A DNA stretch of 64,000 nucleotides, from the NCBI GenBank assembly GCA_943348755.1, contig CALQYS010000001.1, positions 1,467-65,466 on the forward strand, written 5' to 3'. Below the pieces are notes generated by a model that was given only the letters and a program-made list of their open reading frames with translations, was not told the DNA's origin and ran no database searches. Position 1 is the first letter of the stretch. Each line of letters begins with the position of its first letter. A program made the position numbers and the translations under genes. This document shows, one piece after another, positions 1 to 64,000 of this stretch. This stretch comes from Candidatus Nomurabacteria bacterium. Its GTDB lineage: Bacteria > Patescibacteriota > Minisyncoccia > Phycocordibacterales > UBA9973.

Positions 1-27
1 TTTTTTGTTTAAATTAAACCCAAAAAT

Positions 28-1845
28 ATGGAAATTAGAAACATAGCAATTATCGCGCACGTCGACCATGGCAAGACTACCTTGACTGATGGTTTGATGA
101 AGCAGAATGGTGCCTTTAAAGATGAGGCAGCGTCAATGGATTCAAATGCCCTCGAAAAGGAGCGTGGTATCACTATTTATGCCAAAAATACTTCTATTAG
201 TTACAAAGGTACGAAAATAAATATAGTTGATACTCCTGGTCATGCGGATTTCGGTTCAGAGGTAGAACGTGTTTTGCGTGCTGTTGATTCAGTTTTATTA
301 CTGGTTGACGCAGTAGAGGGTCCGATGCCACAGACTAGATTTGTTTTAAAGAAGTCTCTTGAACTTGGCCTCAAACCAATCGTAGTGATAAATAAAATAG
401 ATAAACCAGCTGCTGAACCTGAGCGAGTCCACAATGAGATTTTAGAATTATTTTTCGAATTAGGTGCGAATGAAGAACAGGCCAATTTCGAGACGATATA
501 TGCTATCGGGCGCGAGGGCAAAGCTTTCCAAAAGTTAGGGGATACATCGACAGATTTATCTCCACTCCTCGATTTGATTCTAGAAAAAGTTCCTCCAGCT
601 TCGGTCAAGCCAGACGGCAAGATGTCTGCGCAGGTTTTTAACTTGGGATATGACAATTTTCTAGGCAGAATGGCGGTGGCCAGAATTTATTCCGGTAAAA
701 TTTCTTCTGGCAGTAATATTTTTATCAAGGGCGAAAAGGGGACACGTAAGGGCAAGATAACAAAACTTTTTTCTTTCCAGGGAATAGAAAGAAAAGAAGT
801 AGATTCTGCGACTTCTGGTGACATCGTGATGCTTGCCGGGATTCCTGACATATATATAGGTGAGACTTTATGTGAAGATGAGTCTGTAGAGCCATTACCC
901 CACATTGCTATCGATGAACCCACCCTCTCCTTAAATTTTTTAGTGAACGACTCTCCATTTGCTGGCAAGGAAGGAAAATTTGTGACTTCAAGACAGATAA
1001 AGGAAAGATTAGAGAAGGAATTAGAAATCAACGTTGGTCTAAAAGTCGACTTTTCTCCGGATCAAGGTGATAAATTCGGCCCCAGTTTTTTCAAGGTCTA
1101 TGGGCGAGGAGAACTTCACATTGCTATTCTTCTAGAATATATGCGTCGAGAGGGATTTGAAATGCAGGTTTCTCAACCAGAAGTGATCATTAAAGAAGAA
1201 AATGCAAATGGACTTACTGTTAAAACAGAGCCCTATGAAGAGCTGGTGATAGATGTCCCAATGGAGGCAAGTGGTGGGGTGATAGAAAAAATAGGTAAAA
1301 GACGTGGCATTATGAAGGATATGGTAGAGAAAGAAGGTATTGCCAGGATCATTTTTGATATACCGACACGCGGATTACTCGGCTACCGTGGAGAATTCAT
1401 CATTGACACAAAGGGTGAAGGTATCATGAGTTCTCGGGTGACTGGATTCAAGGAATATGCAGGCGAAATAAAAAAGAGAGAGTATGGTTCTATGACTTCG
1501 ATGGTCTCTGGCAAGGCAGTAGCCTTCTCGCTTGCAAATTTACAAGAACGTGGTATATTGTACGTAGGACATGGTACAGAAGTTTATGAAGGAATGGTGG
1601 TGGGCAATGTTTTAAAGGGAGAGGATATGGCGGTCAACCCTACGAAGGGCAAGCAATTGACCAATATGAGAGCTTCTGGTACCGATGAAGCTATCGTACT
1701 CAATCCTATCTTTACCCTGAGCATTGAACGAGCGCTAGAGGTAATGAATGGAGACGAATACTTAGAAATTACCCCAAAATCTGTTCGACTTCGCAAGAAA
1801 TACTTAACTGAACTAGACCGAAAAAAGCATGGTGAAAAGAAATAA
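28..1845 (+). CDS. typA: Translational GTPase TypA/BipA
   Basis: N-terminal G-domain AHVDHGKTTL and DTPGHADF motifs; ~605 aa, the typical BipA length. Confidence 0.9.
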   Translation: MEIRNIAIIAHVDHGKTTLTDGLMKQNGAFKDEAASMDSNALEKERGITIYAKNTSISYKGTKINIVDTPGHADFGSEVERVLRAVDSVLLLVDAVEGPMPQTRFVLKKSLELGLKPIVVINKIDKPAAEPERVHNEILELFFELGANEEQANFETIYAIGREGKAFQKLGDTSTDLSPLLDLILEKVPPASVKPDGKMSAQVFNLGYDNFLGRMAVARIYSGKISSGSNIFIKGEKGTRKGKITKLFSFQGIERKEVDSATSGDIVMLAGIPDIYIGETLCEDESVEPLPHIAIDEPTLSLNFLVNDSPFAGKEGKFVTSRQIKERLEKELEINVGLKVDFSPDQGDKFGPSFFKVYGRGELHIAILLEYMRREGFEMQVSQPEVIIKEENANGLTVKTEPYEELVIDVPMEASGGVIEKIGKRRGIMKDMVEKEGIARIIFDIPTRGLLGYRGEFIIDTKGEGIMSSRVTGFKEYAGEIKKREYGSMTSMVSGKAVAFSLANLQERGILYVGHGTEVYEGMVVGNVLKGEDMAVNPTKGKQLTNMRASGTDEAIVLNPIFTLSIERALEVMNGDEYLEITPKSVRLRKKYLTELDRKKHGEKK

Positions 1846-1871
1846 TTAATCACCGAAAATATTAAAAAATT

Positions 1872-2900
1872 ATGTCAACGATAACTTTCAAACCAAAAAA
1901 AGTAACAAAGAAAATAATTTCACAGCTCGCTCCACGCGCGTCTGATGTTATTATGAATCGTTTTGGTTTGACAGCTGACGGTAAAAGAAAAACTCTCGAA
2001 GAAATTGGCCAGAAATATAACATTACTAGGGAACGTGTGCGTCAAGTTGAGGACGCGGCCTTAAACCTTATTAAAAAGTCTGATGTTTACCGAAGGGAAC
2101 AGGCTGTCTTTGATGAGTTAAAACAATTAGTGCGCAAATTAGGATCAATCGTTGCTGAACATGAACTATTGCCTTACATTTCTAAAGACAGGGCGACTCA
2201 AAACCACATAAATTTCTTTATGGTTTTGTCTGATGCTTTCAAAAGACATCGGGAAGATGATCATTTTCATACTCGCTGGAGTGTCGAAGATGAAGTGGTG
2301 GATAAAGTACATGAAACTCTTAGGAAACTCTACGCTAGTTTGAATGACGAAGATCTAGTCCCAGAGACAGAGATGATTAAGAAATTTTTTGAACACATGG
2401 GAACTCTCTCAGAAGAGTACAGGGATGATGAGATCGCCAAGAGATGGCTTTCTATGTCTAAGACAGTAGCTAAAAATCCACTTGGAGAATGGGGTAAGGC
2501 TAGTTCTGCAAATATTCGCATTCGCGGAGTCAAGGATTATGCGTATCTGGTTATGAGGCGTCATGGGACACCGCTACATTTCAAGGAAGTCGCGGACTCT
2601 ATATCTAAAACTTTTAATAAAAAGATCCACTATGCTACTTGTCATAATGAACTCATCAAAGATCCCCGATTCGTGTTGGTGGGCAGGGGCATGTATGCTC
2701 TCGCTGAGTGGGGTTATAAGAAGGGTATTGCTCGTGAAGTCATTGCCGATATTTTAAAACGGGAAGGACCGCTGTCTAAAGAAGACGTTATCAAGAAGGT
2801 GAACAAGGAAAGATATTTCAAGAAAAATACTATTTTGGTCAATCTGGTAAATCTAAAATACTTCAAAAAGAACAAAAGTGGACTTTACGTGACAGTTTAG
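1872..2900 (+). CDS. Hypothetical protein with an N-terminal sigma-70 region-4-like HTH (ITRERVRQVEDAAL) and a C-terminal domain of unknown function
   Basis: Region 4.2-like motif near the N-terminus; the remaining ~280 aa have no recognisable signature; first gene of an apparent 3-gene operon. Confidence 0.45.
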   Translation: MSTITFKPKKVTKKIISQLAPRASDVIMNRFGLTADGKRKTLEEIGQKYNITRERVRQVEDAALNLIKKSDVYRREQAVFDELKQLVRKLGSIVAEHELLPYISKDRATQNHINFFMVLSDAFKRHREDDHFHTRWSVEDEVVDKVHETLRKLYASLNDEDLVPETEMIKKFFEHMGTLSEEYRDDEIAKRWLSMSKTVAKNPLGEWGKASSANIRIRGVKDYAYLVMRRHGTPLHFKEVADSISKTFNKKIHYATCHNELIKDPRFVLVGRGMYALAEWGYKKGIAREVIADILKREGPLSKEDVIKKVNKERYFKKNTILVNLVNLKYFKKNKSGLYVTV

Positions 2901-2913
2901 ATAAAATGTAGGT

Positions 2914-4224
2914 ATGCTTGCTCCAGTGCTTCATTTTTTTAACCAAATAATATTAGCCGTTTTACCCTTCATAGCCATTATATTACTTGGTCGCATCGCT
3001 TGGAAATTTTGGCTTCATTACATACAACAGGATTTTATTTCCGGTATTGATTTTGTCTTGTTGGAGATAACCCCTCCGCGTGATGTTCTACGCAGTCCTA
3101 AGGCCATGGAGCTCTTTATCACCAACGCTCTTTATCACATGAGCTTAAAAGGCGGTAAGGAAGAATATTGGCAAGGTGCCGTGTGGTTTTGGTTTTCACT
3201 AGAAATTGCCTCTATTGATGGGCAGGTGCATTTTTACATTCGCACCCCGACGCGCGTGCGGGGTTTGATCGAAACTCAGATGTATGCCCAATACCCTCAA
3301 TCACAAATAAGGGCTGTAGAAGATTACACATTAGCCGTCGATGAGATAACCCCAAAAAGCGCTTGGAATGGCTGGGGCTGTGAATTCAAGCTAGAAAAGC
3401 ACGAAGCCTTCCCAATAAAGACATATGTTGATTTTGGGCTAGACAAAGATCCAAAAGAAGAATTCAAAGTTGACCCTGTTTCTCCAGTCGTAGAGCTTTT
3501 TGGTTCTATGAAAAAGGGGGAGCAGATGTGGATGCAGATTGTGATTACTCCCACAAAGAAAACTTGGCATACTCACGGCACCTGGTTTGGAAAGCATGAT
3601 TTTATAATAGAATCTCAAGAGGTAATCAATAAAATGTTAAGACCCTATACTCGTTTACAGCAAGGTATAGATAAAAAAGAATATGCGAAAGAAATACGAC
3701 CTCCTAAATTTTTCGATAATGTGCTGACGGCTATGACTGCTAAGACTGGCAAGGTTGGTTTTGATACTGGTATTCGGGTGTTCTATGCGGCCAAAAAGGA
3801 GGTTTTTGATCCAAATAATAGGAGAAATCTTCGTCTCGCTTTTCGTCAATATGCAAAGCCAGACTGTAACCAGTTGGCACGTTGTAACAGCACCCAAGCG
3901 GATGCTTATAGTGGAATATTTCTAGCTTCCAAAAAGACCATTATGACTTTAGCCAACAGAATGCTCAGAGAATACAGAGAACGTTCTTTTTTTCACGAAT
4001 CTTTGAGACAACAGGTATTTGCCAAACCGCATTTCCAATGGCCAATCATGGATGTTTTTACTGTAGACAGTATTATCAAGGCCTACTTTCATCCAAATAC
4101 TTTCGTTTTAAACACTGAAGAGATAGCGACCATGTGGCACTTCCCAGGCCAGATCTTGAAGGTTCCTACTTTGGAACGTATCGAATCCAAAGAAGCTTCG
4201 CCACCTACCAATTTGCCGATATAG
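2914..4224 (+). CDS. Hypothetical membrane-anchored protein (one N-terminal TM helix plus a ~400 aa soluble domain)
   Basis: Hydrophobic N-terminal stretch ILAVLPFIAIILLGRIAWKFWL; long ORF with consistent codon usage; sits between the sigma-r4-like gene and Cys-rich paralog A. Confidence 0.5.
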   Translation: MLAPVLHFFNQIILAVLPFIAIILLGRIAWKFWLHYIQQDFISGIDFVLLEITPPRDVLRSPKAMELFITNALYHMSLKGGKEEYWQGAVWFWFSLEIASIDGQVHFYIRTPTRVRGLIETQMYAQYPQSQIRAVEDYTLAVDEITPKSAWNGWGCEFKLEKHEAFPIKTYVDFGLDKDPKEEFKVDPVSPVVELFGSMKKGEQMWMQIVITPTKKTWHTHGTWFGKHDFIIESQEVINKMLRPYTRLQQGIDKKEYAKEIRPPKFFDNVLTAMTAKTGKVGFDTGIRVFYAAKKEVFDPNNRRNLRLAFRQYAKPDCNQLARCNSTQADAYSGIFLASKKTIMTLANRMLREYRERSFFHESLRQQVFAKPHFQWPIMDVFTVDSIIKAYFHPNTFVLNTEEIATMWHFPGQILKVPTLERIESKEASPPTNLPI

Positions 4225-4245
4225 GGGTTTTCGTTTTATCTAAAT

Positions 4246-6024
4246 ATGAATTCAGAAAAGAAGTGTTGTCAAAACTGTAAAAAGGACTTCACGATAGAAA
4301 TTGAAGATTTTTCATTTTATGTAAAAATGAAGGTACCACCTCCGACTTTTTGTCCCGAGTGCAGGCTTATTCGGCGACTTGCCTTTCGGGAAGAGCGATC
4401 TTTCTATAAAGATGAATGTGCTAAATGTGGAGAAAAAATTGTCAGTTTATTTGCGCCCGAAACTTCTTTTACTGTTTATTGTTCTTCTTGTTGGTGGAGT
4501 GATAGTTGGGATGGCACAGATTATGGTAAAGATTATGATTTTTCCAAGCCGTTTTTCGAGCAATTGTATGAATTGCAAAAAGTTGTTCCATTGCAAGCAA
4601 CAAATCTAAGAAATTGTACTGATTGTAAGTATTGTCATGGATGTATTCGCTCTAAGAATTGCACTTTTGTCTTTACTAGTCTTCAATCCATTAATTGTTA
4701 CTATTGCGAAACACCAGTTTTTTCTAGAGATTCCTTTGATTCCAATTTTATTATGAATGCTGATCATGTTTATGAAGGTGTTAATATAGGCGGGGTGTAT
4801 AATTCAAAATTCATATATTTTTCAGACGAATGTCTTGATTGCTCCTTCGTTTTTAATTGTCTTGGTTGTTCTGATTGTTTTGGATGTGTAAATTTAAGAA
4901 ATCAAAAATATTGTATTTTTAACCAAAAATACACAAAAGAAGATTACAAGAAGGAGATTCTCAGGTGGGACTTGGGTAGTTATAAAATAATCGAAGAAGC
5001 AAGAAAAAAATTTACAGAACTTTATTATAAAACGCCAAGAAGATTTGCGTTAATTTCACGTTCTAGTGATGTTAGCGGTGATGACATTCAAAATACCAAA
5101 AACTGTAGGGTATGTTTCTCGGCTGTTTATGGTGTAGAAAATTGTAAATTTATTTTTCATGGAGGTCTTTTATTAAAAGATAGCTATGATTTTACTTTAG
5201 GTGGAGATAATTCTGAACTTTTATATGAAGTCAGCGGGAGTACCCAATCACAACGAATTCTTTTTACCCGTGGAAGCAATGAAGCCATCGATGTTGAATA
5301 TTCAGATCAGATTTATGGAGGTTTTAATTTATTTGGTTGCACAAAGTTGAGAACAAAAAAATATTGTATTTTAAATAAACAATACACCAAAGAAGAATAT
5401 GAAAAACTAATTCCCAAAATAAAAAAACACATGAATGATATGCCATATATAGATAGCAACGGAAGGATATATAAATATGGAGAATTCTGCCCGCCTGAGC
5501 ATTCTTTGTGGGCATACAATGAATCATGGGCACATCAATATTTTCCCATCAAAAAAGAAGAAGCTATAAAACAAGGATATAAATGGCGCGATTCTATAGA
5601 AAGAGATTACAAAGTAAGCATTAAATCAGGAGATCTACCCGATCATATTAAAGATGTTTTGGACTCTATTTTAGATGAAGTGATAGAATGTGAACATGAC
5701 GGTAGTGATTGTAACCAGCAGTGTACTGCGGCATTTAGAATTTTACCAAACGAGTTGCAATTTTATAGACAAATGAATTTGGCTTTACCCAGATTGTGTC
5801 CAAATTGTCGTCATTATGAACGTTTAAAGAAGGCTAATCCACCCAAACTTTGGCATAGAAAATGCATGTGCGGGGGTGTGGGATCAGAGAATAAAGAATA
5901 TGAAAATACAGCTAGACATTTTCATGCTACAGATCCTTGCCCAAACGAATTTGAGACTGCGATAAGTGACTCGAGGGAAGAAATAGTGTATTGTGAGAAG
6001 TGTTACCAAAGCGAATTTATATGA
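4246..6024 (+). CDS. Cys-rich zinc-ribbon repeat protein, family member A (592 aa, ~45 Cys)
   Basis: N-terminal CxxC-x24-CxxC and a second CxxC..CxxC; central repeats rich in CxxC; duplicated KYCI[FL]NKQYTKEEY motif; C-terminal LPRLCPNCR...LWHRKCMC...YCEKCYQSEFI; paralogous to six other ORFs in the window. Confidence 0.7.
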   Translation: MNSEKKCCQNCKKDFTIEIEDFSFYVKMKVPPPTFCPECRLIRRLAFREERSFYKDECAKCGEKIVSLFAPETSFTVYCSSCWWSDSWDGTDYGKDYDFSKPFFEQLYELQKVVPLQATNLRNCTDCKYCHGCIRSKNCTFVFTSLQSINCYYCETPVFSRDSFDSNFIMNADHVYEGVNIGGVYNSKFIYFSDECLDCSFVFNCLGCSDCFGCVNLRNQKYCIFNQKYTKEDYKKEILRWDLGSYKIIEEARKKFTELYYKTPRRFALISRSSDVSGDDIQNTKNCRVCFSAVYGVENCKFIFHGGLLLKDSYDFTLGGDNSELLYEVSGSTQSQRILFTRGSNEAIDVEYSDQIYGGFNLFGCTKLRTKKYCILNKQYTKEEYEKLIPKIKKHMNDMPYIDSNGRIYKYGEFCPPEHSLWAYNESWAHQYFPIKKEEAIKQGYKWRDSIERDYKVSIKSGDLPDHIKDVLDSILDEVIECEHDGSDCNQQCTAAFRILPNELQFYRQMNLALPRLCPNCRHYERLKKANPPKLWHRKCMCGGVGSENKEYENTARHFHATDPCPNEFETAISDSREEIVYCEKCYQSEFI

Positions 6025-7019
6025 AAAAATTGGCAGATAAGCTTAAATTATTTCGAGTTACTTTTCCTTTAATCTTTAGCACTATTAAATTTCGTGTAAA
6101 AGTTTTTTTCTATAAAATTTCTAAAAAGACCACATTCTTTTCAGGAAAGATTCTTATTTTTTTATTTGGATTGGCAATATTTTTTTCTCTTTTATTTTTT
6201 TTCTTTTTAAATTCTCCATCTGATTTTCCAGTTGGGACGATTTTCAGAGTGGAGCAGGGAAGCAGTTTAAGAAGTGTGTCTTTGGGGTTAAAGGAACAGC
6301 ACATTATACGTTCGCGTTTAGCATTTGAAGCCTTTGTGATACTTTTTGGTAGAGAAAAGGGCGTCGTATTTACGGATTATTATTTTGAAGATAAGTTGTC
6401 AGTCTATGAAGTTGCGCACCGTATATCAAGAGGTGAACATCACATGGCGCCAATTGTTGTGACTGTTCCAGAGGGGTTTACGATAGCCCAGATTGCTGAC
6501 ACTTTTGCTGCCAAACTAACTAATTTCGATAAAAATAAATTTACGTTAGAAGCAAGAGGATTAGAGGGGTATCTTTTTCCAGATACTTATTTTTTCTTAA
6601 TTAATGACGATGATACTAGAGTGCTTTCTTCAATGAGAGAAAATTTCAATAAAAAAATGCTTTTAATAAAATCAGATACTAGTCTTTCTAGGAAAACAGA
6701 AAAAGAAATCATCACAATGGCTTCTCTAATTGAAGGGGAAGCAGAAGGAGATACAGACCGAGCTTTCATTTCTGGGATTTTATGGAAAAGACTTACAATT
6801 GGTATGCCTCTCCAGGTAGATTCATCATCTGATACATATAAGAAAAGGGGTTTACCAGAGAGCCCAATCAATAATCCAGGTCTCGAGGCGATTAAAGCTG
6901 CTATTTATCCACAAAGTTCACCATATCTTTATTATTTGCATGACAAGAATGGCGTTATCCATTACGCACGAACTTTTCAGGAACACACAAAGAATAAGTT
7001 AAAATATTTGACCCACTAA
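6021..7019 (+). CDS. mltG: Endolytic murein transglycosylase MltG (YceG family)
   Basis: N-terminal TM helix and GYLFPDTYFF motif; ATG overlaps the upstream TGA stop (ATGA). Confidence 0.8.
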   Translation: MKKLADKLKLFRVTFPLIFSTIKFRVKVFFYKISKKTTFFSGKILIFLFGLAIFFSLLFFFFLNSPSDFPVGTIFRVEQGSSLRSVSLGLKEQHIIRSRLAFEAFVILFGREKGVVFTDYYFEDKLSVYEVAHRISRGEHHMAPIVVTVPEGFTIAQIADTFAAKLTNFDKNKFTLEARGLEGYLFPDTYFFLINDDDTRVLSSMRENFNKKMLLIKSDTSLSRKTEKEIITMASLIEGEAEGDTDRAFISGILWKRLTIGMPLQVDSSSDTYKKRGLPESPINNPGLEAIKAAIYPQSSPYLYYLHDKNGVIHYARTFQEHTKNKLKYLTH

Positions 7020-7045
7020 GTAATTTTGTTAGACTAGACAGTGTT

Positions 7046-8248
7046 ATGAAAAAAGGGTTAGTTTTTGTAGGAATATCCGGCGGTGTTGATTCCGCAGTCA
7101 GCGCAGCATTGCTTCAAAAAGCAGGTTATGAAGTCGTGGGGGTTTTTATCAAGACTTGGCACCCGGATTTCCTAGAATGCAATGAAGAAGAAGAGCGACG
7201 GGATGCCATGCGCGTGGCTGCTTTTTTAGATATTCCATTTTTAACTTTTGATTTTGAGGATATTTACAAAAAAGAGGTGGCAGACTATATGATCCGTGAG
7301 TACAAAGCTGGAAGGACACCCAATCCAGATGTGATGTGCAATAAGGAAGTAAAGTTTGGTGCTTTCCTTAAAAAAGCTCTCGCTATGGGGGCGGATTTTG
7401 TGGCAACTGGGCATTATGCACAAGATGGAAACCTGAAGAATTCTCCCGCCTTCGCCCTCGGAGACAAAAGGACAGGGGACCGACACGGCTCCTTTAATTC
7501 TTCAGGTTTCCATCTTTTTAAAGGTGTTGATTCTTCTAAAGACCAAAGTTATTTTTTGTGGACACTCACACAAGAGCAATTAAGTAAAATTTTATTTCCA
7601 GTCGGACATTTAAAGAAAACAGAAGTTAGAGAACTAGCAAAAAAGTTGGCACTGCCTGTGGCAGAAAAAAAGGACAGCCAGGGGATATGTTTTTTGGGCG
7701 CTGTAGATCTAAAAGAATTTCTAAAACATTATATTAAAGAAAAAAGAGGCAAAGTTTTAAATGAGTCGGGTGAGGAGATTGGTTATCATTCTGGTGCAGT
7801 TTTCCATACGCTTGGCGAACGTCATGGCTTTACTATTACCAAGAAAAATCCAAACGATGGACCGTACTATGTAGTGGAAAAGGATGTCAAAAAGAATATT
7901 TTAATCGTGTCACAGGATAAAAATACAGAAAAATTCCTTTATGAAAGGCTACGGAGGCCGACGGGCCGAGTCTTGAGCGAAAATTCAGCAGAATTTTACG
8001 CGTCCTTTCAGAAAGGAGATTTTACTCTATTTTTAGATAATACCAATTGGATTTCCGAAATTCCACAATCAAATAAGACCTATACAGCTCAAATCCGTTA
8101 TCATGGAGAATTCTTACCATGCAAAGTTGGAATCATAAGTAAGACAAAAGCAAAAATTATCTTCAAACAACCAATTGTTGTGGCTTCTGGCCAGTCTTGT
8201 GTTATTTATGATAAGAGTATTTGTCTTGGTGGCGGAGTTGTTATATAA
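7046..8248 (+). CDS. mnmA: tRNA-specific 2-thiouridylase MnmA
   Basis: PP-loop SGGVDSAV, a conserved Cys, and the C-terminal MnmA fold motifs. Confidence 0.9.
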   Translation: MKKGLVFVGISGGVDSAVSAALLQKAGYEVVGVFIKTWHPDFLECNEEEERRDAMRVAAFLDIPFLTFDFEDIYKKEVADYMIREYKAGRTPNPDVMCNKEVKFGAFLKKALAMGADFVATGHYAQDGNLKNSPAFALGDKRTGDRHGSFNSSGFHLFKGVDSSKDQSYFLWTLTQEQLSKILFPVGHLKKTEVRELAKKLALPVAEKKDSQGICFLGAVDLKEFLKHYIKEKRGKVLNESGEEIGYHSGAVFHTLGERHGFTITKKNPNDGPYYVVEKDVKKNILIVSQDKNTEKFLYERLRRPTGRVLSENSAEFYASFQKGDFTLFLDNTNWISEIPQSNKTYTAQIRYHGEFLPCKVGIISKTKAKIIFKQPIVVASGQSCVIYDKSICLGGGVVI

Positions 8249-8255
8249 TAAATCC

Positions 8256-8732
8256 ATGCTTGAATTTTTGACACAAAATAACGATATGACTTTGAAGCTT
8301 GTAGTGGCAGTTGTTCTTGGGATGGTTATTGGGGCAGAACGTATTTTGGCGCACAAGGAGGCTGGCATGAAAACTCATGCTCTCGTCTCTCTCGGGTCAG
8401 CTTTGTTTGTTATTATTTCAGAAATGATATTTATAAAATATGGTGTAGTTGGGGATTTTGATCCGACCAGAATTGCCTCCCAGATAATTGTGGGTATTGG
8501 GTTTTTGGGTGCCGGTTCTATAATTCTGCAAGGGAATAAACTTTTAGGTCTTACCACAGCCGGGGGGCTTTGGGTCACAGCAGGCATTGGTATGGCTGCA
8601 GGATTCGGATTTTTTGGATTGGCCACCATCACCACTGTTCTTGTATTACTCGTATTGGTTTTAATGAATATCTTAGAAAGACCTATCAGAAAAATGTTCG
8701 ATAATACTGACCAATCTGGAGTCAAACAATAA
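8256..8732 (+). CDS. MgtC/SapB family membrane protein
   Basis: AERIL.HK...G.KTHALVSLGSALF and Gly-rich TM segments typical of MgtC; start moved to the internal ATG at 8256 to avoid overlapping mnmA. Confidence 0.75.
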   Translation: MLEFLTQNNDMTLKLVVAVVLGMVIGAERILAHKEAGMKTHALVSLGSALFVIISEMIFIKYGVVGDFDPTRIASQIIVGIGFLGAGSIILQGNKLLGLTTAGGLWVTAGIGMAAGFGFFGLATITTVLVLLVLVLMNILERPIRKMFDNTDQSGVKQ

Positions 8733-8736
8733 GACT

Positions 8737-10377
8737 ATGCAATCAGATGAAATTCGGTCAAGATTCTTAAAATTTTTTGAAAAAAGAGGACATAAAATAA
8801 TTTCCTCATCTTCACTGGTTCCAGGAGATCCAACAGTTTTATTTACAACTGCCGGAATGCAGCAGTTCAAGCCCTACTATACAGCTCCAGAAAATGCTCT
8901 TCGTGATTTTAGTTCAAAAAATACTACTTCGGCACAAAAATGTGTCCGTACTGTCGATATAGATGAAGTCGGTGACTCTACCCACCTGACTTTTTTTGAG
9001 ATGCTCGGCAATTTTTCTTTTGGTGGCTATGGTAGGCATAATGCCATAAATTATGCTCATGAATTTATCACAAAAGAATTAGGCCTGGAGATTTCTTATG
9101 TGACTTTTTATAAAGGAGAAGGTGTTGTGCCGAGAGACGAAGAATCTAAAGACATTTGGGCGGAGCTGGGTGTAAGAGACATACGTGAAGATGGCAAAGA
9201 TGTCTTTTGGGGGCCAACAGGGGATTCAGGTCCATGTGGTCCGACGACGGAAATTTATTGCAAAAATGCTGATGGGCAAGATGTAGAAATATGGAACATA
9301 GTTTTCAATGAATATTTTTGCGATGGTTCGCGTGAAAAACTAGATAAGGGTGAAGCCAAATTAAAAAAATTAGATGTGCTCGGGGTAGATACTGGCATGG
9401 GGCTAGAGCGGTTGGCTGCGACAGTCCAAAAAAAGAAAGATGTTTACCAGACAGATCTTTTTAATAATGAAAAGACTAGAGAAAAGCGTGTTGTCGCTGA
9501 CCATGTCAAAGCTTCCCTTTTTATGATTTCTGATGGAGTCTTACCTTCAAATGCTGGACGTGGATATATTTTACGCAGATTAATCAGGCGAGCAGTTAGG
9601 TTTTCTAAAAATCCACTCTCAGAAGAAATAGAAAAAATAAAGAAGATATATAAAGGTGTATACATTCTAGATGATAAAGGAGAAATTAAAAAAGAAGAAG
9701 ATAAGTTTAGAGAAACACTTGCAAAAGGTATAAAGGAGTTTGAGAAGGGTATTGACCCGTTCATTTTATTCACGACATGTGGTTTTCCCATAGAACTTAC
9801 TCTTGAACTTGCAAAAGAAAAAGGAAAAGAAATTAACCTGGAAGACTTTAATAAAAAAATGGCTGAGCATCAAAGACTTTCCCAAACTGCCTCTGCGGGC
9901 ATGTTTAAGGGTGGTCTCGCGAATCATAATGAAAAAACCATAAAATTACATACTGCACATCATCTGCTTCTGGCTGGCTTACAAGCTATTGTCGATAAGA
10001 ATATTAAACAGCGAGGAAGTAATATAACTGAAGAACGTTTGCGTATAGACTTTCTCTGTGATCATAAATTGACAGACGAAGAAAAGAAAAAAGTGGAAGA
10101 TTGGGTCAATGATAAAATCAAATCTGGACTAAATGTTGTTCGTAAGGAGATGCCTCTAGCTGAAGCGCAAAAGATAGGCGCAGAGATGGAGTTTGGGGCG
10201 AAGTATCCTGAAACTGTGTCTGTATATTTTATCGAAGACAAAAACAGTAATCCGATTTCTAAAGAATTCTGTGGTGGACCGCACGTCAAAAATACTAGCG
10301 AATTAGGCCAGTTTAAAATTCAAAAAGAAGAGGCGGTGTCTCAAGGTACCAGGCGTATAAAAGCAATTCTTGCATAG
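8737..10377 (+). CDS. alaS: Alanyl-tRNA synthetase, compact form (catalytic core plus editing HxxxH/CxxxH core; no C-Ala domain)
   Basis: FLKFFEKRGHKIISSSSLVP...TVLFTTAGMQQFKP; GRGYILRRLIRR; editing-domain HTAHHLL and FCGGPHV motifs; only 546 aa. Confidence 0.8.
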   Translation: MQSDEIRSRFLKFFEKRGHKIISSSSLVPGDPTVLFTTAGMQQFKPYYTAPENALRDFSSKNTTSAQKCVRTVDIDEVGDSTHLTFFEMLGNFSFGGYGRHNAINYAHEFITKELGLEISYVTFYKGEGVVPRDEESKDIWAELGVRDIREDGKDVFWGPTGDSGPCGPTTEIYCKNADGQDVEIWNIVFNEYFCDGSREKLDKGEAKLKKLDVLGVDTGMGLERLAATVQKKKDVYQTDLFNNEKTREKRVVADHVKASLFMISDGVLPSNAGRGYILRRLIRRAVRFSKNPLSEEIEKIKKIYKGVYILDDKGEIKKEEDKFRETLAKGIKEFEKGIDPFILFTTCGFPIELTLELAKEKGKEINLEDFNKKMAEHQRLSQTASAGMFKGGLANHNEKTIKLHTAHHLLLAGLQAIVDKNIKQRGSNITEERLRIDFLCDHKLTDEEKKKVEDWVNDKIKSGLNVVRKEMPLAEAQKIGAEMEFGAKYPETVSVYFIEDKNSNPISKEFCGGPHVKNTSELGQFKIQKEEAVSQGTRRIKAILA

Positions 10378-10411
10378 TTTTTTTTAACTCGTTTGTGTTA
10401 TAATTCTGGGA

Positions 10412-11611
10412 ATGGGAATTTTTTCAAGAAATAAAGAAAAAAGTAAACTCGTGTTGGTTTTTTATGTTGGATCTTCTTCTGTCGGTGGAGCACTTTTTTG
10501 GACAGATAAATCCGGAACCCCAAAGATAATCTACTCTGTTCGAGAACCAATAACTTTAGAGGAGGATATCAAGGCTGATCGATTCTTGTCTTCCACTATT
10601 AAATCTTTAAAAATTGTCGCCAATCTTATACACAATGCGGGCGTTGGTGTACCAGAAGAGGTATTTTGCGTTCTTTCTTCACTTTGGTATGTTTCTCAAA
10701 CTAGAGTTATAAAACTTGAAAAAAATGCTTCTTTTCTTTTTACCCCTAAATTAGCTGATGATTTAATTAAAAAAGAGGTAGCTTTATTTGAAGAAGAACA
10801 TTCAGCACAATACGCGCGTTCCGGTACCCCAGTCCGTTTGATTGAACTCAAGAACATTAAAACTACTCTAAACGGTTATGAAACATCAAATCCCATAAAT
10901 CAAAAGGGGAAAGATCTAGAAATGACCGTTTTTATTTCGATCAGCAGCGAACAAATATTAGGGAAGATCGAAGAAGCGATCAAAAAGCACTTTAATTTTA
11001 AAGAGATACATTTTTCTTCTTTTGCTCTTTCTTCTTTTGCAGTAATACGCGACATGTATGTACACAGCGAGAATTTTCTGTTGATTAATATTGGCGGAGA
11101 GGTGACAGATATATCTATGATTAAAAAGAATATATTGCATGAATCTATTTCTTTTCCTCTTGGCCTTAATTTCATAATACGTGGAGTTGCATCTTCATTT
11201 CGCTCATCACTTAGTCAAGCCAAATCACTCATCTCTCTTTTTAAAGATGGGCACGCAGAAGAGTCTGTAGTGAAAAAACTTACTCCCATTATGGATAAAT
11301 TAAAAAAAGAATGGCTTGTTAAATTTCAAGAGTCTTTATCTAATCTTTCTCATGATATTTCCGTCCCGGCGACTATTTATCTAGCAGTGGATAAAGAAAT
11401 GGCCACTTTTTTTTCAGAGATAATTAAAAACGAGCAGTTTAATCAATACACCCTAACTGAGTCAAAGTTCCAGGTTGTTTTTTTGGGCCCAGAAGTCTTT
11501 CATGGAATGGCAGTGTTTAAGGAGAATGTGGTTCGCGACCCTTTTCTGATTATTGATTCGATATATATCAATCGTTTTTTAATTAATCACGCCGAGTCTT
11601 CAAAAATATAA
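10412..11611 (+). CDS. FtsA/PilM-like actin-fold (ASKHA) protein, hypothetical
   Basis: Phosphate-1-like VLVFYVGSSSVGGALF and phosphate-2-like LLINIGGEVTDISMI motifs. Confidence 0.45.
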   Translation: MGIFSRNKEKSKLVLVFYVGSSSVGGALFWTDKSGTPKIIYSVREPITLEEDIKADRFLSSTIKSLKIVANLIHNAGVGVPEEVFCVLSSLWYVSQTRVIKLEKNASFLFTPKLADDLIKKEVALFEEEHSAQYARSGTPVRLIELKNIKTTLNGYETSNPINQKGKDLEMTVFISISSEQILGKIEEAIKKHFNFKEIHFSSFALSSFAVIRDMYVHSENFLLINIGGEVTDISMIKKNILHESISFPLGLNFIIRGVASSFRSSLSQAKSLISLFKDGHAEESVVKKLTPIMDKLKKEWLVKFQESLSNLSHDISVPATIYLAVDKEMATFFSEIIKNEQFNQYTLTESKFQVVFLGPEVFHGMAVFKENVVRDPFLIIDSIYINRFLINHAESSKI

Positions 11612-11613
11612 TT

Positions 11614-12876
11614 ATGGCCAAAAATTTACTACAAGATATGGTAAAAGTAAAAAAGGCTAGGGAAAAGATCCGTATTCCTGCTGAAGAGTTGCCCACTGGT
11701 GGGGTTAAGCAAGTAAAAGGTCAGGTTAAAAAACCTCGATACAAGATTTGGCTTGTAGCCATCATATCTATCACCTTTTTTATTTTTGCTGTTTCATATC
11801 TATTTACCAAAGCAGTGGTTACGGTGAATCCCAAAACTAAAGAATTAGTTTTAAATCAAGATTTATCAGCTAGTAAAGATTCTGCTACCGAAGGGTTGTC
11901 TTTTGATCTTGTTGTTATTTCCGGTGAGGAAAATAAAACGCTAAAAGCTGATAGTGAAAAAGATGTAAAGGAAGTGGCTACTGGTACAGTTGTAATTTAT
12001 AACGCTTTTGGCTATTCTCCACAGCCACTTTCGATAGATACAAGGCTTACTGGTTCAAACGGAAAAATTTATAAAACAAAAACCAAAACGGTTGTACCGG
12101 GAATGAAAAAGGATGGAATTCCTGGATCAGTAGAAGTAAAAATATATGCAAGTGTCGCAGGTGCAGAATATAATAGTATGCCGCTCGATTTCCAAATTTT
12201 TGGTTTCAAGGGGACTCCCAAATATTCTAAGATTTATGCTAGATCCAAAGGAGAAATAACGGGTGGATTTGTGGGGAAGGCCCCAGTCGTCTCGGATGCC
12301 GATAAGGCACAAGCTATTAGTGATCTTAAAACCACTCTCCAAAACAAGCTTCTTAAAAACGCTACAAACCAGATTCCCACAGGCTTTGTTTTGTTTAAGA
12401 ATGCAATTCTTCTCAACACTAATAATGTGAACAATGAACCAAATATTTCTTCGATTTACAATAAAGACAACAGCCTGACCCTAAAACTCAAGGGGACTTT
12501 AGAGGGTATTCTTTTAGATGAACAAAAACTAACGAAAAAGATTACGGAAAAAGATGTTGCTGAATATAGTGGTAGCCAAGTATATGTTTCAAATCTTCGA
12601 GATTTGAATTTCTCCATGTCTAATGGTGATACGAATATTTCTAATGATACCAAAAACATTAATTTTAATTTATCCGGTTCTGCCAAGGTTGTGTGGAAGT
12701 TAGATGAGACCAAGTTGGTAAACGATCTCCTAGGTAAATCGAAAAAAGATTTTAGTCAGATATTGTTACAATATCCAGGTGTTGATTCTGCAGATGTGGT
12801 TACCACTCCTTTTTGGAGGACATCTCTGCCCGATAAGTCAAAAGATATACAAGTGATTGTTAATTATCAGAAATAG
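11614..12876 (+). CDS. Hypothetical bitopic membrane protein (cytoplasmic basic N-terminus, one TM, large extracytoplasmic domain)
   Basis: TM helix IWLVAIISITFFIFAVSYLF; adjacent to the actin-fold gene, so possibly its membrane partner. Confidence 0.4.
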   Translation: MAKNLLQDMVKVKKAREKIRIPAEELPTGGVKQVKGQVKKPRYKIWLVAIISITFFIFAVSYLFTKAVVTVNPKTKELVLNQDLSASKDSATEGLSFDLVVISGEENKTLKADSEKDVKEVATGTVVIYNAFGYSPQPLSIDTRLTGSNGKIYKTKTKTVVPGMKKDGIPGSVEVKIYASVAGAEYNSMPLDFQIFGFKGTPKYSKIYARSKGEITGGFVGKAPVVSDADKAQAISDLKTTLQNKLLKNATNQIPTGFVLFKNAILLNTNNVNNEPNISSIYNKDNSLTLKLKGTLEGILLDEQKLTKKITEKDVAEYSGSQVYVSNLRDLNFSMSNGDTNISNDTKNINFNLSGSAKVVWKLDETKLVNDLLGKSKKDFSQILLQYPGVDSADVVTTPFWRTSLPDKSKDIQVIVNYQK

Positions 12877-12903
12877 TATTCAGTCTTTATTTTTCAAGCC
12901 CAT

Positions 12904-12932
12904 TTGACATTAATGTCTATATTTATTATAGT
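12904..12932 (+). promoter_or_regulatory. Sigma-70-type promoter TTGACA-N17-TATAGT upstream of infA
   Basis: Consensus -35 at 12904-12909 and -10 at 12927-12932; ATG at 12945. Confidence 0.45.
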
Positions 12933-12944
12933 TGTAACATATAC

Positions 12945-13178
12945 ATGAGCGATCCAAAAGACCTAAAAATATTAATGGCAAGGGGAGTAGTAACTGAAGC
13001 TCTACCTTCCACCCTGTTTAGAGTAAAAATAGAAGATAAAGTGGAAGGTGATAAAGAAATTCTCGCATATCTGGGTGGAAAAATGAGGATGCATAGGATC
13101 AAAGTTTTAATTGGAGATTCAGTCGAAATAGTATTAGACCCATATGGGGGAAAGGGACGTATCGTTAAAAGGTTGTAA
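12945..13178 (+). CDS. infA: Translation initiation factor IF-1
   Basis: S1-like OB fold; GKMRMHRIKVLIGD motif; 77 aa. Confidence 0.9.
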   Translation: MSDPKDLKILMARGVVTEALPSTLFRVKIEDKVEGDKEILAYLGGKMRMHRIKVLIGDSVEIVLDPYGGKGRIVKRL

Positions 13179-13289
13179 TTTTTAAAAGAATGGTGTATTA
13201 TAGTGGTTACCGCTTAACAACGGTTTTTTAGAAAGGAATAGATTGAAAAATAAGGGTTTTTCCTTGTTTTTTCTTTTTTTGTAATCAAT

Positions 13290-13400
13290 ATGAAAATAAG
13301 ATCAGCAGTAAAAAAAATTTGTGATAATTGCAAAATGGTTCGACGCCAGAGGCATTTACGTATAACTTGTTCTAATCCTAAGCATAAGCAAAAACAATAA
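13290..13400 (+). CDS. rpmJ: 50S ribosomal protein L36
   Basis: [36 protein letters not shown] (C-x2-C...C...H zinc ribbon); below the ORF-track size cutoff; coordinates within about 1 nt. Confidence 0.75.
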
Positions 13401-13404
13401 TCAT

Positions 13405-13785
13405 ATGAGAATAGCTGGAATTACAGTGCCAAATGAAAAGAGGCTTGAAATTGGACTAACTTGTCTTTACGGTATTGGTGTTTCAAGAGCACGAAAAATC
13501 TTAGACCAGGTTGGTATTGATCGTGGCAAGAAAGCTAAAGATTTAAGTTTAGACGAAGAGAATAAAATCCGTGTTGTGGTGGAGAGTATTCCAATCGAGG
13601 GAAATTTAAAAAGAGAGATATCAGCCAACATTAAGAGATTGAAAGATATTAAAAGTTACCGAGGCATTCGTCACATGAAAAGATTGCCCGTTCGCGGACA
13701 GAGAACAAAGACAAATTCAAGAACAGTCAGGGGTAATGTACGAAAGACAATGGCGTCCGGTAAGAGGAAAGAAACAAAGACATAA
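13405..13785 (+). CDS. rpsM: 30S ribosomal protein S13
   Basis: MRIAGITVP...GIGVSRARKIL; basic C-terminal tail. Confidence 0.95.
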   Translation: MRIAGITVPNEKRLEIGLTCLYGIGVSRARKILDQVGIDRGKKAKDLSLDEENKIRVVVESIPIEGNLKREISANIKRLKDIKSYRGIRHMKRLPVRGQRTKTNSRTVRGNVRKTMASGKRKETKT

Positions 13786-13788
13786 AAA

Positions 13789-14226
13789 ATGGCAAAAGAT
13801 AAAACAACAGAAGTAAAAAAAGAAGAGGTGGTGGTAGGAGCTGAAGCTCCTAAAGCCGCCCCAAAGACTCCCAAGAAAAAAGTAATTTCCGGTATTCTTT
13901 ACATTGATGCGACCTTTAATAATACAAAAGTACTTTTTGCGGATAAAATGGGGAACACACTTTTTTGGTCCAGTGCCGGAAGCTTGGGTTTTAGGGGAGC
14001 TAAAAAGGGTACCCCGTTTGCAGCTTCCAAGGTAGGTGATGTGATTGGAAGTAAGGCAGCCATTCTTGGAGTCAAAGATGCAGATGTAGTAGTTCTGGGG
14101 GTCGGATCTGGTCGTGAACCTGTGATCAGGGCATTCATGGCGCATGGCATTGAAATCAATTCTATCGCCGATAGTACCCCAGTGCCTCATAATGGACCTC
14201 AAGCGAAAAAGCCAAGACGAGTATAA
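13789..14226 (+). CDS. rpsK: 30S ribosomal protein S11
   Basis: ATFNNTKVLFADKMGN...GSLGFRGAKKGTPFAA. Confidence 0.95.
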   Translation: MAKDKTTEVKKEEVVVGAEAPKAAPKTPKKKVISGILYIDATFNNTKVLFADKMGNTLFWSSAGSLGFRGAKKGTPFAASKVGDVIGSKAAILGVKDADVVVLGVGSGREPVIRAFMAHGIEINSIADSTPVPHNGPQAKKPRRV

Positions 14227-14249
14227 AGTTAAAAGTATAAACAAGAATT

Positions 14250-14855
14250 ATGATAAGTAAACCAAAATTTAAAATTTGCAGAAGACTAGGACCGGGCGTT
14301 TATGACAAATGTCAAACTGCCAAGTTTTCGGCTACCACTGGTAAAATGGCTCTAGCAGGTGCGCGTCGTCCCAAGGCTCTGACCGAATATGGAGCTCAAC
14401 TTGTCGAAAAACAAAAAATTAGATTTTCATATGGCATCTCTGAACGTCAACTTTCCAATTATGTAAAGAAAGCATCTCTCGTTAAGGGAGTTGGCACTGT
14501 CGAAAAATTTTATGAAGAGCTCGAATCTCGTCTCGATAATGTGATTTATAGGATGGGGTTAGGGGCGAGCCGCAGAGCTACCCGCCAAATGGTCTCTCAT
14601 GGACATTTTATCGTCAATGGACAGCGAGTTACTATACCTTCTTATGAATTAAAGTCGGGTGATGTTATAAAAATTCGCGAAGGGTCAAAAAGTAAAAAAA
14701 TATTTGAAAATATGGCTGAAAAGATTAAAGATTACAATCCTCCAGCATGGTTAAGTTTTGATGCCGGAACCATGGAGGGAAAGATTTTAGATAAACCGAA
14801 AAATACGGAGAGTTTTATAGACCTTAACGCCGTGTTGGAGTTTTATAGTCGTTAA
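14250..14855 (+). CDS. rpsD: 30S ribosomal protein S4
   Basis: S4 domain; RLDNVIYRMGLGASRRATRQMVSHGHFIVNG. Confidence 0.95.
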   Translation: MISKPKFKICRRLGPGVYDKCQTAKFSATTGKMALAGARRPKALTEYGAQLVEKQKIRFSYGISERQLSNYVKKASLVKGVGTVEKFYEELESRLDNVIYRMGLGASRRATRQMVSHGHFIVNGQRVTIPSYELKSGDVIKIREGSKSKKIFENMAEKIKDYNPPAWLSFDAGTMEGKILDKPKNTESFIDLNAVLEFYSR

Positions 14856-14912
14856 CATTATTAATATTATTCAGCCCTATCGGCTGATTCGCCATTGAGG
14901 CGAAAAAAAATT

Positions 14913-15893
14913 ATGCCAGAATATAAAATAGTTATGCCTTCCAAGCCTCGTGTCGTAAAAGAGGAGGAAAATAAGGGAGTATATGAAATAGATGGTCTAT
15001 ATCCAGGGTATGGTCATACATTGGGGAATAGCTTGAGACGAATCATCTTGTCTTCATTGCCTGGTGCTAGTATAACCTCTATTAAGATCGATGGCGTAAA
15101 CCACGAGTTTCAAACTCTCGACGGAATAAAAGAAGACGTGATTGTCATGATTTTGAATTTAAAAAGAGCTAGTTTCAAGATGATATCTGACGAGCCTCAG
15201 GTAATTACTCTTTCTGTAAAAGGTCCAAAAAGCGTTACCGCCGGAGATATAAAGACTGGCGGGCAAGTCGAGATCTTAAATCCTGAGCTTCACATTGTGG
15301 ATGTAACAGGTAAAGTTAATTTAAATATTGAAATAAGGATTGAGAAAGGGTTAGGTTTCATTCCTAAAGAAATTTTCCAGAAGGATAAAGTTGATGTCGG
15401 CACTATTGCGGTAGATGCTATCTTTACTCCGATCCGCCGAGTCTCTTATGAGGTTGAAAACATGCGTGTTGGTGACAAGACAAACCATAACCGCCTACGT
15501 ATCTCCCTTGAAACAGATGGTACATTAACTCCTCGCGAAGCTCTCTCGCGTTCTATAGAGATTATGATTAATCAACTCAAAGCCATTGTTGATTTTAAAG
15601 AACCAGAAGTTCCTGTGACTGAAGAGCCAGAAGTTCAAGCCAAAGGTGCTGCAAAGGAAGATGGTGAAGAAAAGAAGGGAGAGTCCTTTGCTGATGTTCT
15701 AAAGACCAGGACTGACAGCCTCGATCTTTCAACTAGGACACTGAACGCTCTGACTGGTGCAAACATCCGCACATTGGGGGGATTGGCTCGAAAGAAGAGG
15801 GAAGATTTACTTGAAGTTGAGGGTATTGGAGAAAAAGGAATTTCTGAGATTAAAAAAGTACTTGGGAATTTCGGTCTTAACTTAAAAGAATAA
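14913..15893 (+). CDS. rpoA: DNA-directed RNA polymerase alpha subunit
   Basis: N-terminal dimerisation domain and C-terminal aCTD (RTLNALTGANIRTLGGL); start taken at the internal ATG at 14913. Confidence 0.9.
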   Translation: MPEYKIVMPSKPRVVKEEENKGVYEIDGLYPGYGHTLGNSLRRIILSSLPGASITSIKIDGVNHEFQTLDGIKEDVIVMILNLKRASFKMISDEPQVITLSVKGPKSVTAGDIKTGGQVEILNPELHIVDVTGKVNLNIEIRIEKGLGFIPKEIFQKDKVDVGTIAVDAIFTPIRRVSYEVENMRVGDKTNHNRLRISLETDGTLTPREALSRSIEIMINQLKAIVDFKEPEVPVTEEPEVQAKGAAKEDGEEKKGESFADVLKTRTDSLDLSTRTLNALTGANIRTLGGLARKKREDLLEVEGIGEKGISEIKKVLGNFGLNLKE

Positions 15894-15896
15894 TAT

Positions 15897-16250
15897 ATGC
15901 GACACGGTAATAATAAAAGAAAATTTGGTAGAGTTCGAAAAGTTAGGAATGCTTTGATTAATACTCTCGCATTGAATTTGATCGTGCGTGGAAAGATAAA
16001 AACAACTGAGCCAAAAGCAAAGGAGTTACGACCCTTTATTGAAAAGCTAGTAACTGATGCGAAAAGGGGAGATGCAGCTACTCGCCGAGTGATCATTTCC
16101 AAGCTTATGAATCGACGTCCAGAAGTCAAAAAGCTTTTTGATGTTATTTCCCCGAAGTATGCTGATCGAAAAGGTGGATACACAAGGGTTTTAAAATTAG
16201 GAGCGAGAAAGTCGGATGGTGCAAAAATGGCCATTATTGAGTTTGTATAA
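15897..16250 (+). CDS. rplQ: 50S ribosomal protein L17
   Basis: MRHGNNKRKFGR...GGYTRVLKLGARKSDGAKMAIIEFV. Confidence 0.9.
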   Translation: MRHGNNKRKFGRVRKVRNALINTLALNLIVRGKIKTTEPKAKELRPFIEKLVTDAKRGDAATRRVIISKLMNRRPEVKKLFDVISPKYADRKGGYTRVLKLGARKSDGAKMAIIEFV

Positions 16251-16255
16251 AAATT

Positions 16256-16624
16256 ATGAAAAATATCAAAGAGCAGAAAAAAGAAATAGTAATCGATAGC
16301 AGTGGCAGGACTCTCGGACGAGTGGCGAGCGAGGTGGCTATGTCTCTAATGGGCAAGACCAAGGCGACTTTCGAGCGCAATGTATATTCTGGTTTTCCGG
16401 TAAAAGTCATTAATGCTTCTAAGGTTCGTATCACTGCAAAAAAGCTGGATTCGATTTATCACACTCGATATTCCGGCATTCCGGGCGGATTGCGTATTTT
16501 AAAGGGCACAGAAACAGCTGAGAAAAGAGGGTTGAAAGAGTTGATCAAGCTCGCGACAGAACAGATGCTTCCTGACAACAAGCTACGAAGGACAATGATG
16601 AAAAATTTAAAAATAGAGGATTAA
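16256..16624 (+). CDS. rplM: 50S ribosomal protein L13
   Basis: GRTLGRVASEVAMSLMGK...HTRYSGIPGG pattern matches the L13 family. Confidence 0.85.
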   Translation: MKNIKEQKKEIVIDSSGRTLGRVASEVAMSLMGKTKATFERNVYSGFPVKVINASKVRITAKKLDSIYHTRYSGIPGGLRILKGTETAEKRGLKELIKLATEQMLPDNKLRRTMMKNLKIED

Positions 16625-16630
16625 TATTTT

Positions 16631-17056
16631 ATGGATAAAGAAACAAAAGGGAAATACATAGAAGCTGTAGGTAGAAGGAAGACTTCAACCGCTCGCGTTC
16701 GCATTAACGAATCAGCTAAAGCTAGTTTCGTAGTGAATGACAGAGATGCAAAAGATTATTTTAAAACAGAAGGTGAACGTCGTCTGATCTTGGGTCCAAT
16801 CGTAAATGGAATCAAGGCAGAGGCAGGCAAGGTAGTCCCAAAGTGGAACGTCGAGGTTCACGTCATGGGTGGTGGAACTCACAGCCAAGCGGAAGCTATC
16901 AGCCACGGCCTCGCTCGAGCCCTCGTAGCTTTTAATGTAGAACTTCGTGGAAATCTAAAAACACTCGGATACTTGAAACGCGATCCTAGGGCAAAAGAGC
17001 GTCGCAAATTCGGTCTCAAAAAAGCTCGAAAGGCTCCTCAGTGGTCAAAGAGATAG
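16631..17056 (+). CDS. rpsI: 30S ribosomal protein S9
   Basis: GGGTHSQAEAISHGLARAL...KRDPRAKERRKFGLKKARKAPQWSKR. Confidence 0.9.
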   Translation: MDKETKGKYIEAVGRRKTSTARVRINESAKASFVVNDRDAKDYFKTEGERRLILGPIVNGIKAEAGKVVPKWNVEVHVMGGGTHSQAEAISHGLARALVAFNVELRGNLKTLGYLKRDPRAKERRKFGLKKARKAPQWSKR

Positions 17057-17061
17057 AAAAA

Positions 17062-17088
17062 ATCCCTCTGGAAAGAGGGATTTTTTTA
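17062..17088 (+). terminator. Rho-independent terminator after rpsI (ATCCCTCT-GGAA-AGAGGGAT plus T7)
   Basis: Perfect 8-bp stem with tetraloop followed by TTTTTTT. Confidence 0.7.
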
Positions 17089-17097
17089 TGTTAGAAT
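17089..17097 (+). promoter_or_regulatory. Extended -10 promoter TGtTAGAAT placed 6 nt before the grpE ATG (leaderless transcript)
   Basis: TG at 17089-17090, hexamer TAGAAT at 17092-17097, ATG at 17104. Confidence 0.45.
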
Positions 17098-17103
17098 GCA
17101 CAC

Positions 17104-17730
17104 ATGAGTGAAGAACCTGCCCGCAATGCTTCGCATAACGATGCAGGCGGGGAAAATAAAAAAGACCCAGAAAATACTTTAGATAATTCTGAAGTTGTTG
17201 AAATGGAATTCAACGAAGATGGCGAGGAGGATCTAAAGAAAACTTTAAAGAAACTTCGAGCCGATTTGAAGGAAGCTAAGGCTCAAAAGGAAGAATATTT
17301 GACTGGCTGGCAGAAAGAGCGGGCGGAGTTTGCTAACTATAAAAAGGGGGAAGACGACCGCAAGGCGATGTTCTCGGAATCAGTGCGTGAGAGGATACTT
17401 GCTCGTTTTTTGACCGTTATCGATAGTTTCAACATGGCTTTTGCTAATAAGGAAGCATGGGAAAAGGTAGATGCAAACTGGAGACAGGGGGTGGAATATA
17501 TTTATGGACAGATGAACACTATATTTGAAGAATATGGGGTAAAGCCAGTGGGAATTGTGGGAGAGACTTTCGATCCGAACATCCACCAGCCGATCGAGAT
17601 GGTTTCGACAGACCAAAAAGAGCAAGACCACAAAGTTTCCGTTGTCATCCAAAAGGGCTACAAGTTGGGCGGCAGAGTGATGCGTCCAGCCAGGGTGAAT
17701 GTTTATGAGTACAAAGAAAGAGTTGAGTAA
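17104..17730 (+). CDS. grpE: Nucleotide exchange factor GrpE
   Basis: Acidic N-terminus, coiled-coil, C-terminal GrpE fold motifs (RFLTVIDSF...GVKPVGIVGETFDPNIHQPIEMV). Confidence 0.85.
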   Translation: MSEEPARNASHNDAGGENKKDPENTLDNSEVVEMEFNEDGEEDLKKTLKKLRADLKEAKAQKEEYLTGWQKERAEFANYKKGEDDRKAMFSESVRERILARFLTVIDSFNMAFANKEAWEKVDANWRQGVEYIYGQMNTIFEEYGVKPVGIVGETFDPNIHQPIEMVSTDQKEQDHKVSVVIQKGYKLGGRVMRPARVNVYEYKERVE

Positions 17731-19372
17731 AATTTGTACCGATTGTAAGGAAGAATTCATAATAAATTCTGGTGATTTAGATTTATACAAAAAAGTTGGG
17801 CTAGAGTTGCCGACTTCTTGTTTTCTTTGTCGAATAAAGCACTTATTTTCTTTTTGGACTTTTGGAAAATTTCGCAAAGGCAAGTCTGATCTCTCGGGGG
17901 AAAGTTTAATCACCGTCTTGCCGAAAAAGAGCCGATATCCTATTTATAAACTCTCCGAGTGGCATAGCGACAAATGGGATGCCATGGATTATGGAGCAGA
18001 TTACGATCCCAAAAAGTTATTTTTTGAACAATTTAAAAATCTTCAGGAAAAAGTACCCAGGCCGCATCAAAATGGCACTAAAAATACTGGTTGTGATTGG
18101 TCTGAGGATGTCTGGAGTTCCAAGAACTGCTATCTGTCACGTTCAATGTTGAACTGTGAAGATTTATTTTATTCATATAGAAATTTGAATGTAAAAAATT
18201 CTATTGATGTAGTAATTTGTTTTGATTGTGAAAAATGTTACAGCTCTGGAGAATGCCATAATTCATATAGACTTTTCTATTCAAGGCATTCTCGCGATTG
18301 TATAGATTCATATTTCCTTTACGACTGCCGCAATTGCCAGAATTGTTTCATGTCATGGAATCTTCGCAATAAATCTTATTGCATAGAAAATGTTCAGTAT
18401 TCCAAGGAAGCTTATGAGGAAAAATTGAAGTCTTTTAATCTGGGCTCTTATGAATCTGTCCAATCTTTAAAACGCCGTTTTGAACTTTTGGCGGGGGAGG
18501 AAGCAGTACATAGAGAGAATTTTAATTTGAATGCATCTAATTCGAGTGGCAATTATCTAATAGATGTTAAAAATTGCCAAAATTGCAATACTATATCGGA
18601 GTCTGAAGATTCTGCAAACTGTGTTCGTAATCTCGGATTGAAATCCAGCATCGATATTGTCGGTTCTCAGCATCCGGAATTATCAGGTAATTGTTGTTTT
18701 TGTCAGGGCAAAATATATTCTCTCAAATACTCTTTTGGGTCCACTTCTCGCTATTCCGAATATCTAGACTTATGCATAGAATGCGAATATTGCTTCGGCT
18801 GTGTTGGTCTCAAAAAGAAAAAATATTGCATTTTGAATAAACAATATACCGAAGACGAATACGAGGCGCTGAAAAATAAAATTATTGCGGAGATGAAGAA
18901 TAGGGGAGAATACGGTAAATTTTTGCCTTATTCCATGAGCGCCGGACCCTTCAATTTCTCTAACGGATTCTTTTATTTTCCGGAGACAAAAAAAGAAGAT
19001 ATCTTGAGACTTGGCGGATACTGGGAAGACATAGACGAAACTCACATAGAAGGCACTGCCACAAGTGAATTGCCCGATTCCATTTCTGATGTCGAAGATG
19101 ACATCACTACCAAAGCTCTTATCTGTCCTGAAACTGGCTGGCGTTTCAATATATCTCAAAACGAGCTTATTTTTTATAGAGAAAACAATATACCGTTACC
19201 TAGGTATCACTTTGACGTAAGGATAAAAAAGGCTCTAAAATATCTTACTGTTCTTCAATCATATCCATATAAATGTTTTTACTGCCAAAAAGATATAATG
19301 GCTTATTATCCACCAGAGTGGGGTTATAAGAAGATTGCTTGCGAGAATTGTTACAAACAAAATATAGCCTAG
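17699..19372 (+). CDS. Cys-rich zinc-ribbon repeat protein, family member B1 (divergent)
   Basis: CTDCKEEF..YKKVGLELPTSCFLCR N-terminus; W.SDKWD..DYG.DYD..K.FFEQ; duplicated K[SK]YCI.N.QY[ST]KE.YE; overlaps the grpE end by ~30 nt. Confidence 0.65.
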   Translation: MFMSTKKELSKICTDCKEEFIINSGDLDLYKKVGLELPTSCFLCRIKHLFSFWTFGKFRKGKSDLSGESLITVLPKKSRYPIYKLSEWHSDKWDAMDYGADYDPKKLFFEQFKNLQEKVPRPHQNGTKNTGCDWSEDVWSSKNCYLSRSMLNCEDLFYSYRNLNVKNSIDVVICFDCEKCYSSGECHNSYRLFYSRHSRDCIDSYFLYDCRNCQNCFMSWNLRNKSYCIENVQYSKEAYEEKLKSFNLGSYESVQSLKRRFELLAGEEAVHRENFNLNASNSSGNYLIDVKNCQNCNTISESEDSANCVRNLGLKSSIDIVGSQHPELSGNCCFCQGKIYSLKYSFGSTSRYSEYLDLCIECEYCFGCVGLKKKKYCILNKQYTEDEYEALKNKIIAEMKNRGEYGKFLPYSMSAGPFNFSNGFFYFPETKKEDILRLGGYWEDIDETHIEGTATSELPDSISDVEDDITTKALICPETGWRFNISQNELIFYRENNIPLPRYHFDVRIKKALKYLTVLQSYPYKCFYCQKDIMAYYPPEWGYKKIACENCYKQNIA

Positions 19373-19374
19373 AC

Positions 19375-21069
19375 ATGAAACCTGAAACAAAAAATTGTAA
19401 AAATTGCCAAAAAGATTTCGTAATCGAAGCTGAAGATTTTAATTTTTACGAAAAGATAAAAGTTCCACCGCCCACGTGGTGTTTCAAATGCCGACAGCAT
19501 AGACGTTATGCTTGGAGAAATGAGCGGAATCTTTACAGGCGTAATTGTGATCTGTGCGGTAAAAGCACGGTGACTATCTATTCTCCTAATAAGCCTTACA
19601 AAGTCTATTGCCATGAATGTTGGTGGGGAGACGGCTGGGATTTTACTTCATACGGACGGAATTTTGATTTTTCTCGTCCCTTTTTCGAACAATTTGCCGA
19701 ACTTCAGCATGAAGTACCCCGCATGGCGCTTTTAAACAAAAATAGCGTGAACTCAGAATACACAAATCACTCGGCGGACAATAAAAATGTCTATCTGACT
19801 TTTTCCTCTTTTGGTAGTGAGAATGTCATGTACAGTACTTGGGTTTTTTACTCGCGGGATTGTATGGACTGTAGCTTTATTTATGAAAAAGGGGAACGTC
19901 TGTATGAAACCATAGACTCTCGTTCTTGTTATCAGTGCCAGTACAGCCTGTTTTTGAAAGATTGCTCGTCTTGCTACTATTGTTACGATTGTCACGGATG
20001 TAACGAATGTTTTATGTCTTCTAACTTACGCAATAAAAGTTATGTATTTAAAAATAAACAATACACTCGCGACGAGTATCTAAAGAAGATGAAGGAATAT
20101 GAAATGTCCTCTTTTACCGTTCGCCAGGGTCTCGAAAAGGAATTTAAAGATATGCTAGAAAACATTTCTGTGCATCGTTACGTTTTGAGCGAGAGAAATA
20201 TAAACTCTATTGGATCTATGATTTTTGACTGTAAAAATGTGCTTCAGTCTTTTGAGGTGAACAAAGGAGAAGACCTTAAATATTTTTATGGAGGGCTTGA
20301 GGCTAAAAGCTGTATAGATGTGTATCATGCGGGGCTTAATTTGGAGCTTTGTTATGAACTCCATGGATGCACCCGTCTTTCAAACTGTCAATTTTGTCAT
20401 CTTTGTTATGATAATATGAACGTGATGTATTCTGATACTTGTCAGAATAGCCAGAATCTTTTTGGCTGCGTCTCTGTGAAAAAGGGGGAGTATATGATTT
20501 TTAATAAAAAATATTCTAAAGCTGATTATGAAGCTCTTAAAGAAAAGATTGTCGAGCATATGAAGCAGACAGGGGAGTACGGTGAATTTTTCCCGCCACA
20601 GATTGCCCCAGTGTATTATAATGAGACACAAGGGAACTTGTATATGCCGATGACCAAAGAGGAAGTACTAGCTAAGGGTTGGCATTGGGAAGATAATATC
20701 CTGGGAACTTTCGGCAAGGAAACTATTTCTAGTTCATCTATTCCAGACAAGATAGAAGATGTGCCAGATTCCTACCTCAATGAAATCTTTGCCTGCGCAG
20801 ACTGTTCAAAAAATTATAACATAACTAGAAACGAGCTACTTTTCTATCAAAAAGAGAATCTTCCATTTCCCAGAAAGTGTCCGAATTGCCGTTACAAGAG
20901 AAGGTTTGATCTGCGTCCAAAGAGAGAGCTCTGGCATCGCACTTGCATGTGCGATAAAAAGCACAAGAACCACGATGGGTCTTGTAAGGTCGAGTTTGAG
21001 ACATGTTATGCTCCCAACCGCACAGAAAAGATATACTGTGAGAAATGTTACCAGCAAGAAGTGTACTAA
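19375..21069 (+). CDS. Cys-rich zinc-ribbon repeat protein, family member B2
   Basis: MKPETKNCKNCQKDFVIEAEDFNFYEKIKVPPPTWCFKCR...; C-terminal CPNCRYKRR..LWHRTCMC..IYCEKCYQQEVY; 2-nt gap to B1. Confidence 0.7.
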   Translation: MKPETKNCKNCQKDFVIEAEDFNFYEKIKVPPPTWCFKCRQHRRYAWRNERNLYRRNCDLCGKSTVTIYSPNKPYKVYCHECWWGDGWDFTSYGRNFDFSRPFFEQFAELQHEVPRMALLNKNSVNSEYTNHSADNKNVYLTFSSFGSENVMYSTWVFYSRDCMDCSFIYEKGERLYETIDSRSCYQCQYSLFLKDCSSCYYCYDCHGCNECFMSSNLRNKSYVFKNKQYTRDEYLKKMKEYEMSSFTVRQGLEKEFKDMLENISVHRYVLSERNINSIGSMIFDCKNVLQSFEVNKGEDLKYFYGGLEAKSCIDVYHAGLNLELCYELHGCTRLSNCQFCHLCYDNMNVMYSDTCQNSQNLFGCVSVKKGEYMIFNKKYSKADYEALKEKIVEHMKQTGEYGEFFPPQIAPVYYNETQGNLYMPMTKEEVLAKGWHWEDNILGTFGKETISSSSIPDKIEDVPDSYLNEIFACADCSKNYNITRNELLFYQKENLPFPRKCPNCRYKRRFDLRPKRELWHRTCMCDKKHKNHDGSCKVEFETCYAPNRTEKIYCEKCYQQEVY

Positions 21070-21071
21070 AT

Positions 21072-22778
21072 ATGAAACCAAAAACAAAAAATTGTAAAAA
21101 TTGTAAAAAAGACTTCGTGATCGAAACTGAAGATTTTGATTTTTACGAAAAAATAAAAGTACCGCCGCCGACTTTTTGTCCAGAATGCCGAAGAGTTCGT
21201 CGTTTTGCGCAGACGAATGAAACTGTGCTTTACAAGCGCAAGTGTGACTTATCTGGTAAAGATATTTTCAGCATGTATCCGTCCGATGCGCCATTTCCAG
21301 TTTATGAAACCGACGTTTGGTACTCAGATCAGTGGGATCCTTATCAATACGGTCTAGATTTCGATGAAAATAGGCCATTTTTTGATCAATTTTTTGAACT
21401 TCAGAATAAGGTCCCGCGAATGTCTCTAGTGCGACAAGGCTTGGCGGTCAACAGTCCTTATGCTCATAGAGTCACGGACCCAAAAAATTCATATATGACT
21501 TTCCGGGCCTCCTATCCAGAAAATTGTTTGTTTGTTTACAACAGCAATTATTCTAAAGATTGCACTGACTCCAACTGGATTTTTAATTCAGAGCTGTGTT
21601 ATGAATGCGTAAATGTGCAAAATTGCTACAATGTGAAGTTTAGTCAAGAAGTCAAAGATTGTCGGGACTCCTCTTTTTTATACGCTTGTCGAAATTGTTC
21701 TGATTGTACCGCTTGCGTGAATTTGGTAAACCAAAAATACTGCATTTTTAATGAGCGTTATTCAAAAGAGGAATATTTTAAAAAATTGGCAGAATTAAGA
21801 ATAAATAGTCACTCGGGGATCTCCGAAATGGCAGAGAAATTAAATGTGTTTCGGAAGAAATTCCCACAGCGGGCGATCGTTTCAGTAAAATCAGAAGATG
21901 TCTCAGGCAACTGGTTTGCTGGATGTAAAAATGTGCATCAATCCTTTGACTGCATCAATGTCAAAGACGGCAAACATCTTTTCATGGTTTTTTCCGCTGA
22001 AGACTGCATGGATTATTATGAATGGGGCAATAAAGCGGAACAAATTTACGAATCAGTGAATTGTGGTCTGAACATCGCCCGGCTTTATTTTTGCAACCAG
22101 TGCTGGATGGGTGCGACTGACTTGTATTATTGTAATACCTGTCCCGGTGCTCGGAATTGTTTTGGGTGCGTAGGATTAAAGAAGGGGGAGTATTCGATAC
22201 TAAACAAAAAATATTCTAAAGAAGAATATGAGATTTTAAAAGAAAAAATAATAAAACAAATGCAAGAAATGCCATTTAAAGACAAAAGAGGCATAAGTTA
22301 TTCTTTTGGGGAATTTTTCCCCGAAATGTTTTCTGATTTTGCTTACAACGAGACTATTGCCAACGTCTTCTTTCCACTATCCAAAGATGAAGCTTTGTCT
22401 CGTGGCTATAAATGGAAGGATAAAGAGAAGAAGAATTACCAAGCCACTCTGAAGCCGAGCGATTTGCCGGAAACTATCGGGGAAGTGAAAGACTCCATTT
22501 TAAATGAAGTTATCGAATGTGAAGAAAAGGATGATCCAAATTCGGTCGGGGCTTTTCGAATCACTCAGAACGAATTAAATTTTTATCGGAAGATCGATTC
22601 GCCCTTGCCAAGAGCTTGCTTTGACATTCGCCATTTGCGTAGGATGAACAAACGTCCGAAACTTAAATTTCTCCGACGAAATTGTTCTAAATGCAGCTCA
22701 GAAGTAGAAACTATTTATGATAAAGATTACGCGCCGATAATTTATTGCGAGAAGTGTTATCAGCAAGAGGTATATTAA
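21072..22778 (+). CDS. Cys-rich zinc-ribbon repeat protein, family member B3
   Basis: MKPKTKNCKNCKKDFVIETEDFDFYEKIKVPPPTFCPECR...; C-terminal IIYCEKCYQQEVY; 2-nt gap to B2. Confidence 0.7.
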   Translation: MKPKTKNCKNCKKDFVIETEDFDFYEKIKVPPPTFCPECRRVRRFAQTNETVLYKRKCDLSGKDIFSMYPSDAPFPVYETDVWYSDQWDPYQYGLDFDENRPFFDQFFELQNKVPRMSLVRQGLAVNSPYAHRVTDPKNSYMTFRASYPENCLFVYNSNYSKDCTDSNWIFNSELCYECVNVQNCYNVKFSQEVKDCRDSSFLYACRNCSDCTACVNLVNQKYCIFNERYSKEEYFKKLAELRINSHSGISEMAEKLNVFRKKFPQRAIVSVKSEDVSGNWFAGCKNVHQSFDCINVKDGKHLFMVFSAEDCMDYYEWGNKAEQIYESVNCGLNIARLYFCNQCWMGATDLYYCNTCPGARNCFGCVGLKKGEYSILNKKYSKEEYEILKEKIIKQMQEMPFKDKRGISYSFGEFFPEMFSDFAYNETIANVFFPLSKDEALSRGYKWKDKEKKNYQATLKPSDLPETIGEVKDSILNEVIECEEKDDPNSVGAFRITQNELNFYRKIDSPLPRACFDIRHLRRMNKRPKLKFLRRNCSKCSSEVETIYDKDYAPIIYCEKCYQQEVY

Positions 22779-23321
22779 TTACTTTCCGAAAGTTTCAAAA
22801 AGGAATTTTTTAGTTTCTTCGTCTACAAATTCTGTGACAATGATCATCATCTCAGTGGTCAATCCTAAATCTTTTTTGATATTCGTGAATAAGTGCTCAA
22901 AAGGGAAGGGGGAGATCCATGCAGAATTTTTAAGACAGACGAAACCAGCTTTCTTCAAAAGGTAGCGCAGACTCTCACGTTCACTTTTTCTATTCTCTGG
23001 AAGGTCGAGTAAAATAATTCTCCAGAATCCATCCCATGTGGTGTTGACTAGGGTTGTATTGCTATCCAGTTTTAGGCTGTGAACCTTCTTCTTGCCCTCT
23101 TTTGTCAGGCGGGCATATTCACTATGTGGAGAGGCTATTTGTTCTATTAGACCACCCTCCTTGAGTCCTTTTAATGAGCGTGTAATGGCGTAATTAGCGT
23201 TTTTCGAGCCACCCTCCATGTTTATCTTATCTGTGATTTCAGGTAGGGAAATAGCCGGTTTTTGCCCTAAAATCTCTAATATTTTATTAGAATATTGGAT
23301 TTTCTGGTTTTTTCTTGACAT
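22779..23321 (-). CDS. PaaX-family-like winged-helix transcriptional regulator (short form)
   Basis: N-terminal wHTH; C-terminal W.GFWRIILLDLPE..R..LR..L...GF..L..S.WISP signature of the PaaX C-domain. Confidence 0.5.
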   Translation of the reverse strand: MSRKNQKIQYSNKILEILGQKPAISLPEITDKINMEGGSKNANYAITRSLKGLKEGGLIEQIASPHSEYARLTKEGKKKVHSLKLDSNTTLVNTTWDGFWRIILLDLPENRKSERESLRYLLKKAGFVCLKNSAWISPFPFEHLFTNIKKDLGLTTEMMIIVTEFVDEETKKFLFETFGK

Positions 23322-23378
23322 GCATATATATTATAGTATATATTGTCTTTTGACAAGTATTTTGTGGTCACGAAAAAC

Positions 23379-23407
23379 TTGCTAAAAATAATAGATGGGT
23401 ATATAAT
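23379..23407 (+). promoter_or_regulatory. Sigma-70-type promoter TTGCTA-N17-TATAAT upstream of dnaK
   Basis: -35 at 23379-23384, -10 at 23402-23407; ~120-nt leader to the dnaK ATG; no CIRCE or HAIR element seen. Confidence 0.35.
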
Positions 23408-23526
23408 AGGTTCACAAAAATAATTATTAGCATTGCTCGAAAAAAAATCAAACTTTCCTGCGTTAGGTCATAAGGATAAGGCTCTGGGAAAGTTTATTTT
23501 TTTCTCGCAATTAATTTAAAAAATTT

Positions 23527-25428
23527 ATGAGTAAAATAATAGGTATAGATTTGGGTACAACAAATTCAGCGGTCGCATTTATCGAAGGAGGTGCGCCGAA
23601 GATTATTGAAAATATTGAGGGCAATCGCACGACTCCCTCTGTCGTGGCGACCGCGAAAAATGGTGATCGCATTGTCGGCCTTCTTGCTAAAAGACAGGCA
23701 ATCACGAATCCAGAGAATACGATTGCAGAAATTAAGCGCTTCATGGGGCACCGCTTTGATGACCCAGAAGTGCAGAAAGATAAAACGACATCATCGTTTA
23801 AGATTGAACAAGCAGATGGCGGCGGAGTGAAAGTAAAAATGCTGGATAAGTTTTATCGACCAGAGGAAGTGTCTGCGATGATCTTGCAAAAGATAAAGGC
23901 GGACGTGGAAGCTAAGCTCGGAGAAAAAATTACGGAAGCAGTTATCACTGTGCCTGCGTACTTTAACGACGCGCAAAGAAAGGCGACAAAGGATGCGGGA
24001 GCTATTGCGGGCCTCGATGTAAAGAGAATCATCAACGAGCCGACAGCGGCAGCACTCGCTTATGGTTTCGATAAAAAGAAAAATGAAAAAATAGTAGTCT
24101 ATGACTTTGGTGGGGGTACTTTCGACGTGTCTGTGCTCGAGATCGGTGGAGATGTGATCGAAGTGAAGTCTATCGATGGGGACAGTCACCTGGGTGGAGG
24201 CGACATTGACCGCTTGATCGTCAAATGGATCGCGGAGCAATACAAAAAAGAAGCTGGCATAGATGTGACGAAGGATCCTCTAGCTCATCAGAGGCTTCGT
24301 GAGGCGGCAGAAAAGGCCAAGCACGAACTTTCTACGACTATGGAGACGGAAATAAACATTCCATTCATTACTTCCGATGCCACTGGTCCGAAGCACCTTC
24401 TTATGAAGATGTCGCGCGCGACACTTGAGACCTTAACCAAAGATTTGATTGATCGTTCTATCGAGATCACAAAAAGGGCCCTCAATGCTTCTCCATTTAA
24501 AATGAATGAGATCAATGAAGTTATCATGGTGGGCGGACAGACAAGAATGCCACGAATCGTCGCTGCTGTTAAAGAACTTTTCGGCAAGGAGCCAAACATG
24601 TCTATCAATCCTGACGAAGTGGTGGCGCTTGGTGCAGCGGTGCAGGCCGGTGTGCTCGCTGGTGATGTGCGCGATGTTCTCTTGCTCGACGTTATCCCTC
24701 TATCTCTTGGCATTGAAACTCTTGGAGGAGTGGCGACAAAGTTAATCGAAAGAAATACAACTATCCCTTCTTCTAAATCACAAGTCTTTTCTACTGCAGC
24801 GGATAATCAAACTTCCGTGGAGATACATATAGTGCAAGGTGAGCGCCCAATGGCTTCGGACAATCGCTCTCTCGGACGATTTATCTTAGACGGAGTACCA
24901 CCAGCACCTCGCGGTATGCCCCAGATCGAAGTTTCATTCGATGTGGATGCGAACGGTATCTTAAATGTTGCAGCGAAAGATAAGGCTTCTGGCAAGAGTC
25001 AGTCTATCAAGATAGAAGCAAGTTCTGGACTCAAAGATGAAGATATAAAAAAGATGCAACAGGATGCAGAGCTTCATGCGACGGAAGATAAAAAGAAAAA
25101 AGAAGTGATTGATCTCAAAAATACTGCAGAGATGATCATCTACACTGCGGAGAAAGCTGTAAAAGATAATGGTGACAAAATTGATGCCAGTTTGAAGGAT
25201 ACTGTAAACGCGAAAATCACTACACTTCGAGGTTTGAAAGACGGCACTGATGGCGACGCGATCAAGAAGGCGACAGAAGAGCTTTCTGCCGAAATGTCTA
25301 AAATAGGGGAAGCGATGGCGAAGGCTGGTAAGGCTGGACCTGCCGGCGGAGCCCCAGAAGAACAGCCAGCGGAAGTAAAGGATGCGGAGTTTAAGGAGGG
25401 GAAGAAGGATGAAGGCGAGAAGAAATAA
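23527..25428 (+). CDS. dnaK: Molecular chaperone DnaK (Hsp70)
   Basis: [30 protein letters not shown] motifs; acidic/Gly-rich C-terminal tail. Confidence 0.97.
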
Positions 25429-25442
25429 AATTACTAACTAAA

Positions 25443-25466
25443 AGCCCCCATTCGGGGGCTTTTAGT
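25443..25466. terminator. Bidirectional rho-independent terminator (AGCCCCC-ATTC-GGGGGCT plus TTTTAGTTT)
   Basis: Perfect 7-bp GC-rich stem flanked by A-run and T-run; lies between dnaK (+) and a convergent minus-strand ORF. Confidence 0.75.
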
Positions 25467-25468
25467 TT

Positions 25469-25759
25469 CTATATCAATCTTTTTTCTCTCGCTTCATCTT
25501 CAGCTTTAGCCACTTTGGCTTCGGCGATCCTTCGGTTAATTTCTGCAACTTCTTTATCCCAAAGCGTACGTAAATCATCTGTCCAACCACCCTTTTTAGC
25601 TCTTACCGTTATTAACACTAAGTTACCCAAGAGGTTTATCATTTTATGAGCAATATCTCCTCTACCCAAAACATCAATTTTTTTTCTTAAATCTTCAAGA
25701 TCAGAAGTAGGAGGATCTCTCTTTTCTGGTTTTTGCAAATTACCTGAATCCATACTCAT
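25469..25759 (-). CDS. Hypothetical protein (96 aa)
   Basis: ORF ends at the bidirectional terminator; convergent with dnaK; no recognisable domain. Confidence 0.35.
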   Translation of the reverse strand: MSMDSGNLQKPEKRDPPTSDLEDLRKKIDVLGRGDIAHKMINLLGNLVLITVRAKKGGWTDDLRTLWDKEVAEINRRIAEAKVAKAEDEAREKRLI

Positions 25760-25855
25760 GAGATCATTGTATTAAAAAACTAACTAATAAACAACGGAGC
25801 AAACCACTAGAATAAAAAAACGGAGGAAAGAGCAAGTTTTCCCCCGTGATTGTCC

Positions 25856-25975
25856 CTATTTCAGGAACTTGGTTGCAACCACGACCATTGCTGCAATGAG
25901 CGCAATGATCGCGATAATGACAACCCCGTCCGCGAATTTTGGATGCTTGTCCATCCAGTCGAATAACTTATCCAT
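25856..25975 (-). CDS. Putative 39-aa single-TM membrane peptide (MDKLFDWMDKHPKFADGVVIIAIIALIAAMVVVATKFLK)
   Basis: Hand-translated minus-strand small ORF with an AAGAAGG-like RBS 6-8 nt upstream; hydrophobic core; below the ORF-track cutoff. Confidence 0.25.
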   Translation of the reverse strand: MDKLFDWMDKHPKFADGVVIIAIIALIAAMVVVATKFLK

Positions 25976-26465
25976 AACGCCCTTCTTTTGGTTGTTCAAT
26001 TTAATGCTAGCAGTTTTACATCTCCCATGCAATCTAGACGCAATGGGGCTTTTGGTTTTGTCTTTACTTATTTGACAATATACACATAAAGGAGTTGAAT
26101 ATTGTGGTGCGTAGAAGTTCTTTCCGTGGCAAAGAGATTATGGGGTTGATGGGGGCTCTCTGGTATTCACAACATTGCACGTTGCAATGCTGGATGTCGG
26201 AGTTTCCTCTATTAACACCATGAAAGCCCAACAGTTTATTGAAACAACCCGCTGCCAAGGAGAGTTTACAAAACTCTCCAGCTTCCTTACCATGCTTTCC
26301 CATGCTGTAAACGAAAACGCTGTGCTGAGCTCAAATCAGCAGCAATTTATTTACATGAGGATTAGCAGTTTACGACAAGAGTTGGAGAAAGGGGGTGGTG
26401 ATTTTACAAGGGTCATCCAAGATCTCGCCACTTACATGAACACATGCCAATGAATTTCGCGTTTC

Positions 26466-26502
26466 TGCCCGTCCCAGCTTCAGCTCGGCGGGCAAAAATT
26501 TT
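26466..26502. terminator. Hairpin TGCCCG...CGGGCA followed by A5T4 (bidirectional terminator-like)
   Basis: Inverted repeat at 26466-26494 flanked by A-run and T-run. Confidence 0.4.
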
Positions 26503-26531
26503 GCCTATTTTTAATAATTCTCTGGTATAAT
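26501..26531 (+). promoter_or_regulatory. Promoter TTGCCT-N19-TATAAT positioned 6 nt before the ATG of the 67-aa Cys-rich ORF (leaderless)
   Basis: -35 at 26501-26506, -10 at 26526-26531, ATG at 26538. Confidence 0.4.
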
Positions 26532-26537
26532 TTAAAT

Positions 26538-26741
26538 ATGCCTTTCAATATAGCCAAACATCTGTCGTCTAAGCATTGCAGTAAGTGCCATGGAGAAGGC
26601 GATGGATTTAAGTGTCCGAAATGTGGATACACTACAGCTGCGTATAATCCCCTGCATTTTAATGAATGTAAAGATAAATGTATGGTCCAGGTGAAATGCA
26701 AAAAATGTTCCGAAGCGGAAAGTAATTGCAAGTGCGTATAA
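26538..26741 (+). CDS. Small Cys-rich protein (67 aa, 12 Cys; CxxC...CxxC zinc-ribbon-like)
   Basis: HCSKCHGEGDGFKCPKCGY...CKDKCMVQVKCKKCSEAESNCKCV; dedicated promoter and two downstream hairpin terminators. Confidence 0.5.
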   Translation: MPFNIAKHLSSKHCSKCHGEGDGFKCPKCGYTTAAYNPLHFNECKDKCMVQVKCKKCSEAESNCKCV

Positions 26742-26750
26742 AAAAGAAAA

Positions 26751-26806
26751 CAAGGGACAAGTTTGGTCCAAGTCCCTTGTGGGGTAGCAAGAGCTACCCA
26801 GATTTT
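26751..26806. terminator. Two tandem hairpins (CAAGGGAC...GTCCCTTG and GGGTAGC-AAGA-GCTACCC plus TTTT) acting as terminators for both strands
   Basis: The second hairpin is followed by AGATTTT on the plus strand; on the minus strand the first hairpin is followed by TTTTCTTTTTT (end of the tRNA-like gene). Confidence 0.6.
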
Positions 26807-26889
26807 GGAGTGTCCGACGGGAATTGAACCCGCTTCTCTCAGTGTGCACGATCTTGAGTGCTTTGCCCTATAAGCTACGGAACACATCC
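26806..26889 (-). tRNA. tRNA-like gene with a canonical T-arm (GGGTTCAATTCCC), D-loop GG and encoded CCA, but an oversized 11-13 nt anticodon loop; identity undetermined
   Basis: Reverse complement reads ...TAGCTTATAGGGCAAAGC (4-bp D-stem)...CTCA-AGATCGTGCACAC-TGAG...GCGGGTTCAATTCCCGTCGGACACTCCA; acceptor pairs only if one U is bulged; no normal 7-nt anticodon loop can be drawn. Confidence 0.4.
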
Positions 26890-26993
26890 CGTGAAAGATC
26901 AAGCTTTTATGCTTACTAGAATTATATCACAAGAAATAAAAATTAATATAAAGTCTTGTTAGCAAAAAGTTGATTATATTGTATAATAACGAG

Positions 26994-29078
26994 ATGGAAT
27001 TGCCGGAAATACCTATAAATAAAGAGATAACATATCTTGGTATCACTACTTATCGGGACAAGAATCAGCTTTTTGGCATCAAGCGCAAGGATAGGCGCCA
27101 GCATGTTTATCTTCTTGGTAAATCCGGTACTGGTAAATCCGTGCTGATGTTCAACATGATCATCCAGAACATCAAGAATGGTGATGGAGTTTGTATGGTT
27201 GACCCGCACGGGGAAAATGTCGAAGCAGTTCTCTCCGCTATCCCTCCGCATCGCATCAAAGATGTCGTTTATTTTAATCCAGCTGACGCTGATCATCACA
27301 TCGGGTTCAACGTTCTTGAACTTATTGATCCGCAATACAAGCATTTGGTGGCTTCGGGGCTCATGGGTATTTTCACGAAGATCTGGGCGAATGCGTGGAG
27401 CGCCCGCATGGAATATATTTTGAATAATGCTATCTTGGCCCTACTCGATACTCCGGGTACGACTTTACTTGGAATTCCACGTATGCTTGTCGATAAGGAT
27501 TACCGCCAAAAAATAATTTCAAATTTAAAAGACCCGGTTATCAAGGCTTTTTGGGTCCACGAATACGAAGCTTGGCAAGATAAATTTAGAAATGAAGCGA
27601 TCGCTCCGATTCAAAACAAAGTCGGCCAGTTTTTATCTACTTCTATCATCCGCAATGTCGTCGGCCAGTCCAAAAGTACGATAAATATTTTTGACATGAT
27701 GAATGATGGCAAGATTTTCTTGGTGAACGTTTCCAAAGGGCGTATTGGTGAAGACAACTCTGGTCTCTTGGGGGGCATGATCATCACTAAAATCCAGCTA
27801 GCGGCCATGGAACGCGTGCGTATCCCCGAGGAATCCCGTAAAGACTTCTATCTCTTTGTAGACGAATTCCAAAACTTCGTCACCGATGCTTTCGCCGGTA
27901 TTTTATCTGAGGCTCGAAAATATAGACTGAATCTGACAGTGGCGCACCAATATACTGCCCAATTAGTCGTGGATAAAAGTTCTGCGGTGCGTGATGCGGT
28001 CTTCGGCAACGTGGGCACGACCATAGTCTTTAGAGTTGGTGCCGATGATGCAGAATTTTTAGAGAGTGAATTTGAGCCGGAATTTACCCCTCAAGATATA
28101 GTGAATTTGCCAAACTATAAGATTTATTTGAAATTAATGATCGACGGGGTCACTTCTCGTCCCTTTTCTGCTAAAACCTTGCCACCTCTTGTGAAAACTG
28201 GTGATAAAAAGATTGAAGAAGAAGTAATTAGATCTTCACGTGCTCTGTATTGTAGAAGCAAAGAAGTTGTAGAGAAAGAAATTAACGATTGGAGTGGGAT
28301 GTCGCTTGGCAATGAGTCTGATACTGGAAACAGCGTTTTAGAAAAATTCCCCGCAATTTGTTCATTTTGTAAAAAAGAAACGACCGTGCCCTTCAAGCCG
28401 GATCCAGGCCGAGCAGTATATTGTAAAGAATGTATTGCAAAGATAAAGTCTGGTGAGGTAAAAGTAGAAAAAAGTTCAGAAAATCAGATCAGACATGATG
28501 AAACCACCTTCTTCAGACCATTGGCTGATTTAGGTATAGAATTTAAACAAAATAATGGAACAAATGGAAACGGTGAGAGATATCCGCAAAGGGTGGACCA
28601 TCACATGGATAAACCTCATCCTGGGATGAAGAAATTTGTCCCTACAGCAACCAAGCCGGCGCCATTTTCGGCCAAGCCAGGGATTATCGGGGCTATTAAA
28701 AAAGTTTTCGTTAAAAGTGGGGTTTCAGCACCAGCCAAGGCTCCTGTTCCCAAAAAGCCAGCTAAAGATAATACTGAACTCAGAGAATTTTTAAATAAGA
28801 CACTAGCCGCAAACGCTCCCACCTCGACTCCGATTAGTAAGAGCGTCGTGAGTCCGGTAGTTAAAAATACTGGACCAGCGCCGGTTTCCTTAGACACTCT
28901 CAAAAACCCTGTGAAGCAGGCGGATAAAATAAACACATCTCCTAAGGATCGTGCTGCTAGTCCGGAAGATATGAATAAGTTGAAAGATTTAATCTCGTCC
29001 GCCTCTACTACAGGCTCCGGCGAGACAAAGAAGGTGAAAGAAGTGCCTGAAGACGTTCTGCGGAAAATTTTAGAATAA
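26994..29078 (+). CDS. FtsK/HerA-superfamily P-loop ATPase (DUF87/HerA- or TraD-like) with C-terminal ClpX-like C4 zinc finger and K/P/A-rich tail (ATPase 1)
   Basis: FGIKRKDRRQHVYLLGKSGTGKS (Walker A), VDPHGE, DFYLFVDEFQNF (Walker B), LNLTVAHQY; C-terminal CSFCKKETTVPFKPDPGRAVYCKECIAK; leaderless from TGTATAAT at 26980-26987. Confidence 0.75.
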   Translation: MELPEIPINKEITYLGITTYRDKNQLFGIKRKDRRQHVYLLGKSGTGKSVLMFNMIIQNIKNGDGVCMVDPHGENVEAVLSAIPPHRIKDVVYFNPADADHHIGFNVLELIDPQYKHLVASGLMGIFTKIWANAWSARMEYILNNAILALLDTPGTTLLGIPRMLVDKDYRQKIISNLKDPVIKAFWVHEYEAWQDKFRNEAIAPIQNKVGQFLSTSIIRNVVGQSKSTINIFDMMNDGKIFLVNVSKGRIGEDNSGLLGGMIITKIQLAAMERVRIPEESRKDFYLFVDEFQNFVTDAFAGILSEARKYRLNLTVAHQYTAQLVVDKSSAVRDAVFGNVGTTIVFRVGADDAEFLESEFEPEFTPQDIVNLPNYKIYLKLMIDGVTSRPFSAKTLPPLVKTGDKKIEEEVIRSSRALYCRSKEVVEKEINDWSGMSLGNESDTGNSVLEKFPAICSFCKKETTVPFKPDPGRAVYCKECIAKIKSGEVKVEKSSENQIRHDETTFFRPLADLGIEFKQNNGTNGNGERYPQRVDHHMDKPHPGMKKFVPTATKPAPFSAKPGIIGAIKKVFVKSGVSAPAKAPVPKKPAKDNTELREFLNKTLAANAPTSTPISKSVVSPVVKNTGPAPVSLDTLKNPVKQADKINTSPKDRAASPEDMNKLKDLISSASTTGSGETKKVKEVPEDVLRKILE

Positions 29079-29079
29079 A

Positions 29080-30741
29080 ATGAATCAAGAATGTAAAAAG
29101 TGCAAACAAAATTTCACCTTAGATAAAGATGATCTGTCTTTTTATGAAAAGATGAAAGTGCCGACACCCAAAGTCTGTCCAGACTGCCGTTTCAAAATGC
29201 GCGCGATGTTTCGCAATGAAACCACTCTTTACTCTGGGCGCAAATGCGCGCTTTGCGGTAAGGCACTGATTTCAATGTATAATCCGAAATCCCCATATAT
29301 TATTTACTGTCCAGACTGTTTTTATTCTGAAAAATGGGAGCCAAGAGACTATGCAAGAGACTATGATTTTAACAGGCCATTTTTAGAGCAAATGAAAGAA
29401 TTTCTACTGTCAGTTCCGAAAATAAGTCTATTCCTTAATTTTTCTGATGGCAAAAACGTGAATAGCGAATATTCGAATATGGCTGGAGGTCTCAAAAATT
29501 GTTATCTGGTTTTCAACACCAGTCCTGCGGAAGACTTGATGTATTCTAGGGGTATCCGGCATGGTAATGATTCATCGGATATATATTTTGGCACCAGTTT
29601 CGAGAGATGCTATGAGTGTGTGAATGTTCAACAATCTGCTGATATCCTATATGGTAAGAATATTACTGGAGGGGTGGATTGTGCTTTTGTTTCAAACTGT
29701 CGGGGGCTTACAAATTGCTTTGGCTGTGTAAATCTAAATAACAAGTCCCATTATTTCCTCAATGAGCCCATGGATGTAAAGGAATACAAAAAAAAGGTTT
29801 ACGAAATATTAGGCAGTTATAAAAAAACAGAAGAATTTAAAAAAGAATTTGGAAAATTTACACTTGGTTTCCCGGTACGAGAAAATAATAACATAAAAAA
29901 TGTTAATTCAACCGGAGATTATTTGTTTGAATGTAAAAATGTTCACGATTCCTTTGAGGCTGCCGGCGCAGAAGATTCCAAGTACCTGTTTTCTTCTAAA
30001 GGAGTTAAAGATTCCTTAGGCATTATCGGTTATGGCACACAATCAGAAAAATTACTCGAGGTTGTGGCTACAGGATATTCCAGCAACATAGTGGGTACGT
30101 ATGCCGCTGATAATTGCCGTGATATCTTGTATGGATTTTACGTCAAGAATTGTAAAGATTGTGTTGCTTGCGACGCTCTCAAAAACGGTAAATACTCAGT
30201 TTTTAATAAAGAATATTCCAAAGAAGAATATGAAAAAATTCGCGAACATATAATCAATGAGCTAAAAGAGAAGGATCTACATGGTCTTATGATGCCGCAA
30301 GAACTTGCCCCCTTTGCTTATAATGAAACAGTTGCACAGGAAAATTTTCCACTTACCAAAGAGGAAATATTGTCGCAGGGTTTCCGCTTCGAGGATGACA
30401 TACAAAAGACAGAAGGCAAAGAGACCATACAACCTCAGGATATTCCTGATCATATAAAAGATGTGTCAGATTCCATCACTACTGAGATTCTAGCTTGCAT
30501 AAATTGCAATCGTAATTATAAAATCACAGAGCAAGAGCTTTTATTTTACAAGAAAATGAATCTTTCGATACCAAGGAAGTGTTTCTATTGCCGACATCAA
30601 GATCGCATCATTCGTCGAGGGCCATATAAATTCTGGGATAGAAATTGCGCTAAATGTGGAAAGGGGATTACGACCAACTATGCCCCCGATCGGCCGGAAA
30701 TAGTGTATTGTGAAAAGTGTTATCAGCAAGAAGTGTATTAA
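29080..30741 (+). CDS. Cys-rich zinc-ribbon repeat protein, family member C1
   Basis: MNQECKKCKQNF..FYEKMKVPTPKVCPDCR; C-terminal CFYCRHQDRIIRRGPYKFWDRNCAKC...YAPDRPEIVYCEKCYQQEVY; starts 1 nt after the ATPase 1 stop. Confidence 0.7.
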   Translation: MNQECKKCKQNFTLDKDDLSFYEKMKVPTPKVCPDCRFKMRAMFRNETTLYSGRKCALCGKALISMYNPKSPYIIYCPDCFYSEKWEPRDYARDYDFNRPFLEQMKEFLLSVPKISLFLNFSDGKNVNSEYSNMAGGLKNCYLVFNTSPAEDLMYSRGIRHGNDSSDIYFGTSFERCYECVNVQQSADILYGKNITGGVDCAFVSNCRGLTNCFGCVNLNNKSHYFLNEPMDVKEYKKKVYEILGSYKKTEEFKKEFGKFTLGFPVRENNNIKNVNSTGDYLFECKNVHDSFEAAGAEDSKYLFSSKGVKDSLGIIGYGTQSEKLLEVVATGYSSNIVGTYAADNCRDILYGFYVKNCKDCVACDALKNGKYSVFNKEYSKEEYEKIREHIINELKEKDLHGLMMPQELAPFAYNETVAQENFPLTKEEILSQGFRFEDDIQKTEGKETIQPQDIPDHIKDVSDSITTEILACINCNRNYKITEQELLFYKKMNLSIPRKCFYCRHQDRIIRRGPYKFWDRNCAKCGKGITTNYAPDRPEIVYCEKCYQQEVY

Positions 30742-30744
30742 ATA

Positions 30745-32490
30745 ATGAAAGAAGAAACGAAAAATTGTCAAAACTGTAAGAAAAATTTCGTAATCGAATC
30801 GGAAGATTTTAATTTTTATGAAAAAATGCAAGTTCCACCACCGACTTTTTGCCCAGAGTGTCGGCTGATTCGCAGATTTATCTGGAGAAATGAAAGGAAT
30901 TTATACAAAGACGTTTGTGAACTTTGTAAAAAAAATATAATCTCAGTTTATGCCCCCGAGAGTCCTTATGTGGTCTATTGTCCAGATTGCTGGAAGGGGG
31001 ACGGTTGGGACCCCATCAGTTATGGGCAGGATTATGACTTCTCAAAACCATTTTTTGAACAATTTAATGAATTGTTAAAAAAAGTTCCCCGATCTGCTTT
31101 TCATCAGACCAATGTTATCAATAGTCCCTATGCTAATTATTCAGAGGATATAAAAAATGTCTATCTTTCTTATTCGATTATTCACGAATGCGAAAATGTC
31201 TTTTATTCTAGACTGGTTGATCATTCAAAACAAATTTTAGATTGTTGTGACTTGAGTTATTCAGAGATATGTTATGAAAACGTGAGTTGCAAAAAGAATT
31301 ATAATACTAATTTTGCCTATTTTTCTCGGAATGTCATAGACTCTACGTTTGTATATGATTGTATAAATGTATCGAACTGTTTTCTTTGTACAAATTTACG
31401 CAATAAGCAGTATTGTTATAAAAACAAACCCCATTCTAAGGAGGAATATTTAAAGATCATAAAAGATTATAATCTGGGTTCTCGTGATGGCCTGGATAAG
31501 GCAAAGAGTGAGTTCAAGGAACTGTACAGTCATGCCATACATCGTTTTACTCACCTTATCAATACGACAGATAGTACGGGGGAAAATCTGTATAATTGTA
31601 GGAATGTTAAATATTCTTTTAATGTGGATGATGGTGAAAACTCCAAGTATATTTTTCGTTCTCCCAGCGTTAAGGATTCGATGGATTCTTCACATTTGGG
31701 TGGGTCAGAACAAGTGTATGAGTATATGAATGGGGGAGCTACAGGTAGTCAATTCTTAAAATTTTGCATTAATTTAAAGCCAGCCAATAACAATGTAGAA
31801 TACTCAGATTATTGCGGTTCTGTTTCTAATGTATTTGCTTCTACTGGTGTCAGAAATAAAAAATACATTATTTTTAATAGGCAATATGAAAAGAAAGAGT
31901 ATGAAGCCCTTGTTTTAAAAATCAAAAGTCACATGGACGAAATGCCCTATGTGGATAAGAGGGGTAGGATATACAAATATGGAGAATTTTTCCCTAGTGA
32001 GCTTTCACCTTTTGCTTATAATGAAACTTTGGCTCATGAATATTTTCCTAAAAACAAAGATGAAATTGAATCAATGGGTTTTCGTTTTAGAGAAAGGGAA
32101 AAACGGAGTGAAATAAAAGCTATAAGCGCACAAGCGATCGGATCAAATATCAATGAAGTTTCTCCAGAAATCACTGATGAACTTATCGCTTGCGACAATA
32201 ATGGTAAAGAAGAAACACTCTGCACTTTTGCCTTTAAAGTATTACCAGACGAGTTTGCTTCCTATAAAAAAGCTAATTTACCCATACCAACTAAATGTCC
32301 TAATTGTCGTTATTTTGAACGTACCAAATTTGTTAATCCTCTTAAACTTTGGCATCGATCTTGCATGTGCTCCCAAAAGAGTCATAATCATAAAGAAGGG
32401 AGGTGTTCTAATGAATTTGAAACGAGCTATGCGCCAGACAGGCCCGAAATAATCTATTGTGAACGTTGTTATCAGCAGGAAGTTTACTAA
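30745..32490 (+). CDS. Cys-rich zinc-ribbon repeat protein, family member C2
   Basis: MKEETKNCQNCKKNFVIESEDFNFYEKMQVPPPTFCPECR; C-terminal CPNCRYFER..LWHRSCMC..YAPDRPEIIYCERCYQQEVY. Confidence 0.7.
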   Translation: MKEETKNCQNCKKNFVIESEDFNFYEKMQVPPPTFCPECRLIRRFIWRNERNLYKDVCELCKKNIISVYAPESPYVVYCPDCWKGDGWDPISYGQDYDFSKPFFEQFNELLKKVPRSAFHQTNVINSPYANYSEDIKNVYLSYSIIHECENVFYSRLVDHSKQILDCCDLSYSEICYENVSCKKNYNTNFAYFSRNVIDSTFVYDCINVSNCFLCTNLRNKQYCYKNKPHSKEEYLKIIKDYNLGSRDGLDKAKSEFKELYSHAIHRFTHLINTTDSTGENLYNCRNVKYSFNVDDGENSKYIFRSPSVKDSMDSSHLGGSEQVYEYMNGGATGSQFLKFCINLKPANNNVEYSDYCGSVSNVFASTGVRNKKYIIFNRQYEKKEYEALVLKIKSHMDEMPYVDKRGRIYKYGEFFPSELSPFAYNETLAHEYFPKNKDEIESMGFRFREREKRSEIKAISAQAIGSNINEVSPEITDELIACDNNGKEETLCTFAFKVLPDEFASYKKANLPIPTKCPNCRYFERTKFVNPLKLWHRSCMCSQKSHNHKEGRCSNEFETSYAPDRPEIIYCERCYQQEVY

Positions 32491-32526
32491 AATAAATCTA
32501 TGCTATGGCGTAGATTAAAAAAGACA

Positions 32527-34269
32527 ATGCACCAAGAAGAAACGAAAAATTGTCAAAATTGTAAGAAAAATTTCGTAATCGAATCGGAAGATTTTAATTT
32601 TTATGAAAAGATAAAAGTTCCGGCACCGACTTGGTGTCCGGAATGTCGAGCCATGCGCAGATTGATCTGGCGCAACGAACGTTCTCTCTATCACAACACC
32701 TGTGCTTTTTCTGGCAAAAATCTTATATCCATGTTTTCTCCGGAAACTAAATTAGTGATGTACGATCATGACATTTGGTGGAGCGATAAATGGGATCCGC
32801 TTACTTATGGACAGGATTATGATTTTTCTAGGCCATTTTTCGAACAATACAAAGAATTGTTGCAACGAGTACCACTTATGAATTTGGGCAATATAAATTG
32901 CTTACAAGGCGAATATGGCAATCACAATACTGATTGCAAAAAATTTTACTTAGCCTATGCATGTTATGGAAGTGAAAATATTTCTTATAGCCAAGGAACG
33001 GTGGGTGTGAAAGACTCTATAGATCTTTATACCGTAATGAAGTCAGAAAAGTGTTATGAAAATGTAACATGCACTGGCCTTTATCAAACCCATTTCAGCT
33101 ATGACAGTGATGATTCCATCGACTCTGCTTTTTTGACTTGTTGCATAAACTTACAAAATTGTTTGGGTTGCATCAATCTTCGCCATAAAAGCTATTGTAT
33201 TTTCAATAAGCAATATTCGAAGGCTGATTATGAAAATGAACGAGCCAAATATGATTTTGGAAGTTATCAGGCTTTAGAAAATTTCAAAGAAAAATATAAT
33301 GATTTTATTAAAACCGAACCTAGGCGATTTGCTAGTATTTTAAAGTCTACAAATGTAACTGGTGACAATATTATAAATTCAAAAAATAGTAAAAATATTT
33401 TTGATGTTTATGGTGATGTTGAGGATTCAAAATATGTAGCTCATGTGATGGATCTGAAAGATAGTTATGATTTATATGGTGGGGGAATTGCCTCTCTTTT
33501 ATATGAAGGTGTTGACGAAGGCGTCGATGCTTTTAAGCAGTTTTTTGGTCTCCTTACCCACAGCTGTCTCGAAACTAACTATACTTATATGTGTTACGGC
33601 TCCGAATACTTGTTCGGCTGCATTGGGCTTAGAAACCAAAATCACTGTATTTTGAATAAAAAGTATTCTAAAGAGGAATACGAAAAACTAATGCCGAAAA
33701 TGATTGAACACATGAATACCGTGCCTTACGTCGACAGTCTCGGCAGAATTTACCGATATGGAGAATTTTTCCCCACTGATTTATCTCCGTTTGCTTATAA
33801 CGAAACAATTGCGGGTGAGTATTATACTTTAAACAAGAAAGAGGCGAAAGGTTATGGTTTCAAATGGAAAGAGAAAGAGGAAAGGGATTACAAAATAGAA
33901 ATTAAAACTGAAAATCTGCCAGACCATATCAAAGAAGTTGATGAAAGTATTATTGGTAAAATTATCGGCTGTTTACATAAGGGCGAATGCGAAGAGCAGT
34001 GTACTGAGGCATTTAAAATATTGGATTCAGAGTTCCAATTTTATAAAAAAAATAATTTTGCGCTTCCAAGGCTCTGCCCAAATTGCCGTCACTTTCAGAG
34101 ATTAAAAAAGAGGAATCCGATAAAGCTTTGGCATAGGTCTTGTATGTGCGAAAAGCAAGGACATTTTCATGGTCAGGAAAAGTGCGAAGTGCAATTCGAA
34201 ACTAGCTACGCGCCAGACCGTCCGGAAATAATATATTGCGAGAAATGTTATCAGCAGGAAGTGTATTAG
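32527..34269 (+). CDS. Cys-rich zinc-ribbon repeat protein, family member C3
   Basis: MHQEETKNCQNCKKNFVIESEDFNFYEKIKVPAPTWCPECR (5' ~80 nt nearly identical to C2); C-terminal IIYCEKCYQQEVY; an alternative upstream start exists at 32500. Confidence 0.7.
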   Translation: MHQEETKNCQNCKKNFVIESEDFNFYEKIKVPAPTWCPECRAMRRLIWRNERSLYHNTCAFSGKNLISMFSPETKLVMYDHDIWWSDKWDPLTYGQDYDFSRPFFEQYKELLQRVPLMNLGNINCLQGEYGNHNTDCKKFYLAYACYGSENISYSQGTVGVKDSIDLYTVMKSEKCYENVTCTGLYQTHFSYDSDDSIDSAFLTCCINLQNCLGCINLRHKSYCIFNKQYSKADYENERAKYDFGSYQALENFKEKYNDFIKTEPRRFASILKSTNVTGDNIINSKNSKNIFDVYGDVEDSKYVAHVMDLKDSYDLYGGGIASLLYEGVDEGVDAFKQFFGLLTHSCLETNYTYMCYGSEYLFGCIGLRNQNHCILNKKYSKEEYEKLMPKMIEHMNTVPYVDSLGRIYRYGEFFPTDLSPFAYNETIAGEYYTLNKKEAKGYGFKWKEKEERDYKIEIKTENLPDHIKEVDESIIGKIIGCLHKGECEEQCTEAFKILDSEFQFYKKNNFALPRLCPNCRHFQRLKKRNPIKLWHRSCMCEKQGHFHGQEKCEVQFETSYAPDRPEIIYCEKCYQQEVY

Positions 34270-35012
34270 ATTTTATAGACTGCACGATATGTGGCAATGA
34301 TGGCAGCGGTTTCTCCACGTAGGGTTAAGTTGCCAAGAGATGCAGGTGTGTAGCCATGCTCTTTTGCTAGTGTAATTTCTTTTTCTGTGAATCCACCTTC
34401 GGGTCCGATAAAAATATTTACCGAACTTGCTTCTAGGCCTGGCGCATAGTCTTTGGTGTTTTTATCCGTATGGAAAATAATTTTTTCTTCAGCCTCTCCA
34501 TTTATTGCTTCAGAAAAATCAAAAATTTCAAACAATTCCGGCAAAGTGGCGCGGCCGCACTGTTCGCTCGCTTCTAGAATTATCTTTTCTAAGCGGGGAA
34601 TGTTGAGCCCTGTTTTTATCGTACGTTCAGTAATTATAGGTGTAATAGTTGATACTCCGCACTCTACTGCTTTTTGTACAGCTAATTCAAAATTTTCCTT
34701 CTTCAATATTGCTAAATATAAATTCACTTTTCTTGCCTCGCTGAAGCCTTCGGTGGAAGCGGGCCCGTTTGTTCTACTAGCTTTTCCAATGATTGTATCA
34801 TTAGATAAGAATTCTAAAGTAATTTGAGCTTCCTTTCCTTTACCGTCAGAAAGCGTGATCTGATCTCCTTTTTCTAATCTCAAAACAGACCTTATTTGCT
34901 TGATTGTTTTAGGGTCAGTTATGGCCACTTCTTCCTTTGAGATATCGTATTCTCCAATAAACCTGTGTATTTTCATAATGAACATGATACACATTTCCCA
35001 TTGAGTAATCAA
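34266..35012 (-). CDS. rsmE: 16S rRNA (uracil1498-N3)-methyltransferase RsmE
   Basis: N-terminal PUA-like fold (HRFIGEYDI...IRSVLRL.KGD), C-terminal SPOUT motifs (IFIGPEGGFTEKEI, LGNLTLRGETAA). Confidence 0.8.
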   Translation of the reverse strand: MITQWEMCIMFIMKIHRFIGEYDISKEEVAITDPKTIKQIRSVLRLEKGDQITLSDGKGKEAQITLEFLSNDTIIGKASRTNGPASTEGFSEARKVNLYLAILKKENFELAVQKAVECGVSTITPIITERTIKTGLNIPRLEKIILEASEQCGRATLPELFEIFDFSEAINGEAEEKIIFHTDKNTKDYAPGLEASSVNIFIGPEGGFTEKEITLAKEHGYTPASLGNLTLRGETAAIIATYRAVYKI

Positions 35013-35041
35013 TAAATAACTGCTAAAATGACGGTATCTAT

Positions 35042-36544
35042 ATGCCCAAGCCTAATCGAGTGCAAATAATCAAATACGGACCGCCGCCGCCAGAATTGCC
35101 CGTCTTTGGCAAGGTAAAACCAGAAGAGGTTTCTTTCATTGGGCGTACCAACTATGTGGCTTCTCTTGAGGAGAAGAAATTTATTTTCGGTATTAAACGT
35201 GTAGATCGTAGGCGTCACCTTTACATCATTGGCAAGTCCGGGGTGGGAAAAACGAAACTACTTGAACTGATGCTTCGCCAAGACGTGGCTTATGGTCACG
35301 GACTCTGCTTGATTGATCCGCATGGAGATGTGATCGATGCGATGCTAGATTATATACCAAAAGAAAGAATCGAAGATGTTTGCATCATAGACCCTACCGA
35401 CATTAACTTTCCTTCCTCTTTTAATCCACTTGCAAATGTGGACCCGATGTTCAAGTTTCAGTTGACCCAAGGCCTTATCGAAGTTTTCCAGAAGCAATTC
35501 GGCGCCAACTGGACGCCTCGCTTGGAGCACGTTTTTCGTTTTACTTGTTTGGCGCTGCTCGACTATCCGCATGCGACGATGCGTGGGATGATCTCGATGC
35601 TGACAGATAGAAATTATAGACAGAAAGTGGTGGAATATATAACAGATGACATGGTGAAAAGATTCTTCGCTATTGAATTTGCCGACTGGTCCGAAAAGTT
35701 CGATACTGATGCCATCATTCCACTGGTGAACAAACTCGGACAGTTCTTGTCCGACCCCTTACTCCGTAACATTTTCGGTCAGAAGCAGAACAAAATAGAC
35801 ATCAGTAAACTTATGAACGAACAGAAGATAATTTTGATCAACCTTTCGAAGGGTCGTCTCGGGGAAGAAAATTCTTCTTTCTTGGGTTCTATATTCTTAA
35901 CCAAAATAAAACAAGCAGGGATGGAACGTGCCGCTATACCTGAGAAAGATCGGTTAGACTTTTACCTATATGTAGATGAGTTTCAGAACGTTGTTACGCA
36001 GACTTTCGAGAACATCCTTTCAGAAGCCAGAAAATATGCCTTGAATTTGACTATCGCGCATCAGTATGTCGGTCAGATTATTCCCAGGGTTCATCAAGCG
36101 GTGCTAGGTAATTGCGGTAGTGTTATCACCTTTCGTGTTGGTGGTGAAGATGCAGTTAAAATGAAACCAGAGTTCGCCCCTCTTTTCGATGTAAAAGACA
36201 TGATAAATCTTGCAGTCGGGGAAATATATGTAAAAATGACCATTGATGGCGAGTCTTATGACCCCTTTTCAGCTGAAACTCTCCGGGTTCTTCCTCCGAC
36301 TCATCCATCATATAGAGAAGAAATCATTGATTCTTCTCGTCGAAAATATTCTATACCAAAGGACGATGCGGCGAAACTGATTGCTGCAGAAGAGGCGACC
36401 ATTATCCGCAGTGCGGAAGAAAAGGCTATTATTGAGGGAAAAACAAAGAAGAGAGACCAAGAGGAAAACGAATCTGATGATCAAGAAGATGGGGAAGAAA
36501 AACCAAAAGCAAAAACTTCACAAGAAGCTGAGCCTATGATTTAG
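35042..36544 (+). CDS. FtsK/HerA-superfamily P-loop ATPase (DUF87/HerA- or TraD-like), paralog of ATPase 1, acidic C-terminal tail (ATPase 2)
   Basis: FGIKRVDRRRHLYIIGKSGVGKT, IDPHGD, DFYLYVDEFQNV, LNLTIAHQY; promoter TTGAGT-N17-TAAAAT upstream. Confidence 0.75.
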   Translation: MPKPNRVQIIKYGPPPPELPVFGKVKPEEVSFIGRTNYVASLEEKKFIFGIKRVDRRRHLYIIGKSGVGKTKLLELMLRQDVAYGHGLCLIDPHGDVIDAMLDYIPKERIEDVCIIDPTDINFPSSFNPLANVDPMFKFQLTQGLIEVFQKQFGANWTPRLEHVFRFTCLALLDYPHATMRGMISMLTDRNYRQKVVEYITDDMVKRFFAIEFADWSEKFDTDAIIPLVNKLGQFLSDPLLRNIFGQKQNKIDISKLMNEQKIILINLSKGRLGEENSSFLGSIFLTKIKQAGMERAAIPEKDRLDFYLYVDEFQNVVTQTFENILSEARKYALNLTIAHQYVGQIIPRVHQAVLGNCGSVITFRVGGEDAVKMKPEFAPLFDVKDMINLAVGEIYVKMTIDGESYDPFSAETLRVLPPTHPSYREEIIDSSRRKYSIPKDDAAKLIAAEEATIIRSAEEKAIIEGKTKKRDQEENESDDQEDGEEKPKAKTSQEAEPMI

Positions 36545-36566
36545 GTGGTTTACGTAATAAAAAAAT

Positions 36567-37445
36567 ATGAAAGTTGCAGTTATTGGACCGGTTGTAAAAG
36601 ACATCGTAACAATTGATGGTGTATCAGAAAAATACATTGGGGGAATTCCATATTATGAATCACGTGTTTTGCGAGCTCTTGGTGCTGAAGTTGCAGCCTT
36701 TGTAACTTATGCCAAGGACGACAAACAGTTGGTTGAAAAAAATTTTAAGGGTGTAGAGATACATCCAATATATACTGAAACAACTCTTGTTCACGAGCTT
36801 ATATATTCCAGCAAGAATCCAGATGTAAGAAAAATAATTATTCATGAATATAGTCCAAATATTTTTTCCACAGGTAAGAAATTAATAAATACACTTGAAG
36901 GATTTGATTATATAATTTTGGGACCATTATATTTTGAAAATGTTCCTTATGAATTTTTTGAACAGATGAAGGGTTCCAATTTGGTCCTAGGGAATTACGG
37001 ACTTTTTACTTATAATATAAAAGGTATCCAAGTTAGAAAGAATCCAGAAAATCTTGCGAATATAGCTCAATTCTTAAAATTATTATTCCTTGATGAAGAC
37101 GAAATAAAATTTGCTGCTCAGAAAGAGACCATAGAAGATTCTGCAAATCACTTTTTAAAACTTGGTGTGGGCTGTGTGGTGGTGACTAAGGGTTCAAAGG
37201 GTTCTGAAATTTTTACAAAAGACAATAAATATTCTATACCAGCTTTTATTCCTCAAAAGATAGTTGATCCGACTGGCGCTGGTGACACTTATCTTTCCGC
37301 TTTTATTTATTCTGAGAAATTATTTAACGATATTCAGAAAAGAGGAGAATTTGCTGCAATGGCTGCTACAATAGTAATTGAGAAAAAAGGTGCATTTAAT
37401 GGGAGCACAGAAGAAATAATGGATAGACTGAAAAAACAGAAATAA
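36567..37445 (+). CDS. PfkB-family carbohydrate/nucleoside kinase (ribokinase-like)
   Basis: C-terminal DPTGAGDTY anion-hole motif; 292 aa. Confidence 0.75.
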   Translation: MKVAVIGPVVKDIVTIDGVSEKYIGGIPYYESRVLRALGAEVAAFVTYAKDDKQLVEKNFKGVEIHPIYTETTLVHELIYSSKNPDVRKIIIHEYSPNIFSTGKKLINTLEGFDYIILGPLYFENVPYEFFEQMKGSNLVLGNYGLFTYNIKGIQVRKNPENLANIAQFLKLLFLDEDEIKFAAQKETIEDSANHFLKLGVGCVVVTKGSKGSEIFTKDNKYSIPAFIPQKIVDPTGAGDTYLSAFIYSEKLFNDIQKRGEFAAMAATIVIEKKGAFNGSTEEIMDRLKKQK

Positions 37446-37472
37446 ATCACTGATTCCTATGCTTTCTTATTC

Positions 37473-37500
37473 TTGACCAAAATCTATCACCGGGTATAAT
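37473..37500 (+). promoter_or_regulatory. Promoter TTGACC-N16-TATAAT 8 nt upstream of the dnaJ ATG
   Basis: -35 at 37473-37478, -10 at 37495-37500. Confidence 0.4.
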
Positions 37501-37508
37501 GAAATTAT

Positions 37509-38594
37509 ATGGCAAAAGATTACTATGAAACATTGGGTGTAAATAAGGGTGCGTCGAAAGACGAGATAAAAAAGGCTTTTTATAAGCTGGCGCACAAATA
37601 TCATCCTGACAAAAAAGAGGGCGATGAGAAGAAGTTTAAGCAGGTCAACGAAGCTTATCAGGTGCTTTCTGACGATGCTAAACGTTCAAAATATGACCAA
37701 TACGGCTCTCAGTTTGAAAATATGGGAGCTGGAGGCTTTGGCGGCTCACAACAAGGGTTTGGGGGTTTTGATTTCAGTGGTTTTCAGAACGGCAGCGCAG
37801 AGTTTGATTTTGGTAATTTGAATGACATTTTTAGTGACTTCTTCGGGGGTGGAGGCAGTAGGGCGGAGGCAAGACGTGGCCGAGATATTTCAACCGAAGT
37901 TCAAATTTCTTTTCAAGATTCTATTTTTGGCACTGATAGGAAAATTTTGATCACCAAGACTTCTAGTTGTCTCACATGCCAAGGCTCGGGAGCAAAAAAG
38001 GGTTCGGGGATGATGACGTGTAAAACCTGCAATGGTCAGGGTCACATTCGTGAGTCTAAAAGGACAATTTTCGGAAACATTGCGAATACAAAAATTTGCG
38101 AAACATGTCTAGGTACCGGCGAAGTGCCAAAGGAAATCTGCGAGACATGCAAGGGTAAAGGAGTGCTACGCCGTGAAGAAGAAGTCTCGATCGTTATCCC
38201 GTCTGGTATTCGAGACGGAGAGATAGTGCGTATGACAGGTTATGGAGAAGCGGTTTCTAAAGGCACGACTGGGGACCTTTATATAAAAATAAATGTAGCT
38301 CCGCATGCAGTGTTCAAACGGGATGGTCATGACCTCGTAATGAATTTGAATTTGAAGCTCTCTGAGGCTCTACTTGGTACAGAATACACTATCCAGACTC
38401 TTGATGGAGAAATAAAGGTTACCATTCCGGAAGGCGTAGGCATCAACGAAGTCCTCCGCGTGCGGGGCAAGGGCGTGCCGACTTCCAAAAGCAAGCGTGG
38501 GGACCTCTTGATCAAGCTCAACATCAAAATGCCTGCAAAAATTTCCCGCAAGTCTCGCGAACTCATCGAAGAACTCAAAAAAGAGGGGATATAA
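37509..38594 (+). CDS. dnaJ: Molecular chaperone DnaJ
   Basis: J-domain HPD (KYHPDKK), G/F-rich region, four CxxCxGxG repeats, C-terminal domain. Confidence 0.93.
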
Positions 38595-38598
38595 TAAA

Positions 38599-39201
38599 AT
38601 GCCCCCTGAAGAAATTATCTTTTTAGGATTAGTCTTCTACGCAGTAGGCTATTATTCTTATCTAAGAGATATGTTTCTTGGAAATACCAAGCCCAATCTT
38701 GTATCTTGGTTTATATGGATGTTGGCTCCCCTCATTGCTACCTTTTTTGCCTTAAAAGCTGGAGCTGGACTTTCTGTCATACCGGTATTTGCGGGAGGTG
38801 TCGGCCCGATGATCGTTCTTTCTGTTTCTCTATTGCGTAAAAATGTTTCTTGGAAAATAACTCAAATTGACTTAATCTGCGGTGCAATGTCTCTACTTGC
38901 TTTGTCTTTGTATGTAACTACTCACAATCTTTCTATCTCGATTGTTTTTGCCATCTTAAGTGATGCGCTTGCTTTTATTCCAACCTTCCGTAAATCTTGG
39001 AGTCATCCAGAATCAGAAACAGGACTACTTTACATGGCTTCTGCGGTGGTTAATATTACGGGAGTGTTTGTTATCAAAAATTGGTCTTTTCCTATATATT
39101 CTTTCGGTACCTATCTTATAATAGCCAACATTGTTCAACTTTCAATTATGTATCGCAAGAAGATTTTTAAAACCGTGCAAGACGTAAAAATTGACAATTA
39201 A
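38599..39201 (+). CDS. Hypothetical polytopic membrane protein (~6 TM)
   Basis: Multiple hydrophobic segments; starts 2 nt after dnaJ. Confidence 0.5.
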   Translation: MPPEEIIFLGLVFYAVGYYSYLRDMFLGNTKPNLVSWFIWMLAPLIATFFALKAGAGLSVIPVFAGGVGPMIVLSVSLLRKNVSWKITQIDLICGAMSLLALSLYVTTHNLSISIVFAILSDALAFIPTFRKSWSHPESETGLLYMASAVVNITGVFVIKNWSFPIYSFGTYLIIANIVQLSIMYRKKIFKTVQDVKIDN

Positions 39202-39219
39202 AATCGTTGATGTAATATG
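39191..39219 (+). promoter_or_regulatory. Promoter TTGACA-N16/17-TAATAT at the start of a highly structured ~220-nt intergenic region
   Basis: Consensus -35 at 39191-39196; see the corresponding finding. Confidence 0.35.
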
Positions 39220-39443
39220 AAGGTATGAAAAGTTTTTCGGTTAGCCGAATAGTTCCCCCTACTACCAAGCCCTAAAGCGAGGTAGATTTTGTGTTTGTTA
39301 AAACTCTCACACGGACTGCCTCATCAGGGCGGTTTTTTGTTTCTCCCTGATGAAAGTTTATATATACGTGGATTCTCATTAGGGCAAAACATGTCCTAAC
39401 GCGTTAGGTGCGCGTTGCACCTTGAAAACAGAATAAGGATAGT

Positions 39444-39629
39444 ATGAAAGACACAGAATTAGATAAATTAATCGGTGAATACACTGCTCATGTGCGTAGC
39501 CTAAAGATTCAGTTGAGTCCAGAAAAAAAAGCAAAAAGGGAGAAGCAGCTTGCCGTGCTTGAGCTCAAGTTGGATCGAGCTATCGAAGACCAGCAGCAAA
39601 GAGTAGATCGAAGTTATGCCCTTCGCTGA
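39444..39629 (+). CDS. Small hypothetical coiled-coil protein (61 aa)
   Basis: ORF with Lys/Glu heptad-like periodicity; weak support. Confidence 0.3.
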   Translation: MKDTELDKLIGEYTAHVRSLKIQLSPEKKAKREKQLAVLELKLDRAIEDQQQRVDRSYALR

Positions 39630-39734
39630 GTGATCCACGAAGAGGCTAACTTATCAAAAAACCAGTACATCCGAAAGGAAAAAATGTATTGGTTTTTATT
39701 TTTGTGGTATATTACCTTTAAGTTAAAAAATTAT

Positions 39735-40070
39735 ATGGCAACGATAGAAGACTTTCAAAAATTAGATATCAGAGTGGGGAAGATCATTGAAGTAAATGAT
39801 TTTCCTGAAGCCAGGAAGCCTGCGTATAAGTTAAAGATAGATTTTGGTCCAGAAATTGGAATCAAGAATTCTTCAGTGCAGATTGTAGCTTTGTATACCA
39901 AAGAAGAATTAATGGGGAAACTTGTTTTGGGTGTGGTAAATTTTCCACCTAGAAAAATAGGACCATTTGAATCAGAAGTTTTGACGCTGGGTGTCCCTAA
40001 CGATGAGGGTAAGGTTATACTTATTAGACCTGACAAGAATAGCCCAACTCTGGGAGGGAAGTTGTTTTGA
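39735..40070 (+). CDS. csaA: tRNA-binding protein (CsaA/Trbp111, EMAP/Myf OB-fold domain)
   Basis: FQKLDIRVGKIIEV...VQIVALYTKEEL.GKLVLGVVNFPPRKIG; start at the internal ATG at 39735. Confidence 0.75.
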   Translation: MATIEDFQKLDIRVGKIIEVNDFPEARKPAYKLKIDFGPEIGIKNSSVQIVALYTKEELMGKLVLGVVNFPPRKIGPFESEVLTLGVPNDEGKVILIRPDKNSPTLGGKLF

Positions 40071-40088
40071 GTTTCATTTAAGCAATTT

Positions 40089-40592
40089 ATGACAGAAAAA
40101 ATTTCTACAGCTTCACAAGGGCATGAGGATCCTTTTAAGAAAGAGATTCAGAAGCAGTTGGAAATTGCGAAAAAAGGTATGAGTAGGGGGTGGGGTATTG
40201 AAGAGCTGACTAATATTGAACTTTTCCATTTAAGAAAAATAACTGAAGATTGTGTAAAGCAGTGGGCAGAGGAAGAAGTTCTCCAGAGGGAAGGAAAATT
40301 CCAAGACGCTTGGCGTAATAGAATCCAGCTTCCTCATGAAATAATGCTCAGATGGCTTCATGAGCTCTATGGTATTTCAAAAAATGAGCTCGATATACAT
40401 AGTTCAAACGTGGTATGGGACATGGATGGCAATATAATGCATGAATTCGATCAAGAGGATGACATGGGTCCGGAAAAAAAGTTTGAAGAGTTAAAGGCCA
40501 AAGGACATCACAATGTCGGTCATCTTTTTGTGCCATCTTCTCAATTCAAAGAATACATAAGAAGGTTGAGGCATAAGGCTCATATGCCTTAA
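40089..40592 (+). CDS. Hypothetical protein (167 aa)
   Basis: ORF with typical composition; no recognisable motif. Confidence 0.4.
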   Translation: MTEKISTASQGHEDPFKKEIQKQLEIAKKGMSRGWGIEELTNIELFHLRKITEDCVKQWAEEEVLQREGKFQDAWRNRIQLPHEIMLRWLHELYGISKNELDIHSSNVVWDMDGNIMHEFDQEDDMGPEKKFEELKAKGHHNVGHLFVPSSQFKEYIRRLRHKAHMP

Positions 40593-40594
40593 GC

Positions 40595-41950
40595 TCAAAT
40601 TCTTGAAACCTTCTGCCCCTCGTTAGTATCTTTAATTTCGTATCCAAGAGAATTTATTTCCTTGCGAAGTTCATCGGACTTTTTGAAATCTTTATCTACG
40701 CGGGCTTTTTCGCGCTCTAAAATGAGGAGTTTTACTTTTTCTGGAACTTTCTCTTCTTTTAGTTTATCAAACCCAAGTCCGAGCACTTGATCAAAGTCTA
40801 AGACGGTGGCTTTTTTATCAGCATTAGAAATTTTTTCATCTTTGAGCAGATCCCAGAGGACGACTAAAGCTCGAGGAGTATCCAGATCATCTTCAACGAA
40901 TGTTCTGAATTTATTTTGATATTCTGTATTTACTTTACCTATTTTCTCGCCTAGCTCTGTGTACAGGTGATAAAGGCGTTTGAGGGCCACCTCTGCGCCC
41001 CCTAAGGCTTCCCAGACGAAGTTTACTCGAGTACGGTAGTTTGCCATTAAAAGCCAGAATCTATAGGCTATGGGGTTTATATCCTTATCTGTAAGGTCTC
41101 GAAGCGTATAGAAATTCTTATCAGATTTAGCCATCTTTTTTTGATCCACCAGCACCCATTCATTGTGCATCCAATATTTCACAAAGGGCTTACCAGTGGC
41201 ACCTTCGGACTGGGCAATTTCATTTTCGTGATGCGGAAAAATATTGTCCACGCCACCGGTGTGGATGTCTATCTGTTCGCCGAGAGTCGCCATGGACATA
41301 GCCGAACATTCGATGTGCCAGCCAGGACGGCCTTTGCCGAGAGAGGTCTCCCAGAACACATCGCCATCTTTTTCATCCCACGCTTTCCAGAGAGCGAAAT
41401 CATGCACGTCGTCCTTACCATATTCATCCTTTTTTATCCTGCCGGAAGCATTTTCTTTCTGGTTTTCTATGACTAAGTGTGAAAGTTTCCCATAATTTGA
41501 GAATTTTTTAATATTAAAATAAACTGAACCATCTTCACTTTTATATGCTAGGCCATTTTTTAGTAACTTTTTAATAACATCTACCATCTCATCTATATAG
41601 TCAGTGGCCTTGGTGAATTTTTTCGGTGGCAGGATATTAAGAGATTTGATGTCTTTATAAAATTCCTCTGTGTAGAATTCTGTAAATTCTTTTAGCGTTT
41701 TTCCTTCTTTCTGTGAATCACGAATCGTTTTATCATCGATGTCCGTCAGGTTCATGATGTGTTTCACTTTGTACCCTCCGTATGAGAGTACTCGCTTTAG
41801 GGTGTCAGCGAAAATATAAGCTCGGTAATTTCCAATATGTGGATAGTTGTATACGGTCGGTCCGCAGCTATAAAATAAAACCTCCTTTTTACCAATGGGT
41901 GAGAAGTCTTCTTTTGCACGCGATAGGGTATTGTAAAATTTTAAAGCCAT
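40595..41950 (-). CDS. cysS: Cysteinyl-tRNA synthetase
   Basis: HIGN (CGPTVYNYPHIGN), KMSKS-like KMAKS, Zn-binding Cys. Confidence 0.93.
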   Translation of the reverse strand: MALKFYNTLSRAKEDFSPIGKKEVLFYSCGPTVYNYPHIGNYRAYIFADTLKRVLSYGGYKVKHIMNLTDIDDKTIRDSQKEGKTLKEFTEFYTEEFYKDIKSLNILPPKKFTKATDYIDEMVDVIKKLLKNGLAYKSEDGSVYFNIKKFSNYGKLSHLVIENQKENASGRIKKDEYGKDDVHDFALWKAWDEKDGDVFWETSLGKGRPGWHIECSAMSMATLGEQIDIHTGGVDNIFPHHENEIAQSEGATGKPFVKYWMHNEWVLVDQKKMAKSDKNFYTLRDLTDKDINPIAYRFWLLMANYRTRVNFVWEALGGAEVALKRLYHLYTELGEKIGKVNTEYQNKFRTFVEDDLDTPRALVVLWDLLKDEKISNADKKATVLDFDQVLGLGFDKLKEEKVPEKVKLLILEREKARVDKDFKKSDELRKEINSLGYEIKDTNEGQKVSRI

Positions 41951-41953
41951 ATT

Positions 41954-42961
41954 TTACTTGAAGTCATTTTTATAGATTGCTACCAGGGCATAAAGCAAAC
42001 TTATCGTTAGTGGTCCTAATAAAATACCAACAGGGCCAAAGAGGGAAATCCCACCGAGTATAGAAAAGAGAACTAATATCGGGGATATGTGCATTCCCTT
42101 ACTGACCATAAAAGGTCTTAAATAACTATCCAGTATTCCTAATACAACTATTGCCCAAATAAAAAGACCCACAGCGTATGCAACGTGTCCTCCTGCTAAA
42201 AGGAAAACAATTGCCGGAATCGAGACTAAGGTTGCTCCAATTGGTGGAATAAGTGAGCATATACCTGCTATTACGCCAAAGAGCGCTGCATTTGGTATAT
42301 AGAAAACCCAAAGTCCCAATCCAACAAATATTCCCTGAAAGAGAGCTACCAAAAGAGATCCTTTTATGACTCCATTTATTGAATTAACAAGATTGGCAAT
42401 TATTTTTTCATCCTTTTCATCACCTAGGGGGCTAATTCGGAGGATTAATTTTTTGAATTTTGTTTCGTTTTTCAAAAAATAGAAAATAATTAGGAGCATT
42501 AATATAAATGAAAAGAAAGCCGAAAAAGCAGTAGTAAATATCTTAGCTATGTTGTCTGATATATAGGAGATAAGATCAGTTGCTCTGTCATTAATATCAA
42601 AAGTTACACCCGAAGGTAGCACCCTTTCTATTTTAGAATTAATTGCATCCATGAATGGTTTGGCAGTTTTATCAGTTACAACTTTATGATAAACATTTTG
42701 ACTTTGGTTAAAAACCACAGCGCCAATTCCCAACAGAGGGCCACACACTAATATTGTAAAGAGAAGTACGGTAAGAAATGATGACAGGGCGTGGGGTAAT
42801 TTCTTATTAATGAACCATTCATATATAGGATAAAGAACTACGGAAAAAGATAACCCCAATACCAACACTACCCAAAAAGGACGAAAGATAAAAAAAGCCA
42901 AAAAAAAGGTCGAAAATAGAAGTCCAAAGAAAAAATACTTTTCTATTATTTTGGGTTGCAT
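41954..42961 (-). CDS. AI-2E family transporter (PerM/YhhT, UPF0118)
   Basis: 7-8 TM helices; conserved LIPPIGATLVSIPAIVFLL segment. Confidence 0.75.
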   Translation of the reverse strand: MQPKIIEKYFFFGLLFSTFFLAFFIFRPFWVVLVLGLSFSVVLYPIYEWFINKKLPHALSSFLTVLLFTILVCGPLLGIGAVVFNQSQNVYHKVVTDKTAKPFMDAINSKIERVLPSGVTFDINDRATDLISYISDNIAKIFTTAFSAFFSFILMLLIIFYFLKNETKFKKLILRISPLGDEKDEKIIANLVNSINGVIKGSLLVALFQGIFVGLGLWVFYIPNAALFGVIAGICSLIPPIGATLVSIPAIVFLLAGGHVAYAVGLFIWAIVVLGILDSYLRPFMVSKGMHISPILVLFSILGGISLFGPVGILLGPLTISLLYALVAIYKNDFK

Positions 42962-43020
42962 ATGCTGATTATTATAGCAAAAACTTGCCTTTTTGTGAAA
43001 TTTCATATAGTATGAAGCCC

Positions 43021-43338
43021 ATGGAATTCGCAGTAATACAAACAGGTGGCAAGCAATACAAGGTCTCGAAAGGGAGCTTTGTTTCTATTGAGAAAATAAT
43101 AGGTGAGTACAAAAAGGGGGATAAATTATCTTTTGACAAAGTTTTACTCGTAGAGGATGGTAAGAATACGACGATAGGCACTCCTTACATAGATGGAGCC
43201 AAGGTAGAGGGTGAAATCGCAGAAATAGGCCGTACTCGAAAAGTTCTTGTTGTAAAATACAAACAAAAATCTCGATACCTCAGACGCAACGGCCACCGCC
43301 AACCATTCTTCCAGGTAAAGATTACTTCTATAAAATAA
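43021..43338 (+). CDS. rplU: 50S ribosomal protein L21
   Basis: MEFAVIQTGGKQYKV...KVLVVKYKQKSRYLRRNGHRQPFFQVKI. Confidence 0.85.
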   Translation: MEFAVIQTGGKQYKVSKGSFVSIEKIIGEYKKGDKLSFDKVLLVEDGKNTTIGTPYIDGAKVEGEIAEIGRTRKVLVVKYKQKSRYLRRNGHRQPFFQVKITSIK

Positions 43339-43541
43339 TGAGTTCTCAGTTTAAAAAATTTTTACTCTTCTTGGTTTCAATGGTATTAGGTATTCTAACT
43401 TATAATTTGTTGTGTTTATTGTCTAATCCAAACAATGCAGATCTAGGGGCTCCTGGAGTTGCAATGTTTTATGTGAGTATTTCTTTAGTAGGCACATTCA
43501 CTTACTATCATTTTTTAAGAAAAAAATTTTTACCCAATTAG
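43338..43541 (+). CDS. Small hypothetical membrane protein (67 aa, 2 TM)
   Basis: ORF abutting rplU where rpmA would be expected; not L27-like. Confidence 0.3.
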   Translation: MSSQFKKFLLFLVSMVLGILTYNLLCLLSNPNNADLGAPGVAMFYVSISLVGTFTYYHFLRKKFLPN

Positions 43542-43546
43542 TCTAT

Positions 43547-44158
43547 TTATTGCCTATTTTTTAATGCATTTTTGAGGGTGTCGTTGTCTGAATATTCTAG
43601 TTCGGTACCGGTCGATAGACCTTTACCGAGAGAGGAGACTTTGATGCCGGATTTTTGAGCTACGTCTTTTATTTGGTCACGAACGTAGGAGTCTGTATGG
43701 TCACCTTGAGGGCTCAGGGAGAAGGCGAGGATTATTTCTTTTAGATTTTTCCCCGCGGACATCGCTTGTTTTAATTCCTCTATGCGGATTCGACTTTTTG
43801 TATTTTTCTCTACAATGGGTACAAGTCCGCCCAGAATAAAATATCTACCGTTGTACACCCGACTTTTCTTTACAGATTCCAAATCCGAGTCTTTTTCTAC
43901 CACCATTAGTATCGAGGCGTCAGTATTTACATTGTTGCAAATGTCGCATGATTTATCCTTCTTTTGATTCAAGATAAAGAATCGAAAACATTCCTTACAT
44001 TGTGCCACTTCTTTTTTTAAGTCTTTCATTAAGCCAGATAAATTTTCATTATAGGCAGGACTTCGTGACATCAAAAAATAAACAAAGCGTCTAGCTTGTC
44101 TCTCTCCGATACCAGGGAATTCCTTAAAAATTTCTGTCAGTTTATCTATGGTATCCAT
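43547..44158 (-). CDS. recR: Recombination protein RecR
   Basis: HhH N-terminus (EFPGIGERQARRF), C4 zinc finger CKEC..C..C, Toprim domain. Confidence 0.9.
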   Translation of the reverse strand: MDTIDKLTEIFKEFPGIGERQARRFVYFLMSRSPAYNENLSGLMKDLKKEVAQCKECFRFFILNQKKDKSCDICNNVNTDASILMVVEKDSDLESVKKSRVYNGRYFILGGLVPIVEKNTKSRIRIEELKQAMSAGKNLKEIILAFSLSPQGDHTDSYVRDQIKDVAQKSGIKVSSLGKGLSTGTELEYSDNDTLKNALKNRQ

Positions 44159-44166
44159 AAGAATTG

Positions 44167-45582
44167 CTAGAATTCATCCAAGCTTCCTTTGACTTTCGAT
44201 GGAGCAAACTCGCTTATGTTACTTTTTTCCAGAGTCTGGAAAGTAGTGGTTTTTTCATCAAAGTAAAGTTCTATTTTCCCCGTTGGGCCATTTCGATGCT
44301 TCTCAATTAAAATTTCCACAATATTTGTTTTTTCTGACTCATCTTTTCCTTTATCTTCTCGATGGAGAAACATAACTACGTCAGCATCTTGCTCTATGGA
44401 ACCGGAATCACGCAAGTCAGAAAGTCTGGGCTTGCCACCGCGAGATTCAACTGCGCGAGAAAGTTGGGAAAGTGCAAGGACCGGCACATCGAGCTCCTTG
44501 GCGAGGCTTTTGAGTGATCGGCTTATTTCAGTGACTTGGTTCACCATGCTATCGTAGTTTTTCGATGTTGACATAAGCTGTAAATAGTCCACCACGATCA
44601 GATCTAGACCTTTTTCTGCTTTTAGTCGACGAGTCAAAGCCTTCATTCTGACTATAGAGTTTCCTGGCTGGTCATCGATATATATTTTGGCTTTCGCGAG
44701 CTTATCGAGAGAATCTCTGAGTCGGGAGAATTCTTTATCGGAAGACAATCGTCCGGTTCGCAGATTCCAAGCGTTCACCCTACTTTCTGCGGAGAGCATT
44801 CTGTCCACTAATTGCTGTGAAGACATTTCGAGAGAAAATATAACCACTGATTTATTATGAGTGGTCGAAGCCATACGAGAGATATCGAGAGCTAGAGTGG
44901 TCTTACCCATACTTGGTCGAGCAGCCAAGATTACCAAGTCTGATTTCTGTAATCCAGAGAGCATGTTATCCAAATCTTTGAATCCAGTCGGCAATCCACG
45001 AAGCATGCCCTTGTTCTCGTGCAATTTTTCGAGTCGCTCGTAGGCTTCTGGCAGAGCGTCTTTTAAGTTTACATATTTTTGATTTTTAGGAGAAGAAACA
45101 ACGCTAAAAATTTTCTTTTCTGCCATATCCAGAATATCATCCATATGGTCGTCACTCTCTTCGAAGGCTAGTTCAGACACATAATCAGAAGCTTCGATCA
45201 AACTTCGGAGAATATATTTTTTCTGCACGATATCAGCGTAGTGCTTGATGTTCGTCGAAGACGGGACCACATTCACTATTTCCGCCAGATATGCATTGCC
45301 ACCGACGGCATCGAGCAACTTTTGTTCACCAAGCTTAGTGGAGAGGGAGAGCATGTCTATCGGTTCATTCTTGGTCGAAAGGTCGAGCATCGCCTGAAAA
45401 ATCATTCTGTGTTTTTCCACATAAAAAGATTCTGGGGTCACCATATCTTCTACTTCATGCATCGCATCTTTACGGAGCATGATCGAGCCCAAAACTGCTT
45501 GTTCTGATTCAATACTCTGGGGCGGTATGCGAGCATTCTTTTTTATGATGTTTTTTACGGCTGTAGGTCCCTTTTTTACCAT
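44167..45582 (-). CDS. dnaB: Replicative DNA helicase DnaB
   Basis: N-terminal domain, Walker A ARPSMGKTTLAL, Walker B, arginine finger; 471 aa. Confidence 0.93.
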   Translation of the reverse strand: MVKKGPTAVKNIIKKNARIPPQSIESEQAVLGSIMLRKDAMHEVEDMVTPESFYVEKHRMIFQAMLDLSTKNEPIDMLSLSTKLGEQKLLDAVGGNAYLAEIVNVVPSSTNIKHYADIVQKKYILRSLIEASDYVSELAFEESDDHMDDILDMAEKKIFSVVSSPKNQKYVNLKDALPEAYERLEKLHENKGMLRGLPTGFKDLDNMLSGLQKSDLVILAARPSMGKTTLALDISRMASTTHNKSVVIFSLEMSSQQLVDRMLSAESRVNAWNLRTGRLSSDKEFSRLRDSLDKLAKAKIYIDDQPGNSIVRMKALTRRLKAEKGLDLIVVDYLQLMSTSKNYDSMVNQVTEISRSLKSLAKELDVPVLALSQLSRAVESRGGKPRLSDLRDSGSIEQDADVVMFLHREDKGKDESEKTNIVEILIEKHRNGPTGKIELYFDEKTTTFQTLEKSNISEFAPSKVKGSLDEF

Positions 45583-45687
45583 AAGGTCATTCTAGCATAG
45601 TCAAAAAATTGTCAAAATAAAAAGGTGCGTAAAAGTGTTACTAAAATGTGGAGAATTATATGCAAAATCGCAAATTTTACATCTATG

Positions 45688-45696
45688 TGTTAAAAT
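45688..45696 (+). promoter_or_regulatory. Extended -10 promoter TGtTAAAAT 6 nt before the trpS ATG (leaderless)
   Basis: TG at 45688-45689, hexamer at 45691-45696, ATG at 45703. Confidence 0.4.
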
Positions 45697-45702
45697 TCCG
45701 AG

Positions 45703-46659
45703 ATGAGTAAAAAGGTATTATTGTCGGGCATTAAACCTACTGGTCGTCCGCATATAGGTAACTATTTCGGTGCGATGAAGCAGTTTGTGGATCTATCAAA
45801 TGATTATGATAGCTATATTTTCATTGCTGATTATCACGCGCTCAATTTTATACAAAATAAAACAGAAATGAAGGAAAATATAATAAACGTATTACTAGAT
45901 TACCTTGCTATCGGTCTTGATCCTAAAAAGGTTACTTTATATAAACAAAGCGATATTTCTGAACATACCGAACTTGCTTGGATTTTTGACACCATTACCA
46001 CCATGCCGTATCTAATGCGTGCCCATGCTTACAAAGACGCAGAAGCCAAAAACAAAGAAATAGTTGTGGGTACTTTTAATTATCCCATGCTTATGGCTAC
46101 AGACATCTTGCTCTATAGTCCGGATGTTGTGCCGGTGGGTGCTGATCAGAAACAACACGTAGAAATATCTCGCGACACCGCAGAAAAATTTAATCGTATC
46201 TTTGGCGACACTTTTAAATTGCCAGAATTAATGATCATAAAAGAGGTGGCGGTTGTTCCAGGCACCGATGGAAGAAAGATGTCTAAAAGTTATAACAATA
46301 CTGTTCCGCTTTTTGCTGAATACGAAGAAATAAAAAAGGCGGTGATGAGCATTGTCACGGATTCTGAAGAGGGGATCCCCAAAAATGTCTATGCCATACA
46401 CAACCTGCTTCGCCCCGCCTCCGAGCTTTTGCCTATATATAAAAGCAAAACAGGTAAGTACAAAGAACTAAAAGAACTACTGATAGAGGATTTAGAGAAA
46501 TTCATAGCTCCAATGCGTGAGCGAAGAAAAGAATTTGCAAAGGACATTCCAAAGGCCCTTGCTATCCTTAAAGCAGGTGGAGAGAAAGCTAAAAAGGTTG
46601 CTTCAAAGAAAATGGACGAAGTACGAGAGAAGATCGGGGTGAATGTTTATGAAAAATAA
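45703..46659 (+). CDS. trpS: Tryptophanyl-tRNA synthetase
   Basis: SGIKPTGRPHIGNY (HIGH-like), KMSKS, GADQ motif. Confidence 0.93.
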   Translation: MSKKVLLSGIKPTGRPHIGNYFGAMKQFVDLSNDYDSYIFIADYHALNFIQNKTEMKENIINVLLDYLAIGLDPKKVTLYKQSDISEHTELAWIFDTITTMPYLMRAHAYKDAEAKNKEIVVGTFNYPMLMATDILLYSPDVVPVGADQKQHVEISRDTAEKFNRIFGDTFKLPELMIIKEVAVVPGTDGRKMSKSYNNTVPLFAEYEEIKKAVMSIVTDSEEGIPKNVYAIHNLLRPASELLPIYKSKTGKYKELKELLIEDLEKFIAPMRERRKEFAKDIPKALAILKAGGEKAKKVASKKMDEVREKIGVNVYEK

Positions 46660-46936
46660 TTCCGAACAATATAAAAAAGAATTAATTGAAGTAATTTTTA
46701 AAATTGCCAAAGATAAAACACTCCTGGCCGATTTTGTTAAGGATATATTAACACCTCGAGAGTTCGATAATATTGGTGTCAGATGGCAAATAGTAAGGCG
46801 TCTGGCGAAAGGGGAGCGTCATGTAGATATTGCAGAACACTTACATCTCGGTGTGGCTACGGTTACTCGTGGTTCTAGAGAAATGCGTAAGAAAGAAGGA
46901 GGTTTCAGGAGGGCTTTAAAAGTTATCCACAACTAG
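46643..46936 (+). CDS. TrpR-related YerC/YecD-family DNA-binding protein
   Basis: LTPREFDNIGVRWQIVRRLAKGERHVDIAEHLHLGVATVTRGSREMRK matches the TrpR-like HTH family; overlaps the trpS end by 17 nt. Confidence 0.7.
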   Translation: MFMKNNSEQYKKELIEVIFKIAKDKTLLADFVKDILTPREFDNIGVRWQIVRRLAKGERHVDIAEHLHLGVATVTRGSREMRKKEGGFRRALKVIHN

Positions 46937-46972
46937 GCCTTATCACCCTTGATTTTATTCCTTATATATACT

Positions 46973-46988
46973 ATCATACTAGTATGAT
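46973..46988. promoter_or_regulatory. Perfect 16-bp palindrome ATCATACTAGTATGAT (ACTAGT core), candidate TrpR-like operator upstream of trpE/pabB
   Basis: Exact inverted repeat centred on CTAG, 37 nt downstream of the TrpR-like gene and ~200 nt upstream of the trpE ATG; overlaps candidate -10 hexamers. Confidence 0.5.
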
Positions 46989-47186
46989 GATATTCAATAA
47001 ATTTCGGATAATAAATATAAATAAATCAATGAAATTTTGGCGAGGCGCAGAGGCATCTGCTTTTGCGCTGTTTTGTTGATTTCTTTATCTATCTAAACAA
47101 GGAATCCATTAAGTGGCGCATGAGCGCCACCCTGTTCTTCCATTTAAGTAGTTCTTCACAACAAAAAACACAACCTAGTAGAAATT

Positions 47187-48725
47187 ATGATGACAAATTC
47201 GATTCAGATTCGTCCGAGCCTGGAGGAATTTCAGGTATTGTCTCAAAAAGGCAATTTGGTTCCGGTCTATTGCGTAATCAGTTCTGACAACAATACACCC
47301 GTGGGGGTGTTCCAGAAGTTGCGCACAGACTACTCCTTTCTCCTCGAGTCCGCTGAACGGACTGGGCAGATGGGCAGATACTCATTCGTGGGTAGAAATC
47401 CAGGCGTGATCTTCCGTAGTAACGGAAACGAGATTTCGCTTACAGAAGATGGGCAAACCCGATCTTTTCAGACTGAGGGTTACCCTCTTCGTGAGCTGGA
47501 AAGGCTTATGAATGGATATCACCATGTTCCTATAGCCGGTCTGCCTCCTTTTGTAGGAGGAGCAGTTGGCTACTTAGGGTATGACGCTGTTCGTCATTTT
47601 GAGCCAACCAAGCTCAAACCCGCGAGAAACGACCCTCTGAAAGTTCCGGAGAGTATCTACATGATTGCAAAACAGATCGTTTGTTTTGATCATCTGGAAC
47701 GTCGCTTGTATCTCATCTCCAACGCTTCCATCGTAGGTGGAGACATCGAAGGAGCATACAGGAAAGCTCGCCGAGAGGTTTTAGCGCTTGTGGCAGACCT
47801 ACGAAAGTCTGCTAATCTGCCTCACATATCACTTGAAGCCAAAGCCCCAGAAATCCAGTGGAAAAGTAACACTAGGGAGAGGGATTTTAAGGCGATGGTG
47901 AATCATGCGCAGAAACTCATCCTCTCTGGAGACATCATTCAAGTCGTCTTGTCTCAAAGGTTTGAGACAGAATACACTGGAGATCCTCTTCATCTCTACC
48001 GCACGCTTTGGATGATCAATCCTTCGCCCTACATGTTTTACATTACTTTCGGGTCGGAGCTCTCCCTTGTGGGTAGTTCTCCCGAGGTGCATGTGAAGTG
48101 CATGAACGGCAAGGTGCAGATCCGTCCCATTGCTGGCACGAGGAGACGGGGTGATACTCCAGAGAGAGACGTGGAGCTTGCAAAAGAGCTTCTAGAAGAT
48201 CCAAAGGAGATGGCAGAACATGTCATGCTCCTCGATCTGGCACGCAACGACATTGGCAGGATTGCCGAATTTGGGTCTGTGCAGGTCACAGAAAAGTTTC
48301 AAATTGAGCGTTTCAGCCATGTGATGCACATCGTGTCTAACGTGATTGGGCAGAAGTTGGGCCATTTAACTTCATATGATGTGATGCGGGCCACTTTTCC
48401 CGCCGGCACTGTCTCGGGTGCGCCCAAGATTCGTGCCATGCAGATCATAAGTGACCTTGAGAAATATCGGAGGGGTCCTTATTCAGGAGCCGTTGGATAC
48501 TTCGGCTTCGATGGCAATCATGATTCTTGCATTGCACTTCGCACTGTCGTTATCAAAGACAGCAAGGCATATGTGCAGGCAGGAGCTGGGATCGTCGCTG
48601 ACTCAACGCCCGATGGTGAGTTCGAGGAAACTCGAAACAAAGCCAAGGGAATGCTACTCGCTATCGCTCGAGCGAATGCAATGAAAGTCAAGAAAAAGGA
48701 AAAAGAACATCCACCGATGTGGTAG
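47187..48725 (+). CDS. trpE: Anthranilate synthase component I family (TrpE; PabB not excluded)
   Basis: Chorismate-binding domain motifs (LLESAERTGQMGRYSF, GAVGYLGYD, PAGTVSGAPKIRAMQII, GAGIVADS). Confidence 0.85.
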   Translation: MMTNSIQIRPSLEEFQVLSQKGNLVPVYCVISSDNNTPVGVFQKLRTDYSFLLESAERTGQMGRYSFVGRNPGVIFRSNGNEISLTEDGQTRSFQTEGYPLRELERLMNGYHHVPIAGLPPFVGGAVGYLGYDAVRHFEPTKLKPARNDPLKVPESIYMIAKQIVCFDHLERRLYLISNASIVGGDIEGAYRKARREVLALVADLRKSANLPHISLEAKAPEIQWKSNTRERDFKAMVNHAQKLILSGDIIQVVLSQRFETEYTGDPLHLYRTLWMINPSPYMFYITFGSELSLVGSSPEVHVKCMNGKVQIRPIAGTRRRGDTPERDVELAKELLEDPKEMAEHVMLLDLARNDIGRIAEFGSVQVTEKFQIERFSHVMHIVSNVIGQKLGHLTSYDVMRATFPAGTVSGAPKIRAMQIISDLEKYRRGPYSGAVGYFGFDGNHDSCIALRTVVIKDSKAYVQAGAGIVADSTPDGEFEETRNKAKGMLLAIARANAMKVKKKEKEHPPMW

Positions 48726-48784
48726 ATGCTTCATTGAGCAAGGAGAGGGACGTGCCTAATCATAAAAACGTCCATTAACAACCA

Positions 48785-48830
48785 GCAACACTCTAGAAAG
48801 GAGAAAGAGTTGCTGGTTTTTATTTTCAGA
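48785..48830 (+). terminator. Rho-independent terminator after trpE (CCAGCAAC...GTTGCTGG plus TTTTTATTTT)
   Basis: 8-bp stem with a long loop followed by a T-run. Confidence 0.6.
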
Positions 48831-49034
48831 TGAGCATAATAAAGACTTGATATTTCTTTTATAACGTAATATAATAAGATGGTATATGAATACGACCAAT
48901 AAATTTATAAATTTCTTCTATTTTTATCCTCTCTATTAGAGAGCTCATATTTGCTATTGTTTAACCGATAAAACTTGACGATACCAAAAACGAGCCCTCG
49001 AAGAGGGTTCGTTTTAGTTTATGTGCAAAAGTAT

Positions 49035-50831
49035 ATGAAAATAATTAAAATTATACCAATTAAAAGGCCGATCTCCGGGGAAATAAAAGTCCCAGGTTCA
49101 AAGAGTTACACACTCCGAGCTTTACTTCTCTCCGCGTTTTCTATCACTCCAGTGACTGTTTTGAATCCTTTGCAATGTGATGACACAGATGCGATGATCG
49201 ATTGTTTAAAAAATTTAGGAATTGAAGTTGAGTTAGGTAAGGACTTTATTAAAGTAAGGGGTTCTGTTAAAGATATAAAAAATAAAAAATATAAATTAAA
49301 CGCGCATCTATCGGGTGTGACTATTCGTCTGATTCTGGCGCTGCTTGTTATTGTTCCAGGAACTAAGATTCTTGAAGGGGAAAGTGGCCTCAACAAACGA
49401 CCCATCGGTCCTTTAGTGGATGCCTTGCGTCAATTAGGTGCAACAATAAAGTACTTGGATAAAAAAGGATATCCACCTCTTTTAATCCAACCCTCCAAAC
49501 TTAGATCTAAAAACATTTTTGTAAACGGGGAAATAAGTAGCCAATACATCTCAGCCCTGCTCATGATCCTGCCATTTATAAAAGTTTCCATAGAGGTAAA
49601 TGGCGAACAAGTCACCAAGCCTTACATAGACATGACTATTGATACGATAAAAGCTTTTGGAGTAGAAATAAAAAATAATGGATATAAAAGTTATGAATTA
49701 ACATCAAGAAATTCATATGATGCAAAAGAATATTCAGTGGAGGGCGATTTTTCAAGCGCTGGCTACCTTTTTGCTATCGCTGCTCTTACCAATTCTAAAA
49801 TCACCGTAAACAACCTTAACCCAGAGTCCGTGCAAGCTGATAAAAAGATTCTCTCTGTATTGGAGGGTATGGGTAATAAAATTACTTTTCACAAAAATGC
49901 AGTCACTTTAGAGGGGAAGGGGGTTCTTCCTGTATCCGTAGATATGGTGGATTTTCCAGACCAGGCGCAAACGCTCGCAGTGTTGGCCGCTTTTGCTAAG
50001 GGTCAGAGCGTTTTATCTGGATTGCAATCCTTGCGTATCAAGGAAACTGACAGACTTCAAGCTACGATAAATGAATTAAAAAAGATGGGGATAAGAACTA
50101 GGTTGAAAAATGACAGCTTGACTATTTATGGAGGGAAGCCCAAGGTAGCAAAAATAAAAACATATGGTGACCACCGCATGGCGATGGCTTTTGCCGTTGC
50201 TGGAACAAAATTAAAGGGAATGGAAATAGAAAATCCCGAAGTAGTTTCCAAAACTTTTCCTTCCTTCTGGGAGTCACTTGCATCTTTGGGTGTCGGAGTA
50301 AATGTCGCTAGTTCTAAAAATATTATTTTGATTGGCATGAGAGGTAGCGGTAAAACAACTATTTTAAAACTTCTAGCCCGAAAACTCAAAATTAAATTTA
50401 TCGATGTTGATGATCTTATTGTTGCGCATGCCGGTACGAGTATCGAAAAAATTGTTCAACAAAGCGGATGGAAATATTTTAGAGATATTGAATCAGAAGT
50501 TATTAAAAAAATACCTTCTTTATCTGACACTGTCGTAGCGACTGGTGGAGGTTCGGTCATTAGACCAAAAAATGTTAATTTTTTGAAGAAAAATGGTATA
50601 TTTGTCTTTTTGGATGCATCTAGTGATGTTTTACAGAAAAGAAACATTAAATCTTCCAAGAAGCCAAGGTTAACAGAAAAAAAGACCGTAAATGAGGAAA
50701 TAGCGATACTTTTAAAAGAAAGGATTCCTCTATATAAAAAATTAGCTGATATTACAGTTTCTGTAGACCAAAAAACGCCGATAAAAATTGTAAATGAAAT
50801 AATTACCCAACTTAGACTAAAAAATATATGA
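49035..50831 (+). CDS. aroA: Bifunctional 3-phosphoshikimate 1-carboxyvinyltransferase / shikimate kinase (AroA-AroK fusion)
   Basis: N-terminal EPSP synthase (VPGSKSYTLRALL, LFLGNAGTAMRPL-like regions); C-terminal ~170 aa shikimate kinase (IILIGMRGSGKTT Walker A, ATGGGSV). Confidence 0.85.
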   Translation: MKIIKIIPIKRPISGEIKVPGSKSYTLRALLLSAFSITPVTVLNPLQCDDTDAMIDCLKNLGIEVELGKDFIKVRGSVKDIKNKKYKLNAHLSGVTIRLILALLVIVPGTKILEGESGLNKRPIGPLVDALRQLGATIKYLDKKGYPPLLIQPSKLRSKNIFVNGEISSQYISALLMILPFIKVSIEVNGEQVTKPYIDMTIDTIKAFGVEIKNNGYKSYELTSRNSYDAKEYSVEGDFSSAGYLFAIAALTNSKITVNNLNPESVQADKKILSVLEGMGNKITFHKNAVTLEGKGVLPVSVDMVDFPDQAQTLAVLAAFAKGQSVLSGLQSLRIKETDRLQATINELKKMGIRTRLKNDSLTIYGGKPKVAKIKTYGDHRMAMAFAVAGTKLKGMEIENPEVVSKTFPSFWESLASLGVGVNVASSKNIILIGMRGSGKTTILKLLARKLKIKFIDVDDLIVAHAGTSIEKIVQQSGWKYFRDIESEVIKKIPSLSDTVVATGGGSVIRPKNVNFLKKNGIFVFLDASSDVLQKRNIKSSKKPRLTEKKTVNEEIAILLKERIPLYKKLADITVSVDQKTPIKIVNEIITQLRLKNI

Positions 50832-52069
50832 AAACCATCCTCCTTATTCATGGCCCCAACTTAAATTTATTAGGCAAACGTGATCCTCTACATTACGGTA
50901 GTTTAACCCTGGGAAAATTGGAGAATATAGTAAAAAGGAAAGCAAAAATTAATAATTTCATAATTAAAAGTTTCCAATCAAACCACGAAGGCGCGTTGAT
51001 TGATTTTATACAAAAAAATTCTCCCAAAGCGGATGGGGTTATTATAAACGCAGGAGCCCTTACCCATTATTCTTATGCGCTCCATGACGCTCTTATGGAT
51101 GCAAAATTGCCTGCAATAGAAGTTCATCTTTCGAACATTAAAGATCGAGAGAACTGGAGAAATAAATCAGTGATTAAAAAAGTGTGCCTTTTAGCTATTT
51201 CTGGTAAAAAAGAAAAAGGTTATCTTGAAGCAGTTGAAGTTTTACGAAAATATTTAAATTCTAACAAACCACCAATGATAAATATGGTTATAGGTAATCC
51301 AATCAAGCAAAGTAAAAGTCCTTTACTGCATGGGGAAATTTATAAATTTCTTAAATTAGATGCTGTGACTTTGCCTGTTTCTAATTCAAATGTCCGAAAA
51401 TTAGTATCAAAAATTAAAAAGGAATCAATTGGCTTAGCCGCTGTAACAATGCCATTCAAAAAAACTGTGATTCCGTTTCTCGACAGTGTTGATGCTATAG
51501 CCAAAAAAATAAATTCTGTAAATACAATTATCAATAAAAATGGAAAATTATTCGGGTATAACACTGATGTTGATGGAGTACAATACGCCCTGCGTAATGT
51601 TAAATTAAAGAATAAAAAAGTTTTGCTCCTTGGAGCTGGTGGCGCAGGGCGTACGGTCGCGGCTGTAATCAGAGAACAAGGGGGCCGACTTATTTATCTC
51701 AATAGAAAAGAAGAAGAATCTATCCAAATGAAAAAAAACTTCGGCGGTCAATCAATGAAAGAACAGAAGTTATCAGCTCAAGATATCGATGTAGTTATCA
51801 ATGCCACACCAGTCGGCATGTTTCCCCTCACTACTAGCTTATCTGTGCCGAGCAAACTTATAAGTAGACATCAGACTGTTTTTGATTTAGTGTATAATCC
51901 AGAGGCTACCAGACTTTTAAAAGTATCAAAAAGTAGGGGTGCAAAGGTTATTTCCGGTATAGATATGTTTATTGTTCAGGGTATAAGGCAGATTGAATTA
52001 TGGACCAATAAGAAGATTATTGATCCAAAATTAGTCTACCAACTTAAAAAACTTATCATAAAAGGTTGA
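50828..52069 (+). CDS. aroQ: Bifunctional type II 3-dehydroquinate dehydratase / shikimate dehydrogenase (AroQ-AroE fusion)
   Basis: N-terminal ILLIHGPNLNLLGKRDP...SNHEGALID...INAGALTHYSYAL...EVHLSN (type II DHQase); C-terminal SDH (GNPIKQSKSP, LLGAGGAGR Rossmann motif). Confidence 0.8.
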   Translation: MKTILLIHGPNLNLLGKRDPLHYGSLTLGKLENIVKRKAKINNFIIKSFQSNHEGALIDFIQKNSPKADGVIINAGALTHYSYALHDALMDAKLPAIEVHLSNIKDRENWRNKSVIKKVCLLAISGKKEKGYLEAVEVLRKYLNSNKPPMINMVIGNPIKQSKSPLLHGEIYKFLKLDAVTLPVSNSNVRKLVSKIKKESIGLAAVTMPFKKTVIPFLDSVDAIAKKINSVNTIINKNGKLFGYNTDVDGVQYALRNVKLKNKKVLLLGAGGAGRTVAAVIREQGGRLIYLNRKEEESIQMKKNFGGQSMKEQKLSAQDIDVVINATPVGMFPLTTSLSVPSKLISRHQTVFDLVYNPEATRLLKVSKSRGAKVISGIDMFIVQGIRQIELWTNKKIIDPKLVYQLKKLIIKG

Positions 52070-52097
52070 TTTACAAAGCTTTGTTTTACTGAATTAT

Positions 52098-53153
52098 ATG
52101 AATATAAAAATTATAAAAAAATTGCCACCCGTCGAAGAAATCACCAAACGTTTACCCATAAGCGAAAAGGTGCGCAAATTAGTATTAAAAGATCGGGAAG
52201 AGATCAAGAATATTCTAAATGGAAAAGATTCACGTTTTTTGATAATTGTGGGACCATGTAGTGCCTGGCCCAAGGAAGCTGTTTTGGAATACGCCAAAAA
52301 ACTTAAAGTTCTAGAAACAAAGTTCAAGGATCACCTGAAAATAATCATGCGCTTATTTATTCAGAAACCCCGCACGACCAAAGGTTGGACTGGTCCAGTA
52401 AATCAACCTGACCCTTTATCTAAAGCAGATATCGAAAAAGGCATTTTTTATTCACGAGAGATGATGATCAAAGTTGTAGAGCTTGGACTACCGATTGCCG
52501 ACGAAGCTCTTTTTACTCACAATCAAAAATTTTTCTTAGAGCTATTGTCTTGGGTTGCCATTGGGGCTAGGAGTGCGGAAGATCAAGAACATCGTATTTT
52601 TGCTTCTGCACTTGATTGTGCAGTGGGATTAAAAAATCCAACCTATGGTTCGGTAGAGATTGGCACAAATAGTGTATCCGCAGCTCAGCATTCCCACGTG
52701 GCTGCCTTTGATGGTTATGAGGTAGAGACCCACGGTAATCCTTATGCTCACTTAGTTTTGCGTGGTGGAAAACATGGACCCAATTATTCACTTGAATATA
52801 TCAGGACAGCTGTTAAAGAAATGGAAAAACACGATATAAAAAATCCATCGATCATTCTAGATGTTAGTCACGATAATAGTATTGTGGATGGAGTAAAACA
52901 TCACACCAATCAGATGGTTGTTATGCACAAATCTATGAAAACCCTAAAGGAGCATCCAAAACTTTTAAAAGTTGTAAAAGGTTTTATGATAGAGAGTTTT
53001 ATAAAAGAGGGCAATCAAAAAGTTAATCCTAGTGAGCCGGAAAAGTTGGATAGAGGTGGATTATCCATCACTGATGCGTGTCTGGGTTGGGAACAAACAG
53101 AAAAAATATTAACCGAATTGACTGAATTTAAAAAGCTACATTTGAATGATTAA
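52098..53153 (+). CDS. aroG: 3-deoxy-7-phosphoheptulonate (DAHP) synthase, class I
   Basis: RFLIIVGPCSAWP; KPRT.KGW.G motif; 351 aa. Confidence 0.85.
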   Translation: MNIKIIKKLPPVEEITKRLPISEKVRKLVLKDREEIKNILNGKDSRFLIIVGPCSAWPKEAVLEYAKKLKVLETKFKDHLKIIMRLFIQKPRTTKGWTGPVNQPDPLSKADIEKGIFYSREMMIKVVELGLPIADEALFTHNQKFFLELLSWVAIGARSAEDQEHRIFASALDCAVGLKNPTYGSVEIGTNSVSAAQHSHVAAFDGYEVETHGNPYAHLVLRGGKHGPNYSLEYIRTAVKEMEKHDIKNPSIILDVSHDNSIVDGVKHHTNQMVVMHKSMKTLKEHPKLLKVVKGFMIESFIKEGNQKVNPSEPEKLDRGGLSITDACLGWEQTEKILTELTEFKKLHLND

Positions 53154-53156
53154 GGT

Positions 53157-54281
53157 ATGAAAGATATTGAAATAAAGTTAAATAAAATACACCAAAACTC
53201 TTATTTCATTTTTACTGCATACAAATCTTTCAAACGCATATCGGAATTCTTACGCAAAAATTTCCCCAACAGCTCTTATGTAATTATAACTGATCAAATA
53301 GTTGAAAAGTTATATGGTGAAAAACTTTTTCAAATAATAAAAAGGAGTGGTAAAAAAACATTACTATTTTCTGTTCCTTCAGGTGAACGTTCAAAAAGTC
53401 AAAAATATAAGACAATCCTTGAAGAAAAGATGTTAGAAAACCATATAGACAGGCATGCCGTCATCATCGCTCTCGGTGGTGGGGTGGTGGGGGATTTGGC
53501 GGGATTTGTGGCTGCCACCTACATGCGTGGTATCTCGTATATTCAAGTCCCTACTACACTTCTTGCCATGGTTGATAGTTCGATCGGTGGTAAAACCGCT
53601 ATCGATACTCCCCAGGGTAAAAACATGATTGGGGCCTTTTGGCACCCGAGAGCAGTTTTTGTTGATTTAAAATTTCTTGAAAGTCTCCCACAAAAACAAT
53701 TTATCAATGGCTTGATCGAAGCTGTAAAAATGTTTATGACGTCTGATAGGAAAAGTTTTCTATATGTAGAGAGAAATATAGATATGTTGTTAAAAAAAGA
53801 TAAAAGAATTATAAAAAATGTTATTCTGAATGCTCTAAAAACCAAGGCTCGTGTGGTTGAGAGAGATGAAAGGGAAGTGGGAGAGAGAATGATTTTGAAC
53901 TTTGGTCACACGATTGGACATGCCCTTGAGAACTTAAGTAAATATAAAATACTACATGGATATGCAGTGGCACTTGGGGTTATTGTCGAAGCAAGACTTG
54001 CTGTGAATAATGGGAAGTTACGAGAAGAGGACTTTTTAAGGATTCGAAGGCTTTTAGTAAATAAAATGGGTATTGAACTAAAATACCTCCGTTCATATAA
54101 ATGGAGAGAAATTTTAAACCATTCTAAAAATGATAAAAAAACCAAGAATGGAAAGCCCCATTATGTTATATTGAAAGAAATAGGAAAGGTGTATAGAGAA
54201 AAGGATAAATTTGCTCATCCCATTTCTGATATGGCAGTTAGGCAGTCTCTAAAAGAGATCACCTTAGAAAATAACACATAA
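53157..54281 (+). CDS. aroB: 3-dehydroquinate synthase
   Basis: [40 protein letters not shown]; metal-binding His residues. Confidence 0.9.
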
Positions 54282-54285
54282 AAAT

Positions 54286-55371
54286 ATGCCTGGAAATACA
54301 TTTGGACAATTATTCAAAATTACGACCTTCGGAGAATCTCATGGTGGCTGTGTGGGTGTAGTTATCGATGGCTGTCCGCCTGGGCTTTCGATAACCGAAG
54401 CAGAAATACAGAAAGAACTGGATAGAAGGAAACCAGGGCAGAGTGCCATAACTTCGCCTCGGGCAGAGCAAGACATCATTCACATAATGTCGGGTGTTAG
54501 TGATGGTAAAACAACCGGAACCCCAATTTTACTTCTAGCCTATAATAAAGACGCTAGATCAGAAGATTACGATGAGCTTAAAAATATTTACCGGCCCGGT
54601 CATGCTGATTTTACTTTTCAGATGAAGTACGGACTTCGTGATTGGAAAGGAAGTGGACGTGCATCGGCACGCGAAACGCTTGGCCGAGTGGCTGCCGGAG
54701 CTATTGCAAAAAAATATTTAAAAGAAAAATTCAATATCGAGTTTATCAGCTATGTTGAACAAGTCGGAGAAATAAAAACTAATGTCGATTTTAAAGAAGT
54801 TACATTAGGCGCTATTGAATCAAATATCATTCGTTGTCCTGATCAAAATATTGCTAAAAAGATGATCAAACTCGTTCAGTCTGTCAAAGCAGATGGAGAT
54901 TCGGTTGGTGGCATAATTAGGGGTGTAATTAGAAATCTGCCCGTAGGTTTGGGTGAACCGGTTTTTGATAAATTACCAGCAGACCTTGGTAAATCTATGC
55001 TCTCTATAAATGCGGTCAAGGGTTTTGACTTTGGTGGAGGGTTTGGATCTGTTAGTATGCGCGGAAGTGAACACAACGACGAATTTTACACAGATAAAAA
55101 AGGCAAGACTCGAACCAAGAGTAACAATGCGGGGGGGACATTGGGCGGTATTTCAAATGGCGAAGATTTATATTTTCGCGTCGCTTTTAAGCCCGTTTCC
55201 ACGATAATGAAAAAACAAAATACCATCAATTTGCAAGGTAAAAAGGTCACCATGGCAGCTCGTGGCAGACACGATCCATGTGTTTTGCCAAGGGCTGTAC
55301 CCATCGTCGATGCGATGTCGGCACTTGTGATAATGGATCATTTATTAAGACACAAGGCTCAAAACCAATGA
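54286..55371 (+). CDS. aroC: Chorismate synthase
   Basis: [26 protein letters not shown]; RPGHAD; GRHDPC. Confidence 0.93.
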
Positions 55372-55667
55372 ATAGTTTAATGAAACTAAGAAAAAATATA
55401 GATCAATTTGACAGAGAACTTATAAATATATTTTATAAGAGATTTTCTGTCGTTAAAAAGGTTGCCATGTATAAAAAACAAAATAATCTAAAGCCCCTCG
55501 ACTCTACCAGATGGCATGAAGTTGTCAGTAAAATGGTGCGTCTCTCAAAAAAGAAAAAGATCCCAGAGAATTTCATCAAATCGATTGCAAACTCTATACA
55601 TAAAGAATCTTTAAGAATAGAGAGAAATATTATCTCAAAAAATTTATTAAAAAATGCAAAGAAATAG
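55368..55667 (+). CDS. Chorismate mutase (AroQ class, monofunctional)
   Basis: [30 protein letters not shown] matches the CM_2 helix-1 signature; ATGA overlap with aroC. Confidence 0.7.
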
Positions 55668-57003
55668 CAAAAAACATGTAGGAATTATCGGCGGCGGTAG
55701 GTTTACCGATACGCTTTTGCGACTTTTTGGTCAAGATTTCCAGATTACCGTTTGTGGTAAAAATAGAAAGTCTCTTCTTGCTCTTAAAAATAAATATTCT
55801 ATTAAAATAACAAAAAATCTAAAGGATTTGACAGTATGTGATGCAGTTATTTTTGCAGTGCCTATTTCTGAATTTGAAAAAGTAGTGTCGCAATATTCCC
55901 ATTTAATAAAAAAAGAACAGACTCTAATAGATGTTTTGTCCGTCAAGTCTTATCCTAAAAAGGTTTTTCGAAATATAATCAAAAATAAAAACATTAATAT
56001 TTTGTGCACACACCCTGTGTTTGGTCCAGACAGTAGCAAGGAAGGATTTAAAGGTTTACCCATGATGATCGATGACGGCATGTGTGAAAATGGTGAATCG
56101 AAATTTTGGAAGAAGTATTTTAAAAATAAAGGTTTGAGAATCATTGAAATTTCATGTAAAGAACATGATAAGCTAACGGCTCGTTCACAAGGCCTAACTC
56201 ATTTTATCGGTAGAATGCTCTCTGATTTTGATATTAAAACCAGCCCTATTGATACTTTGGGTACTAGAAAACTTTTTGAAATCAAAGAACAGACTTGTCA
56301 TGACACCTGGCAGCTTTTTTATGATTTACAGCACAATAATCCATATACTAAAGAGATGAGAATGAATCTCCAGAAAAGTTTCGATACCCTTTTTAATAAA
56401 CTTTTACCAGAGGTCGTGTATAAACGTTCTGCGATTTTTGGTATTCAGGGCGCACGTGGAAGTTTCTCCGAACAAGCGATACAAGAATACGTAAAAAGAA
56501 AAAATATTAAAAATTTTTCGATAAAATATTTATTTACATCAAAAAAAGTTCTCGACGAACTTTTTAAAGGGAAAATCGATTTTGGTTTATGCGCTCTTCA
56601 TAACAATATCGGAGGCGTAGTTGAAGAAACCCTACACGCAATAGCCCAACATAAATGCAGCATCGTTTTCGAATTTGGGATAAAGATCAGACATTTTCTC
56701 ATGAAAAGAAAGGATGTTAGTTTAAAAGAGATAACCCACATTATTGCCCATCCGCAGGTATTTAGGCAATGCAAGAATAATCTTAAAAGATTTTATCCAA
56801 ATTTAGAAACGATAAGTGGAAAAGGGGATCTAGTCGACACAGCTCGTGCAGCCGAATCTCTTTCGAAGAGTAAATTACCGAAGACTTACGCCATTTTAGG
56901 ATCAAAATCCATAGCGGATTTGTACAATTTAGAAATCATAAAATCAGATCTGCAAGATGATAAGGAAAACTTCACCTCTTTTGTTCTATTAAAGAGACTA
57001 TAG
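55654..57003 (+). CDS. tyrA: Fused prephenate dehydrogenase (TyrA) / prephenate dehydratase (PDT) protein, no ACT domain
   Basis: N-terminal Rossmann VGIIGGGRF and TyrA core (CTHPVFGP); C-terminal PDT-like domain (IFGIQGARGSFSEQA...IAHPQVFRQC). Confidence 0.65.
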   Translation: MQRNSKKHVGIIGGGRFTDTLLRLFGQDFQITVCGKNRKSLLALKNKYSIKITKNLKDLTVCDAVIFAVPISEFEKVVSQYSHLIKKEQTLIDVLSVKSYPKKVFRNIIKNKNINILCTHPVFGPDSSKEGFKGLPMMIDDGMCENGESKFWKKYFKNKGLRIIEISCKEHDKLTARSQGLTHFIGRMLSDFDIKTSPIDTLGTRKLFEIKEQTCHDTWQLFYDLQHNNPYTKEMRMNLQKSFDTLFNKLLPEVVYKRSAIFGIQGARGSFSEQAIQEYVKRKNIKNFSIKYLFTSKKVLDELFKGKIDFGLCALHNNIGGVVEETLHAIAQHKCSIVFEFGIKIRHFLMKRKDVSLKEITHIIAHPQVFRQCKNNLKRFYPNLETISGKGDLVDTARAAESLSKSKLPKTYAILGSKSIADLYNLEIIKSDLQDDKENFTSFVLLKRL

Positions 57004-57104
57004 ATTTTTAATCCATTATGTTAGAATAATTTTACTACTTGTCCCGTTAGAAAATCTGCGGGCTTGTGTGAATATAGATATTATTATTTTAATTTTCTAA
57101 TGGG

Positions 57105-58439
57105 ATGCAAAATAGGACTTATATTAAAGACTTAAAAGATCACGTTGGTAAGGAGATAATTGTGGCCGGATGGGTGGACGTCAGGCGTGATCAAGGGAAA
57201 ATGGTCTTTTTTGACATGCGAGATGTGACAGGTAAAGTACAGTGTGTGGCTTTGCCTAGCAGAGCTGAAGTTATAGAAAAAGCAAAGACAATTCGACCAG
57301 AATGGGTTTTAAAAATTACTGGCTTAGTCAATAAACGTCCAGCCAAAAATGTAAAAGCAGGAGTTTTAAATGGTGAGGTAGAGCTCGAAGTTACGATGAT
57401 CGAAGTTCTTTCTGGGGCATTAGATTTACCCTTTGAACTTAACGAATCAGTAAACCTCGATACGTATCTTGATAATCTTCCGTACACATTGCGTTCAGAG
57501 AGGACAAAAGATATTTTTACAATGCAGTCAACGATTCTTGAAGCCTACCGTTCTTCACTGCGATCTCAAGGATTTACAGAATTTGTCGCCCCAGCGCTTG
57601 TCGGTGGAGACGCCGAAGGGGGAGCAGCAGCTTTTAAGGTGGATTATTTTAAAGACAAGATAGCATTTCTGGCCACCAGTCCGCAATTTTATAAACAGAT
57701 CATGGTGGGTCCTTTTGAGCGTGCTTTTACAGTGGCGAAAATTTTTAGAGCCGAAAAAAGTGCAACCACTAGGCACTTAAGCGAGGCTACATGTTTAGAT
57801 TTCGAGATGGGTTTTATTGAAAATGAGTCTGAACCAATGAAAGTCCTTGAGAATGCGATAAAAGATACCGTGCGTACAGTGGGCAAGATGCACCAAGATA
57901 TCTTTACTCGTTTTAATTCATCTGTGCCGGAGATTCCAGAAAAAATCCCAGTCTTCACTCTTGCCGAAGCACAAGATCTTATCACTAAAGAATTTAATCG
58001 TACTACTGAAGATAAAAATGACATGTCTCCAGAAGACGAACGCCAAATATGTGAATACGCGAAGAAAAATCTTAAATCCGATTTTGTATTTATCACTAGA
58101 TTCCCTACAAAAAAGCGTGCTTTCTATACCTACGAAGATCCAAAGGAGGCGCCTTTTTCTCGAGGCTTTGATTTGCTTTTCCGAGGACTAGAAATAAATA
58201 GTGGAGCGCAACGCATACATAATTATGAAGATCTCGTTAGGCGTATTGTAGATAGGGGCATGGATCCAAGCAAATTCTCATATTATCTTCAAGCATTTAA
58301 ATACGGCATGCCCCCTCATGGAGGGTCTTCTACTGGCCTAGAGCGCTTCACTGCCAGAATGCTTGAACTTGTAAACGTAAAAGAGGCGACTTCATTCCCG
58401 AGGGACATGACTCGTATAGATAGTAGACTTTCAGAATAA
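57105..58439 (+). CDS. aspS: Class IIb aspartyl/asparaginyl-tRNA synthetase (compact archaeal/eukaryotic-type AspRS or AsnRS)
   Basis: N-terminal OB fold; motif 2 FRAE.SATTRHLSE; motif 3 GG...GLERF; 444 aa, no GAD insertion domain. Confidence 0.85.
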   Translation: MQNRTYIKDLKDHVGKEIIVAGWVDVRRDQGKMVFFDMRDVTGKVQCVALPSRAEVIEKAKTIRPEWVLKITGLVNKRPAKNVKAGVLNGEVELEVTMIEVLSGALDLPFELNESVNLDTYLDNLPYTLRSERTKDIFTMQSTILEAYRSSLRSQGFTEFVAPALVGGDAEGGAAAFKVDYFKDKIAFLATSPQFYKQIMVGPFERAFTVAKIFRAEKSATTRHLSEATCLDFEMGFIENESEPMKVLENAIKDTVRTVGKMHQDIFTRFNSSVPEIPEKIPVFTLAEAQDLITKEFNRTTEDKNDMSPEDERQICEYAKKNLKSDFVFITRFPTKKRAFYTYEDPKEAPFSRGFDLLFRGLEINSGAQRIHNYEDLVRRIVDRGMDPSKFSYYLQAFKYGMPPHGGSSTGLERFTARMLELVNVKEATSFPRDMTRIDSRLSE

Positions 58440-58445
58440 ATTTAG

Positions 58446-58784
58446 ATGCAGTATATAATTTCGGGCAAAGTGATAAAAGGTGATGAGTATGGCCGAAAAA
58501 TTGGCTTTCCAACAGTAAACTTAGAGGTGAATCTAGGGCAGCTTCCTTCTGATGGAGTTTACTGTGGCATGGCTACGCTTGATGTTAAGAAATACATGGC
58601 TGGAATAGTTGTCGGCCCAAAAGGTAAGATCGAGGCCCACATAATCGGCTATAGTGGAGACGCTTATGGTCGACCGGTGACTTTGCAGATAAATAAATTC
58701 CTCAGAGAATACAAAAAATTTGATAGTGAAGAAGAGTTGATCAAGCAGATAAAAAAAGATATAGACATATGTTCACAGGCATAA
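58446..58784 (+). CDS. ribK: Monofunctional riboflavin kinase (flavokinase domain only)
   Basis: GDEYGRKIGFPTVNL...DGVYCG......GRPVTLQINKFLREYKKFDSEEELIKQIKKD matches the RibF C-terminal domain; no FAD-synthetase domain. Confidence 0.7.
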   Translation: MQYIISGKVIKGDEYGRKIGFPTVNLEVNLGQLPSDGVYCGMATLDVKKYMAGIVVGPKGKIEAHIIGYSGDAYGRPVTLQINKFLREYKKFDSEEELIKQIKKDIDICSQA

Positions 58785-59395
58785 TTTCCAAAACTTCGAA
58801 AGTATCTAGTGTTAAGTCCAGCAGGGGTGGTTTCCTTTTAGAAGTTTCAAATAATTTAGGAAAATTAAAAATAGGTGAAAGCATCAATGTAAATGGCGTT
58901 TGTTCTACGGTCAAAAAATTTACCCCGAAGAAAGACGGGGCTGGCCAAAATATTTCTTTTGAATACATGCCAGAGACTTTACAACTTACCAATTTAACTA
59001 TCTTGAAAAAGGGTAATGTGGTGAATATGGAAAGATCTATGCAAGCGGGCGACAGAATAAGCGGACACATAGTACTAGGTCATATCGACGGAACAGGTAA
59101 AATAATTAGTATAAAAAAAGAAGGCAACTCGCAAGTTTTTGATATAAAAACGCCAGATAAAAAATTCATGAAATTTTTGGTCTATAAAGGATCAGTTGCA
59201 GTCGAAGGTGCAAGTTTGACTGTGGTAAAAGTAAAAAAAGATTCTTTTATTGTAAAAATTATTCCACATACTCTCAAACATACAAATTTAATATTCAAAA
59301 AAGAGCATGATGCAGTTAATCTAGAATTTGATATACTTGCCAAATATGCAGATAAAAGAAGGGGCAAAAAAGCCAAAGAACTTAGATGGAAGTAA
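58769..59395 (+). CDS. ribE: Riboflavin synthase alpha subunit
   Basis: MFTGII, two lumazine-binding repeats (NGVCSTV / GSVAVEGASLTV). Confidence 0.9.
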   Translation: MFTGIISKTSKVSSVKSSRGGFLLEVSNNLGKLKIGESINVNGVCSTVKKFTPKKDGAGQNISFEYMPETLQLTNLTILKKGNVVNMERSMQAGDRISGHIVLGHIDGTGKIISIKKEGNSQVFDIKTPDKKFMKFLVYKGSVAVEGASLTVVKVKKDSFIVKIIPHTLKHTNLIFKKEHDAVNLEFDILAKYADKRRGKKAKELRWK

Positions 59396-59801
59396 GTTAA
59401 GGGTAGGTATTGTTAATGCTCGCTGGAATTTTGAAATTACAAATGATCTTTTAAATAGTTCACTTAAAGCTCTAAAGGAGTCCAAGATTCTTGAAAAAAA
59501 TATTAAAGTGGCGCATGTGGCTGGGGCCGTCGAGATACCTTTTGCTTTACATAAATTTGCGCAGACTAAAAAGTATGATTTTCTGGTTGCCATTGCTTGC
59601 ATTATAAAAGGGGAGACTCCACATTTTGATTATGTATGTAAAATGGCGCAGGAGGGGATTTTGAAAGTCATGATTGAGGACAACATCCCAGTTGGTTTTG
59701 GTGTATTAACAATGAATAATCTGGAGCAAGCAAAGGCCAGGATTCACGTCGGCGGCGAAGCAGCCCTAGCAGCCCTTGAGCTTGCTTTGATGAAAGAATA
59801 A
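59346..59801 (+). CDS. ribH: 6,7-dimethyl-8-ribityllumazine synthase
   Basis: [10 protein letters not shown]...[13 protein letters not shown]...GETPHFDYV...GFGVLT; start at the ATG at 59346 overlaps ribE by 50 nt. Confidence 0.85.
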
Positions 59802-59803
59802 AT

Positions 59804-61039
59804 ATGGAAAACAAAACCACAAAAAAATATAAGTTGAATTCTATAGAAGAAGCTATTTCTGATATCAAATCTGGCAAGGTTGTGATAGTGGTAGATGACG
59901 CTAGTAGAGAGAATGAAGGAGATTTTATTACCGCTGCCGCCAATGTGACTCCCGAGATGATAAATTTTATGGCGACCCACGGCCGCGGTTTGATATGTGC
60001 GTCAATCACCGAAGAAAGATGCAAGGAACTTGAGCTTCCGATGATGTCTCCGAAAAATACTTCTTTCCAATCTACCTCTTTCACTGTTTCTGTGGATTTA
60101 CTGGGGCGTGGTTGCACGACTGGCATTTCCGCGCATGATCGAGCAAAGACCATACAGGCATTAATTGATCCCTCTACAAAACCCAAAGATCTCGGACGTC
60201 CGGGGCATATTTTCCCAATTCAAGAGAAAAGAGGTGGAGTCTTAAGACGTTCTGGCCATACAGAAGCTGCTCTCGACTTAGCACGTTTGGCTGGCATGAA
60301 ACCAGCCGGTGTTCTTGTTGAAATTATGAACAAAGATGGCAGTATGGCTCGCTTGCCTGACTTATTAAAAATAGCCAAAAAATTTGATTTAAAAATTATA
60401 AGCATTGAAGAGCTTATACGTTATCGACTTAAAAACGAAACTTTAATAAAAAGGGAAGTTCAAGTTAAATTGCCGACCCAATGGGGTGATTTTGATTTAT
60501 ATGCTTATAGCCGTAAAGATACGGGCGAAGAGCATTTAGCTTTAGTAAAAGGGAAATGGGACAAAAATGAGCCCGTGTTGGTGCGTGTGCATTCTTCTTG
60601 TATGACCGGAGATATTTTCGGTTCATTACGCTGCGACTGCGGTCCCCAGCTACACACTGCTATGGAAAAAGTGGCGCAGGAGGGTAGGGGTGTGATTCTC
60701 TATATGAATCAAGAGGGTAGAGGGATTGGCTTATTAAATAAATTAAAAGCTTACAAGCTTCAGGAAGGTGGCTTGGATACTGTAGAGGCAAATCTAAAAC
60801 TGGGTTTCAAGATGGACGAGCGTGATTACGGTATTGGGGCACAAATTTTACGGGACTTAGGTGTTTCTAAAATGAGACTTCTCACCAACAATCCGACTAA
60901 ACGTGCCGGCCTCGCTGCCTATGGTCTTGAAATTATAGAAAATGTGCCCATAGAGATAAAATCTAATGAAAATAATAAGTCATATCTTATTACCAAGCGC
61001 AACAAAATGGGCCATATATTAAATTTAGATGAGCTTTAA
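59804..61039 (+). CDS. ribBA: Bifunctional 3,4-dihydroxy-2-butanone-4-phosphate synthase / GTP cyclohydrolase II
   Basis: RibB: [21 protein letters not shown]; RibA: [20 protein letters not shown]. Confidence 0.93.
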
Positions 61040-61048
61040 AATTATCAC

Positions 61049-62089
61049 TTAGTGAATATAAGTATATAGTTTATCTGATCCAATTTTTTCTACTTTTGTC
61101 GGACGTAAGTTTAAAAGGGGTGCCCTTACGCCATCTTTTATTTCTTTGTTTGCTTGAAAGATAAGTATTTCATCCCATAAATCATTTTCAATAAAACTGT
61201 TTAGAAGCCGAGTCCCACCCTCTACCATCACACTTTGAATTTCTCTTTTATAAAGTCTTTTCAGGATTTGTGGAAGTATATTTTTTCTAAAATTAATTTT
61301 AATAAATTCTAAATTATTTTTTGAATTTGTCTTTTTTGCTGTAAATATGATCGTAGGGACACTTTGATCTAGCAAATTAAAATGTCTTGGTATTTTTAAA
61401 TCTCGATCTATTACTATCCGTAAAGGGTTTTTACCTTTTACCTCACGAGTTGTTAAGTGTGGGTTATCAAGTAGCGCCGTATTGGTGCCGACCATGATTG
61501 CTTGTACTTGGCTCCTTAATTTATGCGTTAAAACTTTTGATTCCTGGCCACTTATTTGCATTGCTTTTTTGGTGTCGCCGAAGGAACGTTTTGCATCAAT
61601 AAATCCATCGGCAGTCTCCGCCCATTTTAAAATGGTATAAGGACGTTTCTTTTCGTAGTAAGTAAAAAAAGTTTTGTTTAATCTTTTGCATTCTTTTTCC
61701 AATATGCTGATTTTTACATCAACACCGGCACTCTTTAGTTTCTTTATTCCTCGTCCATTTACTTTCGCGAAAGCATCTATACAACCGATGACAACGCGTG
61801 GAATTTTATATTTAATGATTAAATCAGCGCAAGGGGGTGTTTTCCCGAAATGTGAGCATGGTTCCAAATTTACGTATAGAGTAGCCTTTTGCAATAATTC
61901 TTTGTTTGAAACCGAATTTATTACATTCACTTCCGCATGAGCTTTTCCGTATTGCTCGTGATATCCAGTTCCTATTATTCTATTATCAGCCACAATTACA
62001 CTACCCACCATTGGATTCGGGGCTACATTACCCAAGCCTTTTACTGCAAGCTCAAGGCAAAGTTTCATATATTTTTCTTCTTTTGTCAT
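61049..62089 (-). CDS. ribD: Bifunctional riboflavin biosynthesis protein RibD (deaminase / reductase)
   Basis: CMP/dCMP deaminase Zn motif HAEVNVI...PCSHFGKTPPC; C-terminal RibD reductase domain. Confidence 0.9.
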   Translation of the reverse strand: MTKEEKYMKLCLELAVKGLGNVAPNPMVGSVIVADNRIIGTGYHEQYGKAHAEVNVINSVSNKELLQKATLYVNLEPCSHFGKTPPCADLIIKYKIPRVVIGCIDAFAKVNGRGIKKLKSAGVDVKISILEKECKRLNKTFFTYYEKKRPYTILKWAETADGFIDAKRSFGDTKKAMQISGQESKVLTHKLRSQVQAIMVGTNTALLDNPHLTTREVKGKNPLRIVIDRDLKIPRHFNLLDQSVPTIIFTAKKTNSKNNLEFIKINFRKNILPQILKRLYKREIQSVMVEGGTRLLNSFIENDLWDEILIFQANKEIKDGVRAPLLNLRPTKVEKIGSDKLYTYIH

Positions 62090-62100
62090 AACTTTCTTAT

Positions 62101-62979
62101 CTACTTTTTAGGGATTTCCAGTGTTTCCACTAACGTATCAAAAGTCACATTTTTCACTGCAATCGTATTAGTGATGAATAGTTCACTGCAAGGATTATTT
62201 AATATTTTCTCCGCGATTCTATGGCCAGCAAAGACCCCATGCGTCGCTCCCACGATTATCTTCTGTGCACCGCGAGATTTTAAGTGTTCGATGGCGCGAA
62301 TGACTGTCCCGCCAGTTGAGATGATGTCGTCTAAGATACACACATTCTGGCCTTCGACATCTATTTCTCCCTCCATCGTGTCTATATCAGCGTGAATGCC
62401 CGTCTCTATGCCCACTGCTTTGCTTTCTTGGCGGACTTTCTTAAGCGAGTGTCCTTTTTGTCCTTTTGCGTTTTCAATAAAATATGAAGATCCTTCATCG
62501 GGCGACACGACTACAAATTTTTCTTTGCCAAAATATTTCTTAGCATAAGCGAAAAGTTGCTTACCGGCCGACCTGTTTTCTATATTTAGTCCGTTCCTCG
62601 TAAAATTACCCGGCTTTGGTAGAAAATGACAGTCATAGGTAATTAATTTCTTCACTCCATAACTTTTTAAAAGTCCACACAGTACATCTGCACTGACAGC
62701 TTCGCCGTTTTTATTCTCTCTGTCTTGGCGAGCGTAGGGGAGGTAGGGGACAAAAAGTTCGATGTTTTTCGTTTCCCTTTTTAGGCGCGACAAAAGCATT
62801 AGAAGCTCAAAGATTCTTTTGTCTGGGTCAGAATATAGTCGGTGATAGACCATCACGTTTTTATTTTTTAAGCTCTTAATTTGAGGAATCAAGACATATG
62901 ATTCAGCATCAGGGAAATGTTTGATGATGACGTTTGGCTTACCGAAATCCGTGCAGTACGGGGTGATTAATTTTTGCAT
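62101..62979 (-). CDS. prs: Ribose-phosphate pyrophosphokinase (PRPP synthetase)
   Basis: VVVSPDEGS, PRPP-binding ILDDIISTGGT; start set at the internal ATG at 62979. Confidence 0.88.
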   Translation of the reverse strand: MQKLITPYCTDFGKPNVIIKHFPDAESYVLIPQIKSLKNKNVMVYHRLYSDPDKRIFELLMLLSRLKRETKNIELFVPYLPYARQDRENKNGEAVSADVLCGLLKSYGVKKLITYDCHFLPKPGNFTRNGLNIENRSAGKQLFAYAKKYFGKEKFVVVSPDEGSSYFIENAKGQKGHSLKKVRQESKAVGIETGIHADIDTMEGEIDVEGQNVCILDDIISTGGTVIRAIEHLKSRGAQKIIVGATHGVFAGHRIAEKILNNPCSELFITNTIAVKNVTFDTLVETLEIPKK

Positions 62980-63016
62980 GCACAGATTGTATATTATTGT
63001 GATAAAATATACAAAT

Positions 63017-63352
63017 ATGGTGAATGATTTATTAAAGAAAAAATGTGTGCCTTGTGAAAAGAAGGGAATAAAGCCCTTCGACAAGGCCGAAGCACAAAAA
63101 TATGTTGACCAAGCTCTTGGTTGGGTACTCGACCAAGATGCTAGAAAAATTTCTAAAGAATTTAAATTTCAAGATTTTATCGGGGCGATAAATTTCGTAG
63201 AGCGTGTGGCAGACATCGCCGAGATGGAGGGGCATCATCCAGATATTCATATTCACTATAACAAAGTTTTACTCGAGCTTTCCACTCACGCCATCGGCGG
63301 GCTTTCCGAGAATGATTTTATCGTTGCAGCCAAAATCGACGCACATAATTAA
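63017..63352 (+). CDS. Pterin-4a-carbinolamine dehydratase (PCD/DCoH)
   Basis: GW........F.F.DF..A..F...VA..AE.EGHHPD signature. Confidence 0.85.
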   Translation: MVNDLLKKKCVPCEKKGIKPFDKAEAQKYVDQALGWVLDQDARKISKEFKFQDFIGAINFVERVADIAEMEGHHPDIHIHYNKVLLELSTHAIGGLSENDFIVAAKIDAHN

Positions 63353-63361
63353 ATAAAAATG

Positions 63362-63397
63362 CTGCACCAAAAATTTAGATGCAGCATTCGTGAATTA
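63362..63397. terminator. Bidirectional terminator hairpin (AATGCTGCA...TGCAGCATT) between the PCD gene (+) and hisI (-)
   Basis: 9-bp perfect stem flanked by A/T runs. Confidence 0.6.
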
Positions 63398-63793
63398 TAT
63401 CCCAATACTGTTACTTATTTCTATGAGCATTGTTTTAAGTGAACCATGCTCTGAGTCAAGACTCGATCCGATCACTGAACGCCAGAAACAGGTATACTTG
63501 CCAGTGTGGCAGGCACCTTGTCCTTGCTGGATAACTCTATAGATGATTGCATCACCATCACAGTCGATGCGGATAGATCTCACTTTCTGGATATTCCCAC
63601 TTTCTTCTCCCTTTTTCCAAATTTTTCGGCGTGAAGTAGAAAAATAGTGAGCTTCTCCGGTTTTGAGCGTAAGCATAAATGCTTTTTTGCTCGCAAAGGC
63701 TACCATCAAGATGTTTCCTGTATTGTAATCTTGCGTTACCACTGTGATGAGCCCACCTCTTTTTGTAAAGTTGGGTACAAGGATTGTTTGCAT
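63395..63793 (-). CDS. hisI: Phosphoribosyl-AMP cyclohydrolase
   Basis: GLITVVTQDYNTGNILMVAF..EA...T...GEAHYFSTSR..IWKKGEESGN.QKV..I..DCDGDAIIY.V.Q.G.ACHTG. Confidence 0.85.
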   Translation of the reverse strand: MQTILVPNFTKRGGLITVVTQDYNTGNILMVAFASKKAFMLTLKTGEAHYFSTSRRKIWKKGEESGNIQKVRSIRIDCDGDAIIYRVIQQGQGACHTGKYTCFWRSVIGSSLDSEHGSLKTMLIEISNSIGI

Positions 63794-64000
63794 AATTTTC
63801 TAAAGAACTATCATACTCTTGTGGCGAGTAGCCAAGCATTGTAGGGGACAACGCAAAACCCCTTCCTGAACATTAGGAAGGGGTTGATTTCAAAAAATAA
63901 TTTCTAATAAATTACGAGCTCAAAAGCAACCCTTTCCCAAGTTTGGAAGGGGTATGATGTCTTGATATTCGAGATAGAACGAGGCGGTATCCGCCGAGGC

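Follow-up and report, generated by a model that had tools for sequence, protein, structure and literature searches.

We read positions 28330-29078 of the window (the whole 64,000-nucleotide stretch of DNA analysed here) as a recruitment arm at the C-terminus of a cytoplasmic orphan protein related to type IV coupling proteins (T4CPs), and we put the probability of this reading at about 0.5. By analogy with the extensions of conjugative coupling proteins, such an arm would bring a substrate or partner to the motor, here called ATPase 1, which is presumably hexameric. The arm comprises a strictly conserved zinc finger, a conserved box, a variable linker with short conserved islands, and a conserved C-terminal peptide (Table 1). 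Below, we describe the motor, the finger and the tail, then the proteins encoded nearby, and weigh what the arm may do.

The ATPase 1 open reading frame runs from 26970 to 29078 on the plus strand. The TTG at 26970 is the mechanical start; the start in orthologues and in the database copy is the ATG at 26994, which gives 694 aa. Its P-loop core is highly conserved (mean top-residue frequency of 0.94 in 120 homologues) and scores above the Pfam cut-offs for TrwB_AAD_bind (40.5 vs. 20.5), T4SS-DNA_transf (31.3 vs. 20.1) and TraG-D_C (26.6 vs. 22), as well as for DUF87 (30.5). Pfam and tblastn both identify the nucleotide-binding plus all-alpha domain core that is homologous among coupling proteins: plasmid T4CPs are matched by tblastn at E values of 1e-59 to 1e-91, and the core shares 32% identity (E 1e-59) with a T4CP inside the T4SS cluster of an Embleya plasmid. 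The N-terminal transmembrane anchor that characterizes T4CPs was not found in a hydropathy scan; there is no membrane segment (KD19 maximum of 1.13, and 0.79 in the first 60 aa), and the Walker A motif already lies at aa 42. The NCBIfam TraD equivalog and subfamily cut-offs are not reached (best SXT_TraD, 47 bits vs. 366), and neither Pfam nor NCBIfam finds an AAA+/ClpX domain.

The genes around ATPase 1 are grpE, dnaK, dnaJ, rsmE, and ribosomal and tRNA genes. No T4SS (virB4) or relaxase gene was found among the 23 window ORFs annotated through Pfam plus dnaK, an annotation that leaves out about 20 ORFs of at least 120 aa, nor among the called genes of a related locus (L001). ATPase 1 is related to type IV coupling proteins and is a cytoplasmic orphan that lacks their membrane anchor; in Paceibacteria (CPR) its gene is part of the chromosomal core. 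Like TrwB, TraD and VirD4, it combines the homologous core with a C-terminal extension, here one that ends in a conserved peptide; unlike them, it has no N-terminal membrane domain, sits at a housekeeping chromosomal locus and is paired with a paralogue. In conjugative coupling proteins, such extensions serve to dock relaxosome or adaptor proteins; TraD of the F plasmid likewise ends in a conserved peptide, and its tail docks TraM. Three other assignments of the gene or its locus were set aside. An FtsK-like protein is not supported, with no FtsK_SpoIIIE match in Pfam at E≤1, and a mobile-element context is ruled out for the annotated genes, which are housekeeping. A defence system is unsupported beyond generic P-loop similarity, the sole PADLOC match being the mad8 P-loop (E 7e-15), with zero matches for the Cys-rich proteins described below.

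Table 1. Features of ATPase 1 and its surroundings, in window coordinates
Feature	Position	Strand	Description
ATPase 1	26994-29078	+	694 aa; soluble type IV coupling protein (TraD/VirD4/TrwB) relative
P-loop core	26994-28304	+	aa 1-437; Walker A GKSGTGKS, Walker B FYLFVDEF
CxxC-x17-CxxC zinc-finger domain	28344-28442	+	PF23477 zf_Tbcl_2 / TIGR04272; four Cys within 28359-28433
Post-finger box	28434-28544	+	IAKIKSGE...FFxPLADLGIEF; aa 481-517, about 37 aa
Linker	28545-29036	+	aa 518-681; variable, K/P/A-rich, mildly basic
Linker island GIIGAIKKVF	28680-28709	+	
Linker island LREFLNK	28779-28799	+	
Linker island VSLDTLK	28884-28904	+	
Linker island KDRAASPEDMNKLKDLI	28944-28994	+	
C-terminal peptide KEVPEDVLRKILE	29037-29075	+	conserved in 80/80 species loci, conservative changes only
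Cys-rich paralogue C29080	29080-30741	+	553 aa; N-module and C-module, each a zf_Tbcl-like finger plus a CxxC-x17-CxxC
Cys-rich paralogue C30745	30745-32490	+	581 aa; N-proximal finger at 30916-30990
Cys-rich paralogue	32527-34269	+	580 aa from ATG; ORF starts at 32500
ATPase 2	35042-36544	+	paralogue without finger or K/P/A tail; acidic tail, conserved SQEAEPMI end
Second array, three Cys-rich paralogues	17699-22778	+	17699-19372, 19375-21069, 21072-22778; between grpE and PaaX-like gene
Seventh Cys-rich paralogue	4246-6024	+	distant from the ATPases
dnaK	23527-25428	+	Pfam, synteny; part of conserved frame around the ATPases
grpE	17104-17730		Pfam, synteny; conserved frame
PaaX-like regulator	22779-23321	-	divergent; Pfam, synteny; conserved frame
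dnaJ	37509-38594		Pfam, synteny; conserved frame

The finger of ATPase 1, CSFCKKETTVPFKPDPGRAVYCKEC (28359-28433; residues 456-480 of 694), has the exact CxxC-x17-CxxC spacing and passes the cut-offs of both models of that domain: PF23477 (43.5 bits in the full protein and 50.4 bits in isolation; cut-off 27) and TIGR04272 (46.5 bits; cut-off 36). ATPase 1 has only six cysteines (0.9%), and four of them fall inside this 25-residue segment. Whether orthologous ATPases keep the finger had been posed as a check, and they do: all 120 database homologues and all 80 species loci contain the motif (200/200 orthologues), so its occurrence in ATPase 1 is not due to chance. In the same orthologues the signature VPF.P...R.VYC..C is invariant, and the surface positions that separate the zinc ligands (VPFKP, GR, K) vary no more than the cysteines do. 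AF2 predicts a strand, a CxxC knuckle, a second strand, and the second CxxC at the N-terminus of a helix (pLDDT 65-73), a topology that would be expected for a treble clef. Only the secondary structure of the finger was taken from the full-length model, which is poor (mean pLDDT 46), probably because the alignment is shallow at about 80% identity.

Searching with a profile of the finger yields 4,252 representatives at E≤1e-3, and the ten that were scanned among these matches are all PF23477 proteins. Besides ATPase 1 orthologues and their fragments, the best matches are proteins of 75-340 aa that hold two to six fingers with R/G-rich linkers in between. The ATPase 1 finger shares with the domain the x17 spacing, the VPF.P...RPVYC..C signature and the predicted knuckle-hairpin-helix; it differs from these small tandem proteins in being single-copy and C-terminal to a P-loop motor. 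Zinc binding by the family has been shown by ICP-MS for two members from M. mazei (PMC12704099), and literature searches for PF23477, PF13451, TIGR04272 and zf_Tbcl by name returned nothing. The finger is thus a canonical, strictly conserved member of a catalogued, functionally unstudied CxxC-x17-CxxC family. Among solved structures, the top sequence matches of both the ATPase 1 finger and the Cys-rich C-terminal finger are LIM-domain zinc fingers, which are protein-binding modules. These matches are non-significant (E 1.6 and 0.011) and too weak for a claim of homology; LIM domains share CxxC-x17-CxxC with (I/V)YC..C but are double fingers.

The preliminary description had called this a C4 finger of the ClpX zinc-binding domain (ZBD) type. 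The first part holds, in line with the predicted strand-knuckle-strand-helix topology, but the second does not: the Pfam ClpX-finger model (PF06689; 39 positions, gathering score of 27 bits) gives the ATPase 1 finger 14.7 bits over the eight residues CSFCKKET, covering model positions 2-9, vs. 78 bits over positions 2-39 for the E. coli ClpX control. The spacing between the cysteine pairs is x17 in ATPase 1 and in 200/200 orthologues vs. x18 in E. coli ClpX, and a sequence search of the PDB returned no ClpX chain even at E≤10. The two have in common a C4 finger joined to a ring ATPase and the local strings CSFC(G/K)K and VY(I)C.EC; the F of CSFC, the source of the resemblance, is mostly L in ATPase 1 orthologues. 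In contrast to the N-terminal ZBD of the AAA+ protein ClpX, the finger of ATPase 1 is C-terminal and belongs to an ATPase of the T4CP type (FtsK/HerA class). Model score, cysteine spacing and location within the protein together rule out membership in the ClpX ZBD family. The treble clef, to which the ClpX ZBD belongs, is a broad fold class.

Behind the finger lies a 214-aa tail, and the full extension, measured from immediately ahead of the finger to the C-terminus, varies from 180 to 387 aa across species. The box that directly follows the finger is strongly conserved in the 120 homologues and 80 species, including those that are 56-60% identical. The four linker islands are conserved among close relatives and more weakly across the 80 species, with few columns at or above 80%; between the islands, the mean top-residue frequency drops to 0.42 with 22% gaps (120 homologues). 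The protein ends in the invariant peptide EVPEDVLRKILE. AF2 gives the tail a pLDDT of about 30, rising to 53-67 at predicted short helices; because the ATPase 1 model is poor, both the disorder and the helices are weakly supported, and we take the linker to be probably disordered. As had been described, the segment past the finger is basic and K/P/A-rich. It is the most K/P/A-rich stretch among the proteins of the window: its best 100-aa stretch is 43% K+P+A, the highest value, compared with a window-protein mean of 18.6% (sd 4.7, 99th percentile 33%).

ATPase 2 shares 45% identity with the ATPase 1 core over 436 aa. The earlier observation that it lacks both extensions and ends in an acidic tail is borne out, as the finger occurs in 0/58 of its orthologues and the last 80 aa have a pI of 4.8. 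In every one of the 58 loci where both ATPases occur, they share a strand. About 54 of the 80 species loci preserve the order grpE-(Cys)-PaaX-dnaK-ATP1-(Cys)-ATP2-dnaJ, while more distant species have ATP2-(Cys)-ATP1 with no dnaK, dnaJ or grpE nearby; the module is found in either gene order, with or without dnaK. Between the two ATPases there are zero to four Cys-rich genes (one to four in 37/58 loci). Since 21/58 loci have none, the local partnership with Cys-rich proteins is not obligatory.

The window encodes seven Cys-rich paralogues, which extend beyond those adjoining ATPase 1, and the slot of the second array is occupied in most related species. Their C-termini are as described previously (e.g., CAKCGKGITTNYAPDRPEIVYCEKCYQQEVY). 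In C29080 (AF2 model with pLDDT 82 and pTM 0.86), CxxC-x17-CxxC fingers lie at 29245-29319 in the N-module and at 30646-30720 in the C-module. In C30745, the top non-self match of the ATPase-finger HMM (15.3 bits), an 11-aa Cys/His insertion interrupts the C-terminal finger in its first knuckle. The C-terminal finger of C29080 exceeds the PF23477 cut-off of 27 with 28.1 bits, and the other five Cys-rich fingers tested score 9.9-17.5, below it, PF23477 being one of several weak matches for them. Reciprocal profile searches between the ATPase finger and the Cys-rich fingers reach E values of about 3e-4 both ways, with the next unrelated ORF at about 0.3-0.5 (389 window ORFs). By these scores, the ATPase 1 finger appears to resemble the Cys-rich fingers weakly but above noise, and the Cys-rich proteins appear to carry divergent copies of its family, two per protein. 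The finger motif was earlier said to echo the C-termini of the Cys-rich proteins; the apparently shared family supports this, but the echo is not specific to the C-termini, as N-proximal copies exist too. By hand count, the ATPase 1 finger is identical to an archaeal/metagenomic family member (P0247) at 15 of 25 positions vs. 10 of 25 for C29080, which suggests that it is nearer to generic family members, or the consensus, than to the fingers of its neighbours. Fold searches with the C29080 model gave no significant match: the best in the PDB were left-handed beta-helix enzymes (E 1, TM ≤0.1), and the best in BFVD, to phage "zinc-ribbon" proteins, was local (E 7.8e-3). A literature search for Cys-rich or zinc-ribbon proteins of Paceibacteria found nothing relevant.

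In the recruitment arm that we propose, the basic finger and basic linker would most likely contact nucleic acid. This is suggested by association, as in many small proteins of the family the finger alternates with Arg/Gly-rich (RGG-like) linkers. Docking of protein partners would most likely fall to the conserved helices and the C-terminal peptide, with ATPase 2 and the Cys-rich proteins as candidates. The ligand of the arm may thus be nucleic acid or protein. Several observations tell against this reading of the arm: the tail is not uniformly basic in orthologues, the closest, though non-significant, structural sequence matches of the finger are the protein-binding LIM domains, the AF2 model of ATPase 1 is poor, and 21/58 loci have no Cys-rich gene between the ATPases.

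Several other readings draw on the same features. The tail had initially been likened to histone H1, and a non-specific DNA-condensing or DNA-binding tail of that kind would account for the local PAKAP/KKPAK runs, the PAKAPVPKKPAKD run, the Pro/Ala/Lys enrichment unsurpassed in the window and the pI of 9.7, all of which recall the H1 C-terminal domain and bacterial H1-like tails. H1 tails, however, have far higher lysine (tens of percent) and net charge, few acidic or hydrophobic residues, and composition-type repeats, whereas the ATPase 1 tail has only 13.5-15.7% K, 9-12% D+E and a net charge of +11 over 207 aa. Its K/P/A runs fall in variable spacers of changing length, its conserved islands are amphipathic, hydrophobic or acidic, and some orthologues have neutral or acidic tails (about 13 of 120 with a pI below 8). 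We refuse the comparison on this composition and pattern of conservation, and we consider such a function very improbable. The finger could instead be a structural zinc staple at the motor-tail junction without a ligand of its own, which would suit a small, single-copy module whose very high conservation extends into the neighbouring box. We find this improbable, as the surface between the ligands is as invariant as the cysteines themselves, and the tandem arrays with RGG linkers in other proteins suggest a binding surface.

The alternatives that give the arm a protein ligand turn on the neighbouring genes. By analogy with ClpX, the fingers might dimerise atop the hexamer and dock adaptors or substrates, with the Cys-rich proteins as clients through finger-finger hetero-association. 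The predicted treble-clef topology, the same-family fingers in syntenic Cys-rich proteins, the conserved gene neighbourhood and the weak affinity to LIM modules would all agree with this function. We nonetheless regard it as unlikely: the finger is no ClpX ZBD by score, spacing or position, it is closer to the family at large than to the fingers encoded beside it, and it remains fully conserved at the 20 loci that lack a Cys-rich gene within 10 kb. The ATPase pair and the Cys-rich proteins might alternatively belong to the DnaK/DnaJ/GrpE system, the ATPases serving as protein remodelling or translocation motors, the C-terminal peptides (EVPEDVLRKILE and SQEAEPMI) as tags that dock a chaperone or co-chaperone, and the finger as an element that binds clients. 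That the grpE-to-dnaJ order surrounds the ATPases in most species loci and that either paralogue ends in a conserved peptide of its own would be explained, but the pair persists in distant species away from these genes, the sequences show no resemblance to known Hsp70-docking motifs, and the order of genes in operons of small CPR genomes often reflects history; we give this reading little credence. A broader proposal, which we consider quite doubtful but somewhat less so than the chaperone one, is that the two anchor-less T4CP paralogues and the variable arrays of Cys-rich double-zinc-module proteins form a cytoplasmic machine specific to Paceibacteria (the "exapted T4CP" that the literature suspects). 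In such a machine, the recognition code would lie in the CxxC-x17-CxxC fingers common to motor and clients, and a hetero-hexamer would be assembled or regulated by C-terminal peptides specific to each paralogue, perhaps with coupling to the DnaK system.

The locus bears on a wider question. Patescibacteria have about two VirD4-type homologues per genome, mostly away from virB4 and possibly exapted, and only 148 of 5,713 T4CP homologues lie near virB4; the role of those away from type IV secretion genes is an open question (PMC12102498). In one large lineage, two VirD4-type ATPases form a fixed, anchor-less paralogue pair, one of which always bears a zinc finger and a motif-studded arm. The finger, the C-terminal peptides and the candidate partners are testable handles on a conserved unknown in very small genomes. 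The finger family is already named, and database annotation of these proteins under that name exists; the labels "ClpX-like" and "H1-like" should not be propagated. The ATPase pair travels with arrays of uncharacterised zinc-module proteins, and these Cys-rich arrays occupy about one-fifth of the window.

The ATPase encoded immediately upstream of the Cys-rich array (ATPase 1) starts with the ATG at 26994 in database copies and all orthologues, giving 694 aa; we number residues from this form. Its motor is followed by a zinc finger and a 214-residue tail, and four of its six cysteines (0.9%) fall within the 25-residue finger stretch. The preliminary description was right about this combination of a finger and a K/P/A-rich tail, which is present in the sequence.

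Features of ATPase 1 and of the Cys-rich proteins
Feature	Residues	Nucleotides	Strand	Remarks
ATPase 1 ORF		26970-29078	+	P-loop ATPase
Motor	aa 1-437			conserved
Linker, motor to finger	18 residues			variable
Finger CSFCKKETTVPFKPDPGRAVYCKEC	aa 456-480	28359-28433	+	exact CxxC-x17-CxxC
Post-finger box IAKIKSGE...FFxPLADLGIEF	aa 481-517			well conserved
Weaker island GIIGAIKKVF	aa 563-572			ATPase 1 tail
Weaker island LREFLNK	aa 596-602			ATPase 1 tail
Weaker island VSLDTLK	aa 631-637			ATPase 1 tail
Weaker island KDRAASPEDMNKLKDLI	aa 651-667			ATPase 1 tail
C-terminal peptide KEVPEDVLRKILE				ATPase 1; 80/80 species loci, changes conservative only
Cys-rich paralogues	553-592 aa	4246-6024, 17699-22778, 29080-34269		5-6.6% Cys
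C-x-C...H-x-H...C sites		32380-32487, 34160-34266, 20960-21066, 5900-6021		in Cys-rich proteins

The finger had been described as ClpX-like. In Pfam, aa 451-483 fall in PF23477 (zf_Tbcl_2, "probable treble clef zinc finger"; cut-off 27), with 43.5 bits for the full protein and 50.4 for the isolated finger, and NCBIfam assigns the finger to TIGR04272 ("CxxC-x17-CxxC domain"; 46.5 bits, cut-off 36). The ClpX model PF06689 gives 14.7 bits over only eight aligned residues (CSFCKKET), versus 78 bits over the whole model for the E. coli ClpX N-terminus, our positive control. Orthologues retain the finger, with the x17 cysteine spacing in ATPase 1 and 200/200 orthologues versus x18 in the E. coli control, and the Phe of "CSFC," the source of the ClpX look, is Leu in most of them. 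A PDB sequence search with the finger (E ≤ 10) returned no ClpX chain, only non-significant LIM and C1-type fingers, and the finger sits C-terminally on a non-AAA+ motor. We therefore reject membership in the ClpX zinc-binding domain (ZBD) family; the finding is real but was mislabelled, and the finger is almost certainly a canonical domain of a known family. That family name is already in use, as public orthologue annotations read "CxxC-x17-CxxC domain-containing protein." In an otherwise poor AF2 model, the finger is predicted at moderate confidence (pLDDT 65-73), with strands flanking the first CxxC and the second CxxC at a helix N-terminus, a layout that fits a treble clef, which is a very broad class. 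The ClpX ZBD also belongs to this fold class.

The Cys-rich C-termini, transcribed correctly in the preliminary description, were said to echo the finger motif; that the window holds seven such paralogues (starts 4246, 17699, 19375, 21072, 29080, 30745, and 32527), totaling ~12 kb or 19% of its length, had been missed. We searched the window's 389 ORFs with two HMMs, one made from 105 distinct ATPase fingers and the other from 117 C-terminal fingers belonging to orthologues of C29080, the paralogue starting at 29080. The first non-self match of each was the other family (E ~3e-4; 15.3 and 10.9 bits one way, 14.3 bits the other), and unrelated ORFs begin at E ~0.3-0.5. With the ATPase-finger HMM, E. 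coli ClpX reaches 5.0 bits (E 0.16); with the Cys-rich HMM it gives only noise. In isolation, the C29080 C-terminal finger exceeds the PF23477 cut-off (28.1 bits). The five other Cys-rich fingers tested, three of them C-terminal and two N-proximal, reach 9.9-17.5 bits, and PF23477 is among their weak matches. Because of these reciprocal matches and PF23477 scores, we read the echo as real, but as shared family membership rather than a special relationship. By hand count, the ATPase 1 finger is identical at 15/25 positions to one finger of P0247, a small metagenomic protein, and at 10/25 to the C29080 C-terminus. On sequence, it is a consensus-like family member, and its neighbors' fingers appear to be divergent members.

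Four of the seven Cys-rich proteins carry a second, N-proximal CxxC-x17-CxxC finger; in the remaining three this copy is degenerate. Each end of the protein is a two-finger module, a PF13451-like CxxC-x24-CPxC (sub-threshold) and then the x17 finger; the PF13451-then-PF23477 order also occurs in two small proteins (P0304, P0317). These proteins are "hypothetical" in databases, with Pfam annotation essentially absent, and their best sequence match among solved structures is to LIM fingers (E 0.011). AF2 models C29080 well (pLDDT 82, pTM 0.86; both terminal modules 82-97), with a strand-poor, lower-confidence Cys-rich center that, judging from its sequence, looks internally duplicated. Foldseek with this model found no significant match in PDB or BFVD (viral), and PADLOC found none for the Cys-rich proteins. 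Four of the seven have C-x-C...H-x-H...C (e.g., CMCSQKSHNHKEGRC) in place of the first knuckle of their C-terminal finger, an 11-residue Cys/His insertion that may form an extra metal site.

The ATPase 1 tail contains the richest 100-aa K+P+A stretch of all window proteins (43%; mean 18.6%, sd 4.7, 99th percentile 33%), and aa 488-694 have a pI of 9.7 and net charge of +11. The extension resembles beads on a string, both in 120 homologues (72-100% identical) and in 80 species loci (56-82% identical). The finger, post-finger box, and C-terminal peptide are kept even at 56-60% identity; the four weaker islands are clear in the 120 close homologues, with few columns at ≥80% across the 80 species. 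Between these elements lie non-alignable K/P/A-rich runs, including PAKAPVPKKPAKD, and the whole extension ranges from 180 to 387 aa. In the AF2 model, every island except GIIGAIKKVF is predicted as a short helix, as are the PLADL box and the C-terminal peptide, with no structure predicted between islands and boxes. The tail resembles a flexible spacer studded with short linear docking motifs. The proposed likeness to histone H1 was not borne out by composition or conservation pattern: lysine is 13.5-15.7% and acidic residues 9-12%, the K/P/A runs are not conserved, and ~13/120 orthologue tails have a pI <8.

The ATPase 1 motor exceeds Pfam cut-offs for TrwB_AAD_bind, T4SS-DNA_transf, DUF87, and TraG-D_C and falls far under every NCBIfam TraD/VirD4 equivalog (best 47 bits vs 366). 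Its core is 32% identical (E 1e-59) to the type IV coupling protein (T4CP) of a bona fide Embleya plasmid T4SS cluster that includes PrgI, a VirB4-like ATPase, a relaxase, and NlpC/P60. ATPase 1 has no membrane segment (Walker A at aa 42, maximum hydropathy 1.13). The organism is a Paceibacteria/Nomurabacteria-type CPR bacterium, and the annotated window genes, none of them T4SS genes, are chromosomal housekeeping (BipA, sigma factor, MnmA, AlaRS, aromatic amino-acid genes, and others); ~20 ORFs of ≥120 aa lie outside the annotated set. Among the first 600 pattern matches listed from a species-representative genome collection, at least 568 encode a relative. On an alphaproteobacterial plasmid from Sulfitobacter (L083; NZ_CP081110.1, 99994-101181), a 395-aa anchor-less soluble homologue with 38% identity to the ATPase 1 core is encoded among transposase and recombinase genes; soluble orphan T4CP-like ATPases are therefore not confined to CPR bacteria. 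PADLOC mad8, from the MADS defence system, matches both ATPase cores (26994-28304, E 7e-15; 35042-36340, E 1e-10) and outscores every Pfam family, which is probably generic P-loop similarity. Exaptation has been raised as a possibility for Patescibacteria VirD4-type homologues (PMC12102498). Our literature search found nothing on the ATPase 1 finger, the ATPase pairing, or the Cys-rich arrays. The conserved architecture and neighborhood appear to be undescribed.

The paralogue ATPase 2 (35042-36544) shares 45% identity with ATPase 1 over a 436-aa core and, as first described, lacks the finger and ends in an acidic tail (last 80 aa, pI 4.8). Its orthologues have their own conserved C-terminal peptide, (T/S)SQEAEPMI (36500-36541), unlike EVPEDVLRKILE of ATPase 1. 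Within the 80 species loci, closer relatives show the order grpE, 0-4 Cys-rich genes, PaaX-like (reverse strand), dnaK, ATPase 1, 0-5 Cys-rich genes, rsmE (reverse strand, some loci only), ATPase 2, dnaJ; dnaK and ATPase 1 are both present in 54/80. Distant relatives have ATPase 2, 0-3 Cys-rich genes, ATPase 1, and no chaperone genes. One to four Cys-rich genes lie between the ATPases in 37 of the 58 loci holding both. That the association occurs in both orders argues against mere inheritance of a single arrangement. In the window (17104-38594) and loci L003-L064, both ATPases, Cys-rich arrays, and a divergent PaaX-like regulator are intercalated in the grpE-dnaK-dnaJ cluster, an order kept in 54 related species loci. 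Four distant relatives without the dnaK context (L070, L071, L074, L080) encode a 460-527-aa lamin-tail-domain-repeat protein directly downstream of ATPase 1 (~12150-13980), two with a PKD domain as well.

An ATPase-finger profile matched 4,252 cluster representatives (E ≤ 1e-3) among 1.84 billion proteins. The best matches listed are either ATPase 1 orthologues or fragments, or 75-340-aa proteins whose two to six fingers are spaced by Arg/Gly-rich, RGG-like linkers; the latter are annotated only as "CxxC-x17-CxxC domain-containing protein" (e.g., in Thermoplasmatota). Two ATPase 1-like C-terminal fragments from other lineages (P0280, P0292) have two such fingers instead of one. In the sole experimental paper found on the family, ICP-MS showed zinc binding by two Methanosarcina mazei members (PMC12704099). 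Because the finger is recurrently paired with basic low-complexity linkers, a pairing also seen in ATPase 1, the ATPase 1 finger may contact nucleic acid.

Altogether, ATPase 1 joins a canonical known-family finger and a conserved, motif-bearing flexible arm to an anchor-less T4CP-type motor, in a conserved gene module with its paralogue and with proteins whose divergent fingers appear to belong to the same family. By analogy with conjugative coupling proteins, whose C-terminal extensions are docking sites for relaxosome or adaptor proteins, we suggest, with a probability of about 0.5, that the arm brings substrate or partners to the motor. Nucleic acid would be the target of the basic finger and linker, and proteins that of the tail helices and terminal peptide; ATPase 2 and the Cys-rich proteins are candidate partners. 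These ligand assignments are more tentative. ClpX-like docking with finger hetero-association, taken as a functional analogy, would also link ATPase 1 to its neighbors but has nothing specific in its favor, and we consider it unlikely.

The dnaK neighborhood would suit a chaperone-linked role for the module, which is weakened by the loci without dnaK and seems quite improbable. Equally improbable is a purely structural zinc staple, which, like an H1-like DNA-coating tail (very improbable), fits the conservation pattern poorly.

The dnaK-ATPase 1 spacer (25429-26993) is 1.5 kb in the window versus ~180 bp in L001, a close relative. A borderline Rfam tRNA match lies just upstream of ATPase 1 (26809-26883, minus strand; 31.2 bits vs gathering score 29, E 0.015), and ARAGORN finds no tRNA over the whole window. 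The spacer contains small ORFs only, one of which, a 67-aa Cys-rich ORF (26538-26741), has a weak Cas12f TNB zinc-finger match (E 1.7e-4).
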